Source: an uncultured Gemmatimonadaceae bacterium
GTDB taxonomy: Bacteria > Gemmatimonadota > Gemmatimonadetes > Gemmatimonadales > Gemmatimonadaceae
NCBI GenBank assembly: GCA_963716745.1
Contig: OY970320.1
Coordinates: 2,656,001-2,720,000 of the forward strand
Direction of reading: 5' to 3'
Length of the DNA stretch: 64,000 nucleotides
Below are positions 1 through 64,000 of the stretch, piece after piece; within the stretch, counting starts at the first letter, position 1, and each line of letters begins with the position of its first letter. A program made the translations under genes and the position numbers. A model generated the notes under the pieces. That model ran no database searches. It saw nothing but the letters and a program-made list of their open reading frames with translations, and was not told the DNA's origin.

Positions 1-831
1 CTGCTTGGGGAAGTCGAGCATGTTGCGCACCGTGGCGCCGCGGAAGCTGTAGATGCTCTGCGCGTCGTCGCCGACGACGGTGATGTTCTTGTGCGTCGCG
101 GCCATGCCGCGCAGGATGCGCGCCTGCAGGACGTTCGTGTCCTGGTATTCGTCGACGAGCACGTGATCGTAGAGCGAGGCGATGCGCGCGCCGAGTTCGG
201 GGGCTTGCTCGAGCATCATCGCCCAGAGCAGCAGCAGGTCATCGTAATCGACGAGATTGCGCTCGGCTTTGCGCGCGGTGTAGTCGGCGAAGACGCGCAA
301 GATGTCGGGGATGTCGGCTTCGAACTGCGGGAACTCGTCACGCACGATCGCGTCGACGCCGAGTTCCGTGTTCGCGTGGCGCGAGTAGATGTGGTGCAGC
401 GTCTCCTTCTTGGGGAAGCGCGATTTGCGCTGTGCGAAACCCAGGTGCGCGCGCGACATCCCGGTGAGATCCTCGGCGTCCGATTGATCGAGGATCGTGA
501 AATCCTTCGCGATGCCGGCGTGCTGGCCATAGGCGCGGAGCAGGCGATGCGCCGTGGCGTGGAAGGTGCCGCCGTGCACGCGGCCGGTGGCGGCGCCGAC
601 GAGGCGTTCCGCGCGCGCGAGCATCTCCTGCGCGGAGCGGCGCGTGAACGTCAGCAACAGAATGCGATTCGGTGGAACGCCGCGGCCGATGAGGTGGGCG
701 ACGCGGTAGACGAGGGCGCGGGTCTTTCCGGTGCCGGCGCCGGCGACGATCAACAGCGGTCCATCGCCGTGCGTAGCGGCGGCGAGCTGGCCGGGGTTCA
801 ATTCGGAGCTGAAATCAGGAGCGGTGGGCAT
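1..831 (-). CDS. UvrD/Rep-family ATP-dependent DNA helicase (N-terminal part; runs off window)
   Basis: Manual translation from ATG at 831: ELNPGQLAAATHGDGPLLIVAGAGTGKT (Walker A), ILLLTFTRRSAQEM, VLVDEYQDTN, VVGDDAQSIYSFRGA. Not in ORF track because it lacks a stop in the window. Confidence 0.93.
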   Translation of the reverse strand, partial: MPTAPDFSSELNPGQLAAATHGDGPLLIVAGAGTGKTRALVYRVAHLIGRGVPPNRILLLTFTRRSAQEMLARAERLVGAATGRVHGGTFHATAHRLLRAYGQHAGIAKDFTILDQSDAEDLTGMSRAHLGFAQRKSRFPKKETLHHIYSRHANTELGVDAIVRDEFPQFEADIPDILRVFADYTARKAERNLVDYDDLLLLWAMMLEQAPELGARIASLYDHVLVDEYQDTNVLQARILRGMAATHKNITVVGDDAQSIYSFRGATVRNMLDFPKQ

Positions 832-847
832 TCTCAGGAATGTAACG

Positions 848-876
848 CTCGGAACTCGGGACTCGGGACTCGCGAA
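848..876. repeat. Heptamer tandem repeat (GGGACTC)n
   Basis: ctcggaactcgggactcgggactcgcgaac directly after the DDAH-like stop; same unit recurs at 28114-28172. Confidence 0.7.
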
Positions 877-1647
877 CTACCCGTGGAACAGGATCGAGAG
901 GCAGGTGGGGCCGCCCTCGGCCTTCTGCAACTCGGAGAGATCCAGCGCGCGGCATTGGAAGCCGGCGCGCTCGAGGACAGCGCGAGTGGCGGGGAAGGAT
1001 CGAGGGCAGGATGAGCGTGCCATTCACATCCAGAACGCTGGCGCCCCAGGGTTCGTGCTTGGGGACTTCGAGCACGCGCATGCCTTTGAAGGCCTTGATA
1101 TCGGTCCACTCCGGATTCGCGAGCACCGTGTTGCGGCCGGCGTACGTCACGGCGGTCTTCAAATGCAGCGCGCCTTTCACCGCGACGGGGATCACCGTGT
1201 AGCCGAGTGGCGTGAGCATCGTGTGGAATTGCTCGAGACCGGCGGGGTTCGTGCGCTTGCGACAGTCCGACGTAAATGCGTGCGGCCGGCGCGGATCACA
1301 TCGCCGCCGTCGAGTGTGGCGGGGGGCGCGAGCCGCTGGAGCAGTCGGTAGCGCTTGAGCGTGTCGGCGAGCAGCTCGCCTTCCGCGGCGCGCGACGCGG
1401 CGCCGGGGGTGGTGATCACCGCGAATTCCTCGACCACGACCGCGGCATCCTCGACGAACACCGCGTCGGGGAATTCATCGCGTGCGGGGAGATGGACGAT
1501 CGTGGCGCCGAGTGACTCGAGCGCTTCCTCGTAGGCGCGATGCTGCTGGCGCGCGAGCTTGAGGTCGATGGGCTCGCGTTGCTTGTAGGTCAACTGACCC
1601 TGGTCGAGCGTCGAGGAGACGCCGCGGGTGACTGCGGTGAGGGGCAC
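877..1647 (-). CDS. Dimethylarginine dimethylaminohydrolase / amidinotransferase family protein (frameshifted)
   Basis: Pieces in ORFs 1192..1647 and 815..1219: QQHRAYEEALESLG, FPDAVFVEDAAVV, LDGGDV, LHLKTAVT; third frame gives C-terminal SELQKAEGGPTCLSILFHG* with catalytic Cys. Confidence 0.88.
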
Positions 1648-1702
1648 GGGAAGCGGGAAGCGGGAAGCGACGAACTGCGGACCGTAGGAAGCTAACGATT
1701 CC

Positions 1703-2077
1703 TCACGGGGCGCAGGGAGCCTTGATCCCGTTCTTCAGCGTGATGACGATCGCGCCTGAACTGGCGCCCTTGCCGTAGGCCGCGGCTGCGTCCGTCGCCG
1801 TGAGTATGTCGACCGACTCTATTGAATTCGGGTCGAGCGACTCGAGGCAACCGTCGACACCCGTCGAGTTCAGCACCCGTTCGTTGATCACGAACATGTA
1901 GGCGGCGTACCTGCCGCAGAGTGGGCCGCACACATTTCTCGAGACGTTCGGGCCGGCGGTCGAGAGCTGCGCTGCGAGCGCTTGCTCTGGAATCCTGGCG
2001 CTCGCTTGCGTTGGCAGTTTGTCGCACGCCGAGAACAGAGCTGTCGGTGCGAGCAGGAGCAGGGCGAGACGGGGCAT
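1703..2077 (-). CDS. Small lipoprotein with stand-alone TonB-dependent receptor plug-like motif
   Basis: Lipobox LFSAC; C-terminal LDPNSIESVDILTATDAAAAYGKGASSGAIVITLK resembles the SusC-type plug signature. Confidence 0.65.
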   Translation of the reverse strand: MPRLALLLLAPTALFSACDKLPTQASARIPEQALAAQLSTAGPNVSRNVCGPLCGRYAAYMFVINERVLNSTGVDGCLESLDPNSIESVDILTATDAAAAYGKGASSGAIVITLKNGIKAPCAP

Positions 2078-2135
2078 GACGTACTCCTCGAAAGTGACAA
2101 GAGGGACGTCACAGGACCGGATTCCTACACACCCG

Positions 2136-2861
2136 CTACTTCGTCTTCGACTCCGCCCGTTTCTTGTTGATCATCGCTTGCGAGATGGACATGCCGCCGT
2201 AGCGCTCCTCGGTCCACGGATCGCCGCGCATGTGGTAGCCGTTCTGCTCCCAGAAGCCGGGCATATCGTAATTGAGCAGCTCGAAGCCGCGCACCCATTT
2301 CGCGCTCTTCCAGAAGTACAGATGCGGCACGAGGAGGCGCAGCGGCCAGCCATGGTCGGGGGACAGCGGCATGCCGTTATGCGCCCAGGTGAGCAGATTC
2401 TCGGGGCGGTCGAGATCGGAGAGCGGCAAGTTCGTCGTGAAGCCCTGCTCGGCGTGGATCAAGACGAACGACGCACTCGGCTTCACGCCGGCGCGCTTCA
2501 AAAGATCGGACACGGACACGCCGGTGAAGCGATTGTCCAACCGGCTCCAGCGCGTCACGCAATGGATGTCGCAGAGCGTCTCCTTGTGCGGGAGCGCCAG
2601 GATCTCGTCGTAGGTGAGTTCAAAAGGCGAATCAACGAGGCCATTGATCGAGAACTTCCACGTCTTCAGATCGACGCGCGGCACATCGCCGTAGTGCAGC
2701 ACGGGCCACTTCTCGGTCTTCACCTGACGCGGCGGCACGCGGTCGCGATCGGTAGGGCGCGCATCGACGACGGGATCGTTGTCGGCCACAGGGGACTCCA
2801 TTGGCGGCGGACGGGAACCGGTGCGGCCGATCAACCAACCGCTGAGACGGTCTAGAACCAT
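2136..2861 (-). CDS. Sulfite oxidase-like molybdopterin oxidoreductase (YuiH/MsrP family)
   Basis: DIHCVTRWSRLD (Mo-ligating Cys), FTTNLPL, HGWPLRLLVPHLYFWKSAKWVRG, PGFWEQNGYHMRGDPW; start at ATG 2861 because the upstream ORF extension is repeat DNA. Confidence 0.9.
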   Translation of the reverse strand: MVLDRLSGWLIGRTGSRPPPMESPVADNDPVVDARPTDRDRVPPRQVKTEKWPVLHYGDVPRVDLKTWKFSINGLVDSPFELTYDEILALPHKETLCDIHCVTRWSRLDNRFTGVSVSDLLKRAGVKPSASFVLIHAEQGFTTNLPLSDLDRPENLLTWAHNGMPLSPDHGWPLRLLVPHLYFWKSAKWVRGFELLNYDMPGFWEQNGYHMRGDPWTEERYGGMSISQAMINKKRAESKTK

Positions 2862-2892
2862 GAGATAATGATACAACCCGAAGCGCGTGCGT

Positions 2893-3128
2893 CGCACCCC
2901 GAACGCCGTGACTCGTACCCCGAACGCCGTGAGTACCGAGTCGTGCGTCGCACGGATCGTACAGCGTGACTCGCACCCCCGACACCGCTCGTCGTGAGTC
3001 ACTCACGGAGATCGGGTCGCGACGCACGGAGTTCGGGGTTCCAATGACGCCCTCCAGTCAGTTCGACGCACGACTCGGTACTCACGGAGTTCGGGTTACG
3101 AATCACGGAGCCGGGGGTTCGACTCACG
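2893..3128. repeat. Imperfect inverted-repeat element built on the 20-nt motif GTGAGTACCGAGTCGTGCGT
   Basis: Forward copy 2929-2948, reverse copy 3066-3085; flanks extend the arms to ~55 bp and include 21-nt sub-repeats (accccgaacgccgtga...). Confidence 0.8.
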
Positions 3129-3184
3129 CCTGTCGCCAGTGTCCCCTCGCAATGTCCCGTGCATAGCCGCAAATTCCCTCGAGT

Positions 3185-3892
3185 ATGGACCGCCCCGCCC
3201 AGCCGGCCGTCGAGTGCATTGCCCTCGCCCATCGCTTCGGCCCGAAATGGGCGCTGCGTGGGATCACGATGCGCATCGCGGCAGGCGAGATCGTCGCGGT
3301 CACGGGCAACAATGGCAGCGGCAAGAGTACGCTGCTGCGCGTCGTCGCGACGGCCCTGCGTCCCTCCCGCGGCTCGGCGCGCGTGTTCGGCCATGACGTG
3401 CGAACGGACGCGGCTTCAGTGCGCGGAATGTGCGCGCTCGTGGGGCACGCGAGCGGGGTGTACGCCGACCTCACCGTGCGCGAGAACCTGGGATTCGCGA
3501 TGCGCATGAGCGGCGAGTCGATGGACGACGCGCGCATTGCCGCCGCGATCGAGCGCGTGAATCTCGCCCACGAGGCCGATACCCGCGCCCGCGACCTCTC
3601 CGCCGGCCAGCAGCGCCGCGTCTCGCTCGCGCGCGTGATGCTCCGCGATGTGCAGCTGCTGTTGCTCGACGAACCGTACACGAGCTTCGATGAAGAAGGC
3701 ATTGCGCGCGTGAATGAACTGCTCCGCGAACTGCGCGCGCGCGGCGGCTCGGCGCTCGTGATCACGCACGATCTCGACCGCACCCGCGCGGTGATGGACC
3801 GCGCGATCCGCCTCGACGCCGGCATGCTCCACGAGCCGTCGCTCACGCCCACCGGCGCGATGCCGGCCTTCCGCCTGGCGAGCCGTGGCTGA
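3185..3892 (+). CDS. ccmA: Heme ABC exporter ATP-binding protein CcmA
   Basis: GNNGSGKST Walker A, LSAGQQRRVSLAR signature, LLLLDEPYTSFD; first gene of the ccm operon. Confidence 0.92.
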   Translation: MDRPAQPAVECIALAHRFGPKWALRGITMRIAAGEIVAVTGNNGSGKSTLLRVVATALRPSRGSARVFGHDVRTDAASVRGMCALVGHASGVYADLTVRENLGFAMRMSGESMDDARIAAAIERVNLAHEADTRARDLSAGQQRRVSLARVMLRDVQLLLLDEPYTSFDEEGIARVNELLRELRARGGSALVITHDLDRTRAVMDRAIRLDAGMLHEPSLTPTGAMPAFRLASRG

Positions 3893-4581
3893 GCGCGCGT
3901 GGTCGCGCGAATTCGCGCGCATGGGCGCGGTGGCGTGGAAGGATCTCGCCGTCGAGCGCCGCTCCAAGGCGAGCGTGAACGCCGTGCTCTTCTTCGCCGC
4001 GCTCACGCTGCTCCTCTTCGGTTTCGCCCTCGGCGCCGACACCGACGCGCTCAAGTCCGCGAGCGCCGGCATGCTCTGGCTCACGGTGCTGTTCTCGGGC
4101 GTGCTCGTGTTCAACCGGTCGTACGAGACGGAACTCGACGGCGGCGCGCTCGAGGTGCTGCTGCTCTATCCCGGGCGAGCGCTGGTCGATCTTCGCCGGC
4201 AAACTCATCGCGAATCTCGCGTTCGTGCTCACGGTAGAAGTCGTGACGCTTCCAGTAGCGGTGGTGCTCTATCACATGCCGCTCGCCAACGCGCCGTGGG
4301 GCGTGGCCGGCGTCATGCTGCTCGGCACGATCGGTTTCGTCACGCTCGGCACGTTCTACGCGGCGATGGCGAGCCGGCTGCGCTCGCGCGAAGTGCTGCT
4401 GCCGCTGCTGCTCTTCCCGATGCTCGTGCCCGTGCTCATCGCCGCGGTGCAGGCGACGCAGGCCATGCTCCTGGGCGATGCGATGGGCGACAGCACGACC
4501 TGGGTGCGCCTGCTCGTGGTGTTCGATGTCATCTTCCTCGTCGCCGCGGTGCTGGCGTTCGAGCACGTGATCGAAGGGTGA
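3885..4581 (+). CDS. ccmB: Heme exporter protein CcmB (frameshift near 4180)
   Basis: WKDLAVERRSK...LFGFALG...GMLWLTVLFSG joined to SREVLLPLLLFPMLVPVLIAAVQAT. Confidence 0.9.
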
Positions 4582-4585
4582 TGCG

Positions 4586-5282
4586 ATGAGCGAAAGCAAG
4601 CGCAAGCCGGTCTTGATCCTCGTCACGGCGCTGCGTGCTCGCGGCGCTCGCCGCCGCGCAGTGGTGGGCGGTGAGTCACTCCGCGCCGGACCGCGACATG
4701 GGCGATCTGCAGAAGATCATGTACGTGCACGTGCCGAGCGCGTGGAGCTTCTTCGTGGCGTTCTTCATCGTGCTCGTCGCGAGCGGGATGTACCTCGCGA
4801 CGCGCGACGAGCGCTACGACCTGATCGCGGCGAGCGCCGCCGAGGTGGGCGCGGTGCTCACCGGGCTGGCGCTGGTGACGGGCTCGATCTGGGGGCGCTC
4901 GACGTGGGGCACGTGGTGGACATGGGACGCGCGCCTCACCAGCACGGCGGTGCTGTTCCTGATCTATCTTGGGTACCTGTCGCTGCGCGCCGCGATCGAC
5001 GACACCACCGTGCGCGCGCGGTGGAGCGCCGCCGTGGGGATCCTTGGCGCGATCAATGTCCCGATCGTATACATGTCGGTGCGCTGGTGGCGCACGCTGC
5101 ACCAGGTGCAATCGAGTCCGAGCACCGTGGCGGGATCGTACGTGACGTCGCTGCGACTGAACGCGGTGGTGATGCTGATGGTGACGGCATGGTTCATCCT
5201 CGCGCGCTACCATGCGGCGATGATCGAGCGCGCGGCGGGCGCGCTGGCGGAGGAAGCGGCGCTCGGTGGGAGGCGGTCATGA
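4586..5282 (+). CDS. ccmC: Heme exporter protein CcmC (frameshift near 4635)
   Basis: KIMYVHVPSAW, WWD domain GSIWGRSTWGTWWTWDARLTS, VRWWRTLHQ. Confidence 0.93.
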
Positions 5283-5425
5283 GCGGTGAATGGAGCTATG
5301 TGACGGCGGCGTACGCGGCGGCGTGGATCTGCTTCGTCGGCTATGCCGTGCGTCTCGTGCGGATCACCATGCGGGCGCGCCGCGACTACGACGCGGCGCG
5401 CGACGCACTGGTGCGATCGCTATGA
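5279..5425 (+). CDS. ccmD: Heme exporter protein CcmD
   Basis: 48 aa MSGEWSYVTAAYAAAWICFVGY..., single TM plus basic tail, ATGA overlaps with both ccmC and ccmE. Confidence 0.75.
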   Translation: MSGEWSYVTAAYAAAWICFVGYAVRLVRITMRARRDYDAARDALVRSL

Positions 5426-5869
5426 CCAGCACGAAGAAGGCGTTGATCATCGGCGGCGGAGTGATGTTCGCGGCCGCATTCGCCTATCTCCTGTTCGGCG
5501 GGATCGGGAACAACCTCGTGTACTTCCTCACGCCGTCGGAGTTGCTCGCGAAAGGACCGGCGGCGTACGACACGCCCGTGCGGCTCGGCGGGCAAGTGGT
5601 GCCGGGCAGCGTGGTGTGGGATGCGCCGAACGTCGACCTGCGATTCACGATGCAGGACGGCAAGGCGCAGGTGATGCGTGCACTCGCGCGGCGCGCCGCC
5701 GCAGATGTTCCGCGATGGGATCGGGGTGGTGGTCGAAGGCAGATATTCGGCGAAGGGCACCTTCGAGGCGACGAATCTCCTCGTGAAGCACTCGAACGAG
5801 TACAAGCCGCCGAAGGCTGGGCAGGATCCGTCGGAGATGTACAAGTCGCTCATGAAGGGAGGCGCGTAA
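5422..5869 (+). CDS. ccmE: Cytochrome c maturation protein CcmE (frameshift near 5678)
   Basis: NLVYFLTPSEL, VRLGGQVVPGSV, PPQMFRDGIGVVVEG, heme-binding KHSNEY (HxxxY). Confidence 0.92.
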
Positions 5870-7903
5870 TGCTGAACGCGATCGGCTCGAGCGCGCTCAT
5901 CGTCGCGCTCGCGATCTCGGTGTTGGGCCTCGTGGCCGCGGCGGCCGGCGGAGTGCGCCGCAACGCGGCGTTCGTCCGCGCCGCCTACGCGGCGGCGTAC
6001 GTGAACTTCGCCCTGCTCGCGATCGCGGCCGGCACGATGATCACCGCGCTCGTGACGCACGATTTCAGCGTGAGCTACGTGGCGCAGGTGGGCAGCCGCT
6101 CGACGCCGATGCTCTACACCGTCATCTCGCTCTGGGGCGCGCTCGAGGGATCCATCCTCCTCTGGGGCCTGGTGCTCACCGGCTACACCGCCGCGGTGGT
6201 GTACCTCAATCGCGGCCGCGCGGGGCAGCTGCTGCCCTTCGCGACCGCGACGCTCTTCGGGATCGCGACCTTCTTCCTGATCCTGCTCGTGGGCCCGGCG
6301 AATCCGTTCCACACGGTGTTCCCCGTGCCCCCCGACGGTCCGGGGCCGAACGTGCTGCTTCAGAACCATCCGCTGATGGCCATCCATCCGCCGTTCCTCT
6401 ATCTCGGCTACGTCGGCATGAGCGTGCCGTTCGCCTTCGCGATCGGCGCGCTGCTCTCCGGCGAGACGGACGGCGACTGGATCCGCACGACGCGGCGCTG
6501 GACGATGGTCGCGTGGGGCTTCCTCGGCTTCGCGATCGTCGCCGGGATGTGGTGGAGCTACGACGTGCTCGGCTGGGGCGGCTACTGGGCCTGGGATCCG
6601 GTGGAGAACGCGAGCTTCATGCCGTGGCTCACCGCCACCGCGTTCATCCATTCGGAGATCGTCGAGGAGCGGCGCGGCATGCTGCGCGTGTGGAACATGA
6701 CGCTCATCGTCGCGACGTTCATCCTCACGATCCTCGGCACCTTCCTCACGCGCAGCGGCATCCTGAGTTCGGTGCACGCCTTCGCGGAAGGCGTCGTGGG
6801 CTACTACTTCCTCGGATTCATCGCGCTCGTGCTCATTGGCTCGATGATCCTGCTCGCGGGGCGGAGCAATTCGCTCAAGAGCACGGGCCAGCTCGACGCG
6901 ATCGCGAGCCGCGAGACGGTGTTCCTCTTCAATAATCTGCTGCTCTGCGGCTTCATGTTCACGGTGCTGCTCGGCACGCTCTTTCCGCTCGTCGCCGAGG
7001 CGATCCGCGGCGTGAAGGTGAGCGTGGGCGCGCCATTCTTCAACACGATGACGCTGCCGATCGTCGCCGCGCTTGCTGCTGCTCATGGGCGTGGGGCCGG
7101 CGCTGCCGTGGCGGAGCGCGACGAAGGAGCAGGTGCAGCGCCAGCTGATCCCGCCAACGGTGATCATGGTGATCGTGATCGTAGGCAGTCTCGTGGCCGG
7201 GCTCCGCCAGCCGTACGCGATCGCGGCGTTCGCGTTCGGCGCGTTCGCGATCACGGCGAACCTGCGCGAGTACTGGCGCGGCGCGCGGGCGCGCATGCGC
7301 GCGCAGGGGGAGAACTTCTTCGTCGCGCTCGCGCGACTCGTGCAGGGGAACCGACGGCGCTACGGCGGCTACCTCGCGCATCTCGGCGTGCTCACCCTCG
7401 CGCTCGGCGTGACCGCGAGCAGCGCGTTCCGCATGGAGCGTGAGGCGACGATCAAGCCCGGCGGCACGATCACGCTCGCGGGGTACACCGTGCGCCTCAA
7501 TGAGATGTGGGGACGCGAGGAGCCGCAGCGCGTGGTGGTGGGCGCGAGTCTCTTCGTGGAGCGCGGCGGCAAACGCATCGGCACGCTCGATCCGCGTCTC
7601 AATTATTTCCGGACGTCCGAGCAGCCGGTGGCGACGCCCGCGGTGCGGAGCCGCGCGGACGCCGATCTCTACGTGAACCTCATGGCGTTCGAGCGCGACG
7701 GATCGTCCGCGACCTTCCGCGTGCTCGTGGAGCCGCTGGTGGCATGGATCTGGGCGGGCGGGATGATCGTCGCGCTGGGCGCGCTGGTGTGCGTCTGGCC
7801 CGGCGCCGCGGCTCCCGCGTGGGTGCCGGCCGGCATGCGTCGCGCGCGCGCCGAGGCCGTTGAGGAGGAGGAGCCTGCCGTGGCGACGGAAGGCGCCGCG
7901 TGA
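5869..7903 (+). CDS. ccmF: Cytochrome c heme lyase CcmF (frameshift near 7075)
   Basis: DFSVSYVA, WGALEGSILLW, LLQNHPLMAIHPPFLYLGY, GWGGYWAWDPVENASFMPWL, SSVHAFA, RRYGGYLAHLG. Confidence 0.95.
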
Positions 7904-8487
7904 ACTGGAAGCGCGCGCTCGTCGCTTTGCTGTGCGCGATCCCGATCATCGCGCTCCTCGCCTTCGGAATGACGCGCGACCCGCGCGAGATCCCGAGTCC
8001 GCTCCCGGGCAACGAGGCGCCGAAGTTCGCGCTGGCCGTCTTCTCCTTCCCGGCGAACGCGCCGGCGGCGCAGGCGAAGGCGGCCGAGCTGCTCAAAGAC
8101 ACCGTGCGTCTCGATACGCTCCGCGGGAAGGTCGTGGTGCTCAATTTCTGGGCGAGCTGGTGCCTGGCGTGCCGCGATGAGCACACCGCGCTCTCCGAGG
8201 CCGCGACCGCGCTCAAAGGCACCGATGCGCGTTTCTTCGGCGTGCTCTACCAGGACGTGCCGCAGAACGGCCGCGACTGGATCAAGCAGATGGGCGGGCA
8301 ATCATATCCTGGATTGTTCGATCCCAAGTCACGCACGGCGATCGATTACGGACTGTACGGCGTGCCGGAGACGTTCTTCATCGGGCGCGACGGCCGGGTC
8401 GCGTACAAGCACGTGGGCGCGGTGCCGATGGACGTGATCATGGGCACGGTGCAGAAGCTGCTCGCCGAGCAGCCGGGGGCGCGGTGA
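7900..8487 (+). CDS. ccmG: Thiol:disulfide interchange protein CcmG/DsbE
   Basis: N-terminal TM, IPSPL, VLNFWASWCLAC, YGLYGVPETFFI. Confidence 0.9.
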   Translation: MNWKRALVALLCAIPIIALLAFGMTRDPREIPSPLPGNEAPKFALAVFSFPANAPAAQAKAAELLKDTVRLDTLRGKVVVLNFWASWCLACRDEHTALSEAATALKGTDARFFGVLYQDVPQNGRDWIKQMGGQSYPGLFDPKSRTAIDYGLYGVPETFFIGRDGRVAYKHVGAVPMDVIMGTVQKLLAEQPGAR

Positions 8488-8919
8488 TCGTGCGGTGCGC
8501 GGCTCGGCGGACGCTGTGCTTCGCTCTGGCGGCGCTTGTGTCATCTCGTTGCATTCTCATAGTGCGGCCTGTCAGGGCGATTCCCGACTGGATGACTCGG
8601 TGACGGGCGGTCGCATTCGCAATTGCGATGCCCCGTGTGCCAGGGCGAATCGATCCAGGATTCGCCATCGGGACTCGCGAAGGAAATGCGAGATGTGGTG
8701 CGCGAGCAGCTGGCCGCGGGCCGGTCGAGCGAAGAGGTGAAAGCGTATTTCGTGAGCAAGTACGGCGAGTGGATCCTGCTGGAGCCGAAGGCGCACGGCG
8801 CGAACCTCACGGTGTATCTGTTGCCGTTCGTGATGTTGCTGGGCGGTGCATCGCTGATCGTGATCGCGGTCCGGCGATGGACGCGACCGAGCGCGGTGTC
8901 GCAGTCGGAGTCGCCGTAG
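8484..8919 (+). CDS. ccmH: Cytochrome c biogenesis protein CcmH (5' part garbled by indels)
   Basis: LRCPVCQGESIQDS...AKEMR...YFVSKYGEWILLEP followed by a TM; start approximate. Confidence 0.87.
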
Positions 8920-8967
8920 ATCGACGGTCGCGACGCTCGTGGTCCTCAGATCCAGCGGAGGAGCGCC

Positions 8968-10445
8968 ATGAGATCATTCCCTCGTTCGAGTCTGCACTTG
9001 CTCCGCGTGGCGGCGTTCGCGGCGCTGGGGCTCATCGGCTGCACGGAGACCGTATACAAGGACTTCCCCGGTTTCGCGCCGCCGCCGTCGGGCGCCGGCG
9101 AATACCTCGGCTACACGAGCGGCTCTGGACCCGCTGCCCGGTGTGCGGCAACTGCCACGCGAGCCACCAGGCGCTCTGGACTCACCGCCAAGCACTCGAA
9201 GGCGTGGGCGAATCTCCAGGCGAGCGGGCACGCGGCGCCGGAGTGCGGCGTATGCCACTCCGTGAGCACGCTCGGCAATGACACGGGCGCGGCGCGGTTC
9301 GGCTACCAAGGTTCGCCGAGCGAGCGCTATCAGGACGTGCAGTGTGAGGCGTGCCATGGCCCGGGACAGAATCACGTAGAGAATGCGGAGGTCGATCGCG
9401 AACCAGCCCATCCCATCGATCTACGTGGCGGCGGGACTGAATTCGAGTTGCAGCGGATGCCACACCGGCGAGCACCAGCCGTTCGTGGAGGAGTGGTCGC
9501 AGTCGGCGCACGGGATCGTGCCGCACTTCGCGAATGGCGCCGGCAACACGTCGTGCCAGCCATGCCATACGGGGCAGGTGGCGCTCACGGCCACGATGGG
9601 CGTCACGAACACCGTGTACAAGGAGATCAACAACCCGCTCACGACGCAGGGGCCGAACGGCGCGCTCACGATCGTGTGCGCGGTGTGTCACGATCCGCAC
9701 GGCAGCCCGAACCTTGGCCAGACGCGTTTCCCGGTGGACACGGTGGATGTGGCCACGAATCTCTGCGCGCGTTGTCACAACCGGCGGTCGGTGCCCGATC
9801 AGAGCGGCAACAAGGGTCCGCACGCGCCGGAAGGTCCGCTCCTCATCGGCAACAACGATGTGGGCTGGCGGCCGCCGAACATGACGCAGGACAACATCCA
9901 CGGGTCGCACGGCGATACGCTGGTGAACTCGAAGCTCTGTGCCACGTGCCACATCTTCAAGAGCCAGAGCACCGATTCGTCGGGCATCACGTTCTTCTCG
10001 ACGGGCCATCTGTTCCTCGCGATCCCGTGCGTCGATGCGAACGGGAAGCCGCTGCCGACCGATTGCGCGGAGGCGAACCGCACGTTCAACGCGTGCGCGA
10101 CCTGCCACGGCGTCGGGCGCGGTCGCGAAGAGCCTGATGGACAACGAGGTGCTCATCATCAACGGGCTGCTCAACACGATGTACGGCATCCTGACGAACC
10201 AGGCGAAGATCCCGTGCTCGCAGTACACATCGACGTCGGGTGCGCCGTGGACCACCGCGCGCGGCGCCCGATTCAATTATCTGCTCGCGGCGGAATCGGG
10301 GAGCGCCGTCGCCGGCCAAGCGTGCGGGAGCGATCTCGCGCTGCCGCCCGCGGTGAGCAAGCTCGGCTCGGCTGTGCACAACGTGCCGCTCATGGAGCAG
10401 CTGCTGATCAACAGCATCGACCAGCTGAATCAGGACTACCCGTAG
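8968..10445 (+). CDS. Multiheme (~9 CxxCH) lipoprotein cytochrome c, OmcB-like C-terminus (frameshifted)
   Basis: Lipobox LGLIGC; across frames CGNCH, CGVCH, CEACH, CSGCH, CQPCH, CAVCH, CARCH, CATCH, CATCH; C-terminal GARFNYLL...AVHNVPLMEQLLINSIDQL. Confidence 0.85.
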
Positions 10446-10456
10446 AGCGAACCTGC

Positions 10457-10486
10457 TTGACGGGAAGGGCCCGCGACTGCACTCAT
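10457..10486 (+). promoter_or_regulatory. Possible sigma70-type promoter upstream of the NapC-like gene
   Basis: TTGACG at 10457-10462; the -10 region (TGcactcat) is a weak match. Confidence 0.25.
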
Positions 10487-10562
10487 AGAGGCAGGTCGCA
10501 TCCGCACCGGGGGGCGTTCAGCTCCCCGGCCGCGCATTGGAGCCCACGCTCGGGAGACGCGA

Positions 10563-12393
10563 TTGATCCAGCAGATCGCTCAGTCGCTCCCGGATTCAGT
10601 CCGCGAAGTCACGGTGGTGAAGACGCCGATTCCCGGCGGCGTCGGCGTGTTCGTGCGCTGGCTGATGAACCTGCCGAGCTGGATCCAGATCACGGCGTGC
10701 TGCGATCGCGGCGGTGATCGGCATCGTGGTGCTCCGGTATCTCTGGAAGCGGCGCAAGGCGATCTGGGCATGGTTCACGACGCGCTCGCGCGGCACCAAG
10801 ATCGCGATCGGCGGCCTCGTCACCGCCGGTCGTGGCGGCGGTTCATCGCGTTCGGCGCGGTGTAGTGGCACTACATGATGCACAACAACGAATTCTGCAG
10901 CAGCTGCCACGTCATGACGAGCGCGTACTCGCGCTTTCAGCATAGCGAGCACAGCAAGCTGCAGTGCCACGATTGTCACGTGCAATCGATCTTCGTGAGC
11001 GCGCGGCAGCTCGTGCTCTGGGTGGCGGAGAAGCCGCAGGTGATCCCGCCGCACGCGAAGGTGCCGAACAAAGTGTGCGGCGAGTGCCACCTCCAGAAAC
11101 CGGGACAGGACAGCATCTGGAAGCGGATCAGCGCCACCGCGGGCCACCATCTGCATCTCAATTCGACCAAGCCGGCGCTCAAGGACATGCAGTGCACCAC
11201 GTGCCACGGCGTGGACGTGCATCACTTCGCGCCGGAGAACGCGTCGTGCGGACAGGCGGGGTGCCACGATAACCTGCCGATGAAGCTCGCGAAGATGAGA
11301 GACCAGACCGAGCTCCATTGCACGAAATGCCATCAGTTCACGCTCCCGGTGGCGGAGAACATCAGCATCGATTCCGCGAAGCAGGCATTGAATCCGACGT
11401 TCGGCCAGTGTGTCGGCTGTCACGACATGAAGAAGGCGCTGGGCAACTACGATCTCGCAGCGGACCCGCACAAGGGCGTGTGCGGCTCGTGCCACAATCC
11501 GCATACGCAGGAAACGCCGCAGGCCGCGTGGACGCTCGTGCGCGAACTCGGGCTGCCACGAGAATGCGGTGACGCTCACGCCGTTCCATAAGGGGATCGC
11601 GGCTGCGGCGCTGCAAAAGTGCTCGACGTGCCACCAGGCGCACACGTGGGCGGTGAGCGGCGACAAGTGCATCGTCTGTCACTCGCGCATCTACGAGGAC
11701 CGGCCGGCGGCCGCGACCGCGAATGCCGGCGGTACGCCAGCGCGGCTCGCCTCGTCAGGCGGCGCGCCGGCGTACTCGGGCTCCGAGAAATTCTCGCACA
11801 ACCGGCATCGCGGTGTCACGTGCACGTCGTGCCATGGCACGGGCACTGCGCACGGGGCGCTGTTGGTAAAGACGGAGGCGGATTGCCAGCGCTGCCACCA
11901 TTCGACGGCGGCGGGCGGCGCGATGTCGGGCGCGCCGGCGCGCACGTGCACGAGCTGTCACGCGTCGGCCAGCTTCGCACGGCGATCGCGGAGACGCTCA
12001 CGGTGAAACTCTCCGTGTGGAAGGCGCCGCGCGCGAGAGTGCTCGCGTTCCCGCACGACCAGCACAGCTCGGTGGCCTGCGTCTCGTGCCACTCGACGCC
12101 CGTGACGATGGCGGTGCCGGCCGAACGGGAACTGCGCGAGCTGCCACGAGAAGCATCACACGCCCGACAACCGCTGCATGTCGTGCCACACCACGCCCAA
12201 GGCCGCGCACACGCGTGAGGCGCACCTCGGGTGCCAGAGCGCGCAGTGCCATGCGCCGCAGTCGGTGTCGGCGTTGAAGCCGCAGCGCAACGTGTGCCTC
12301 ACCTGTCACTCCGACAAGGTGAATCACAAGCCGGGCAAGGAGTGCGCGGCGTGCCATCAGGTGGAGTGGCTCACGGCACAGAAGGGCACCTGA
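10563..12393 (+). CDS. Membrane-anchored NapC/NirT-like multiheme cytochrome extended with cytochrome c3-like domains (~20 heme motifs; frameshifted)
   Basis: Two hydrophobic segments after frame repair, then WHYMMHNNEFCSSCHVM...HSEHSKLQCHDCH (NapC/NirT-type N-terminus); 17 CxxCH plus 3 CxxxxCH (CGQAGCH, CANSGCH, CQSAQCH) across frames; ends CAACHQVEWLTAQKGT*. Confidence 0.82.
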
Positions 12394-12395
12394 TC

Positions 12396-13856
12396 GTGCG
12401 CGCACGTTCGGCGTTCGCGGCGATGGCATCACTGGCCGTCATCGTGCTGTCCGGCGCCGCGCAGGAGATCCGCTTCGGCGGGGCGACCGTGGGGCAGGTG
12501 ATCCAGCTGCCCACGCTCGTGATCGACAGCGTGCCGATCGGCGCGACCACCGGCAGCGGGAACTACCGGCAGACGTCGAACGGATACGTGGCGTGGTGTC
12601 CGTCGACCACCGGCTACTGCTTCTATCATCGCTCCGGACCGACGATCACCACGTCGCCGCTCACGCAGGACCTCGAGGTCAACGCCTTCGGATTCGGGCA
12701 GGGGTTGCGCTTCTACGCCGACGTGCGGTTGCGCGTCACCGGCGGGAATCAGGCGTGGCCGCTCTCGGGACAGACGTTCTCCGCGCTCGCCGCCTATCTC
12801 GAGTACGATCGCAGCGATTGGCGCGCGCGGCTCGGGCGGCAGTTCACGTCCAACGGGCTGGGCTACTACAACTACGACGGCCTCGAGGTGCTCTGGCGCG
12901 CGACCCCGTGGATCGATGCGCAGCTCTACGGCGGCGGCGCGCTCATGCAAGGCGTGAACGCGCCGTACACGAACTCCGTGATCACCGATCCGCAGTCGCC
13001 GCCGCTGCCGAATGACAACGCGTGGCTCATCGGCGCGCGCGTGCGCGGCCACTGGCAGAACGGATCGTCGATCTCGGCGCTCTTCCAGGTGATCGATCGC
13101 GACGACTTCGGCGGCCTGTACTCCGAGCGGCTCGCGGTGAACGGTGTCTTCCATGCGGGGATCACGACGATCACCGCCGACGTGCAGGCCGATCTCGCCA
13201 CCAACCAGTTCGATCTCGCGCAGGCGCGGGCGCAGTATCCACTCGCGCGCGGGACCGGCGTGTTCCTCGAGGTGCGCCACTTCGTGCCGGTGTTCGAACT
13301 GTATTCCATCTGGAGCGTATTCTCGCCCGTCGGCTACAACGAGCTCACCGGCGGCGCCTTCTGGGCGTCGCACGACGGTGTGCTCAGCGCACAATTCGGC
13401 GGCGGATATCGCAGCTACGAGCCGACGAACGCGGGCACGGGCGATCTCACGACGAACGGTTGGCGCATCGGCGCCAATGCCACGTGGCAGGCGATCCCGA
13501 AGCTCATTGTGAGAGGCGGCTATCATTACGATCTCGGGCCGGGCGCCGCCGAGAGTGATGGCAATCTCTCCGCACGCTGGGAGCCGAACGAGGACACGTA
13601 CGCGGGCGTCTTCGCGACGGCGTTCCAGACCGCCTACGAGTATCAGCAGGGGTTCGGCACCGTGTTCGGCGGCGGTGTGACCGGGGGGATGAAGCTCGCC
13701 GACTGGGGTCGTGTGGCGGCGGACATCGGCGAGTTCCGGAACACATACGGCGGCAACGCGCCGCAGTCGAACTGGAATCAGTTCCGCGCGCTGCTGCGAT
13801 TCGACTTCCTCGTCGGGAAGGAGCCGGGCTACGCGGGCGGCGGGGTGGTGCGATGA
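12396..13856 (+). CDS. Putative outer-membrane beta-barrel (porin of a porin-cytochrome complex)
   Basis: Signal peptide VRARSAFAAMASLAVIVLSGAAQ; many alternating aromatic/Gly strands (AAYLEYD, RARLGRQF, IDAQLYGG, LSAQFGGGYRSY, LIVRGGYHYD, FRALLRFDF); no CxxCH; flanked by multiheme genes. Confidence 0.75.
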   Translation: MRARSAFAAMASLAVIVLSGAAQEIRFGGATVGQVIQLPTLVIDSVPIGATTGSGNYRQTSNGYVAWCPSTTGYCFYHRSGPTITTSPLTQDLEVNAFGFGQGLRFYADVRLRVTGGNQAWPLSGQTFSALAAYLEYDRSDWRARLGRQFTSNGLGYYNYDGLEVLWRATPWIDAQLYGGGALMQGVNAPYTNSVITDPQSPPLPNDNAWLIGARVRGHWQNGSSISALFQVIDRDDFGGLYSERLAVNGVFHAGITTITADVQADLATNQFDLAQARAQYPLARGTGVFLEVRHFVPVFELYSIWSVFSPVGYNELTGGAFWASHDGVLSAQFGGGYRSYEPTNAGTGDLTTNGWRIGANATWQAIPKLIVRGGYHYDLGPGAAESDGNLSARWEPNEDTYAGVFATAFQTAYEYQQGFGTVFGGGVTGGMKLADWGRVAADIGEFRNTYGGNAPQSNWNQFRALLRFDFLVGKEPGYAGGGVVR

Positions 13857-15364
13857 GGATCGGCCTCGCATTCGTGGCCGCGCTGGCGAGCGTGGCGTTC
13901 GCCGCGCGCGCGCAACAGCCGGCCGTGTTCCCGCACGCGGCGCACGCCAAGGTGTTCCCGTCGTGCACGGGGTGCCACGCCGGCATCGTGAGTGGCGATG
14001 CGAAGACCGTGTTCCCGGCGCCGCAGGCATGCGCCGGATGTCACGACGGACAGCAGACCGTCGAGGGGCGCGTGCTCAAGCCGGTGGCGTACACCGGTGG
14101 GAAATACCTCGTGACGAACTTGAAGTTCTCGCACGTGGATCACGCGCGCGAGACGAACACTACCGGGAGCACGCGCGCGTGCGTGAGCTGTCACCAGCTG
14201 CCGGGTACCACCGAGTTCATGGCGGTGAGCGGTCCGGTACCGTCGGAATGCCTTGCGTGTCACGCGCACGAGGCGCCGAGCCATCTCGCCGACGTAGCGC
14301 AGTGCCGCACATGCCACGTGCCGCTCGCGAGCGCGACGTCGCTCAGTGCTGATGCGATCGCAGGATTCCCAAAGCCGGCGTCGCACGACGCGCCGGGATT
14401 CCTCTCGTCGCATGCGCCGCAGGACAGCGCGGCCGTCGCGCGCTGCGCCGTGTGCCACACGCAGGAGAGCTGCGCGCGTTGTCACATGCAGCCGCCCGCG
14501 ACCGCGCAGATCGCGATGCTCGGCAATAGCGCCATGGTGGCGCAAGCGATCGCGGGCAAGCATGCGGTTTATCCGGTGCCGGCGAGTCACGCCGCGAACG
14601 ATTTCGCGGCGACGCACGGCGCCGCGGCGACGGCGAATCCGGCGTCGTGCGCGAATTGTCACGCACAGGCGAGTTGCAAGACGTGCCACCTGCAGCTCGG
14701 CGCGCGCGCCGTGATCGCACAGTTGCCCACGCCGGCGCCGGGACACGCGCAGGGTGTGCAGCTGCGCAGCGCGAGTGATTTCGCGCTGTTCGCGGCCGTC
14801 GCGTTCCGTGCGCCGTCCAAGAATCCGGCGCGCGGCCGGCCCGACATCTGGACCGTGCGCGTGCACGATCCCGGCTTCTCAAGGAATCACCGCGCCGCCG
14901 CGGCGTCGGCCACGCAGAATTGTCTCGGCTGCCACCAGAAATCGTACTGCGCCGATTGTCACGACGGCGTGGGCAAGCTGAAGTACCATTCCGCGGATTT
15001 CGCGATGGGCCACGCCGCGCAGGCGTACGGCCGCGAGCAGGACTGCGCGAGTTGCCACAATACGCAGGCGTTCTGCCTCACGTGCCACCAGAACCTCGGG
15101 CTCGGCTCGACGGGCCGCGCGGACGGGTCGGTGCACAACGCGTCCGCGAACTGGCTGTTGCAGCACGGCGAAGCGGCGCGGCTGTCGCTGCCGAACTGCA
15201 TTACGTGCCACAAGCAGAGCGACTGCATCAAGTGCCACTCCACCACCACGTGGGGGATCAATCCGCACGGGCCGGACTTCAACGCGGATCGCATGGCGAA
15301 GGCCAACACGCAGATCTGCTACTACTGCCACGTGACGAATCCGGTGGCGAACAAGACACACTAG
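13853..15364 (+). CDS. Periplasmic 16-heme cytochrome c (cytochrome c3-like N-terminus plus doubled-CxxCH repeats)
   Basis: Sec signal ending ARA-QQ; 16 CxxCH motifs counted in one intact frame; FPHAAH and FSHVDH motifs. Confidence 0.92.
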   Translation: MRIGLAFVAALASVAFAARAQQPAVFPHAAHAKVFPSCTGCHAGIVSGDAKTVFPAPQACAGCHDGQQTVEGRVLKPVAYTGGKYLVTNLKFSHVDHARETNTTGSTRACVSCHQLPGTTEFMAVSGPVPSECLACHAHEAPSHLADVAQCRTCHVPLASATSLSADAIAGFPKPASHDAPGFLSSHAPQDSAAVARCAVCHTQESCARCHMQPPATAQIAMLGNSAMVAQAIAGKHAVYPVPASHAANDFAATHGAAATANPASCANCHAQASCKTCHLQLGARAVIAQLPTPAPGHAQGVQLRSASDFALFAAVAFRAPSKNPARGRPDIWTVRVHDPGFSRNHRAAAASATQNCLGCHQKSYCADCHDGVGKLKYHSADFAMGHAAQAYGREQDCASCHNTQAFCLTCHQNLGLGSTGRADGSVHNASANWLLQHGEAARLSLPNCITCHKQSDCIKCHSTTTWGINPHGPDFNADRMAKANTQICYYCHVTNPVANKTH

Positions 15365-15386
15365 GCGTTGGCGCGCTTGGGACATC

Positions 15387-15861
15387 GCGCCGCCGGTCGC
15401 GGCGCCGTCTCCGGCTAGGCCGCTTTCGCTCAAACCGCTTCGAGCCTCGCGCAGACTGCGCGCGAGTCTCTCGCTTTTCGCTATCGCGGCTGCGCCGGAG
15501 GCGACGCCGCTCCCTGCGATCGATCGAGGGTGCGCATGCGAGCTACGACTGCAATGCTGCGCCCGTTCGCCCTTGAGCGCGTGGAAGAAGTCAGCGGCGC
15601 GCGATTCGCGCGCGATCGGCCCATGCGCGCGGGCCGTGCGGGGGGAAGGTATCGCGCGCTGCGCCCCAGTCGCGCTCGCTTCGCGAAGAAGGCGCACCGG
15701 TCGCCGGTGCCCCAGGCGGACCATGATCGAGGAGAGGGAGCGAGCCAGCGCCGGCGCAGCCGCGGCAGCGAAAAGCGAGAGACTCGCGCGCAGTCTGCGC
15801 GAGGCTCGAAGCGGTTTGAGCGAAAGCGGCCTAGCTGGCGCTGGCCCGCGACCGGCGGCGC
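15387..15861. repeat. Long inverted-repeat element (MITE-like or structured RNA)
   Basis: 15414-15482 is the exact reverse complement of 15767-15835 (69 bp); outer 15387-15402/15846-15861 and inner 15485-15498/15751-15764 also pair. Confidence 0.85.
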
Positions 15862-15867
15862 AACAGT

Positions 15868-16563
15868 CTATGACGCCGCGTGCTCGGCGAGCGCGAGATC
15901 CTCGCGGCGCACGGAGCGCAGCGCGAGTGAGAACACGGAGCCGAACGCGCGCGCGACTTCGGCGCGCACCTGTGCATCATCGGCGCGAGCTACGCCGAGC
16001 TCGCGGGCGATGGAGGTCATCGTGACGTCGGGGATCCCGCACGGGACGATGAGTTCGAAGTAACTGAGGTCCGTGTTCACATTGAGCGCGAAGCCGTGCC
16101 ATGTGACCCAGTCGCGCGCGTGCACGCCGATGGACGCGATCTTCCGCCCGCGCGTCCACACGCCGGTCTTGCCCGAGTTCCGCTCAGCGGGAATGCCGAG
16201 CGCGCCGAGTGCGACGATGAGCGCCTCTTCCACCTGGCGCAGGTACCAGTGGAGATCCTGCTTGTGCCGCTTGAGGTCGACGATCGGATAGCCGACGAGC
16301 TGCCCCGGCCCGTGGAAGGTGATGTCCCCGCCGCGCTCCACTTCGAACACCTCCACGCCGCGCGCGCGCAGCGCCTCCGGCGTCGCGAGCATGTTCGCTT
16401 CCTTCGCGGTGCGCCCGAGGGTGACGACCGGCGGATGTTCGAGCAGGATGAGCAGGTCTTCGGCGATCTCGCCCGAGATCCGCGCGCGCGCCGCAGCGCG
16501 CTGGAATTCCAGCGCCTCGCCATACGGCACGAGCCCGAGCTCCGCCACGAGCAGGTCACGCAT
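15868..16563 (-). CDS. lipB: Lipoyl(octanoyl) transferase LipB
   Basis: LLEHPPVVTLGR, ERGGDITFHGPGQLVGYP, RKIASIGV, WHGFALNV, IVPCGI. Confidence 0.96.
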   Translation of the reverse strand: MRDLLVAELGLVPYGEALEFQRAAARARISGEIAEDLLILLEHPPVVTLGRTAKEANMLATPEALRARGVEVFEVERGGDITFHGPGQLVGYPIVDLKRHKQDLHWYLRQVEEALIVALGALGIPAERNSGKTGVWTRGRKIASIGVHARDWVTWHGFALNVNTDLSYFELIVPCGIPDVTMTSIARELGVARADDAQVRAEVARAFGSVFSLALRSVRREDLALAEHAAS

Positions 16564-17957
16564 CGGTCATGCGACCCATCGAGTCGAGCGCCGCCTGCGC
16601 CACCGCCTCCGCCATGGTCGGATGCGCATGGATCGCCAACTCGATCTCTTCAACGGTCAGCTCGCTCTCGCGCGCCACCGCCAGCTCGTGAATGAGTTCC
16701 GTCGCATGCGCGCCGATGATGTGCGCGCCCAGGATCTCGCCGTACTTCGCGTCGCGAATGATCTTCACGAAGCCCTCGGTCTCGCCCGCGGTGCGCGCGC
16801 GCCCGCTCGCCATGAAGGGGAACTTGCCCACCTTGTACGCGATCCCCTTGTCCTTCACCTGCTGCTCGGTCATCCCGATGGACGCGACCTCGGGATGGCA
16901 GTACGTCGCGCCCGGGATGTTCCCGTAGTTCACCGGATGCGACTCGTGTCCCGCGATCAGCTCCACGGCCACGACACCCTCGCGCGAGCCCTTGTGCGCG
17001 AGCATCGGCGGGCCGGCCACATCGCCGATGGCGTAGATGCCCTTGGCGGTCGTCTCCATGCGCTCGTTGATCTTGATGAAGCCGCGATCGGTGAGCTGCA
17101 CGCCGGCTTCCTTGAGCCCAATGTTCTCGACGTTCGGCGCGCGCCCCGCGGCCACGAGCACTCTCTCCACGGTGATCTCCTTCTTCTCCGGCGCGTCGAG
17201 CACGAGGGTCACGCTGTCCTTGCCCACTTTCGTGCTCGAGATGCGCGCGCCCGTGATGATCTCGATCTTCCGCTTGCGGAAGCTCTTCGCGAGTTCGGCG
17301 CCCACCTCGGCGTCCTCCACCGGCAGCAGCGTCGGCAGCACTTCGATCAGCGTGACCTGCGTGCCGAAACTCGTGAACACGTCCGCGAACTCGCACGCCC
17401 ACGGCGCCGGCGCCGATCACGGCCATCGTCTTCGGCGCTTTCTCGGCGATCAGCACTTCGTCGCTCGAGAGCACTGTGCTCTTGTTAATCTCGAGCCCGA
17501 TCTGCGGCAGCCCCTTCACGCGCGAACCGGTCGAGATGATCACGGCCTTCGTGGCGTCGTGCTTCTCCGTCTTCCCATCGGCGGTCTTCACGTTCACGGA
17601 CTTGCCGCCCGCCAGCGTGCCGGTGCCCTTGATCCAGGTGATCTTGTTCTTCTTGAAGAGGAACTCGACGCCCTTGGAATTCTGCAGGCTCACCGCGCGC
17701 GAGCGCTTCATGGCCACGCCGTAGTCGGTGGTCACCTCGCCCACGTTGACGCCGAACTCGGCCGCGTGCTTCAGGCGATTCGCGAGCGCCGCGCTCTCGA
17801 GGAGCGCCTTGGCCGGGATGCATCCCCAGAGCACGCAGGTGCCGCCGAGCCCTTCGCGCTCGACCATCGCGACGTTGAGCCCGAGCTGTGCGCCGCGGAT
17901 CGCGCCGACGTAGCCGGCGGGCCCGCCGCCAATGAAGATCACATCATAGGTCGCCAT
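16556..17957 (-). CDS. lpdA: Dihydrolipoyl dehydrogenase E3 (frameshift near 17400)
   Basis: [46 protein letters not shown]. Confidence 0.95.
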
Positions 17958-17984
17958 GAGAGATTCCGGCCGGAGTTGGTGTGG

Positions 17985-19265
17985 TTAGTAGACGAGCATG
18001 AGCGGGTTCTCGAGCAGGCGCCGCAGCGTTTGCAGGAATTTCGCGCCCGTGGCGCCGTCGATCGCGCGATGGTCGCAACTCATCGTGACGCGCAGATGTT
18101 TTGCGACGGCAACGGCGCCGTCGATCACGACCGGCACATCGCTCACCGCGCCGATCGCGAGGATGCCGCGTCTCGGGCGGATTGATGATCGCGGTGAACT
18201 GATCGATGCCGAACATGCCGAGATTCGAAACGGAGAACGTCGAGCCAGTGTATTCCTCGGGCTTGAGCTTGCGGTCGCGCGCGCGTGCGGCGAGCTCGCG
18301 CGATTCCTTCGCGATCTCGCGCAGACGCTTCTGGTCGGCGTCGAAGATCACCGGCGTGATGAGACCGTCCGTCGGATCGCGACCGCCATGCCGAGGTGCA
18401 CGCGGTTGAAGCGGCGGATCTTGTCGCCGAGCCAATGCGCGTTGACTTCGGGGTGCTGCGCGAGCGCGGTGGCGGTGGCCTTCAGGATGATGTCGTTGAA
18501 GGACACCTTGAACTCGTCGCCCACCTCGGCCATCGCGGAGCGCATTTCGGCGACGCGACTGAGATCGAACTCGGCGGTGAGGTAGAACGTCGGGATCGGT
18601 CCGATCGATTCCGCGAGGCGGCGGGCAATGGTCTTGCGCAACTGACTCAGCGGCACGTCTTCGAAGCCAACGCCAGGGGCGGACTGTCGGCTGTTGGCTG
18701 TCGCAGGCGACTGCGACTGCGTGCCGGCGGATTCGATGTCGCGCTTGATGATGCGGCCGCCGGGGCCGGAGCCCTGGAGCTGGTCGAGTGCGACGCCGCG
18801 TTCGCTCGCGAGACGACGCGCGAGGGGCGAACTCCGCAGGCGTCCGCCGGATTCCGCGGCGTGTGGCGCTTGCTCGGTGCGAGCGGCCGCGGGAGTGGAG
18901 GGCGGCGCCGCGGGCGCGGGAGGAGGCGATGCTGGTCTCGGCGGCGCGGTCGGAGTGGGAGCGGGCGCGGCGGCCGCAGCAGGCGCGGGGGCGGCGGCGC
19001 TGCCGGCGATCGCGTCGATGTTCTCGTCGGGGGTGCCGACGATCGCGAGGAGTTCGCCCACCGGGCGCGTCTCCCCTTCGGCGGCGATGATCTTGCGCAT
19101 CACGCCGTCGCCGCGCGCGACGATCTCCATCACCGCCTTGTCGGTCTCCACCTCGGCGAGCACTTCGCCCTTCGTGACCTTGTCGCCCTCCTTCTTGGTC
19201 CACTTCACCAGCTTGCCTTCTTCCATGGTGGGAGAAAGCGCTTCCATCACGACTTTGGTGGCCAT
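17985..19265 (-). CDS. pdhC: Pyruvate dehydrogenase E2 dihydrolipoamide acetyltransferase (frameshifts near 18175 and 18375)
   Basis: [15 protein letters not shown] lipoyl site, SPLARRLA E3-binding domain, [31 protein letters not shown]. Confidence 0.93.
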
Positions 19266-19283
19266 GGCTAGACTCCCGCCGGC

Positions 19284-20261
19284 TTAGACATAGAGCACCT
19301 TCTTCACCGCCGCGATCGTCTTCGCGAGATCGGGCTTCGCGGCCTTCTCGAGATTCTTGGCGTACGGCATCGGCACGTCGGCCTGGTGCACGCGCACCAC
19401 CGGCGAGTCGAGATCGTCGAAGCATTCGCGCTGGATGAAATCCACCACCTGCGCGCCAATGCCGCAGATCTCCCAGCCTTCCTCCACCACCACCGCCCGG
19501 TTGGTCTTCTGCACCGAGGCGGCGATCGTCGCGACATCCATTGGACGAAGCGAGAGCAGGTCGATCACCTCGACCGAGATGTTCTCCTTCGCGAGCGCGT
19601 CGGCCGCCTGCTGCGCGACGAGCACCATCTTCCCGTACGAGATGATCGAGCAGTGGTCGCCCGCACGCTTCACCTGCGCCTTGCCGATCGGGATCGTGAA
19701 ATCGCCGTCGGGCACTTCGCCCTTCGTGTTATAGAGCATCTCGCCCTCGAGCACGATCACGGGATTGTCATCGCGGATCGCGGACTTCAGCAGCCCCTTC
19801 GCGTCGTACGGCGTACCAGGCGCCACCACCTTGAGTCCGGGAATGTGCGCGAGCCAGCCCTCCCACGCCTGCGAGTGCTGCGCCGAGAGTTGCAGCGCGG
19901 CGCCGTTGGGTCCGCGGAACACCATGGGAATGTTGTACTGGCCACCGCTCATGGAGAGCAGCTTCGCGGCCGCGTTCACGACCTGATCGAGCGCGAGGAG
20001 CGCGAAGTTCCACGTCATGAACTCGATCACGGGACGCAGTCCCACCATCGCCGCGCCAACGCCCACGCCGGCGAATCCGAGCTCGGTGATCGGCGTGTCC
20101 ACCACGCGCATCTCGCCGAATTCCTGCAGCAGCCCCTTGCTCACCTTGTACGCACCGTCGTACTCGCCCACTTCCTCACCCATGAGGAAGACGCGGTCGT
20201 CGCGCTGCATTTCTTCGCGGAGCGCCTGGTTGAGCGCATCGCGGTACGTGATGATCGCCAC
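19284..20261 (-). CDS. pdhB: Pyruvate dehydrogenase E1 beta subunit
   Basis: [38 protein letters not shown]. Confidence 0.96.
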
Positions 20262-20263
20262 GG

Positions 20264-21292
20264 TCAGCCCGCCACCGGGGCCGCGTGGCCCCTATCGCTG
20301 GTGGTGTCGGTGGTGATGTCCTCCCAGAGCGCCTCCACCGGCGGCTCGGGGCTCGCGTCGGCGAATTGCCACGCGTCCTCGCACACCGCTTTTACTTCTT
20401 CGTCCATCTTCGCGTAGTCGGCGTCGGACCACTCGCCGTTCTCCTGCATCTCGGCCTTGAGCACCATGATCGGATCGCGCTTCATCTCGCGATCGAGCTC
20501 TTCCTTGCTGCGATACGTGCCGCTCACCGCGTCGGACATCGAGTGTCCCATGAAGCGGTACGTCTGGATCTCGAGCAGCGTGGGCGTGTTCTCGCGGCGG
20601 GCGCGCTCTACGGCGCGCATCGTCGCCTCGCGCACCGCCATCACATTCTGCCCGTCCACCGCTTCCTCGGGCATGTCGTACGAGTGCGCGCGCGTGGAGA
20701 TGTCCACCACCGCGCTGGCGCGCTCGAGCGCCGTGCCCATGCCGTAGCGGTTGTTCTCGATGACGAAGATCACCGGCAGCTTCCAGAGCGCCGCCATGTT
20801 CAGCGATTCGTGGAACGCGCCGGTATTCACGACCGACTCGCCGAAGAAGCACACGCACACCTGGTCGCCGCCGCGATACTTGATCGCGAAGCCGACGCCC
20901 GTGGCGAGCGGGAGATGGCCGCCCACGATCCCGTGGCCGCCCAGGAAATTCACGTTGCGGTCGAACAAGTGCATCGAGCCGCCCTTGCCCTTGGAGCAGC
21001 CGTCGGCGCGGCCGAACAACTCGGCCATGATCGCGCGCGGCGGGATCCCCTTCGCGAGCGCCTGGCCGTGCTCGCGATAGCTCGCGATCACATAGTCATC
21101 ATTGCGCAGCGCGGAGGTGACGCCGGCGCCGACGCCTTCCTGTCCAATGTAGAGGTGGCAGAAGCCGCCGATCTTTCCGAGCGCGTACGCCTCGCCCACG
21201 CGCTCTTCGAACCGGCGCATGAGCATCATCTCGCGGAGCAACGCGCGGCGGAGGGGGGCGGCATCGGCCGCGTCGTTCTTCTTCTTTGCCAT
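20264..21292 (-). CDS. pdhA: Pyruvate dehydrogenase E1 alpha subunit
   Basis: KIGGFCHLYIGQE, GKGGSMH, ENNRYGMGT, YRFMGHSMSD. Confidence 0.96.
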   Translation of the reverse strand: MAKKKNDAADAAPLRRALLREMMLMRRFEERVGEAYALGKIGGFCHLYIGQEGVGAGVTSALRNDDYVIASYREHGQALAKGIPPRAIMAELFGRADGCSKGKGGSMHLFDRNVNFLGGHGIVGGHLPLATGVGFAIKYRGGDQVCVCFFGESVVNTGAFHESLNMAALWKLPVIFVIENNRYGMGTALERASAVVDISTRAHSYDMPEEAVDGQNVMAVREATMRAVERARRENTPTLLEIQTYRFMGHSMSDAVSGTYRSKEELDREMKRDPIMVLKAEMQENGEWSDADYAKMDEEVKAVCEDAWQFADASPEPPVEALWEDITTDTTSDRGHAAPVAG

Positions 21293-21325
21293 GTGTGTGG
21301 TTGGTGGACCGTGGCCAGGCCGCGG

Positions 21326-22240
21326 CTAGACGCCCGCGGCCTGCACTTGCTCCCAGGCGTGATAGCTGGAGCGGACGAGCGGCGCCGACTCAACGTGGCG
21401 GAAACCCATCGCCATGCCGGCGTCGCGCAGCGCGCGGAACTCGTCCGGAGTGTAGTAGCGGTCGAGCGGGTGGTGATCGGCCGACGGGCGCAGATACTGG
21501 CCGAGGGTGAGGATGTCGACGTCGACCTTGCGCAGGTCGCGCATGACGGCGAGCACCTCTTCGGTGGTCTCGCCCATGCCGAGGATCATACCGGTCTTGG
21601 TCGGAACGTCGGGGGCGATGCGCTTGGCGAGCGCGAAGATCTCCATGACGCGCTCGTAGCGGCCGCCGGGCCGGCATTTCTTATAGAGGCGCGGGACGGT
21701 CTCGGTGTTGTGATTGTAGATGTCAGGGCGCGCTTCGAGCACGGTGCGAATGGACGCCTCGTTCCCCTGGAAGTCGGGGACGAGCACCTCAACCGAGCAG
21801 CCCGGGAGTTTCGCGCGGATCTGCCGGATGGTCTCGGCGAAGATGAACGCGCCGAAGTCGGGGAGGTCGTCGCGGTCCACCGAGGTGATGACGGCGTGCT
21901 GCAGCTGCATCTCGGCGATCGCGGACGCGACACGCGCCGGTTCACCAATGTCGTACTTGGGCGGACGGCCATGCGCGACGGCGCAATAGGCGCAGTTCCG
22001 CGTGCAGACGTCGCCGAGGATCATGAACGACGCCGTGCCGTGTTCCCAGCACTCGCCGACGTTGGGGCAGTGGGCTTCTTCGCACACCGTGTGCAGATCG
22101 AGGTCGCGCATGAGATGCTTGAGGCGCGAATAATTGGGACCGCCGGGTGCTCTGACTTTGAGCCACGACGGCTTCCGCTCGGGGAGCGGATCGGCCCGGT
22201 GGCGGCCCATTATCTGATACAGGATTTCTCCCATGGTCAT
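21326..22240 (-). CDS. lipA: Lipoyl synthase
   Basis: CEEAHCPNVGEC and CTRNCAYC Fe-S motifs, LVRSSYHA. Confidence 0.97.
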   Translation of the reverse strand: MTMGEILYQIMGRHRADPLPERKPSWLKVRAPGGPNYSRLKHLMRDLDLHTVCEEAHCPNVGECWEHGTASFMILGDVCTRNCAYCAVAHGRPPKYDIGEPARVASAIAEMQLQHAVITSVDRDDLPDFGAFIFAETIRQIRAKLPGCSVEVLVPDFQGNEASIRTVLEARPDIYNHNTETVPRLYKKCRPGGRYERVMEIFALAKRIAPDVPTKTGMILGMGETTEEVLAVMRDLRKVDVDILTLGQYLRPSADHHPLDRYYTPDEFRALRDAGMAMGFRHVESAPLVRSSYHAWEQVQAAGV

Positions 22241-22277
22241 GAAGCTAAAGGCCCGTGTCGCAGAGTGCTATAGTACA

Positions 22278-22367
22278 TAACCGTTAAAACAGTATTTAGC
22301 GGTTAATCATATCTTCTAAGTCATGTAAATCCTGTCAAATGCATTTGACAGGATCAACATGACTTAG
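22278..22367. promoter_or_regulatory. AT-rich region with two palindromes upstream of the lipA-pdh operon
   Basis: 22316-22367 near-perfect 52-bp palindrome with perfect core atcctgtcaaatgcatttgacaggat; 22278-22305 taaccgttaaa...tttagcggtta. Confidence 0.55.
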
Positions 22368-23440
22368 TTGAAGAACCGCGTTGGAGAGAATGGGCTGAGG
22401 TCGTACCCCGGATCCTTCCCGGCCGCGAGGGCGGCGACAACGTCTCCGGTCAACGGAGCCATGAGGATCCCATTCCTGGAATGTCCGACAGCGTAGATCA
22501 CCGAGGGCACGTTGGCATCCCGTCCGATGATCGGTAGGGAGTCGGGTGTCATGGGTCGAAGACCGGCCCACTGGCGAATAGTGGCGGCGGCGCCGAGCGT
22601 GGGGCAGAGGGTGGCGGCGACGCCGCGCAGATGGGAGGCGGCTTCGGGCGTCGTGGCATTGTCGAATCCGGTGTGCTCAGAGGTCGAGCCGACGAAGGTC
22701 GTACCGTCGGCGCGGGGCACGATGTAGCCGTGTCCGGCGAATGTGACGTGGCGGAGGGGCGCTCCTTCGACGGCGAGCATCTGCCCGCGGAGGGGATGCA
22801 CCGGCATCGCGCTCGGCAGCCCGGCGAGCTGGGCGCTCCACGCTCCGGCCGCGATAACGACAGTACTGCCGCTATACTGGCGCCCAGAAGCGCAGGCGAC
22901 TTTCGGAGCGCCTCCCGCGATCTCGAGCGCTTCTGCGCACTCCGGGACCATCATGATGTTCGGCGCGTGCGAGGCGAACTCTCGCAGCGCGGCCGTGAGG
23001 GCCGCGTTGTCCACGGCGCCGTCGAACTCGTGGTAGAGCGCGCCGTGCGCGCGAGCCAGGGCCGGCTCGAGTTCGTGGAGGCGCGAGGGCCCGAGCCACT
23101 TCGTGCCCGGCGCGCGATCGCGCTGGAGAGAATCCGCCTCGCCCGGCGACTGCGCGAGTTGGAGGATGCCATTCCGGTCGAGCGGGATCCGCGCGCCGGT
23201 AGTGTGCGCTACCCAGTCGAGGAACGTGGTGTAGCGGTCCCGCGCGGCGACGGCGAACTCGTGCGCAGCGCCCGCGCTGGGCTCGACGCCCGGGGCGAGC
23301 ATGCCCGCCGCGGCGGGGGACGCTTCGCCCTCGCGTATCTCGCCGATCAGTGTCACTTTCAACCCACGTTCCGCGAGCGCGGCGGCGGAACAGAGGGCCA
23401 CCAGACCGTAACCGATTACGATCACACGATCATCGTTCAT
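22364..23440 (-). CDS. FAD-dependent oxidoreductase, glycine oxidase ThiO/DAO family
   Basis: VIVIGYGLVAL, ASPAAAGMLAP, AAGAWS, PLRGQM, YIVPR, WAGLRP, GHSRNGILMAP. Confidence 0.88.
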   Translation of the reverse strand: MNDDRVIVIGYGLVALCSAAALAERGLKVTLIGEIREGEASPAAAGMLAPGVEPSAGAAHEFAVAARDRYTTFLDWVAHTTGARIPLDRNGILQLAQSPGEADSLQRDRAPGTKWLGPSRLHELEPALARAHGALYHEFDGAVDNAALTAALREFASHAPNIMMVPECAEALEIAGGAPKVACASGRQYSGSTVVIAAGAWSAQLAGLPSAMPVHPLRGQMLAVEGAPLRHVTFAGHGYIVPRADGTTFVGSTSEHTGFDNATTPEAASHLRGVAATLCPTLGAAATIRQWAGLRPMTPDSLPIIGRDANVPSVIYAVGHSRNGILMAPLTGDVVAALAAGKDPGYDLSPFSPTRFFN

Positions 23441-23551
23441 GAAACACCCGGGCACGCTGACGCGTACATATATGCGAGCGACTGGACGAGCAGATCCCAC
23501 GGCCGATGACCGATGGCCGACGACCAGTCCATTATTTCGGAGAGGTACCCA

Positions 23552-23770
23552 ATGTTCCGCACTGTGATGGCGACTGGCGTGATGGCGATCATCGGGATCA
23601 TCGCGCTCAAGTTCATCTTCGGAGTCTTCGGCGGGCTCGTCGGCCTATTCTTCGTGTTGCTCTTCCTGGCTGTGAAGATCGCGATCATCGGGCTGATCGT
23701 ATACGTCGCGCTGCGGATCTTCATGCCCGCCACCGCCGACAAGATCAAAGAGAAAGCCACCGGCGCGTGA
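23552..23770 (+). CDS. Small membrane protein, unknown function
   Basis: GGAGAGG RBS before ATG 23552; 72 aa, almost entirely hydrophobic. Confidence 0.75.
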   Translation: MFRTVMATGVMAIIGIIALKFIFGVFGGLVGLFFVLLFLAVKIAIIGLIVYVALRIFMPATADKIKEKATGA

Positions 23771-23773
23771 GAC

Positions 23774-23851
23774 AGCCGTTAGCCGTTCGCCGTTAGACGC
23801 ACGACTCGGTACTCACGCCGCTAGAAACCCACGACTCGGCACTCACGCCGT
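23774..23851. repeat. (AGCCGTT)n heptamers plus two copies of the 20-nt REP-like motif
   Basis: Reverse copies at 23797-23816 and 23827-23846; the second contains the stop codon of the 23843 gene. Confidence 0.8.
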
Positions 23852-24793
23852 TAGTCTTTCAATAACCGCCCACGCCAACAAAGGCACCATTATCTCATGG
23901 TGCCCCGTGATCTCGTAGCCGCGCCCGCCACCCATGGTGGGGCGCTGCACGACGTTCATGTGCGGCCGGTAGTGGCGCAGCATATCCATGTCGCAGGCCG
24001 TGAAATCCACCGGGCGGCCCTCATTCAAATTCCGCGCGATCGTGAGCGCCTTGAGGAACACTTCGGGCATGATCACCGCGCTCCCCAGGTTCAGCACCAC
24101 GCCGCCGTCGTGCAGCGACGGCAGCGACGCCGCGAGGCGGCGGAAATCGCGGTGGCTCGTGTCGCCGATCGCCGCGCCGCTCGCCGCCGGATGCTGGTGG
24201 ATGATCTCCGCGCCGATGGCCGCGTGGATGGTGCAGGGCACGCCGAGCTTGCGCGCGCCGAGCAGCAGCGACAGCTCGGGATGCGCGAGCTTCTTCTCCC
24301 CTTCGAGCCCGCGCGCGAACGACTCGCCCATCCCCCAGCTCTCCTTCATGCCGCGAATGAGCGCTTCGTTCATCGCGCGGCCGGTCTCCTCGGCCATCCC
24401 GAACGTGCCATCGCGCAGGCCGGCCGCGACGTCCTCCGACGTTCCACCGAAGCGCGCGATCTCATAGTCATGGATGGCGGCCGAACCGTTCATCGCGAGG
24501 TGCGTGATCACGCCGCGCCGCATGAGATCGAGCAGCACGGGCGCGAGACCGGTCTTCACCACGTGGCCGCCGGTCATGACCACGACGCCGCGCTTGCCCG
24601 CGGCGGCGGCAATGTCCTTCGCCACCGCGAGCAGATCGCGCGCGACGAGCGCGTCGGGCAGCGCCTTCAGGAACGCGCGGAAGGAGCGGTCGGCTCCCGG
24701 TGGCGACGCGAACTCCTCGGCGCGCACCTTGTTCGGGCGCACGGCGATGGGCACCGTGCGCACCTTCGACAGATCCGCTTCCTGGTCGGCCAT
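23843..24793 (-). CDS. Conserved protein resembling the deoxyhypusine synthase-like fold
   Basis: MTGGHVVKTGL, AMNGSAAIHDYE, TSEDV...DGTFGMAEETG, NLGSAVIMPEVFLKA, GHHEIMVPLL; start at TGATG overlap. Confidence 0.7.
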   Translation of the reverse strand: MADQEADLSKVRTVPIAVRPNKVRAEEFASPPGADRSFRAFLKALPDALVARDLLAVAKDIAAAAGKRGVVVMTGGHVVKTGLAPVLLDLMRRGVITHLAMNGSAAIHDYEIARFGGTSEDVAAGLRDGTFGMAEETGRAMNEALIRGMKESWGMGESFARGLEGEKKLAHPELSLLLGARKLGVPCTIHAAIGAEIIHQHPAASGAAIGDTSHRDFRRLAASLPSLHDGGVVLNLGSAVIMPEVFLKALTIARNLNEGRPVDFTACDMDMLRHYRPHMNVVQRPTMGGGRGYEITGHHEIMVPLLAWAVIERLTA

Positions 24794-25596
24794 CAGTGCT
24801 TCGTGGTGCTGTCGGCCGGCGCGGCGCCCGGCGGCGTGTACTTCTTCAGATACAGATTCAGTGAATTCAGCAGCGGCACCTTGGTCTTCACTTTCATCTG
24901 CACGAGAAGGTGCCGCGGATCGTCGGTGAGCCACATGAGCGCCTCGCCGCCATCCGCGAACAGTCCGCCGGACTTGATCACCGGCTGGATCACGATCGTC
25001 GCGAAGGTGCCGGCGTCGACCTTCACCGTATCGCGCCGCAGGACCTTCACGATCACCGGATTGCGGTCGGCGATGAAATAGCGGTTGAACTCGTACGTCC
25101 TGCCGATCTCGAGCGGAACGGTGCGCACGAAATAGAAGAACGCGCCGTCGTCGAGCGGCTCGTGGACGCTCGGCTCCTCCGGTTTCCCTTCCTGCTGGTA
25201 GATGGCGCGCTCCGGATAGAACTGGTAATCCCGAATGCGATGGTAGTTCACTTCGTTGATGTGCTGTACGAACGCGTACGACACCATCGTGTACGGATCG
25301 AAGTGACTCTCAAGCTGGTCGTTCACGTGCAGGAAGAGCAGGCCGCCCTTCACGAGGAACACGGTGTGCATGGTGCGGTGACCGCGCACCGAATCCCACC
25401 CGGTGACCTCCATCGAGCCGTTGCCCACGCCGATGCCGCCGAGGGTCACGTGGTATTCCAGCTTCTCACCCACGCCGAACGGGAGGTCGGCGACGCGCAC
25501 GCTGCCGGCGGCGAGCGAGTCCTGCGACGCGGCGGACGCGGCGGCCAGCATCGCGAGCGAGAGCAGTGCGCGGCGCGTGCCGCGCGCGTGGATCAC
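24793..25596 (-). CDS. DUF3108-like exported protein
   Basis: Signal peptide, PFGVGEKLEYHV, DTVKVDAGTFATIVIQP, MWLTDDPRHLLVQMK. Confidence 0.75.
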   Translation of the reverse strand: MIHARGTRRALLSLAMLAAASAASQDSLAAGSVRVADLPFGVGEKLEYHVTLGGIGVGNGSMEVTGWDSVRGHRTMHTVFLVKGGLLFLHVNDQLESHFDPYTMVSYAFVQHINEVNYHRIRDYQFYPERAIYQQEGKPEEPSVHEPLDDGAFFYFVRTVPLEIGRTYEFNRYFIADRNPVIVKVLRRDTVKVDAGTFATIVIQPVIKSGGLFADGGEALMWLTDDPRHLLVQMKVKTKVPLLNSLNLYLKKYTPPGAAPADSTTKH

Positions 25597-26334
25597 GAGA
25601 CCCGCGGGGCGCGATGCGCGCGCGCGAACCGGAATAACTCGAGCGCCGATCCCCACGCGCGCACGCGGGTGTCGCGCTGCCGCAGGTCGTAGCGCGGCGC
25701 GGCGAGTTGCACTGCCTCGACGCGGCGCGCGCAGCGGCGCGAAGCACGCGAGCAGCTGTGCGTTCGCGGCCCAGCCCGGTGCGGTGACGAGCGGTGCGTT
25801 GCCTGCGCGTTTGATCGCTTCCCGCGCGACCGCGACGCGCACGAGGCGCATCGTGCCGAGCGGATCGGTCACGCCGGCGGTGCGTCCGAGGGGGCGCAGC
25901 AGCCAGAGCGCGAGGCGGCGCAGCCGGAGGATGGCAGGCGGTGCGCCGGCGGGCGCAGCCGACTCGCCCACGACCAGGTCCGCGCCGCCGTCGAAGGGGC
26001 GAAAGAGCTCCGGGAGCTGCTCGGGGAGATCGGTGAGGTCGCCCTGCATGAGCACGAGCGCGTCGCGGCGCGGATAGCGCGTGCGCGCGGCGGCGGCGCG
26101 CACGAGCGCGTCGAGCGCTGCCGGATATCCCTTCCGCTCGGCATGCCGGATGACCGTGAGCGGCATCACGCGCGCGTACTGCTTGAGCGTCTCGGCGGTG
26201 GCGTCGGTGCTGCCGTCGTCGAGCACGACCACTTCGTATTCGCGCGGATCGGCCTCGAACACCTTGCGCAGGCGCCAGAGGACGATGCCGATCGTTGGCG
26301 CTTCGTCGAACGACGGGATGCAGATCGTGAGCAT
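25593..26334 (-). CDS. Glycosyltransferase family 2 (frameshift near 25735)
   Basis: MLTICIPSFDEA, VVLDDGSTDAT, LMQGDLTD; repaired C-terminus RYDLRQRDTRVRAW...APRVS* ending at 25593. Confidence 0.8.
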
Positions 26335-26504
26335 GCGGTTCTCGAGTGATGCGGTGGAGCGACTGCGCGCGATCGCGCTCTCTGAAGGAAGATGGCCGGG
26401 GCCTGTCTGGAAGGCAAACATTCGTTGCTCGCTTGCCCAGCGGCGGTGCGCGACGTAGGGTGAGTGCGCCGCGCGTCGCGCGTCTTCCCATGTCTGGAGA
26501 TTCC

Positions 26505-28070
26505 GTGGAACGTCGCTCGTTCGCCGCGTGGTGCGCCCTGGCCGCGCTCGCCTGTTCGCCGTCCGCCCCTGAGGCCGCGCCGCCGCCGGCGCCCGTCGCG
26601 GCGCGCGACCGGATCACGGCGGCCGATCTGCGCCGCGACCTCTACATCTTTGCCGACGATTCCTTCCGCGGACGCCGCGCGGGCACGGACGATGCGGTGC
26701 GCGCCGCGCGATTCCTGGCGCAGCAGGCCGCGGCGATCGGCCTCGAGCCGGCGGGCGACAGCGGCGGATACCTGCAGCGCGTGCCGCTCGTGCGCGAATA
26801 CCTCGGTCGCGGCTCGCGTGTGACCGTCACGAGCGCGTCGGGCGCCGTGAATCTTCCGGTCGGGCCGCGCCTGCTGCCGCTGCTCTCGCTGGGCCTGGAT
26901 GTGCCGGCGCCGAGGCTCGATGCCGACGGCGATCTCATCTTCGGGGGATACGGACTCGCGGGCGACCTCGCGGACCGCAGCGTGGCGGGGAAGGTGGTGG
27001 TGTTCGTGCTCGGCGCACCGCCCTCGCTCGACATGGCGGCGCGCGCCGCCGTGATGCGCGATCACCCGCTGGGCGAGCGGCTCGCGTCGCTGGTGGAGCG
27101 CGGGCCGGCGGGGATCATCGTGATCGTGCAGGGGGCGCTGGCCGAGGGGATGGCGCCGGCGGCCGCGGAGCTGAGCGACACCTCGGTGCAGCTCGGCGAC
27201 GGTGCGCCGCCACCGGTGCGGAATCTGCCGCTCGTGCTCGAGGCGGACGTGCGCGGCGCGGCCGCCTTGCTGCCACCGGGGTGGCCCGGCATGACATCGC
27301 CGCGTGGATTGGACGGGCGCCACTTGAGCGCGCACATCGATCTCGTGAGTGCGTCATTGCCCGCGTACAACGTGGTGGCGGTGCGCCGCGGCGGCGATCC
27401 GGCGCTGCGCGGCACATACGTGGCTTTCGGAGCGCACCTCGATCACATCGGGATCCAGCCCGCCGACAATGGCGACTCGATCGCGAACGGCGCCGACGAT
27501 GACGGCACGGGAAGCGTGGCGTTGCTCGCGATCGCGCGCGCGGCGGTGGCACAGCGTCCGGCGCCGCGGCGATCGATGCTCTTCGTGTGGCACACGGGTG
27601 AGGAACTCGGCTTGTTCGGTTCGGAGTGGTTCACGTCGCATCCCACCGTGCCGATCGATTCGATCGTCGCGCAGCTGAACGCCGACATGATCGGCCGCAA
27701 CGGCCGCGATTCGCTCTATCTCGTGGGACCGCGCGCGGCGCCGAACGGCCAGAGTGCGGTGCTCGGCAAGATCGTCGACTCGGTGAACGCGCAACTCAAG
27801 CGGCCCTTCACGATCGACCGCGAGTGGGATTCGCCGACGCATCCCGAACAGATCTACTACCGCAGCGATCACTACAACTACGCGAAGAATGGCGTGCCGG
27901 TAGTGTTCTTCACCACGGGGCTGCACGACGACTATCACAAGGTGAGCGACGAGGCGGGGAAGATCGAGTTCGAGAAGGTGCAGCGGGTGGCCTCGTTCAT
28001 CTACGACGTAGGGTTCTCCGTGGCGGAGCGCGCAACTCGGCCTTACACGCGGCGTCGGGCGGCTCCATAA
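26505..28070 (+). CDS. M28 family metallopeptidase, lipoprotein
   Basis: Lipobox ALAC; GAHLDHIG, NGADDDGTG, GEELGLFGS, LNADMIGR, YYRSDHYNY, DYHKVSDE. Confidence 0.92.
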   Translation: MERRSFAAWCALAALACSPSAPEAAPPPAPVAARDRITAADLRRDLYIFADDSFRGRRAGTDDAVRAARFLAQQAAAIGLEPAGDSGGYLQRVPLVREYLGRGSRVTVTSASGAVNLPVGPRLLPLLSLGLDVPAPRLDADGDLIFGGYGLAGDLADRSVAGKVVVFVLGAPPSLDMAARAAVMRDHPLGERLASLVERGPAGIIVIVQGALAEGMAPAAAELSDTSVQLGDGAPPPVRNLPLVLEADVRGAAALLPPGWPGMTSPRGLDGRHLSAHIDLVSASLPAYNVVAVRRGGDPALRGTYVAFGAHLDHIGIQPADNGDSIANGADDDGTGSVALLAIARAAVAQRPAPRRSMLFVWHTGEELGLFGSEWFTSHPTVPIDSIVAQLNADMIGRNGRDSLYLVGPRAAPNGQSAVLGKIVDSVNAQLKRPFTIDREWDSPTHPEQIYYRSDHYNYAKNGVPVVFFTTGLHDDYHKVSDEAGKIEFEKVQRVASFIYDVGFSVAERATRPYTRRRAAP

Positions 28071-28113
28071 GAGGTCGCATTCGTCGAGGCCGCATCGTGC
28101 ACAAGCTTGTTGG

Positions 28114-28172
28114 CGTTCGGGACTCGGGACTCGACTACCCGAGCCCGAGTCCCGAGTCCCGCATCCCGAACG
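28114..28172. repeat. Heptamer-repeat hairpin (GGGACTC/GAGTCCC)
   Basis: gttcgggactcgggactcg...cgagtcccgagtcccgcatcccgaac. Confidence 0.7.
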
Positions 28173-28275
28173 TAACCAAGCTTAGAATGTGAGCGCGCTC
28201 ACAGAGGCTCGCACGGGCGTGGAACCGCGTTGCATCGCGCATTTCCGGTCGTCGCCCGTATAGAGGAGGAAGCGC

Positions 28276-29007
28276 ATGATCAACGGGCAGATCCGCTCCA
28301 CGCTCACCCGCGACGACGCGCAGCTCGCGCTGCGGCTCATCGCGCGCGGGTCGGCGGAATCGTTGATGGCGTGCGAGGCGCTGCTGCGCGATGGCGGCAT
28401 CGACGCGCTGCTCGACGATCCCCGGCTCGTGCCCGCAATGCTGTCGTCGCGCGCGGGAATGCATTCGTCGCTCCCGCTCTTCTTCTCCGCGGTGGTGCGC
28501 CACGCGCTCGCGCAGGCGGACGAGCACGATCGCGCGCTCGCCGATTACGTCGCCGACATCCTGATCCACTTCGCGGCGCGCGGACGCGCCGAGCGGATCG
28601 CGGAGCACGACGATCAGACATACGACACGCTCGCCGGCCTCCTCGCCGAGGTGGACTCCGCGAGCGCCGAGCGCAGCTTCCTCGCGCGGCAGCATCTGGG
28701 CAACTACGCGCTCTGGCTGAGCGGACTCTTCCCGGACCGCATCGAGACGCGGCGCTGGCGGCGGGGCGGCCCGAGCATCGACTACTACGACGAGCTCGGC
28801 CGGCGCGGCTTCGCGCTCGCCGCCGAGACGCGGGTCGCGAACGATCACGGTATCCGCTCGCTGATGGAGCACGCGGCGGAGCGGTTCGTGGTGCTGCGTG
28901 TGGCGCTCAACCGGGTGAGCGATACGTTGTTCTTTCGCGACCGCAGCTCGCCCGAGCGGCTGATGCGGCAAGTGCGCGACGAGTCGCGCTGGCGGCAGGC
29001 GAGCTAA
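28276..29007 (+). CDS. Conserved hypothetical protein
   Basis: GAGGAG RBS; ADYVADIL, HLGNYALWLSGLFPD, YYDELGRRGF; typical codon usage. Confidence 0.75.
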   Translation: MINGQIRSTLTRDDAQLALRLIARGSAESLMACEALLRDGGIDALLDDPRLVPAMLSSRAGMHSSLPLFFSAVVRHALAQADEHDRALADYVADILIHFAARGRAERIAEHDDQTYDTLAGLLAEVDSASAERSFLARQHLGNYALWLSGLFPDRIETRRWRRGGPSIDYYDELGRRGFALAAETRVANDHGIRSLMEHAAERFVVLRVALNRVSDTLFFRDRSSPERLMRQVRDESRWRQAS

Positions 29008-29723
29008 CGCAGCTTCTGCTCCAGCATCTCTTCCACGAAGGCGCCGAACAGTCCCGCTTCCCACTTGCCGTCGAGTTCTTCGGGGTGCCACTGCACGCCG
29101 ACGGCCCACCAGTCGGGCGTGTCCCATTCGAGCCCCTCGATGATCCCGTCGGGGGCACGCGCGGCGACTCTGAGGCCTCCGCCGATGCGGTCCGGGGCCT
29201 GGTGATGGAACGAGTTCACCTGGATGGCCGAGGCCATGAGCAGGTGAGCGAGGCGCGTGCCCCCCTCGATTTCGACGGGATGCACGCGCGCCGACTGGCG
29301 GTCGCCCTCGTCGTGTGACAGCGCGCCCGGGTGCTCGCTCGGAATGTCCTGCACGAGCGTGCCTCCGAACGCGACGTTCATCAGTTGGATCCCGCGGCAG
29401 ATGGCGAGCACCGGCTTCTTGCGTCCCCGTGCCGCCTCGATGAGCGCGATCTCGGTCGCGTCGCGTGCTTCGCTCACGTGCGTCACGGTCGCGTGTCGTA
29501 CCGCGCCGTAGCGCGCTGGATCCACATCCTCGCCGCCGGTGAGCAGCAGGCCGTCGGCCGCATCGAGAATGCGGCCCGCGTCGCCGTTGTCGAGCAACGG
29601 CGGAACGAGCACCGGGATCCCGCCCGCGTGCTCTACCGCGCGCGCGTAGGCAACGCCAAGATGCACGGCGGGCGCCTTCTCATCGCCGCGCAGGGGGGCT
29701 GTGATGGCGATGATCGGAGCCAT
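29004..29723 (-). CDS. Gamma-glutamyl-GABA hydrolase family (peptidase C26)
   Basis: GLLLTGGEDVDP, LAICRGIQLMNVAFGGTL, VNSFHHQA, GVQWHPE. Confidence 0.92.
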   Translation of the reverse strand: MAPIIAITAPLRGDEKAPAVHLGVAYARAVEHAGGIPVLVPPLLDNGDAGRILDAADGLLLTGGEDVDPARYGAVRHATVTHVSEARDATEIALIEAARGRKKPVLAICRGIQLMNVAFGGTLVQDIPSEHPGALSHDEGDRQSARVHPVEIEGGTRLAHLLMASAIQVNSFHHQAPDRIGGGLRVAARAPDGIIEGLEWDTPDWWAVGVQWHPEELDGKWEAGLFGAFVEEMLEQKLR

Positions 29724-29767
29724 ATTGTATGCTACACCAATGCACCGTCATTCCGCGAGGACCCTGC

Positions 29768-29932
29768 ATGCCGACGTATGAATTCGAGTGCCGGAAGTGC
29801 GGCGAGCACTTCAGCGTGCGCGAGCACATCTCCGATCACGGCAAGTCGACAACGGCGTGCCCCAAGTGCAAGAGCAGCGATGTGGAGCGCGTGTTGAGCG
29901 AATTCTACGCGCGCACGCCGAGAAAATCGTAG
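29768..29932 (+). CDS. FmdB-family zinc ribbon protein
   Basis: MPTYEFECRKCG...CPKCKS. Confidence 0.85.
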   Translation: MPTYEFECRKCGEHFSVREHISDHGKSTTACPKCKSSDVERVLSEFYARTPRKS

Positions 29933-29936
29933 GTCG

Positions 29937-30431
29937 ATGCGCCGCGACCGTGCGCCCGGTTCGCTCGCGATGATGCGCGATGCGCTGGTGGAGGCGAGAG
30001 TCTCGGTGGGCCAGTCGCGCGAGGCGCGCGATCTCGCGGCCGCGCAACTCGCGCGCGAGCAAGCCGAACTCGAGACGGTGCGGCGCCGCGGTCAGCTCGC
30101 GACGCAGATCAACGATGCCGAGACGGTGGCGGTCGCCACGCGCTTCGAACAGAAGCACGCCGAGCGCATCGCGATGCTCGAGCGCAAGCTCGCGGCCCTG
30201 GAGACCGAGGTCGCACTCGGCGAGCGCGAGCTCGACGAGATGACGGCGCAATTCAAGGCAATGCAGGGCGGGGCCGAAGCGCCGCCCGCTCCCTCGGCCC
30301 CCGCCGCACAGGCGGGAGTGGACGAGCGAGATATGGAGCACAACGCGCTGCGTCGCGAGGCGAAGCGGAATGAGCAAGAGGCCGACGCGAACGCGCGGCT
30401 GGAGGAGATGAAGCGGAAGATGGGACTGTGA
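29937..30431 (+). CDS. PspA-like coiled-coil protein (start uncertain)
   Basis: Heptad-rich helices; C-terminal ARLEEMKRKMGL resembles PspA/IM30 tails. Confidence 0.55.
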   Translation: MRRDRAPGSLAMMRDALVEARVSVGQSREARDLAAAQLAREQAELETVRRRGQLATQINDAETVAVATRFEQKHAERIAMLERKLAALETEVALGERELDEMTAQFKAMQGGAEAPPAPSAPAAQAGVDERDMEHNALRREAKRNEQEADANARLEEMKRKMGL

Positions 30432-30438
30432 GTCTAAC

Positions 30439-30490
30439 GGCGGACTGTCGGCTGTCGGCTGTGGCAGGCGACAGCCGACAGCCAACAGCC
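30439..30490. repeat. Heptamer-repeat hairpin (GGCTGTC/GACAGCC) between convergent genes
   Basis: ggcggactgtcggctgtcggctgtggcaggcgacagccgacagccaacagcc. Confidence 0.75.
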
Positions 30491-30495
30491 TGCAG

Positions 30496-32095
30496 TTAGG
30501 CTTTTACCGATGCCGTCAGCCTATTGAGCAGCGGCACACACAGCAGCATCAGTCCCGATGCGCCGAAGCCGATCACGACGAAGATCATCCAGAAGCCGCC
30601 GTTCGTGGCGCTCAAGTGCTGAATGAAGCCGCCGAAGCCGGTCTCGGCGGCCTGCGCCGCCTCGCCGGGCGAGGGGATGTAGCCGGCGAACCAACCGGCG
30701 GCCTTGTTCGCCGCGGCGTTCGCGAGGAACCACACGCCCATGAGCAGCGACGCGAACTTGAGCGGCGCGACCTTCGTCACGTACGAGAGGCCGACCGGAC
30801 TCAGGCAGAGTTCGCCCCACGTGTGGAGCACGTACGCACACGTGAGCCAGAGCGGGCTCACGAGGATGCCGGCGTCGGCGCGGCGTCCGCCGGCGACCAT
30901 GAACAGGAAGCCGAGGCCGAGCAGGGAGAGCCCGATCACCATCTTCATTGGCGTGCTCGGCTCCCAGCCACGTTTCGAGAGCTTCACCCAGAGCCAGGCG
31001 AACACGGGCGCGAAGATCACGATGGAGGCGGCGTTCACGTTCTGCATCCACGCGGGCGCGATGCGGAAGCCCCACAAGTTCAGATCGGTGCTGCGGGCGG
31101 CGAACAGATTCATGGAGCTGCCGGCCTGCTCGTACGCGGCCCAGAACGCCGTCATGAAGAATGCGACAATGAACAGGGCGAACACGCGCTTGCGATCCTC
31201 GCCATGGGTGCCGAGCACGGTGATCCCGAGCGTCGCGCCGATGATCGTGCCGAACGCGAGCGGAATAAGATCGTCGATCTTGATCGGCCAGGAAACGCTC
31301 GCGAGGAACCACGACAGCGCGCCGCCAACGAGCGCGCCGCCAAGGCCGTGCACGAGCGTCGAGCTGTCCGCGCTCTTCGCGGCGTCGGCCAGCGAACCGG
31401 CGGCGCCGGCGAGCGCGGACTTCGCGCGCATCGCGGCCGTGCCAAGACCGATCCCCGGCAGATACTTGTCGCGTCCCCAGACATACACGATGAGTCCCGC
31501 GACCATGCCGAATCCGGCGGCGGCGAATCCGATATGCCAGCCGCCATTGCCCCAGCGCACGGGATCGCCGAAGTAGCCGCAGACTGTTTGGCCGAACACG
31601 GCGCCGAGGTTGATGCCCGATATAGAAGAGCGTGAATCCCGCGTCGCGCCGCTCGTCGCCGGTCTTGTAGATCTGGCCCACCATCGTCGACACGTTCGGC
31701 TTGAAGAATCCGGTGCCGATGATGACGAGGCCCAGCCCGAGGTAGAACATGTTCATGCTCGAGAACGCGAGGCAGAAATGTCCCGTGGCGATGATCAGGC
31801 CGCCGATCACGAGCGAGCGTCGCGTGCCGATCCAGCGATCGGCGAGATAGCCGCCGATGAGCGGCGTGAGGTACACGAGCGCCGTGTAATTCCCGTAGAG
31901 CCGCGTCGCGTCTTTGGTGTTCCAGTTGAGCGCCTCGGTGAGGAAGAGCACGAGGATCGCGCGCATCCCGTAGTACGAGAAGCGCTCCCACATCTCGGTG
32001 GTCGAGAGCAGCGCGAGACCGCGCGGGTGGCCGAAGAGCGCGGTGTCGTCGAGCGCCGAGGGCGCGCCGGGAGCGGGAGCGGCGGGAGCGGTCAC
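30496..32095 (-). CDS. POT-family proton-dependent oligopeptide MFS transporter (frameshift near 31620)
   Basis: GHPRGL, EMWERFSYYGMR (ExxERF), GTGFFKPNVS, YEQAGSS, GELCLSPVGLS. Confidence 0.93.
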
Positions 32096-32171
32096 GTTTG
32101 CCTCATGGGTGATCGGAACTTTCGCGGACGCGGGAGAAGATACCGTCTACCCCGCAACGTGCCAGACGCTT

Positions 32172-33162
32172 TCACACACCGCTGCGCGCCACCTTGTGGC
32201 ACGCGACCCAGTGTCCGGGCGACTTCTCCTCGAGCGGCGGCACGGTGGCGCTGCAGGCCGCATCCTTGGCCGGGTGCGGGCATCGCGGATGGAAAGCGCA
32301 GCCGGCCGGTGGATTCGCGGGCGATGGCACGTCGCCCGTGAGCACCGCGCGGCGGCGCTCGGCGCCCGGGTCGGGGATCGGCACCGCCGAGAGGAGGGCG
32401 CGCGTGTACGGCATTTTGGGCTCGCGGTAGAGCGTATCCACCGCTGCGAGTTCGACGATGCGGCCCAGGTACATCACCGCGACGCGATCGGCGATGTGCT
32501 CCACCACGGAGAGATCGTGCGCGATGAACAGGTATGCGAGCCCGCGGCGCTGCTGCAGGTCGGCGAGCAGGTTGATCACCTGTGCCTGGACGGAGACATC
32601 AAGCGCGGAGACGGGTTCGTCGCAGACGATGAAGCGCGGTTCCACGGCGAGCGCGCGCGCAATGCCGAGGCGCTGGCGCTGGCCGCCGGAGAATTCGTGG
32701 GGGTAGCGCGAGGCGGCCTCGGTGCCGAGTCCCACTTCGTCGAGGAGGCGTGCGACGCGCGCGTCGGCATCCGCGCCGGCGGCGATGCCGTGGATCGCGA
32801 TCCCTTCGCGCACGATCGCGCGCGCGGTCATGCGCGGATCGAGCGAGCCATAGGGATCCTGGAACACGAGCTGCATCTCGCGGCGCACGCGGCGCATCGA
32901 TTCGCGGAGAGTGCGCGCAGGTCGCGGCCATCGAAGTGGATCGCGCCCGATGTCGGCTCGATGAGGCGCAGGATGCAGCGCCCGAGCGTGGTCTTCCCGC
33001 AGCCGGACTCACCGACGAGGCCGAGCGTCTCACCCGCGGCGATCGTGAGCGAGACGGAGTGCACGGCGCGCGTCGGGGGGCCGCGGCGGTTGACGAAGTC
33101 CTTGGTGAGATCAGAGACGGCCAGCAACGGCGGGCTGTCGGCTGTCGGCTGTCGGCTGCCAG

Positions 33163-33166
<4 letters not shown>
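32172..33166 (-). CDS. Oligopeptide/dipeptide ABC transporter ATP-binding protein, OppF/DppF-like (frameshift near 32900)
   Basis: [41 protein letters not shown]. Confidence 0.9.
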
Positions 33167-34128
<962 letters not shown>

Positions 34129-34132
<4 letters not shown>

Positions 34133-35090
34133 CGCGCGTCCACCTGGCGCGGATCGAAGGCGTCGCGCAGCCCGTCGCCGAACACGTTCACCGACGAGGC
34201 AGGTGATCACGATCGCGAGCCCGGGGAAGAGCGACATCCACCAGAGCGCGGTGAGCTGCTCGGAGCCTTCCTGGATGATGTTCCCCCAGCTCGGCGTGGG
34301 CGGCCGCACGCCGATGCCGAGGAAGCTCAGCGCGGCCTCGAGGTACACGACGTGGCCGAGCGCGAGCGTGCCGGCGACGATCACCGTGGAGGCGACGTTC
34401 GGCAGCAGATGCCGCCAGAGGATCTCGCGGTCGCGCGCGCCGAGCGCGCGCGCGGCGACGGTGAAATCCTGCTCGCGCAGCGACGAGCACCTGCGCGCGC
34501 ACGAGACGGCTCGTGGGGAACCAGCCGGTGAGGCCGATGAGCAGGATGAGCCCGGGAGGGAGACGTTCTGCGCGACCGCGACGACGGCGATGAGGAGCAG
34601 GATGCGCGGCACCGACATCGCGGCATCGGTGAGGCGCATCATCGCGCCGTCGATGCGGCCGCCGTAGAAGCCGGCGATCGCGCCCCACGCGGCGCCGACG
34701 ACCACCGTCACGAGCGCCGCGAGCGCGGAGACGGCGAGCGTGATGCGCGAACCGAAGAGCACGCGGCTCAGCACGTCGCGGCTCGCGAAATCGGTGCCGA
34801 AGGGATGGCGACGCCGGACGGCAGACTCGCGTGCAGCGCGACGATGTCGAGCTGCCGTTCGGGCCGTACTGCGTGAGCAGCGGCGCGCAGACGGCGCACG
34901 AGCACGAGCGCGAGCGATCACGAAGAGCGCGAACATCGCGCCGCGGTCGGCGGCGAGACGCTCGAGCGAGCGCCGCCAGGGGCTCGCGGCCGCTCCGGCG
35001 GCCGCCGGCGCGCGACCGCGCGGCCGCACGGCGAGCGACAGCGAGCGCGGCCGCCGACGAGGCAGGCGATCCAGGCGAGCGCGCCTGCAC
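34129..35090 (-). CDS. Peptide ABC transporter permease, OppC/DppC-like (multiple frameshifts)
   Basis: [39 protein letters not shown]. Confidence 0.85.
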
Positions 35091-35091
35091 G

Positions 35092-36070
35092 CTACGCCAC
35101 CCGCACGCGCGGGTCGGCCGCGGCGTACAGCAGGTCCGCGACCAGGCTGCCGAGCACCACGAGCACGCTGGAGGCGATCGTGATCGCGAGCAGCAGCGGA
35201 TAGTCGCGCTTCGCCGACCGCGCCGGCGGCGAGCGAGCCGATGCCGGGCCAGGCGAAGATCCGCTCGATGATCACCGCGCCGCCGAGCAGGGCGGGGAGC
35301 CAGAGGCCGAAGAGCGTGATCACCGGCAGGAGCGCATTGCGGAAGACGTGCCGCCGGAGGATGCGGCCCTCGATCAGTCCCTTCGCGCGCGCGGTGCGGA
35401 CGAAGTCCTCGTGCATCACGTCGAGCATCGCGGCGCGCTGGTAGCGCGAGATCCCCGCGGCGGCGACGAGCGCGAGCGTGCCCGCGGGCAGGATGAGATG
35501 CGCGCGCGCGATCGCCGAGCTTTCCCCAGAGATCCGTACGAGGGATACATGACCGCGTCGGTCATGCCGCCGTGACCGGGAGCAGCTGCAGCTTGTACGA
35601 GAAGAGGAAGAGCGCCATGAGCGCGAACCAGAAATCGGGGAGCGCATAGAGGAACATCGCGACGCCGCCGACGCTGCGGTCCACGGCGCCGCCCGGCCGG
35701 CGCGCCTGCAGCACGCCCGCGCCGACGCCGAGCGCGAAGGTGAGCGCCGATGGCGAAGAGCATGAGCACGAGCGTGTTCGGCACCGCCTCCGCGAGCACG
35801 TCGGCCGACCGGGCTGCGCGTGCGGGATCGACCAGCCGAGGTCGCCGCGCGCGAGGGACCCGATCCAGCAGCCATAGCGCGCGGCGATGCCGCGGTCGAG
35901 GCAGTACTCGTGGCGGATCTGCGCGCGCGCTTCGGCGGCACGCGTGCGTCGCCGTACGCGGCGTCCACCGCGTCGCCGGGCGCGAGCGCGAGCAGGAAGA
36001 AGGTGAACGTCGCGACGAGCCACACGATCACCACGCCCTGGAGCGCGCGGCGCGCGAGCAGCTTCGTCAT
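35092..36070 (-). CDS. Peptide ABC transporter permease, OppB/DppB-like (multiple frameshifts)
   Basis: [42 protein letters not shown]. Confidence 0.85.
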
Positions 36071-36076
36071 CGCGCG

Positions 36077-37801
36077 CTACGGCTTCGCGGGCGCGGCCGG
36101 GCTCGGCGCGGGAGGCGGCGCGGGTGGAAGCTCGCCGGCACGGTCGCGCGCCGTGCGCTCGGCCGCGGGGATCGACCACAGCCGCAGGTTGATCGCCCAC
36201 GCGTCCGCGCGGATGCCCGCCGGATGCACGCGCTTCGCGACTCCCGCCATCGCGAGCGGCTCATAGAGCCAGATCGCCGGCGCGTCCTCGATGATCGTCA
36301 CGTACGCCTTGCGATAGTACGCCTTGGACTTGGCGGGATCCATCTGCCGGACCGCGGAGTCGACGTACGCATCGAACGCCGCCGATCTGGTAGTAGCCAT
36401 AGTTCGAGCCGCCATTGCCCGGCGGCGGACCGGCCCCACGATTCGCGCACGTTCGCGGGGCTCGGATCCAGGCCGGTGAGCTGGATCTGCATGTCGAAGT
36501 CGCCGCGCCTCGTTGCGCGCGATGGCGGTGGGCGGGTCCACGAGCTCCACGTCCGCCTTCGCGCCGATCTGCTTGAACGACTCCTGCATGAGCTCGGCCA
36601 TGTGCCGGCGCGGCAGGCTGGAACTCGGCGACATGATGCCGAAGGCGAGCTGGCGTCCGTTCTTCTCCCGAACGCCCGTGCTCGCGTTCAGCTTCCAGCC
36701 GCTGCGCGTCGAGAATGCGCTTCGCGCTGTCGGGCGAGTAGGGGAGCAGCGGGACCGTGGGGTCGTAGGTGGAATACGAGGACGACAGCGGGCCGTGGCC
36801 GACGGTCGCGAAGCTGTCGAACACGCTCTGCACGATCGTCGGCGCGGTCGATGGCCATGCTCAGCGCGCGGCGCGTCTCGCGGTCGCCGAAGATCGGGAT
36901 GCGGCGCGGCGCGATTCTTCTTCTCGCGCTCGATTGAACACACGAAGCCCGTGTTAAGGACGGGTACGGCAGCGCCCGCAGCGTCGGGATGCTTCGCGAA
37001 CTCCGGCATGTCCATCGGACGCAGGAACTCGAGCAATCCGCATCGCCCGAGAGGAGGCGCATGACGCGTGGTGCTCGGATCCGGCGGCGATGCTCCAGAT
37101 CACGCGGTCGAGATGCGGACGGCCCAGATGGTAGTCCGTGTTCGCGTCGAGGACGATCGCCTGGCGCGCGTCCCAGCGCGCGAACTTGAACGGCCCGCTG
37201 CCGACGGGATTGCGCATGAACGGCGCCGTTCTTGAGATCTCGGCGCGCGGCACCGAACCCAAGCACGTGCTCCGGGAGGATCCGCATCTGCCATGCGGCG
37301 TCCAGGAATTGCTCGGGCGTGCGGCTGCGAGAACCAGAAGACGGCGGTGAGCGAGTCGCGCACCGTGACGGAGTCGATGCTCTTGATCAGCGGGCGCACG
37401 AGCGATCCGGTCGCGCTGTCGTTGTAGACCTGCCAGGTGAAGCGGACATCGTTCGCGGTGACCGGCGGCGCCGTCGTGCCAGCGCGCCTTCGGGTCGATG
37501 TGGAACGCGATCGACAGGGAGTCGGGCGCCCACGTCCAGCCGGTCGCGAGCACGCGGTGCGAAGCCCGCATCGCCGACGATGTTCAGTGCCGAGGCCGAC
37601 TTCGGCGAGCTTCTCGAAGATCTGCGCCTCGACCTCGGTCGAGACGGCGTTGATCGTGACCGGCGGCAGGAATCCATCGGCGTCGCTGCCGGAGGAGATC
37701 ACGAGCGTGCCGCCGTCGGCGCCGGCGGCGCCGCGCGACGCGGAGTCGCCGCAGGCGGCGGTGAGCGCGATCAGGCAGAGGGCGAACGATCGAATGCGCA
37801 T
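36077..37801 (-). CDS. Peptide ABC transporter substrate-binding lipoprotein (family 5; multiple frameshifts)
   Basis: Lipobox LTAAC; ARWHDG, VTANDVRFTW, PVGSGPFKF, RRALSMAIDR, EDAPAIWLY. Confidence 0.85.
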
Positions 37802-37838
37802 GTGCTCCGGAACGAATGAGGAGATCATCGCGGCGCCA

Positions 37839-38643
37839 TCAGCGGCGCCATGTCCACGCGTCGCTCTCATAGCGGGCCGAGAGCGCGAGTGCTGCCTGCA
37901 TCAAGTCATTATCCACGTCCAACTCGGCGGGCGCCGCGTTCTCCATGCTCTCGAGCGCCCGGGCGAACGCCGCCGCGAATTCCGTGCTGCTCGGCTGCCG
38001 GCCCGTGAGCGCCCGCAGCGTCGCGGGCGCCGGCGGCGGCGGAAGGGGCGACCGGAGCAGTTCGCTCGCGAGCGCCTGGTCGTCGTCCACCAGGATCGAG
38101 CCGTGCTGCAGCAGTGCGCCTTGGTCCCGCCACTGCGCGCTGCCCACGAGCTTGCGGCCGCCGGCAACGAGCTCTCCCGCGACCGGTTCTTCGAAACAGG
38201 GCGCGACGCCCGGTCGCGGCGTCGCACCGGACGCCCGCGCCTCCCCGGCGTCCACGCCGAGCCGGCGCAATGCGTCCACTAGTAGACGATTGATGCGTTG
38301 GTACGATTCCCGCAGCGAGCCGAGCGCGTGCACCGGCGCAGCCACGGCGTAGGTGATCTCGCGGTGGTGGAGCACGGCGCGGCCGCCGGTGGGCCGTCGC
38401 ACGAAGCCGACGCCGAGGCGGCGGGCGGCGTCGAGATCGTAGCGTCCGCGCGCGGTCTGGTGTCGCCCGAGTGACAGGGTGGGTGCGCTCCAGGCGTAGA
38501 GGCGCGCGAGGATCGCATCGTCGGCGCGCGCGCGGGCCATCATGGCCTCGTCGAGCGCCATGTTGAACGCGCCGGAGGCGGGAGGGGACACGAACAGACG
38601 CCACGTGACGGCAGCGCGCGGTGTCGAGGGGGAGCGGGGTCAC
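37839..38643 (-). CDS. Lipoate-protein ligase family protein (LplA/LipM-like); start approximate
   Basis: WRLFVSPPASGAFNMALDEA, RLYAWSAPTLSLG, VRRPTGGRAVLH, KLVGSAQ, LQHGSI. Confidence 0.88.
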
Positions 38644-38696
38644 GAGGGAAAGGATAGGCAATGGTGCCATTCGCGGCGAGGGGAGGGTGTCCAACA

Positions 38697-38816
38697 GCCG
38701 GGAGCCGATCGCCGGGAGCCGATGAGGAATGACAACACATTCCATAAAGACACTTCGCATTGCCGTTATGGAATTAATTGTCATGCCATATCGGCTCCCG
38801 GCAATCGGCTCCCGGC
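38697..38816. repeat. Long imperfect hairpin between divergent lipoate ligase and gcvP
   Basis: (gccgggagccgat)x2 / (atcggctcccggc)x2 outer arms; inner pairs atgacaa/ttgtcat and attccataa/ttatggaat. Confidence 0.75.
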
Positions 38817-38867
38817 AGTCACGCTCACGGGTTGGAATTCGGGGCGTCCCGGTATCATCTTTAACGG

Positions 38868-41759
38868 ATGTCTCCCTCAAAGATCCCCGCGTCGCAGCTC
38901 GACGCTGACTCGTTCGTCCCGCGCCATATCGGACCGAGCGACGCCGACGTCCGCGTCATGGCGGAAGCGGCCGGCTTCAAGTCCCTCGATGCGCTCATCG
39001 ACGCGACGGTACCGTCGACCATCCGGCTGAAACGCCCGCTCGCGATCGCCACGGGCAAGAGCGAGACCGAAGCGCTGCGCGGATTCCGCGAGCTCGCGAG
39101 CCGGAACAAGGTGTTCCGCTCCTTCATCGGACTCGGCTACTACAACTGCCTCACGCCGCCCGTGATCCAGCGCAACATCCTGGAGAATCCGGCGTGGTAC
39201 ACCGCGTACACGCCCTACCAGGCGGAGATCGCGCAAGGGCGCCTCGAAGCACTGCTGAATTTCCAGACGATGGTGATGGATCTCACCGGACTCGAGATCG
39301 CGAATGCTTCGCTGCTCGACGAGGGCACGGCCGCCGCCGAAGCGATGAACATGGCGCATGCGCTCAAGGCGAAGCCGGGGCGCAACACGTTCTTCGTGAG
39401 CGATGAATGCTTCCCCCAAACGGTAGACGTCGTGCGCACCCGCGCGAAGGCGCTCGGCATCACAGTGGTCACCGGTGATCATCGCACGTTCGAGTTCGGC
39501 GCCGAAGTCTTCGGCGCGCTTATCCAATATCCGGCGGCCGACGGCGCGATCTACGATTACCGCGCGTTCACCGAGGCCGCGCACAAGCACGACGCGATGG
39601 TCATCGCGGCGACCGACCTGCTCGCGCTCACGCTGCTCACGCCGCCGGGCGAGTGGGGCGCGGACGTCGCGGTGGGCAACTCGCAGCGATTCGGCGTGCC
39701 GATGGGATTCGGCGGTCCGCATGCCGCGTTCTTCGCGACCAAGGACGAGTTCAAACGCCATCTCCCGGGACGGATCATCGGCGTCTCACGCGATTCGAAC
39801 GGGAGGCCGGCGCTGCGCATGGCGCTGCAGACGCGCGAACAGCACATCCGCCGCGAGAAGGCCACGAGCAACGTGTGCACGGCGCAGGTGCTGCTCGCGG
39901 TGATGGCGAGCATGTACGCCGTGTGGCACGGTCCGGTGGGGCTCACGCGGATCGCGACGCGCATCCGCCGGTACGCCGAAGCGCTCGCGGCCGGGCTCAA
40001 GCAGATGGGCTACACGATCACCCACGATGTGTTCTTCGACACGCTGCGCGTGGAGCTCGGCGCGCGGAAGCTCAGCGAGATCCTGCGTGAGGCGCGTGCG
40101 CGCGAGATCAACATCCGCGTGATCGACGAGAACACCGTCGGGATCGCATTGGGCGAGAGCACGCTCATCGTCAATGTGGCTGACCTGCTGGCCGTGTTCG
40201 CCGACGGCGACGGCGCAGCGCCCGCGGTGGAAGGGTTGGTCGAGAAGGCGGATCCGCGGTTCGATGAGCGGTTCGCGCGCACGAGCGCGTTCCTCACGCA
40301 TCCCGTGTTCAGCCGCTACCGCTCCGAGACCGAGATGCTGCGCTACATGCGCACCCTCGAATCGAAGGACCTGTCGCTCACGCATTCAATGATCGCGCTC
40401 GGCTCGTGCACCATGAAGCTGAACGCGACGAGCGAGATGGTGCCGGTGACGTGGCGCGAGATCTCGCGCCTGCACCCGTTCGCGCCGGCGGAGCAGACCG
40501 ATGGCTATCAGATCCTATTCGAGCGGCTCGAAGCGTCGCTCGCTGAGATCACGGGATTCTCCGCCGTGTCGCTGCAGCCGAACGCGGGTTCGCAGGGCGA
40601 GTACGCGGGGCTGCTGGTGATCCGCGCATACCACGAGAGCCGCGGCGAGACGCATCGCACCGTGTGCCTCATTCCGCGGTCGGCGCACGGTACCAATCCG
40701 GCGAGCGCGGTGATGGCGGGCTTCGAGGTGATCGTCGTGAACACCGACGAGAGCGGCAACATCGATCTCGGCGACCTGCGTGCGAAGGCCGAGCAGCACA
40801 AGGCGAACGTCGGCGCGATCATGGTGACGTACCCGAGTACGCACGGCGTGTTCGAGGAGGGGATCAAGGAGATCTGCGCGATCGTGCACGCGGCGGGCGG
40901 ACAAGTCTATCTGGACGGCGCGAACATGAACGCGATGGTGGGCCTCGCGCGCCCGGGCGACATCGGCGCGGATGTCTGCCATTTGAACCTGCACAAGACA
41001 TTCTGCATCCCGCATGGCGGCGGTGGTCCCGGGATGGGGCCGATCGGCGTCGCCGCGCATCTCGCGCCGTTCCTGCCGCGGCACGTCTTCGCCGAGGTGG
41101 GCGGTGCGCAGGGCACGGGTGCCGTGAGCGCGGCGCCATGGGGGAGCGCGAGTATTTTGCCGATCTCGCACCTGTACATCGAATTGATGGGCGGTGAGGG
41201 GCTCACCATGGCGACGAAGGTCGCGATCCTCAACGCGAATTACATGGCGAAGCGGCTCGAGCCGTACTACCCGGTGCTGTACAAGGGGAAGAACGGCACC
41301 GTGGCGCATGAGTGCATCATCGATCCGCGGGCGTTCAAGACGAGCGCCGGCGTCGAAGTGGAGGACATCGCGAAGCGGCTCATGGACTACGGGTTCCACG
41401 CGCCCACCGTGAGCTTCCCGGTGGCGGGCACGCTGATGATCGAGCCGACGGAGAGCGAGTCGAGAGCCGAGCTGGACCGGTTCTGCGACGCGCTGATCGC
41501 GATCCGAGAGGAGATCCGCGAGATCGAGCAGGGGACGGCGGACCGCGAGAACAATCCGCTCAAGCACGCTCCGCACACGCTGGAGACCGTGCTCACGAGC
41601 GCCTGGGACCGGCCGTACACGCGCGAGCAGGCGGCATTCCCCGCGCCGTGGACGCGCGAGCGGAAATTCTGGCCGTCGGTGGGACGAGTCGAGAGCGCCT
41701 ACGGGGACAGGAATCTGGTGTGTTCGTGTCCGCCGATAGAGGAATACCAGCCTGCTTAG
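38868..41759 (+). CDS. gcvP: Glycine dehydrogenase (decarboxylating), P protein
   Basis: [52 protein letters not shown] (PLP Lys); 963 aa intact. Confidence 0.98.
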
Positions 41760-41791
41760 TCGGGAGCGTGTGTAGCGTCTGGCGTCTGGTA

Positions 41792-42181
41792 CTACTCTCC
41801 GACGTGCGTGGTGTATTCGTCTGGGCCTAACAGTTGATCGCGGTCGCTGGCCTTCGCGAGGCGGAGTTTGATCATCCAGCCGTCGCCGTACGGGTCCGTG
41901 TTCACGAGTGCCGGTTCCTTATCGAGGCGCTCGTTGACGGCCACCACCTTGCCCGCGAGCGGCGAGAACAGTTCCGACACCGCCTTCACCGCCTCGATCG
42001 TGCCGAACACGTCCATGCGCGCGAAATCGTCGCCCGACTTCGGCAGTTCGACATACACGACGTCGCCCAACTGGTCCTGCGCGTAGTCGGTGATCCCGAT
42101 CTGCACGACGTCCGCGTCAGCGGTGCTCTTCACGTACTCGTGCTCCTCGGTGTACAACAGATCGGCGGGGATCTTCGACAC
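41792..42181 (-). CDS. gcvH: Glycine cleavage system H protein
   Basis: YTEEHEYV, GITDYAQDQLGDVVYVELP, IEAVKAVSE (lipoyl Lys), NTDPYGDGW. Confidence 0.96.
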   Translation of the reverse strand: MSKIPADLLYTEEHEYVKSTADADVVQIGITDYAQDQLGDVVYVELPKSGDDFARMDVFGTIEAVKAVSELFSPLAGKVVAVNERLDKEPALVNTDPYGDGWMIKLRLAKASDRDQLLGPDEYTTHVGE

Positions 42182-42266
42182 GACGGGCTCCGCGGCTTGA
42201 ATGAAGGGAAGGGCTAGTCTAGACAGCGGTTCTGGAGGTGTCAAGCAACGGCGAACTGCGACACTA

Positions 42267-42483
42267 CGTGAGTACCGAGTCGTGCGTGTTCGACCACGCG
42301 TAGCGTGAGTACCGAGTCGTGCGTGTTAGACCACTGAAAGCGTGCGTACCGAGTCGTGCGGACGCACGCCGTGCGTGGTCGAATACGCACGACTCGGTAC
42401 TCACGCCGTTGGTGGTCTAACACGCACGACTCGGTACTCACGCCGTTGGTGGTCAAACACGCACGTCTCGGCACTCACGCCGT
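42267..42483. repeat. REP/BIME-like array: 3 forward and 3 inverted 37-bp units
   Basis: Core GTGAGTACCGAGTCGTGCGT (or close variant) at 42268, 42305, 42342 and reverse at 42385, 42422, 42459; period 37 in both halves. Confidence 0.9.
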
Positions 42484-43092
42484 ATCGCGCATCCCCGCCC
42501 GCGCCTCCAGTGCCGCCCATACTTCATCCACCCTCCTCGACAACGCCCGCTGGTCCGAGTCGTTCTCGATCACGAAATCCGCCTGCGCCCGCTTGAGTTC
42601 GGCGGGCATCTGCGCGGCGATCATGTGCATCGCATCGTCGCGCGGCATGCCGCGGCGCGTGGTCAGCCGCTCGAGGCGCACCTCCTTCGGCGCGTCCACC
42701 AGCACGATCACATCGTAGTCGGCCTGCAGCTTCTTCTCGAACAGCAGCGGGATGTCGCAGATCACGATGCGGTCGCCGCGTGCTTTCGCGGCCTGCACCT
42801 CCTGATCGCGCAGCTTCGCCACGGCGGGGTGCACGATCGCGTTGAGCGCCTCGAGTTCAGCGGGCTCCGCGAACACGAGATGGCGCAGCGCCGCGCGGTC
42901 GAGGGTGCCGTCGGCGAGGAACATTCGGCGCCCCCAGCGTGCTTCGATCGCCCGATGCCCGGGCGTGCCCGGTTCCACGGCGATGCGCGCCAGCACGTCG
43001 GCGTCGATGATCGTCGCACCGCGTGCCGCGAGCAGCTGCGCGACGCTCGATTTGCCGCTCGCCGTATTCCCCGTCAGTCCGACGACAAGCAT
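42475..43092 (-). CDS. coaE: Dephospho-CoA kinase
   Basis: VGLTGNTASGKS, IIDADVLAR, LNAIVHP, DIPLLFE. Confidence 0.96.
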   Translation of the reverse strand: MLVVGLTGNTASGKSSVAQLLAARGATIIDADVLARIAVEPGTPGHRAIEARWGRRMFLADGTLDRAALRHLVFAEPAELEALNAIVHPAVAKLRDQEVQAAKARGDRIVICDIPLLFEKKLQADYDVIVLVDAPKEVRLERLTTRRGMPRDDAMHMIAAQMPAELKRAQADFVIENDSDQRALSRRVDEVWAALEARAGMRDTA

Positions 43093-43105
43093 CGCGGCTA
43101 GCGCC

Positions 43106-43723
43106 TCACAGCAGCGCCACCTGGTCCTCGTCGCGCCGCGGCACGTCGTGGCAATGCCGGCAACGCGCCTCGTAGCTCTCCTGGCCGCCCACCATGATGA
43201 TCGGCGAATCCCAACGCGCCGGCTTCCCGGCGATCAGCCGCTGGTTCCGGCTCGCGGGACCGCCGCACACGACGCAGATCGCGTGCAGCTTGTCCACCAC
43301 ATCGGCGACCGCCATGAGCTGCGGCATCGCGCCGAACGGCATTCCGCGGAAATCGGTGTCGGTGCCGGCGAGGATCACGCGGATCCCACGCTCGGCGAGC
43401 GACGTCGAGAGTTCCACCACGCCCGAATCGAGGAACTGCGCTTCGTCTATCGCGACCACGTCGGCGCCGCCGTTGAGCTGCTGCGCGATCTGCAGCGAGG
43501 AATCCACGGGTACGGCTTCCACCGTGCGCCCGTCGTGGCTCGAGATGGAGAACACGCCGAGATAGCGGTCATCGAGATGCGATTTGAACACCTGCACGCT
43601 CTTCTTCCCGATGATCGCGCGGCGCACACGGCGGATGAGCTCTTCGCTCTTGCCGCTGAACATGACGCCCGAGATGACCTCGATCCATCCGCTGCGGACG
43701 CCGTGGAAGACGGGGTCGATCAC
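43106..43723 (-). CDS. tdk: Thymidine kinase
   Basis: [25 protein letters not shown]...YEARCRHCH zinc site. Confidence 0.96.
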
Positions 43724-45399
43724 CGGTCGCGCGGGCGCGAAGGACGGCCGCCGCGCGCCCCGCCGGCGCCGCGACCACCGCGCGAGCCGCCGCGATCCTC
43801 ACGCGGCGGGGGTTTCATGCCATCGCCGCGACGCGGACCGTCGCCGCCGCGCGGCGGACCGTCGCCACGCCGCGGCCGCAATCCCGACTTGCTCGCCGAA
43901 CTCGGCGGACCGGAGCGCCCCTCGTCATCGATGCGCGCCGCGAGCCGGCGCCCTTTCACGGTGACGCCAGTGATCGCCCGCGCCACCTTGCCCGCCACGT
44001 CGCTCGCGATCTCCACGAGTGCGTGCGTCTCGCGCAGGTCCACCTTGCCGATCTGCTCGCGCGAGATGCCGGCCTCGTTCGCGATCGCGCCCACTAAGTC
44101 GCTGGGCCCGATGCGGTCCTTGGTGCCGCCGTTCACGTAGAGCTTGGTGAACTCGCCCTTGGGCGAGCGGCCCGCGCGTTCACTGCGCTCGCCGCGCTCG
44201 CCGCGCTCGCCGCGATCGCCGCGTTTGGCGCCATCCATGCCGGCCGAGAAGACGGGCACGGCGATCGGCGTGACCTCGCGCGCGCGCTCGAGCAGGCGCA
44301 GCGCCGCGGCCGCGACCTCCACGCCGTCGAACTCCGCGAGCAGCGGTTCGAGTGCGAGCAGTTCGCGCGCGGGAATCCCATCCGCGAGCACGGCGCGCAG
44401 ATCCTCGCGCATGCGCTCTTCGCGGGTGAGGGCGCGCGCCGCGGGGCCGGAGAGCGTGAGCGGCGCGACGCGTCCGCCGCCCGACAGCGCGCGCAGGGCA
44501 GGGAGCTGGCGCGGCGTCGCGAGCGCGACGAGCGTGCCGCCCGCGGCGTGGAGCGCGACCGCGGTCTCGCGGTCCAGCGGCGATTCATAGAGCACGACGA
44601 GCGTCGCGCCGGGTACCGGCGTGCCGCGCGTCACCTCCACGCTGTTGTCGCCTTCGCCCACGCCGAGCGAGAGCATGATGGCGCGCACTTCGCGCTCGGC
44701 GTCATCGCTGCGCACGTAGATCGCGGCGTGTTCGGGATCGAGATCGTCGAGCAGCCGGCGGAGCGCGCTCGCGCGGGCGCGGGGCGCGACCGCAATGTAC
44801 GCGAAGTCGATCGCGAGTCCATCCACCGCCGCGACGACGCCGGTGCGGCGCGCGCGCCAGGCGTAGCGCTCGACGAGCGCTTCCACCGCCGGCGTGAGTT
44901 GCGATGTGACCACCGTGCGCGCGGCGTCCTTTGGCACTTCGGCGATCACCGCCGCGAGCGCGTCGGCGACCGCGACCGCGGCAGTCGTGCCGTCGGCCAT
45001 CGCGTCGGCCCACGCGATGATCACGTGGCGCACCGTGTCGAGCTTGAGGATCGAGCCGTGGAGCAGCGTGAGGAGCTCGAGCGGAGAACCGGCGATCACC
45101 GCCGCCGGGCGCGCGCGCAGCAATCGCGCGGCGCGGCGGCTGCCGGTGACGGGCAGTACGCGCAATGGAGCGCCGGCGCTCGTGCGCGTGGCCGCCTCGG
45201 CGATCAGCACCGCCGTCTCATCGTCCGGGGTGAGCACCAGCACCTGCGTCTCGGCGGCATCGGGCGCGATGCGGGCGAGCACGGGATCGAGGAATTGCGC
45301 CACGGCCGCCGCGTCCTGCGGCAGCACGTACAGCACGTTCTGCCCGCGGGCGACGCCCGCGCGCTCCGATCCCGATTCGTCCGCTCGCTCCAAGTCCAC
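43720..45399 (-). CDS. Degenerate DEAD-box helicase-like protein with C-terminal DbpA/CsdA RNA-binding domain
   Basis: GGAGG RBS before GTG 45399; QVLVLTP (motif Ia-like), IAGSP (Ib-like), IIAWADAM where DEAD is expected; [37 protein letters not shown] domain; RG-rich tail. Confidence 0.75.
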
Positions 45400-45492
45400 C
45401 TGATGCCTCCGGATTTTCAATGGCGCCGCTCGCTGCGCGAGAGTAAAGTATAGCGACGTGACCCCGCCCACTCCAGCCACGACTTCGCGCGC

Positions 45493-46704
45493 GTGACCGA
45501 AAAATCCGCCGGCGCCTTCCATCCGTCGGCCAACATCGCGTTCCTCAAGGAGTCGGCGACGATCGCCGTCTCCGCACGCGCCAAAGCATTGAAAGCGGCC
45601 GGCCGCCACGTGATCGACCTCGGCGCCGGTGAGCCGGACTTCGATACGCCGTCGTTCATCAGCGCGGCCGCGGCGCGCGCGGTGGAGAACGGCGCGACGC
45701 ACTACACCGCCACCGAAGGGATCCTGCCGCTGCGCGAAGCGATCGCGGCTGACGCGCGCGAACGGTACCACGGCGCGGTGCCGGTGGACGCGAAGGACAT
45801 CGTCGTCTCGAACGGTTCGAAGCAGTCGCTGTTCAATATCTGCTTCGCGCTCTTCGGCGCCGGCGACGAGGTGCTGATCCCCACGCCGAGCTGGACGAGC
45901 TACTTCGAGATGGTGGCGCTGGCGCGCGCGACGGCGGTGCCGGTGCCCGGCGATGCGAAGCGGAGTCTCACCGTGACGGCCGAACTGCTCGAGCGCGCCG
46001 CCACGCCGCGCACGCGCGGCGTGATGCTGAACTCGCCGAGCAATCCGAGCGGCGCGGTGTATTCGGCGGATGCGCTGCGCGACATCCTAGCGCTCGCGGA
46101 GCGGCGCGACTGGTGGGTGATCAGCGATGAGATCTACCGCCGCATCAGTTACGACGGGCCGGCGGCGAGCCTGCTCGATCTCGCGACGCGGCGGGAGCGG
46201 CTCGTGATCGTGGATGGCGTGGCCAAGGCGTACGCGATGACGGGCTGGCGCATCGGCTGGGCGATCGCGCCGCGCACGCTCGCCGCGGCAATGACGGGGT
46301 TCCAGTCGCACACGACATCGAACGCGAGCGCGGCATCGCAGCACGCGGCGCTTGCGGCGTTGAGCGATCGCACGCAGGCGGAGCCGGCGATCGCCGCCAT
46401 GGTAGCGGAGTTCCGCGAGCGCCGCGATGCGATCGTTTCGGAACTCAAGAGCGAGCCGCGCCTCGAGTACGTGCCGATGGCGGGCGCGTTCTATCTGTTC
46501 GCGCGCATCGCGCCCGAGGGCGCGCCAGGCGATCCGGGCGCCGAGTTCGCGCAGGCGATGCTCGAGAAACACGATGTCGCCATCGTTCCGGGCAGCGCAT
46601 TCGGCACGCCATCGTGGGTGCGCCTTTCTTACGCCGCGCCGCGCGAACAGGTGCTCACCGGCGTGCGGAAGCTGATCGAGCTGTATCGCGAGCGCACGGG
46701 GTGA
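45493..46704 (+). CDS. PLP-dependent aminotransferase class I/II (aspartate aminotransferase-like)
   Basis: GAGEPDFDTP, NSPSNPSG, SDEIY, AKAYAMTGWRIG. Confidence 0.93.
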   Translation: MTEKSAGAFHPSANIAFLKESATIAVSARAKALKAAGRHVIDLGAGEPDFDTPSFISAAAARAVENGATHYTATEGILPLREAIAADARERYHGAVPVDAKDIVVSNGSKQSLFNICFALFGAGDEVLIPTPSWTSYFEMVALARATAVPVPGDAKRSLTVTAELLERAATPRTRGVMLNSPSNPSGAVYSADALRDILALAERRDWWVISDEIYRRISYDGPAASLLDLATRRERLVIVDGVAKAYAMTGWRIGWAIAPRTLAAAMTGFQSHTTSNASAASQHAALAALSDRTQAEPAIAAMVAEFRERRDAIVSELKSEPRLEYVPMAGAFYLFARIAPEGAPGDPGAEFAQAMLEKHDVAIVPGSAFGTPSWVRLSYAAPREQVLTGVRKLIELYRERTG

Positions 46705-46780
46705 ACGCGGGCGGGCGCGATCGGCTGGCGTCATGAGCGGCGTGACGTATCTTGGGGCGCACTGGTGCGGGGAGGATCTC

Positions 46781-47284
46781 GTGCAGATCGCACTGCAGGT
46801 CGAGCCGGCGCGGGGAATGCCGGTGGCGGTCGAATACCGGTGGGATGCCGACACCGCGATCCTCGTCGCGCACCTGGAGGACATCGAGGCGGGCAACGGC
46901 ATGTCGGGCTCGGTGGAACTCTCCGGCAACGATGGCTCGTGGCTCGTGCTCGACGTGAAGAACGGACAGGTGCGCGGCGTGGAGGTCGCGGTCTGGCCGG
47001 ATGTGCGGAAGCACGCGGGACTGAAGGCGCCCGCGGAGGTGGAGGCCGCGAAAGTCACCGTGCCCAACCGCAAGTCGGAGCCGGGCGTCGCGGTGCTGCA
47101 AATGGACACGTCGCTCGTGGCAGAATCGAATCCGGCGCAGAGCATCGTCCATTTCCGGCTCGGCGGGCGTCGCGCCGCGCGCACGCTGCGCATCGCGCGC
47201 GATGTGCTCGTTGAGATCGACGATCATGATGTGCTCTCTGGCGTTTGGCTCCTGAACGTGCCCCCATTCCCGGCGGAAGAGTGA
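46781..47284 (+). CDS. Hypothetical protein
   Basis: GGAGG RBS before GTG 46781; codon usage typical; GTGA overlap with the next gene. Confidence 0.7.
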   Translation: MQIALQVEPARGMPVAVEYRWDADTAILVAHLEDIEAGNGMSGSVELSGNDGSWLVLDVKNGQVRGVEVAVWPDVRKHAGLKAPAEVEAAKVTVPNRKSEPGVAVLQMDTSLVAESNPAQSIVHFRLGGRRAARTLRIARDVLVEIDDHDVLSGVWLLNVPPFPAEE

Positions 47285-47559
47285 TCACCACCATCGTGCT
47301 CATCAAATGCGATCCCAAGCGGATCCCGCAAGCGGCGCTCAAACTCGCCGGCGTGGACGGCGTGTCGGAGGTCTATTCGGTATCGGGGGAGTGGGATCTG
47401 GTCGCGATCGTGCGAGTGGCCGAGTACGACCAGATTGCGAAGGTGGTCACCGAGGAATTCGCGGCGGTGCCAGGGCTCGAACGAACGCAGACGCTCACGG
47501 CATTCCGGGCGTACTCACGCAAGGATCTTGAGCAGGCGTGGGACATTGGCTCCGAATAA
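47281..47559 (+). CDS. Lrp/AsnC ligand-binding domain protein (no HTH)
   Basis: GVSEVYSVSGEWDLVAIVRV, TQTLTAFRAYS. Confidence 0.88.
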   Translation: MITTIVLIKCDPKRIPQAALKLAGVDGVSEVYSVSGEWDLVAIVRVAEYDQIAKVVTEEFAAVPGLERTQTLTAFRAYSRKDLEQAWDIGSE

Positions 47560-47640
47560 CGGCAGGGGCGGGAGTCGTGCGTCGTGCGTGAGGGCGGAGG
47601 GGCGGCGGCGGGGGTAACGCATCGTGCGTGAGATGCCGCG

Positions 47641-49193
47641 CTACGCGATTTCCGGTGCCAGTTGAAAACTCAGCCGGAATCTCTCGACGAAGGTCCTGAG
47701 TTTGCTGACGCTTTGTTCGGATGAAGCTAGTGCGACGTGGCCGTCGGGCCGGACAAGATAAAGAGCATCCCGCTTGAGTCCGGCATCTTTCGTGCCGTCG
47801 CTCCACGCGAAGGAATGCAACGGCAGGTGAAGCTCGCGACAGGCGGTTTCGAGAGCTTCTGTCGCTATCGCCGTACACATGTGCTTGCCAATCCAAGGAA
47901 CGCAAAGGCTCGAAATTATCGTGTGCCGTGTCTCCGGTCCAAGGAAGACGGTCGCCGCCGTGGACATCACCGGCGACGCCTTGGCTGAGCGGACTGTCTG
48001 GATAGTGAATGCGCATTTGAGAAATCGTGCGGAAGATCGCATGGCGGCCCAGACTGAAGCGGGTGACGACACCGAACACGAGAGGCGCGACAATCTTTCT
48101 CGTAAACTCGCCCGACTGCTCCTTCCCCGACTAAGCCCGTAAAGGCGCGATCCGTGGTGGATACAAGTGAACGCGCAAAGCCGATCCGCTCGGGCTCGTA
48201 GGTGTCGAGAAGCGATGTGTCGGCGCGGTTCTGCAGCACGTGCGCTATTTTCCAGCCGAGATTGACGGCATCGCCGATTCCGGTGTTCATGCCCTGACCG
48301 CCTGCAGGACTATGGATGTGGCCTGCATCGCCCACAAGGAAAGCGCGCCCCACCCGGAATTTGTCGGCAACGCGATGGTGGACGCGATAGGTAGAGAACC
48401 AATTTACTTCGCGTCACTTTGATATCAAGAAGCGGCTCGACCTGCGCGCGGATGTCTTCAAAGCCGAGTTTTTCGCGATGTGACAGTTCGGGCGGTACGA
48501 GGCCGATCAAGCGCTGCATTCCACTCGACCGCACCGGGAACATCAACGTGAGGATGTGTTCGCCGAGGTTGATGTACAGATCCCGGGAGAAGCCGCGCGC
48601 GATCTTCACGTCCGCGACATAGAAGAGTTGCTCATAGGTGCCGCCCGGAAAACCGAGCTGGAGAGTTTCCCGCACACAGCTACGCGCGCCATCACAGCCG
48701 CAGATGTATGCGCTTTCCGCCTGCTCAATCCCGGCCGGCATTGTGCTCGATGGTGGCTCGAACGCCGTTTTCGCTCTCGCTAAAGCCGGTTAGCTTCGCG
48801 CCCCACTCGACTTGACAACCCGCATCCTTGAGCTTCTCGATCAGGAACCGTTCGTGATCGTCCTGCGGATAAGCGAGTGCGAATGGATACGGGCTGAGAC
48901 CAGCGCCCATTTCCTTGAAACTGATGGAGAGAACTTCTCGACTACCGACCGGAACCACCCTCGCGCACATGGGCCGTTTCGGCGACCACACCTTGTTCGA
49001 TGACTTCCCGCGCAAAGCCATATTGGCCGTAGAATTCGAGTGTGCGCGCCTGCACCACCATGGCGCGCGATTCCTCGCCCGGGCCGTCGGCTTCAGAAAT
49101 GATGCGGCATTGCACATTCCGGCGGGTCAGAGCCAACGCCAAATTTAGTCCGCTGGGACCAGCGCCAACGATGAGAACGGGGACCTTCTGCAT
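47641..49193 (-). CDS. FAD-dependent aromatic monooxygenase (FAD_binding_3 family; multiple frameshifts)
   Basis: VLIVGAGPSGL, QARTLE, CGCDGARSCVR, GDAGHIHSPAGGQGMNTGIGDAVNLGWK, GDRLPW, YLVRPDGHV. Confidence 0.88.
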
Positions 49194-49210
49194 GGTCCTG
49201 GAGCGAGCAG

Positions 49211-50236
49211 CTAGTGCCCCGCGCTCCCCGTGGACACCGGTTTCACCGGCGCGCCATCCACCGTCGGCCGCTCGTCGAGGCACCAATTCGAGCGCGCCCG
49301 GTACACCTCGCTCCACTTGCCGTTCTTCCAGCCGAGCACCGTGAGGAAGGTGTCGCCGCCGTAGGTCCATCCCTCGAGGATGATCTCGTCCACGCCGTCG
49401 CCGGTGAGGTCGAGATGGTCGAAGTAACGGCGGAAGGCGGCCGTCACGAGGGGGCCGTTGATCCGGTGCGCGAACGTCGCGTGCCACGCTCCCGCGGAAT
49501 CCTTGTCGGCCACGAGCAGGATGTGCGTGGTCTTCGCGCCCGTGGATGACGAACGTTCGGCCGAGGGATCGATGAACGACGCGACGATCGTATTCGATTT
49601 CGTCGCGCCCGAGGGGAAGCTCACCGCGTGGAAGTCGAGCGAGTCGAGCACGGCCGGCTTGATGCCCGCGGCCAGCGCCACCTCGGCGGCCACGCCACGC
49701 GCGATCTTCACGATCTCGGCGGGCGCCATCGGTTGCGGCGTACGCGAAACGCCAAGTGTGCCGTTCGACGCGAGCATTTCCAGCGTGAAGTCATTGCGCA
49801 CGCGCAGCGCGTTGGCGTGCACCGCGGCCAGCGGCGTGAGCGTGTGGCAGCCGGGCAGCGTGTAGAGCGGGTTCCCCGGGCGCTCCCACATGCCCTGCCG
49901 CACTTCGGCGTTCCCGCTCGAGTGGCCGTCCTGATAGATGGTGTAACTCTTCCCGTGACGCAGATACTGCGCGTCGAACTTCTGCCAATTCTCGGCGGTG
50001 AGTTGGATCGGTTTGAGCTTTCCACCGGAGATCGTCGCCACCGGCACCATGCGCGCGTCGCCCGTCTCACCGAAGATCTGGAAGAGGATCACCGGGTGCG
50101 ATGCGAGGTTCAGCTCCTCACCGGGCGGGATGCGCGGTGGCCCCGCAGCCTTGCCGGCTTGCAGGAACGCGTTTGCTTTGTCACATCCGGTGGCGACCAC
50201 TAGAATGGTCGCGAGCAGAGCGAGTCGTGATCTCAC
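49211..50236 (-). CDS. Hypothetical lipoprotein
   Basis: Lipobox VATGC; C-terminal DLTGDGVDEIIL (FG-GAP/Ca-binding-like loop). Confidence 0.7.
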   Translation of the reverse strand: MRSRLALLATILVVATGCDKANAFLQAGKAAGPPRIPPGEELNLASHPVILFQIFGETGDARMVPVATISGGKLKPIQLTAENWQKFDAQYLRHGKSYTIYQDGHSSGNAEVRQGMWERPGNPLYTLPGCHTLTPLAAVHANALRVRNDFTLEMLASNGTLGVSRTPQPMAPAEIVKIARGVAAEVALAAGIKPAVLDSLDFHAVSFPSGATKSNTIVASFIDPSAERSSSTGAKTTHILLVADKDSAGAWHATFAHRINGPLVTAAFRRYFDHLDLTGDGVDEIILEGWTYGGDTFLTVLGWKNGKWSEVYRARSNWCLDERPTVDGAPVKPVSTGSAGH

Positions 50237-50369
50237 GAGTGGCGCGTGTCCTTTCGACGGAGCGGGCAACGGATCCGTGATCGCAGAAACCAGCACACCA
50301 AACGACTCCATGGGCGGGGCGCCCAAAGAGCCGCATCTCATAGACGCGGAAGGGGTTGAGTATGCAACG

Positions 50370-51254
50370 ATGAGGCCCCTCCCGGTACCCGGCAGGCGGA
50401 TTATCGGGGTCGCGGCCGCGGCCCTCGTGGCGGCGCTCGCGGCGGGCGCCCTTCACGCGCAGGCGCCCGTGCCCCTGCGCATCCACCCGCGCGTGGGCGA
50501 CACGCTGCACACCCGGTTCGAGCAGGACGTGGAGATGACCGCCGCCACGAAAGTGCGGGGCAAGGACACCACGCTCACGAACCGCACGAGTACGCTCGTG
50601 ATCGCGCGGCTCATCGTGCTCCGCCTCGAGGGCGATGGCGCGCTGCTGGAAGCGATCACGGATTCGGTGGCGGTTCTGACGGTCGGCGAGCAGGCGATCA
50701 CGCCGAGCGAGGGCGCGCGGCGCGCGATGCAGAAGCGGCGCATCCAGCTGCATGTGCATGCCGACGGCGCGGTGCGAGTGGAGGCGCCTTCCGACCTCGA
50801 CCGCGACCTCGGCTCGCTCGTCGGCACCATGCCGGCCACGCTACCGGCGGCGCCGATGAGCGTGGGCGGAAAATGGGAGAACGCGGTGGCCGTCCCGGTG
50901 GGCGGTGAGAGTGGCGACGGAAAAGGCGCGCGGCTCCGGGCGGAGTACACGTTCGACTCGACGGCCACGGCGCCCGTACGAGACTTCATCAGCGTGCGCG
51001 GCGTGATCGCGCGCGATTCGTCGGGCGGCGCGCTGAAGGACGGCACGCGCATGACGTCGGCGGGCGCGATGACGGGCACCGTGATCCTCGACCGCGCGCG
51101 CGGATGGTGGAACGACTCCAAGATCGTGATCACGATCAATTCCGTGATCACGCCGGCGATGGCGACGGGCGGGCCGCCGGTGCAGGTGCGCACGCGGATC
51201 ACCGAGCGGATCCGCACCGACGAGCCGCACCCTGGGGCGGCGCCGAAGGGCTGA
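50370..51254 (+). CDS. Hypothetical exported beta-rich protein
   Basis: Signal peptide ending ALHA-Q; PRVGDTL, LPAAPMSVGGKW. Confidence 0.7.
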   Translation: MRPLPVPGRRIIGVAAAALVAALAAGALHAQAPVPLRIHPRVGDTLHTRFEQDVEMTAATKVRGKDTTLTNRTSTLVIARLIVLRLEGDGALLEAITDSVAVLTVGEQAITPSEGARRAMQKRRIQLHVHADGAVRVEAPSDLDRDLGSLVGTMPATLPAAPMSVGGKWENAVAVPVGGESGDGKGARLRAEYTFDSTATAPVRDFISVRGVIARDSSGGALKDGTRMTSAGAMTGTVILDRARGWWNDSKIVITINSVITPAMATGGPPVQVRTRITERIRTDEPHPGAAPKG

Positions 51255-51312
51255 TCGGGGCGGAGAGGGTGGTTTCTGGCGCCACAGTCGCGCCACCGTC
51301 TACATTTACGGT

Positions 51313-52516
51313 GTGCGGCTCGTACACCTCGCTGACCTCCATCTCGGCTTCCGCCAGTACCACCGGCTGACGCCCATCGGGATGAACCAGCGCGAAGCGG
51401 ACGTCGCGGAGGCGTTCCGCCGCGCGGTCGATCGCGTGATAGCGCTGCGCCCGGACATCGTGGTCATCGCCGGCGACGTGTTCCACACCGTGCGGCCGAT
51501 GAACCCCGCGATCATCCACGCCTTCCAGCAATTCTCGCGGCTCAGAGCGGCGCTGCCCGACGCGATCATGGTGATGGTCGCGGGCAATCACGACCGCCCG
51601 CGCAGTGCGGAGACGGGCTGCATTCTGCGCCTGTTCACGCCGCTCGGTTTCCACGTGGCCGACGAGACGGTGCAGCGCTTCTCCTTCCCGGAGCGCGGGC
51701 TATCCATTCTCGCGGTGCCCGATCTCACCGGGGCGCTGCCCGAGCTCGCGCCGGAGCCGGGGATCAAGCACAACGTGCTCGTGCTGCACGGCGAAGTGGA
51801 GGGGATGCTCCCCGAGCACATGGCGCGCGTGGATCGCGCGGTGATGGAGATCCCGCAAGCCGCGATCGGACCTGCGCGGTGGAGCTACGTGGCGCTCGGC
51901 CACTATCACGTGCAGCGCGAGATCGCGCCGAACTGCTACTACTCGGGCTCGCTCGAGTACACGAGCGCGAATCCGTGGGGCGAGCTCGTGGAGGAGCGCG
52001 AGGCCGATCTCGCGGGCAAGAGTTTCATCGAGTACGACCTGGACGCCCGCGCGCCGCGCTTCCACAAGCTCGATGCCAGCCGTCCGCTGGTGAATCTGCT
52101 CGCGGTGTCGGCGCGCGGGATGTCGGCGTCGGAACTCGATGCGGCGATAAAGGAGCGTGTCGAGACCACGCCGCGGCGGCATCGACGACAAGATCGTGCG
52201 GCTCGTCGTGCGCGATGTGCCGCGCCACGTGGTGCGCGAGCTCGACCAGAAGGCGCTGCGCGACTACAAGCGGCGGGCGCTGCATTTCCATCTCGACACG
52301 CGGCGCCCCGAGATCGCGCGCGTCGCGAGTAACGGCGCGCCGGGCCGCCGGGCGACGCTGCCGGAGACGGTGGAGCACTATCTCGCGAAGCGGCCGATGG
52401 AATCGGGGATCGATCGCGCGGCGTTCGTTGCTCTCGGGCTTCGCTACCTGCAGGAGGCGGACGAGGCGATCCAGGCGTCGGGCGCGCTGCCCGGCGCGGA
52501 GGGCGCGAGCGCATGA
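51313..52516 (+). CDS. sbcD: SbcD/Mre11 nuclease (frameshift near 52170)
   Basis: HLADLHLG, IAGDVFH, AGNHD, ALGHYH, YSGSLE; adjacent to sbcC. Confidence 0.9.
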
Positions 52517-54981
52517 GACTGAACTCGCTCGTCCTCCAGAATTTCCGGCAGCACGCCGACACGAAGCTGAGCTTCGACGGCGGGCTCACCGGCATCATCG
52601 GCCCGAACGGCTCGGGGAAGACCACGATCCTCGAGGCGATCGCGTGGGCGATCTACGGGAACGCCGCGGCGCGCGGCACGCGCGAGACGATCCGCTTCAA
52701 CCGTGCTGGCGCCCGCGCGAGCGTGCGCGTGGAACTGGACTTCGATCTCGCGGGGCACCGCTACCGAGTGGTGCGCGGACTCACGAACGCGGAGCTGTTC
52801 CTGGACGGCGCGGCATCGCCGATCGCCGATTCGGTGAGCGGCGTGTCCGACCTGCTCACGCGCCGGCTCGGCATGACGCGCGAGGAATTCTTCAACACGT
52901 ATTTCACGGGGCAGAAGGAACTCTCGGTGATGGCGGCGATGGGCCCGTCGGAGCGGGGGCAGTTCCTCTCGCACGTGCTGGGCTACGAGCGGCTGCGCGC
53001 GGCGCAGGACATTCTGCGCGAGAAGCGGCGCTCGATCGTTTCCGAGCTGGCGGGGCTGCGGCAGGGGATGTCGGATCCCGATGCGGTGATGCGGCAACAC
53101 TCGGAGGCGGAACGGCGGCTGGCCGATTCGAGCGAGCGTGCGCGCGTGTCGCGCGCCGGCCACGCGCAGGCGGCCGCTCGCGTAGCGGAGTTGCGGCCGC
53201 CGTGGGAGAAGATGCAGCGCGAGCGCGAACAGTTGCAGGCCGTGCTGTCGGAGCTGCGCGTTGCGGAAGGCGAGGCGCAGGCGCTGCAGCGCGACGACGA
53301 CCGCCTGGCCCGCGATCTCGCGGAGACGGCACACGCGCGCGCCGAGCGGGAATCGCTCACGCGCGAACTCGAGGGCTATCCGGCGCTGCATCTCGAGTTC
53401 CAGAAACTGGAGGCGCTCGCGCGCGATGAAGGGCGGCGTCTCACACTGCTCGAGACGCGCGCCGCGCTCACCGACGAGATCGTGCGGCTGCGCGAGCGCC
53501 GCAGCAAGCTCGAGACGGCGCCCAAGCTGGAGACCGAGAACACCGGCATCCTCGAGGAGAAACAGGAAGCGCTCGTGGAGGTGGACGGCAAACTCGAAGC
53601 GCGGCGCACGGAGTGGGTGCGCGATAAGCAGGAAGCCGAGACCAAGCGCGAGGCGCTGCGCACACAGTTCCAGGAGCTGAAGCAGCAGCGCGAACGCCTC
53701 GAAGCGGCGGGCGAGATGGGCGCTTGCCCCACGTGCGCGCGGCCGCTCGCCGGGAATCTGCGCTCGGTGCTCGACCTGCTCGACGGGCAGATGGAAACGG
53801 TGCGCGTGGACGGCCTGTATTACAAAGGCCGCCTCGAGCAGCTGCTCACGATGCCCGACGATGTGAAAGCGCTCGACGAACAGCGCCGCGCGCTCTTCGC
53901 CGAAGTGGGGCAAGTGGAGCGGAAGCTCGTGAAGGTGCAGCTCGCGGTGCAGGAGTTGTCGCAGATCGGCGGCGATCTCGCCGCGAAGGAGGAACGCGAC
54001 GCGCAACTCGCGCGCGAGCTCGAGGCGGTGCCGGCCGGCTACGACGCGGCGCGCCACGTGGTGGTGCGCCAGGAGCTCGACCGCCTCATGCCGATCGACG
54101 CGCGCGCGACGCGCCTGTCCGCGCAGGTGGAGCGCGAGCCCGGGCTCGCGCGCGAGCACGCGCAATTGCGCGAGCAGATCGTCGCGCTCGCGACGCGGAT
54201 CGACGCGCTGCGCACGCGGCGCGACGCCGTGACGGTGCCCGAAGCGGAATTCAATGCGAAGCGCGAGGACTTCGAGCGCGCGAGCACGGAGATGCGCGCG
54301 GTGGAACTCACCGTGGTGCAGGCCGAGAGCGATGCGCAGAACGCCGCGTCGGCGCTCGAGGTCGCGGAGCGTTCGGCGCGCGATCTCGCCGACCGTCAGC
54401 GGCTGCTGAGCGACCTGAACGATCAGAAGCGGCTCCACGACGAACTCGACCGCGCGTACACCGATCTGCGCACCGATCTGAATTTCCAGCTGCGCCCCGA
54501 ACTGTCCGAGATCGCGAGCGCGTTCCTGTCGGATCTCACCGACGGCCGCTACGGCGAGATCGAGCTCGACGACAACTACGAGATCAAGGTGCTCGAGGAC
54601 GGCGTGCCGAAGCCCGTGATCTCCGGTGGCGAGGAGGATCTCGCGAACCTCGTGCTGCGTCTCGCGATCTCGCAGATGATCGCCGAGCGAGCGGGGCAGC
54701 CGTTCGCGCTGCTGGTGCTCGACGAGATCTTCGGCTCGCTCGACGAGCTGCACCGGGAGAGCGTGCTCGATCTGCTGCGGCGGCTGCAGGATCGCTTCGA
54801 GCAGGTGATCCTCATCACGCACATCGAGAGCGTGCGCGACATGCTCGACCACGTCGTGATGGTGCGCTTCAACGAGGAGACGGGCGCAAGCGTGGTCACA
54901 CAGGAAGACATCGTGGCGCTGCCGCCCGTGGAAGGCGGCGCCGATCCCGCGGCGGCGCTCGTGCTCGTGAAGGCGAGCTGA
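52513..54981 (+). CDS. sbcC: SbcC/Rad50 SMC-family ATPase
   Basis: GPNGSGKTT, coiled coils, zinc hook CPTC, ISGGE, LVLDEIFGSLD, LITH. Confidence 0.93.
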   Translation: MRLNSLVLQNFRQHADTKLSFDGGLTGIIGPNGSGKTTILEAIAWAIYGNAAARGTRETIRFNRAGARASVRVELDFDLAGHRYRVVRGLTNAELFLDGAASPIADSVSGVSDLLTRRLGMTREEFFNTYFTGQKELSVMAAMGPSERGQFLSHVLGYERLRAAQDILREKRRSIVSELAGLRQGMSDPDAVMRQHSEAERRLADSSERARVSRAGHAQAAARVAELRPPWEKMQREREQLQAVLSELRVAEGEAQALQRDDDRLARDLAETAHARAERESLTRELEGYPALHLEFQKLEALARDEGRRLTLLETRAALTDEIVRLRERRSKLETAPKLETENTGILEEKQEALVEVDGKLEARRTEWVRDKQEAETKREALRTQFQELKQQRERLEAAGEMGACPTCARPLAGNLRSVLDLLDGQMETVRVDGLYYKGRLEQLLTMPDDVKALDEQRRALFAEVGQVERKLVKVQLAVQELSQIGGDLAAKEERDAQLARELEAVPAGYDAARHVVVRQELDRLMPIDARATRLSAQVEREPGLAREHAQLREQIVALATRIDALRTRRDAVTVPEAEFNAKREDFERASTEMRAVELTVVQAESDAQNAASALEVAERSARDLADRQRLLSDLNDQKRLHDELDRAYTDLRTDLNFQLRPELSEIASAFLSDLTDGRYGEIELDDNYEIKVLEDGVPKPVISGGEEDLANLVLRLAISQMIAERAGQPFALLVLDEIFGSLDELHRESVLDLLRRLQDRFEQVILITHIESVRDMLDHVVMVRFNEETGASVVTQEDIVALPPVEGGADPAAALVLVKAS

Positions 54982-55952
54982 TGGCCGTGGCGCACACGCC
55001 CCGCTCGCCGCGGCCGAGTGGGCCGCACGAGGCGCGCGCATCCGACGCACCGGCGCTGAACCAGGTGTTCAGCGACGCGTTCACCGAACGCTACCGGCGC
55101 GACGGCCTCGTGGGCGTGCGCGTGCCGTTCTTGAATCCGGCCATTTGGAGATTCGCGATCGAGGACGCGGCGGGCGGCGCGCAGATCTGGCGAGATGAGC
55201 GCGGCGACATCGCGGCGTTCAACATCGCGCACGCGTCGGGGGCGGAAGGGTGGATGGGCCCGCTCGCGGTGCGGCCGGACATCCAGGGCGCGGGCATCGG
55301 GAAGCTCGTGGTGACGAGTGCGAGCGATTGGCTCGTGCGCGCGGGGTGCAGCACCATTGGCCTCGAGACCATGCCGCGCACGATGGACAATATTGGATTC
55401 TACTCGTCGCTGGGATATCTGCCGGGGAATCTCACGATCACCGTCACAGTGGATGCGGCGCCGGCCGTGCGCCCTCCGCACCTGCTGAGCCGGCTCGGCG
55501 CGCGCGCGCAGGATGACGCGGTGGAAGAGTGCTTCGCGCTCACGCACGCGCTGATCCCGGGTCGCGACTATTCGCGCGAGATCAGACTCACGCAAACGCT
55601 CGGGCTCGGCGAGACCGTGCTCTTCCGCGACGGCGACCGGCTCACGGGCTTCGCGCTGTCACACACCGCGCCGCTGGTGGAAGGGCGCGCGCTGGACGAG
55701 ATGCGCGTGTTGAAATTGGTGCTCGAGAGCGACGCGCTCATTCCCGCCGCGATCTCCGCGCTCGCGGAACTCGCGCGACGGCATCATGCGCGGCGTGTCG
55801 CGATCCGCGCGCAGACGGATTATCCCGAGGGATACCGCCGGCTCATCGAAGCCGGCGCGCGAGTGCGTTGGACCGACCTGCGCATGACCCTCGGCGGATT
55901 CGCCGAGCCGCGCGCGGCGCGTGGGATTGTTTGGAGCAACTGGGAAATCTAG
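54981..55952 (+). CDS. GNAT family N-acetyltransferase
   Basis: TGATG overlap with sbcC; MGPLAVRPDIQGAGIGK acetyl-CoA motif, NIGFYSSLGY. Confidence 0.85.
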   Translation: MAVAHTPRSPRPSGPHEARASDAPALNQVFSDAFTERYRRDGLVGVRVPFLNPAIWRFAIEDAAGGAQIWRDERGDIAAFNIAHASGAEGWMGPLAVRPDIQGAGIGKLVVTSASDWLVRAGCSTIGLETMPRTMDNIGFYSSLGYLPGNLTITVTVDAAPAVRPPHLLSRLGARAQDDAVEECFALTHALIPGRDYSREIRLTQTLGLGETVLFRDGDRLTGFALSHTAPLVEGRALDEMRVLKLVLESDALIPAAISALAELARRHHARRVAIRAQTDYPEGYRRLIEAGARVRWTDLRMTLGGFAEPRAARGIVWSNWEI

Positions 55953-55979
55953 GTCGTCGCGATACAGCTTGCGGTCGCG

Positions 55980-56615
55980 CTATCGGTTGAATCCGACGCC
56001 GAGCCCAGCGAAGAGGAGCGACTGCCGGGCCGAAGCGCCGGGGACTCCCGGCACAGAGCTCGAAGACAGCTGCCGCTCATAGCTGAGGAACGGCGCCATG
56101 AGGATCCCGGCATTGCCGAGCCGCACGTCGTATCCGATGCCAAGACCCGCCGCGATCCCGCCATTGGAAAACGGCAGATAGGTGCCTGCGCCACCGCCCG
56201 GGTTGTTCCCGCTGAAGTAGGTCGCGTTGTATGTGGAGTACCCCAGATTTCCCTTCAACCAGAGATGACTGTACGTCTCGTCATAGAACGCGGCGGACGC
56301 CGAGTAAAAGACCGCCGAGCTGTTGCAGCATCCGAAATCGATGGTGCCCTCGCCGGGGTGGGCCACGTAGTCCACCTCGGCTCCGAGGCGCCAGCGGTGA
56401 CTCAGCATGTACCCCAACGTCAGCGTGTACGTGCCTGTGGCGCTATTCGCGCTGTTCAGGTTCGTCGCCTCTACGATGGAGGCGCCATAAGCGGCGCCCA
56501 GCATTCCGTAGAAACCGGTTCGTTCCGGGGGCGAGCTCGACGAAGCTTGAGCTGTCAGAGCGGGCGCGAGCATTGAGAGCGGCGCGAGGGCAAGCAGCCA
56601 ACGATGTATGCGCAT
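55980..56615 (-). CDS. Small outer-membrane beta-barrel protein
   Basis: Signal peptide; strands LTLGYML, WRLGAEVDY, LWLKGNLGYS, AGLGIGYDVR, terminal FAGLGVGF. Confidence 0.72.
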   Translation of the reverse strand: MRIHRWLLALAPLSMLAPALTAQASSSSPPERTGFYGMLGAAYGASIVEATNLNSANSATGTYTLTLGYMLSHRWRLGAEVDYVAHPGEGTIDFGCCNSSAVFYSASAAFYDETYSHLWLKGNLGYSTYNATYFSGNNPGGGAGTYLPFSNGGIAAGLGIGYDVRLGNAGILMAPFLSYERQLSSSSVPGVPGASARQSLLFAGLGVGFNR

Positions 56616-56733
56616 ACGACCTCCTGGTTCAATGGCGCTTCTCAGATGGATCACTTACACCCCGAGTTCAACCCATCCACACTCGTACGCGGGTGCCAGC
56701 GAATAGGTCTGCGGAGCGCGCATGCTCGCGACC

Positions 56734-57156
56734 TTAGATTCCTTCCTTCCTTCGCGCTCGGTACCGGCGTAGCGTCCACCAGCCCGCGGCGTACGCGCCG
56801 CCGCCCACCATGCCGATGATCGCAGCGATGACAAGGTCGCCCCGCCGAGGGGAGACGCCATATTGCAACGCCATTGTTGTTGGAACCGCAACGAATCCGA
56901 CTAGTATTCCGGCCGCGATCGCTCCGCGTCGCGTCGACAAGAAAAGAGGTCTTACCATCCCCAGGCACGCACCCCCGAACACGGCGCAGACGGCGCCGAC
57001 GAGCAGTATGCGCGGGAGCACAATCCGAATGGGACCGACCAGCCCGTATCGTTGTCGATCGAAGAGCACCGCGTCGACAACGTCCGAGGCGATGAGGATG
57101 GTTGCGAGCACCAAACCCCTCGAAACGCCCCACGCGAGATCGGCTCGTCGGCTCAC
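56734..57156 (-). CDS. Hypothetical membrane protein (~4 TM)
   Basis: Four hydrophobic segments; GGAGG-like RBS; co-oriented with neighbours. Confidence 0.55.
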   Translation of the reverse strand: MSRRADLAWGVSRGLVLATILIASDVVDAVLFDRQRYGLVGPIRIVLPRILLVGAVCAVFGGACLGMVRPLFLSTRRGAIAAGILVGFVAVPTTMALQYGVSPRRGDLVIAAIIGMVGGGAYAAGWWTLRRYRARRKEGI

Positions 57157-57183
57157 GATCGGCCCTCCGTTGAGTAATTGTTG

Positions 57184-59220
57184 CTAGTCCCGCCCACTCA
57201 CCGGCGGAGCTCCCGGCTTCACGGCCGCCACGGGCTTGATGAACTTGTCGCACCACGCGACGAACCTCACGAGATAATCCTGCCGGAAACTCGGCACGGT
57301 GAGTCCGTGATACTGCCCGGGATACACGATGAGCTCGGTCTGAATGCCGAGCGTGCGCAGCGCCTGGTACATCTGCTCGCCGCCAACCACGGGCACGTTC
57401 GCATCGAGCTGTCCGCCCAGGAATAGCGTCGGCGTTTTGATCTTGTCGGCGTGGAAGAACGGATACGACACCTTCATCCACGCATCCTGAGCCTTCCAGG
57501 GCGCGCCGAGTTCGAGTTCGTACTGCACGACGTACTCATCGACGCCGTACATCGAGAGCTGGTTCGCGCTGCCGGCGCCGCTCACGGCCGCCTTGAAGCG
57601 CGTGGTGGTCGCGATCGAATAGTCGGTGAGGATGCCGCCGTAGCTCCAGCCGCCGATCGCGAGCTTCGATGAATCGGCGATGCCGCTGCGCACGGCCTGG
57701 TCCACGGCACCCATGAGATCGAGCACTTCGAGATGCCCCCAGTCGGCGAAGATCGCTTTCTGGTACGCGGCGCCGCGCCCCGAACTGCCGCGATAGTTCG
57801 GCGAGACCACGGTGTAGCCGTTCGCCGCGAACCACTGCCGCGCGAAGTTGAAGCTGTAGTTGTCCTGCCCGTTCGGGCCGCCGTGAACGTAGAGGATCAT
57901 CGGCGTCGCTCCCTGCGCGCCCACGGGCCGCACGACGACGCTGTGCACCTCGGTGCCATCGGAGCTCTTGGAGGTTTGATCCGTCGTCGGCGCGAGCTGC
58001 AGCGTCGCGAATAACGAATCGTTCTGGTGCGACAGCTGCCGCACGTTCGCGCCATCCACGGCGAATACTTCGTTCGGACGGTCGAACGTGGTGATGAGCG
58101 CCGCGATGCGCGCCTGCGCCGAGCGCGGCGCGGAGAACGCGTTCACGACGCGCCGGCCGCCGGTGATCACCGTCGCTTTGCCGTCCGCGATATTCACCCG
58201 CACGATGCTCTCGGTGCGGTCGTCGGACATGAGCGCGATCACGCTCGCGCCGTCGGCGGTGAACACCGGATCCTGCAGCGGGCGGTCGAGCGCCGTGGTG
58301 AGGACTCTGGGCGCCGAGCTGCCGTCGCTCTTTACGATGGCGAGCTTGTCGAGCTGGTAGGCGTACCACTTGGGCTCGTCGGTGCGCAGGAAGGCGATCC
58401 ATGCGCCGTCGGGGCTCCACGCCGGCGGACCGCGGTCGGGGCCGGGAAGATTCGTGAGATTACGCGGCGTGCCGGGCGATGCGACGTCGAGCACGAACAC
58501 ATCCGAGCCCTCGCCGACGCCGGGTTCCGGCGCGGGTGAGCGAATGAACGCGATGCGTTTGCCGTCGGGGCTCCAGCGCGGTTGTTCGTCATCTTCCATG
58601 CCGCGCGTGAGCGTGTCGAGCTTCTTGCTCGCGACATCGATGAGCAGGATGTGGCTGCGCGACGGCGTGAGGTAACCTTCCACGTCGCGCTTGAACGCGT
58701 ATCGCGTGATCTCGATCGGCCGCTTCTTCGTAGTGTCCTTCTTCGCGGTGTCGGGATCGAGGTCGGCCACGAGCGCGAGCATCTTGCCGTCGGGCGACCA
58801 CTCCATGCTCGAAACGCCGTCCTTGATCATCGTCAGGCGCTGCGCCTCGCCGCCGCGGCGGTCGAGCAGCCATACCTGCGCGCCTTTGCTCTCCTGGCGC
58901 CCGGAAAGGAACGCGAGATACCGCCCGTCGGGACTCCAGCGCGGCGTGCTCTCGCGCTCGGGCGTGCTTGTGAGATGGATGGTCTCTTTGCCGTCCCAGC
59001 TGGTCATCCAGAGGTCCGCGTCGCTCTTGTCCTTCGCGCTGTCGATCGTGGTGACGGTGTACGCCACCCATGCGCCGTCGGGCGAGAGCTGCGGATCGGA
59101 CACGGCCTTGATCTTGAGCAGATCGCTCGCGCGCACGGGGCGCGGCGCGGTCTGCGCGGCCAACGGAAGCGCGAGCGAGAGCGCGGCGCCGATCAGCGTC
59201 TGACGGAACATTGCGGTCAT
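57184..59220 (-). CDS. S9 family peptidase (acylaminoacyl/dipeptidyl peptidase) with beta-propeller
   Basis: Signal peptide; repeated WSPDG, VHGGP, NYRGSSG, GGWSYGG nucleophile, YPGQYHG. Confidence 0.95.
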   Translation of the reverse strand: MTAMFRQTLIGAALSLALPLAAQTAPRPVRASDLLKIKAVSDPQLSPDGAWVAYTVTTIDSAKDKSDADLWMTSWDGKETIHLTSTPERESTPRWSPDGRYLAFLSGRQESKGAQVWLLDRRGGEAQRLTMIKDGVSSMEWSPDGKMLALVADLDPDTAKKDTTKKRPIEITRYAFKRDVEGYLTPSRSHILLIDVASKKLDTLTRGMEDDEQPRWSPDGKRIAFIRSPAPEPGVGEGSDVFVLDVASPGTPRNLTNLPGPDRGPPAWSPDGAWIAFLRTDEPKWYAYQLDKLAIVKSDGSSAPRVLTTALDRPLQDPVFTADGASVIALMSDDRTESIVRVNIADGKATVITGGRRVVNAFSAPRSAQARIAALITTFDRPNEVFAVDGANVRQLSHQNDSLFATLQLAPTTDQTSKSSDGTEVHSVVVRPVGAQGATPMILYVHGGPNGQDNYSFNFARQWFAANGYTVVSPNYRGSSGRGAAYQKAIFADWGHLEVLDLMGAVDQAVRSGIADSSKLAIGGWSYGGILTDYSIATTTRFKAAVSGAGSANQLSMYGVDEYVVQYELELGAPWKAQDAWMKVSYPFFHADKIKTPTLFLGGQLDANVPVVGGEQMYQALRTLGIQTELIVYPGQYHGLTVPSFRQDYLVRFVAWCDKFIKPVAAVKPGAPPVSGRD

Positions 59221-59224
59221 GGAC

Positions 59225-60169
59225 TCACCGGAAGAGGGAACGGAGCGCGTCACCGGCGGTGAGCGCGCGGAGATAACTCAGCAATGTCGCGTCAAGCGGC
59301 GTCGGCACGATGCCGAATTCGCTCTGGAGCGCGTTGTCGGGAGTGACATTGTCACTCTTGAGCAACGCTAGCAAGCCCGTGGTCACGGGCGGATTCGGGA
59401 GCACGCGCTGCGCGATCGCGACGAGCGGCTTTAGCACCGACACGGGCGCGCTCACCAACGTGCGGCGCGCGCCCATCGCCGCCAAGACGCGCTGTGCGAT
59501 CTCACGCAGCGACAGCGGTTCGGGGCCGCCGATCGCGTAAGCTTTGCCGATCGTGCTATCTCGCTCGAGCGCGATCGCGATGCACTGCGCCACATTATCC
59601 ACCGCGACCGGCTGGAATCGCGCCGTGCCACCGCCGGGCAACGGATACACCACGGGCGACAACCGCACGAGCCGCGCCAGCACGTTCACGAATTCATCCT
59701 CGGGGCCGAAGATCACGCTCGGTCTCAACGCCGTGAAGGCGAGTCCGCTCGCGCGCACCGCATCCTCGGCGAGTCCCTTGCTCCGCAGGAAGCGATGCGG
59801 GGATGCGCTCGACGCGCCGTTCTGCGACATGTGAACGACGCGCTTTACGCCGGCATTCTGCGCGGCAGCGAGCAGCGCCGCGGTCGCATCGGTATTCACC
59901 GCTTCGTACGTCTGCCCGGCGCGCTCAATGGCGATCGCGGCGCAATGGACGATCGCATTCGCGCCGCGCACGGCGGCGGCGACCGCGGCGGGGTCGCGAA
60001 GGTCCCCTATGGCGTAATCAACTGGCGTCGCGGCGACCAGAGTCGCCTTCGCCCTGTCGCGCACCATCGCGCGCACCGTCCACCCCCGCGCCGCGAGCGC
60101 GCGGCATGTGTGCGATCCGACGAATCCCGCGGCCCCGGTCACGACCACGGTGCCGCGCACGCCGCTCAC
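59225..60169 (-). CDS. NAD(P)-binding epimerase/dehydratase, NDUFA9-like
   Basis: VTGAAGFVG, FLRSKGLAE, LRPSVIFGPED, RFQPVAV. Confidence 0.88.
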   Translation of the reverse strand: MSGVRGTVVVTGAAGFVGSHTCRALAARGWTVRAMVRDRAKATLVAATPVDYAIGDLRDPAAVAAAVRGANAIVHCAAIAIERAGQTYEAVNTDATAALLAAAQNAGVKRVVHMSQNGASSASPHRFLRSKGLAEDAVRASGLAFTALRPSVIFGPEDEFVNVLARLVRLSPVVYPLPGGGTARFQPVAVDNVAQCIAIALERDSTIGKAYAIGGPEPLSLREIAQRVLAAMGARRTLVSAPVSVLKPLVAIAQRVLPNPPVTTGLLALLKSDNVTPDNALQSEFGIVPTPLDATLLSYLRALTAGDALRSLFR

Positions 60170-60345
60170 ACGCGCGGCCGCGCGTCGCTGCGCACGATGC
60201 GCCAGAACAGCAGCGACACGCCGAGCGTCAGCAGCAGGTGGATCCAGCCCCAGCCGGCGCCGAAGAAGGTGACGTACGCCCACACGCCGAGCATGAGCGC
60301 GGCGAGCGGGTACGCGATACGGAACAACAATTGCGGCAGCGTCAT
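60166..60345 (-). CDS. Small membrane protein (59 aa)
   Basis: Manual translation MTLPQLLFRIAYPLAALMLGVWAYVTFFGAGWGWIHLLLTLGVSLLFWRIVRSDARPRV*; GGAGA RBS; GTGA overlap with next gene. Confidence 0.7.
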   Translation of the reverse strand: MTLPQLLFRIAYPLAALMLGVWAYVTFFGAGWGWIHLLLTLGVSLLFWRIVRSDARPRV

Positions 60346-60357
60346 GAATTTCTCCGA

Positions 60358-60386
60358 TTGACGCCCCGCGCGCCGCTCCCTACATT
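60358..60386 (+). promoter_or_regulatory. Sigma70-type promoter
   Basis: TTGACG (60358-63), exactly 17-nt spacer, TACATT (60381-86). Confidence 0.7.
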
Positions 60387-60392
60387 CGGCAT

Positions 60393-60582
60393 CGAGCAGT
60401 GATTGGGGCGAAGAGATTCCATTTTTGAGCCAACAAGTCTCTCGGGTGGGTTCGATAATCTATGCTGACGTCATGCCCCGTACGGGGAAGGCGGAAGGCG
60501 TGGTGAGGACCTCATACATTCGACGGGGCTTCAAAAACCCTCTTCGTTCCTCCCCTTCGGGCTCCGTCGAAAGACGGGGCCC
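60393..60582 (+). ncRNA. ssrS: Probable 6S RNA (or similar rod-shaped sRNA)
   Basis: Downstream of the promoter; 5'/3' pairings cgaagag/ctcttcg and tttttgagcc/ggcttcaaaaa, central unpaired region, apical ccccgtacgggg; 3' GAAA hairpin 60559-60582; no credible ORF. Confidence 0.55.
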
Positions 60583-60587
60583 GATCG

Positions 60588-61746
60588 TCATCCGGCGCCT
60601 CGCGGCCGCCGCCATAGCTCCATGAGTATCCGCGGCGCCACCGGTTTGAGCCAGGGCCATGCCGACACCAATCCGACCGCCCATGCGCCGTACGCGTACG
60701 TGACCGGCACGCGCCAGTGCGGCATGAGGAATTGCGCGAGCCAGAGCACGAAGAGCACGGCGGCGTTCCACCATTCGAACTTCATGTTCAGAAGCAGCAG
60801 CACCGCGACCACGCTCTGCATGAGCGTGAGCAATATCTCGTCGCGCTGCGCGCCGTCGAACGGCAGGCTCGCCGGTACGCCGCGCGCCACCGAGAACGCA
60901 ATCGGGATCATCGCCGCGAGCGCGGTCCATTGATTGATGTTGCTCGACATCATGTTCATCATCGCCATCGGCGCCTTATTCGGCCGGCTCGCCCAGTGGA
61001 ACGCACTCACCTTCTCGGGGAACTCGCTCACGAACGGCGCCACCCACTGCACGAACACGAACTGGCTGACGCCGAACGCGGCCGCGAGTGCGAGCATCGA
61101 TTCCAGGAACGGGTGCGCGGTGAAATAGATGAGCGCGCCGCCCACGACGAATAATCCCGTGATCGCGACGCCGCGCCACCGGCCCGGGCCGCGAATAGGC
61201 CCAGCGCGACACCCACGGCGCTTCGGCCAACCCTTCTTCGCGCTCGGGCGGCATCCGCCAGAGCACGGCGAGATAGCCGAAGTACATCGCGATGAGCACG
61301 GCCGCATCCACCGGTCCGATCGAACCCTTGTACCAGATCCACACGAAATACAGCAGGGGCGGCACGGTGCCGAGCACTTCCACCGCGTGCTCGTCGTCGA
61401 GGTGGATCGCGCCGAGGCGCTTGCCGCGGCGGCGCGAGTACACGGCCGCCACTGCGTAGATCATCGGCCAGCCGAGTCCGACCAGCAGGCGAATGGCGCC
61501 GGTGAAATTCGCGATCGCGAGATGCGAGGTGCAGCCGGGAGGCGGCATGGACACGAAGCACGACGGCGCGTCGTGCCCCGCGTGCCAGGCGATCACCGCC
61601 TCCACCGCGAATTCGGGCAGCGTCTGCAGCCAGGCGAGGATCGCGAGCGCGAGCCCCTGCGACATCATGAACTGCGCCGCCTCGGCACCCCATGCCACGA
61701 GGAAGGCGCTGAGCAGCATGCTCGGGAAGGTCCAGAGCGCCGTCAT
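60588..61746 (-). CDS. Na+/Ca2+ antiporter (CaCA family; frameshift near 61185)
   Basis: Alpha-repeat-like LQTLPEFAVEA and APFVSEFPEK...SSNINQWT; ~10 TM. Confidence 0.82.
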
Positions 61747-61886
61747 TGCGGAGGCGGCGGCGCTGGACGCCGCTGCGCTCGCTAGCTTGATTCTGAGAAG
61801 GAGCCCGGGCAATTCGTTCCGTCTCGCGGTAGAGAGGAGTGAGCGCCCGCGGAAGGTAGCGCGACGGCCGATATGAGGGCAACGCC

Positions 61887-62576
61887 ATGACGACGAATTC
61901 CGCCGACGGCACGGGCGCGCCACGGGTGCGCCGCTCGAAGGAATTGGAAGACCTGCACGAATCGCGCGCCGCATGGGCGCACGATCTCGACGCCGCACCG
62001 GAACGGAATCCGGAATTCGAGGGCATCGTGCATCGCATGATCGAGCTGATCGGCGAGAATCCGGCGCGCGAGGGACTGCTCAAGACGCCCGAGCGCGTCG
62101 CGAACTCGCTCACCTGGCTCACGCGCGGCTACGATCTCAATGTCAACGATGTCGTCGGCGACGCCGTGTTCGAGGAGTCGCATTCGAGCATGGTGATGGT
62201 GCGCGACATCGAGGTCTATTCGCTGTGCGAGCATCACGTGCTGCCGTTCTTCGGGAAGGCACACGTCGCGTACATCCCCGATGGGCGCATCGTGGGATTG
62301 TCCAAGCTCCCGCGCATCGTGGAAGTGTTCGCTCGGCGGCTGCAGGTGCAGGAGCGTCTCACCGAGCAGATCGCGCAGGCGGTGGAAGACGTGCTGAATC
62401 CCAAGGGCGTGGGCGTGGTGATCGAGGCGTATCACCTGTGCATGATGATGCGCGGCGTGCAGAAGCAGAATTCGCAAACGGTCACGTCAGCGGTGCGGGG
62501 ACTCTTCCGCAGCGATCCGCGCACGCGCGAGGAATTCCTGTCGCTCACGCAGTCGCGCGCGTCGATGCTCCGTTGA
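61887..62576 (+). CDS. folE: GTP cyclohydrolase I
   Basis: [50 protein letters not shown]. Confidence 0.97.
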
Positions 62577-63292
62577 GCGACGCGCTCGCGGGCCGCACGG
62601 CGATCGTCACCGGCGCCTCGCGCGGGATCGGCGCGGCGACGGCTCGCGCGCTGTCCGCCGCGGGCGCGCGAGTGGCGTTGTTCGCGCGGAGCGGGGACGC
62701 GATCAAGAAGCTCGCGGCGGAACTCGGCGGCGGCGCGCTGGCGCGTGCCGTGCGATCTCACCGACGAGGCTGCCGTGACCCGCGCCGTCGCCGCGGCCGG
62801 CGAAGCGTTCGGCGATGCGGCGGAGATCATCGTGAACAACGCCGGCATCTTCGCGCCGGCGCCGCTCGCCGAGATCACCGTGGCATCGTTCCGCGACACG
62901 ATCGCGACCAACCTCGTGGCGCCCTTCCTGCTCGTGCGCGCGGTGTTGCCGCGCCTCGTCGAGCGCGGCAATGGGCACCTCGTCACGATCGGCTCGGCGG
63001 CGGACCGCATGGCCTATCCCGAGAACGGTCGTACTCCGCGAGCCGCTACGGCGCGCGCGGCTTGCATGAGGTGATGCGCGCCGAGCTGCGCGGCACCGGC
63101 GTGCGCACCACGCTCGTGTCGCCCGCTTCCGTGGACACGTCGATCTGGGACAAGGTGGACAGAGCGGGCAAAGGCCGCTTCCCCTCGCGCGACGCAATGC
63201 TCGCGGCCGACGATGTTGCCGCGGCGGTACTCTACGCGGTCACGCAGCCGCCGCGCGTGAACATCGACGAGCTGCGCCTCTCGCGCGCGTAG
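62573..63292 (+). CDS. SDR family oxidoreductase (frameshifts near 62745 and 63030)
   Basis: [19 protein letters not shown] (YxxxK-like), [13 protein letters not shown]. Confidence 0.87.
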
Positions 63293-63299
63293 CACCGCC

Positions 63300-63983
63300 G
63301 TGTTCTCGGAACTCGTCGAATCGCTCCGCTGCGTGCGCGCGCACGAGCCCACCGGGCTCGTCGCGATCGCGTTCAAGACGGTGGAGCGTGACATCGTGAG
63401 CGGATCGCTCGGCTGTCCGCATTGCAAGACGACGTACCCGATCGACGGCGCGGTCGCAGATTTCCGCTCGGGCGGCGAGGGCGTGCCGCTCGCGCCGCCC
63501 AAGACTCACCCGGCGGACGAACTCGCGCTGCGCGCCGGCGCGTTGCTCGGGCTCGCCGAGCCCGGCGGCACGGTGGTGCTCGCCGGCGCGTGGGCCGAAT
63601 GCGCGCCCGAGATCGCGGGGATCGCCGAGCCGGTGCGCGTGCTGGCGCTGGACGCGCCGGGTGGGATCGCGAGCGGCGCGGGCGTGTCGCTCGCGCGCAC
63701 GGCGGGCGAGATCCCGCTGCTGGCCGGCAAGGCGCGCGGCATCGCGCTCGACGCGGCGCACGCGAGCGCGAGTTATTTGGCGAGCGCGGCCGCCGCGGTG
63801 AGCGCGCGCGGCCGGCTCGTGGCGCCGGTGTCGGCGCCGGTGCCGGAAGGGTTCACCGAGCTCGCGCGCGACGCGCGCGACTGGGTGGCGGAGAAGTTGC
63901 CGGTGGAGACCGTGGTGCCGCTCGCGCGCGCACCGCGGCGCGGCGCGGGCGCCGCGGGTCAGTCGCCCGCGTCGCCCGAGTAG
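63300..63983 (+). CDS. Trm112-like zinc-finger domain fused to a degenerate methyltransferase-like region
   Basis: ESLRCVRAH...GSLGCPHCKTTYPIDGAVADF; no clear GxGxG SAM motif. Confidence 0.6.
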   Translation: MFSELVESLRCVRAHEPTGLVAIAFKTVERDIVSGSLGCPHCKTTYPIDGAVADFRSGGEGVPLAPPKTHPADELALRAGALLGLAEPGGTVVLAGAWAECAPEIAGIAEPVRVLALDAPGGIASGAGVSLARTAGEIPLLAGKARGIALDAAHASASYLASAAAAVSARGRLVAPVSAPVPEGFTELARDARDWVAEKLPVETVVPLARAPRRGAGAAGQSPASPE

Positions 63984-64000
63984 AGCGAGTCGACGAGCGC

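Follow-up and report, generated by a model that had tools for sequence, protein, structure and literature searches.

Four genes on the forward strand of a Gemmatimonadota genome very likely encode, as judged from gene content, conservation, linkage and structural models, a trans-outer-membrane electron conduit, whichever way it runs. Its main use is probably outward respiration, and we moderately favour a single porin-cytochrome conduit across the envelope that would mainly export respiratory electrons when oxygen is short. The window (the whole stretch of DNA that was analysed) comprises 64,000 nucleotides, and the relevant features are located within it as follows.

3185..3892, + strand: ccmA, heme exporter ATPase (TIGR01189, 162.1 bits; cut-off 131.6)
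3885..4581, + strand: ccmB, split by an indel near 4175 relative to genome L013 (PF03379 on both pieces)
4586..5282, + strand: ccmC, indel near 4633; single copy in the genome (PF01578; TIGR01191 at 166.7 bits, below the cut-off of 186)
5279..5425, + strand: ccmD-like small membrane protein of 48 aa, so named from its position and hydrophobic N-terminus; a Pfam search gave no match
5422..5869, + strand: ccmE, indel near 5676 (PF03100 on both pieces)
5869..7903, + strand: ccmF, heme lyase, indel near 7072; single copy in the genome (PF01578, PF16327)
7900..8487, + strand: ccmG/DsbE thioredoxin (PF08534; TIGR00385 at 100.6 bits, below cut-off)
about 8484..8919, + strand: ccmH, several indels in the 5' part (PF03918, 109.6 bits)
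8968..10445, + strand: nine-heme lipoprotein cytochrome with a predicted OcwA/NrfA-superfamily fold (9 CxxCH, lipobox Cys, homologue model)
10563..12393, + strand: inner-membrane-anchored 20-heme cytochrome (17 CxxCH and 3 Cx4CH; PF03264; 2J7A_C profile match)
12396..13856, + strand: predicted plug-less outer-membrane beta-barrel of about 22 strands, unnamed family (no heme motifs; AF2 model, fold matches)
13853..15364, + strand: exported 16-heme cytochrome (16 CxxCH; complex model with the barrel)

Layout and integrity of the locus

The gene order given in the original prediction, with ccmA-H followed on the same strand by the lipoprotein, anchored cytochrome, barrel and 16-heme genes, was confirmed, as were its roughly 45 hemes (9 + 20 + 16 by motif count, none in the barrel) and a probable Gemmatimonadota host. 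The last three genes are indeed tightly coupled: 2 nt separate the anchored cytochrome gene from the barrel gene, which overlaps the 16-heme gene by ATGA. The lipoprotein gene is flanked by gaps of 48 nt upstream and 117 nt downstream. Clustering of CxxCH motifs at the locus is not due to chance, as the 6.2 kb of cytochrome genes hold 42 of the 197 matches obtained by a six-frame search of the 3.29-Mb genome. To call the locus 'self-contained' was an overstatement, because the upstream ccmA-H operon is the only one in the genome and just 14 of the 58 homologous loci have ccm genes beside the cassette; their adjacency is incidental.

Single-base indels split ccmB, ccmC, ccmE, ccmF, ccmH and the genes for the lipoprotein and the anchored cytochrome. 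Relative to the near-identical genome L013 there are at least five in the lipoprotein gene (at about 9129, 9136, 9180, 9393 and 10112) and at least six in the anchored cytochrome gene (at about 10696, 10829, 10841, 11536, 11968-11971 and 12121-12122), a density that would suit genuine frameshifts in a locus decaying in the host strain. Such decay is extremely improbable, given that the ccm genes are broken in the same way as the neighbouring lpdA and pdhC, and that neither the barrel gene nor the 16-heme gene is broken (dN/dS against L013 of 0.08 and 0.047, respectively). The frameshifts look like assembly errors, since the same genes are unbroken in the congeneric genome L014 and, save for one break in the lipoprotein, in L013; the indels at about 9129, 9136, 9180, 11536, 11968-11971 and 12121-12122 are missing from short-read contigs of close relatives; and lpdA and pdhC are split alike. 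Metagenomes from soil and rhizosphere contain close relatives.

Structure and conservation of the four components

The AF2 model of the 12396..13856 product (pLDDT 89.6, pTM 0.82) agrees with its predicted identity as a beta-barrel, with 22 strands of at least 10 residues and no plug. Its fold most resembles outer-membrane transporter barrel domains (Z 18.2, rmsd 4.6, 368 aligned) and MtrB (6R2Q_B; Z 15.7, rmsd 5.8, 361 aligned); profile searches with the protein returned no Pfam or NCBIfam match. Homologues of the barrel are present in 132 of 301 Gemmatimonadota genomes. In the synteny survey across the phylum, proposed with the original prediction, the barrel gene is followed by a homologue of the 16-heme gene at each of the 58 loci. 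The full four-gene order is kept in 36 of the 51 long loci; the lipoprotein is present in 47, with four lacking it within the stretch fetched, and the 20-heme gene is not beside the barrel in 13. Searches detected the anchored module in 33 of 121 genomes, each of the 33 being barrel-positive. A different NapC-type protein, with 22 hemes, is encoded at other loci, some of which also have a multiheme protein fused to cytochrome b; the inner-membrane redox module therefore recurs in different forms.

In the alignment of the 16-heme protein, 15 conserved extra His and one Met equal the number of hemes. Sixteen hemes are seen in 38 of 39 aligned members, and 12-heme forms occur in L042 and L048. 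Barrel-cytochrome complex modelling, a check put forward earlier, was run with this protein and gave a score of 0.79 against 0.00 for the best of three controls, although this may reflect likeness to the solved MtrAB; of the pairs used to calibrate the mark for such scores, 116 of 157 solved complexes attained it, as did 2 of 215 mismatched pairs. The model runs share at least 67% of contacts, with a partner pLDDT of at least 74. The C-terminal half of the cytochrome (residues about 334-492, hemes 10-16) is placed in the barrel lumen, and the closest modelled contacts are between barrel residues P274, W282 and F285 and the stretch of the cytochrome containing A442 and R443, all five residues being invariant.

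The anchored cytochrome is composed of two hydrophobic helices (43-61 and 80-98 in the L013 copy; two helices in 23 of 41 members), an NrfH/NapC-like module and a c7/c3-like heme chain. The module scores 24.4 bits with PF03264 (cut-off 24.1) and matches the NrfH profile (2J7A_C) with E 8.7e-10, with TIGR03153 reaching 46.8 bits, below its cut-off of 134.2. NrfH-like features include the membrane helix followed by CxxCHxM at heme 1 and an S-x-H/CxxCH pattern. For the 20 hemes there are 19 invariant His and the NrfH-type Met, the heme-1 Met being absent in 7 of 41 members. The segment bearing the quinol-site Lys82 of NrfH is missing in the anchored cytochromes (an insertion against the profile), and Asp89 is not kept, with Gln in 27 and Glu in 6 of the 41. 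Because these two residues are missing, we can only infer that the protein oxidises quinol. The predicted NapC/NirT-like link to the quinol pool thus holds for the module itself, but the case for a quinol role is weaker than in CymA or NrfH. In extracts of the respective papers, CymA requires a Lys equivalent to NrfH Lys82 (PMC2762525) and also lacks Met49 and Asp89 (PMC3279761).

A lipobox Cys and nine CxxCH motifs are present in 49 of 49 homologues of the lipoprotein. Asp at +2 is the inner-membrane retention signal under an E. coli-type rule that may not hold in Gemmatimonadota; it occurs in 1 of 49 (Asp at +3 in 25 of 49), so the lipoproteins lack a signal of this type. The fold was modelled on the intact L014 homologue and matches OcwA (6I5B; Z 16.4, rmsd 3.7, 333 aligned) and the Carboxydothermus ferrireducens S-layer undecaheme cytochrome (6QVM; Z 15.3), which we take to be OmhA, at 23% identity. 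Matches with Z 13.4 to 6V0A and 8RV0 place it in the NrfA/octaheme nitrite reductase superfamily. This kinship, the NrfH-like partner encoded by the adjoining gene, the failure to find NrfA elsewhere in the genome and the reduction of nitrite and hydroxylamine by OcwA (extracts of PMC7096707) could conceivably point to a periplasmic quinol-driven reductase of nitrite, hydroxylamine or sulfur oxyanions, resembling NrfHA, to which the barrel and 16-heme protein would be an accessory branch. We regard this as quite improbable: the NrfA active-site motif CxxCK is absent from all 49 lipoproteins, the scarcity of Asp at +2 disfavours a periplasmic reductase, and L015, L042 and L049 keep the lipoprotein together with the barrel although no 20-heme gene is adjacent. 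Nine conserved spare His for nine hemes argue for full ligation. These features point to a lipobox of outer-membrane type and to the lack of a NrfA-like catalytic motif, and we propose that the lipoprotein serves as a terminal redox protein, presumably at the surface. Two secretin loci in the genome fall below the GspD cut-off.

Relation to known electron conduits

No description of the cassette was found in the literature searched. Pcc clusters, in extracts of the survey by Shi et al. 2014 (PMC4245776), comprise OmbB-OmaB-OmcB of Geobacter sulfurreducens and relatives in Ignavibacterium album and Anaeromyxobacter, with 18-22 predicted porin strands and 5-14 hemes in the periplasmic cytochrome; the list in those extracts contains no Gemmatimonadota. 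The cassette similarly combines a lipoprotein cytochrome with a porin (22 strands, within that range) whose gene stands immediately upstream of one for a periplasmic multiheme cytochrome. It differs in its 16 hemes, the range of 5-14 being an observed one and not a strict rule, in having the lipoprotein gene first instead of last, and in carrying an additional gene, for the 20-heme NrfH-like anchored cytochrome, which is tightly linked and runs in the same direction. Homologues of the barrel and of the 16-heme protein (hhalign 97.9% and 99.8%) are found in a porin/14-heme/Cx4CH-lipoprotein cluster in L053, which is in Pcc order and whose make-up agrees with the I. album cluster as described in the same extracts (PMC4245776). 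Owing to this homology a divergent Pcc-type variant is likelier than an unrelated architecture, and the cassette is probably a divergent Pcc relative, with an indirect link to OmbB, OmaB and OmcB that runs through L053. The originally suggested separation from MtrAB/MtoAB stands, and the cassette is not PCC3 or PCC4 either.

MtrCAB with CymA (Shewanella, 6R2Q), MtoAB and PioAB share with the cassette a cytochrome in a barrel (in the cassette a modelled arrangement), a lipoprotein cytochrome and a NapC-family link to the quinone pool, which is putative here. Membership of the MtrAB/MtoAB/PioAB group was rejected, in line with the original prediction: none of 98 barrels matches MtrB_PioB (PF11854), and the 16-heme protein has 16 hemes and no match to TIGR03508 (MtrA/DmsE decaheme family). 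MtrB_PioB was not matched in the host genome either, in a search whose control gave only a weak match, in 1 of 14 genomes. The barrel has about 22 strands versus 28 predicted for MtrB (extracts of PMC4245776), the heme numbers are 16, 9 and 20 versus 10, 10 and 4 in the MtrCAB/CymA system, and the lipoprotein is OcwA-like where that of Mtr is MtrC-like. CymA needs soluble shuttles, whereas the anchor here bears 16 extra hemes. NrfH (2J7A) and NapC/NirT proteins differ in having four hemes as against 20, and here there are usually two helices; no NrfA partner for the NrfH-like protein was found in the host genome. In ImcH, as in the anchored cytochrome, a NapC-like part is surrounded by additional helices and hemes (extracts of PMC6295460).

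The lipoprotein shares nine hemes with OcwA, and an NrfA-superfamily fold and C-terminal helix bundle with both OcwA and 6QVM. The latter two belong to Gram-positive cell walls and are not accompanied by a porin. OcwA, a cell-surface iron-oxide reductase of Thermincola potens, has two open-coordination hemes (extracts of PMC7096707), in contrast to the match of spare His and heme numbers in the lipoprotein. PCC3 and PCC4 resemble the cassette as one-locus conduits with many hemes and a proposed whole-envelope span, although the barrel here is smaller. In extracts of He et al. 2017 (PMC5566968) both are defined with an inner-membrane protein of about 300 aa with five helices and HX13H motifs, median heme numbers are 34 and 21 for PCC3, and PCC4 has three periplasmic cytochromes, with 4, 5 and 10 hemes. 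PCC3 was rejected as no gene for a five-helix inner-membrane protein lies between ccmH and the cluster end, and PCC4 on the motif counts of 9, 20 and 16.

Proposed electron path and its direction

In the favoured outward reading, menaquinol would reduce the NrfH-like module of the anchored protein, from which electrons could cross the periplasm along its 16 further hemes to the N-terminal half of the 16-heme protein. They would then enter the C-terminal seven hemes, modelled within the barrel, and pass to the OcwA-like lipoprotein, whose putative acceptors are Fe(III)/Mn(IV) oxides, humics, electrodes or other cells. Conserved spare His and Met equal the heme numbers in all three cytochromes (9/9, 16/16 and 20/20), which fits wires. 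Tentatively, the conduit may be hard-wired without a soluble shuttle, a quinol module with a non-standard site being fused to a 16-heme extension that docks on the barrel-embedded protein, beneath an OcwA-type cap. OcwA-type terminal reductases are so far known from Gram-positive cell walls. If this reading is true, about two in five genomes of this common, little-studied phylum, many from aerobic soil heterotrophs, would belong to organisms that respire minerals, humics or other cells unnoticed.

The sequence does not reveal the direction of flow, because MtoAB, of the same architecture, serves Fe(II) oxidation. The same conduit could mainly carry electrons inward, from Fe(II), reduced humics, minerals or cathodes to menaquinone and on to alternative complex III and an aa3 oxidase, in a lithoheterotrophic mode that we consider unlikely. 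Profile searches found MqnC (menaquinone synthesis) and aa3-type COX1 in the host genome, an operon is read as alternative complex III, and the quinol site of the anchored cytochrome is unlike that of NrfH, all of which would suit inward flow. Transfer from Fe(II) to menaquinone is, however, energetically uphill, and the nearest structures to the lipoprotein are from iron reducers. NrfA, clade II NosZ, NarG and RuBisCO were not found above cut-off in the host genome, absences that are provisional because the genome is 89.8% complete; that of RuBisCO weighs against the inward mode. MqnC and COX1, taken with these absences, also count in favour of the outward reading. Both Fe(III) reducers and Fe(II) oxidisers possess porin-cytochrome pairs and NapC-family proteins (extracts of PMC6295460), but clusters for Fe(II) oxidation frequently have no surface lipoprotein cytochrome, a component that typifies reducing systems (extracts of PMC4245776).

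The 45 hemes of the locus belong to an otherwise multiheme-poor aerobe with soil and rhizosphere relatives, and some organisms with Pcc clusters reduce neither Fe(III) nor Mn(IV) oxides (extracts of PMC4245776). The heme chain might accordingly be an electron store, a redox buffer or sensor for fluctuating soil oxygen, or a means of cell-to-cell exchange in place of growth on minerals; we rate this as improbable, since storage alone needs neither a surface lipoprotein nor an outer-membrane barrel that is strictly linked to its cytochrome in all 58 loci.

Gene order and frameshifts at the locus

The cytochrome c maturation (ccm) operon is followed directly by the four genes of the cassette, in the arrangement listed below by window position.

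3185–15364, + strand: ccmA, B, C, a ccmD-like ORF, E, F, G and H, then the four cassette genes
8968–10445, + strand: lipoprotein cytochrome, 9 CxxCH (counted across frames)
10563–12393, + strand: anchored cytochrome, 17 CxxCH and 3 Cx4CH (counted across frames)
12396–13856, + strand: barrel, no heme motifs
13853–15364, + strand: exported cytochrome, 16 CxxCH

All genes of the original prediction, a ccm operon with a four-gene cassette of about 45 hemes, are present, and 45 motifs were counted over the four cassette genes. The locus holds 42 of the 197 CxxCH matches of the genome in a six-frame count.

Many genes of the 3185–15364 stretch are split by single-base indels, which are read here as assembly errors because relatives have intact genes and the same kind of indel breaks the neighbouring lpdA and pdhC. 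All of the split genes are whole in a congeneric copy of the locus (L014), and in the copy of a near-identical genome (L013) they are whole apart from one lipoprotein break. Several of the indels are also missing from short-read contigs that stem from close relatives in four runs on soil or rhizosphere, and on these grounds we rejected the alternative that the genes are real pseudogenes.

A gene with a molybdopterin oxidoreductase domain (PF00174; window 2136–3002, − strand) is divergent from ccmA. On the other side lies a pyruvate dehydrogenase/lipoate cluster (window 15868–22240, − strand; lipA, pdhA, pdhB, pdhC, lpdA, lipB), in which the frameshifts split lpdA and pdhC; the Pfam check in this cluster covered pdhC, lpdA and lipB only. 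A promoter and terminator scan returned 2 promoter-like sites versus 0.8 expected and 6 terminator-like sites versus 5.6 expected, and no tRNA genes were found within the window.

Predicted structures and roles of the cassette proteins

Localisation of the cassette proteins was judged from the lipobox, hydropathy and models. The AlphaFold2 model of the barrel (98 sequences; pLDDT 89.6, pTM 0.82) has 22 strands of at least 10 residues and lacks a plug, in keeping with the earlier proposal of a beta-barrel without heme motifs. Fold searches returned outer-membrane barrels, comprising barrel domains of TonB-dependent receptors, ushers, porins and MtrB. The best match was to a TonB-dependent receptor barrel domain (Z 18.2 with rmsd 4.6 over 368 aligned), and MtrB followed with Z 15.7 and rmsd 5.8 over 361 aligned. 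No chain titled OmbB was among these matches, which excludes nothing. The window's barrel has no match in Pfam or NCBIfam and would thus be overlooked by name-based annotation; a generic barrel family is touched by at most 5 of the 98 members, and the barrel profile found no PDB sequence at E ≤ 1. The three nearest listed Atlas clusters are unnamed and mostly from Gemmatimonadota. A near-invariant Cys pair (C44/C51, mature numbering) is located in the first loop (window 12468–12620), and a tail of about 13 residues past the last strand is conserved.

The modelled complex of the barrel with the 16-heme cytochrome scored 0.79, versus 0.00 for the best control. Of 157 solved complexes 116 score this high, as against 2 of 215 mismatched pairs; these rates are rough for self-built alignments. 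The runs share at least 67% of contacts, with partner pLDDT of at least 74. The modelled contacts involve alternating residues along most strands and cytochrome residues 334–492 (hemes 10–16), and are surest between barrel residues 274–288 (invariant P274, W282 and F285) and cytochrome residues 442–447 (invariant A442 and R443). The model supports, rather than demonstrates, binding of the 16-heme protein to the barrel; the score may reflect likeness to MtrAB, since the structure of that complex is already solved. For its 16 hemes the cytochrome conserves 15 spare His and one Met, a ligand count that would fit a wire from which a catalytic site is absent.

In line with the lipoprotein cytochrome of about nine CxxCH first described for the window, all 49 lipoproteins carry nine heme motifs and the invariant lipobox Cys, with Asp at +2 in one of them, CxxCK in none, and nine spare His conserved. 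The best solved relatives of the lipoprotein profile are the S-layer undecaheme cytochrome 6QVM (E 7e-19), which we take to be OmhA, and the surface cytochrome OcwA (6I5B; E 1.6e-17). A model of the intact L014 lipoprotein (pLDDT 82.9) aligns with OcwA at Z 16.4 (rmsd 3.7, 333 aligned) and with 6QVM at Z 15.3, and scores lower against nitrite reductases (Z 13.4). OcwA is described as a nine-heme cell-surface terminal reductase of iron oxides, nitrite and hydroxylamine with two open hemes (PMC7096707). We infer that the lipoprotein is exposed at the cell surface. Surface exposure of such cytochromes in Shewanella is reported to require type II secretion (PMC3279761); the genome has two secretin loci, both under the GspD cut-off.

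The 20-heme protein also conforms to its first description as a membrane-anchored, NapC/NirT-like cytochrome. The L013 copy has a basic loop between two hydrophobic helices, and a hydropathy scan of 41 members gave two segments in 23, a single one in 11 and three in the other 7. The first module matches the quinol-linked anchor NrfH (E 1e-11 and 8.7e-10), and the remainder resembles c7/c3-type chains (3OV0, high-molecular-weight cytochromes). The CxxCHxM of heme 1 is retained in 34/41 members. Quinol is bound by Lys82 in NrfH and Lys91 in CymA (PMC2762525), and by Asp89 in NrfH, a residue not retained in CymA (PMC3279761). The NrfH Lys82 segment, nine residues, is without counterpart in the 20-heme alignment, and the Asp89 position is Gln in 27/41 and Glu in 6/41 members (numbering counted from the printed alignment), so quinol oxidation by this protein is plausible rather than established. 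A second CxxCHxM, with its Met invariant in 41/41, is found at about window 11409–11430 (L014, alignment A2 positions 248–254), and a further invariant Met occurs at alignment A2 position 210, beyond 19 invariant spare His.

In five loci (L057, L018, L048, L060 and L070) the 20-heme protein is replaced by a 22-heme NapC-type protein; that of L057, the sole 22-heme sequence read, retains a Lys at the NrfH spacing. Upstream, the same five loci have a different module, made up of cytochromes with 9, 22 and 11 hemes (L057:3697–8368). A CbcL-like protein of 19 hemes, fused to a cytochrome b part (28.6 bits, under the cut-off, from a partial sequence), is also encoded in L070, and the heme count points to a 19-heme protein in L048 too. 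In five other loci (L041, L043, L058, L045 and L071) a separate 9–10-heme copy of the 20-heme C-terminal chain lies immediately ahead of the barrel, either on its own or together with a full-length version farther upstream. This stand-alone occurrence beside the barrel suggests that the chain could be a periplasmic link to the barrel complex. MtrA is described as too short for the periplasm of about 200 Å and dependent on shuttles. No small soluble multiheme shuttle was seen among the few other multiheme ORFs of the genome, which would fit the cassette acting as a fixed wire.

Relation to known porin-cytochrome systems

The cassette is a real, strongly conserved and uncharacterised variant of the porin-cytochrome conduits, and in all likelihood it spans the outer membrane as an electron conduit, whichever the direction of flow. 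Membership of MtrAB was rejected, as 0/98 barrels match MtrB_PioB (definition in PMC4245776), in line with the initial impression that the genes are unlike MtrAB/MtoAB. PCC3 and PCC4 were rejected on their definitions in PMC5566968, and NrfHA on the lack of CxxCK in all 49 lipoproteins.

The nearest known kind is the OmbB-OmaB-OmcB-type (Pcc) cluster, of which the cassette may be a member; the comparison was made by way of a distant cluster, L053. L053:3142–6588, from another class of the phylum (G044), keeps the Pcc order: a porin of 410 aa, then a cytochrome with 14 hemes, then a lipoprotein rich in Cx4CH. Its porin is homologous to the window's barrel (hhalign 97.9%, E 3.8e-13) and its 14-heme protein to the 16-heme protein (hhalign 99.8%, E 1.3e-27), so that L053 appears to form a bridge to Pcc-type clusters. 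Its make-up fits the description of an Ignavibacterium album cluster (PMC4245776). A search with the L053 barrel returned 8 relatives only, none informatively named, and neither this barrel nor the 16-heme protein matched the plasmid collection. In contrast to Pcc, the cassette has a 16-heme insert for the barrel, an OcwA-like cap encoded first, and a linked 20-heme NrfH-like anchor. As leads only, the Atlas look-alikes of the inserted domain belong to Myxococcota, Ignavibacteriota and Thermodesulfobacteriota.

The literature searched, mostly without subscription papers and figures, contained no account of the cassette. A table in PMC6295460 lists Gemmatimonadetes with one CbcL-type and two ImcH homologues and no CymA; the accessible text of PMC9769843 and PMC9671151 reports large multiheme cytochromes in Gemmatimonadota MAGs and does not describe this cassette. 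Fig. 6 of PMC13264449 covers porin-cytochrome clusters of a MAG set including Gemmatimonadota, and 'PCC' has 0 matches in its supplement.

Distribution and host physiology

The suspected Gemmatimonadota origin was confirmed by a barrel of 96% identity in an uncultured Gemmatimonadaceae genome, the only locus from a contig-collection scan, and the named barrel homologues are Gemmatimonadota. At E ≤ 0.001 the barrel profile matched 1045 representatives. The barrel occurs in 24/41 near-relative genomes and in 132/301 genomes of the phylum (single-protein query, own genome counted), with 86/125, 19/70, 8/48 and 7/23 positive by family and 0 in three small families; the one weak match (E 3.9e-4) is L053. 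The 20-heme N-terminal module is present in 33/121 genomes (E ≤ 1e-25), all barrel-positive, and is unmatched in barrel-positive G007, G082 and G102.

From hit lists 61 loci were hand-picked, of which 58, from 55 genomes, were counted; L032 (heavily frameshifted, all cassette genes visible), L033 (a duplicate of L013) and L053 (handled apart) were left out. The genomes are related to one another, so the counts should not be taken as independent tests. In 58/58 loci the barrel is followed by a homologue of the 16-heme protein, which in some of them is truncated at a contig end or split, or has 12 hemes. Among the 51 loci with at least 5.5 kb upstream, the lipoprotein is found in 47, a 20-heme gene adjoining the barrel in 38 and the full order in 36. 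Genes of ccm other than ccmA lie within 14/58 loci, and the operon, being the only one in the genome, would serve housekeeping as well. Hence ccm was rejected as part of the conserved module, and the proposal of a self-contained ccm-plus-conduit locus overstates the case.

Soils and sediments are rich in Gemmatimonadota, which are mostly viewed as aerobic heterotrophs. In this genome (89.8% complete) MqnC and COX1 pass cut-offs, and NrfA, clade II NosZ, NarG and RuBisCO do not. Outside the cassette only two ORFs have more than two CxxCH motifs: a 5-heme cytochrome in an operon that we read as alternative complex III (G000:C1:700000–708223, −), and an 8-heme ORF. The host is thus probably an aerobic, menaquinone-using heterotroph with the cassette as its one large multiheme system, which favours outward transfer under low oxygen; outward respiration is, by a modest margin of confidence, the main use we would assign to the predicted conduit. 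If so, a conduit conserved in 132 of the 301 genomes sampled would imply an unrecognised role for Gemmatimonadota in the redox cycling of iron, manganese and humics, and it would let them keep respiring in anoxic microsites. The four-gene design, a single operon that includes its own membrane anchor, lends itself directly to a heterologous-expression test and would serve as a compact part for bioelectrochemical engineering.

The 8-heme ORF has 806 codons (G000 2956454–2958871, −). Two barrel-cassette copies are present in each of G182, G211, G321 and G131. In L015 and L049 two tandem lipoprotein cytochrome genes precede the barrel, and the NapC-like gene is absent from the stretch fetched.
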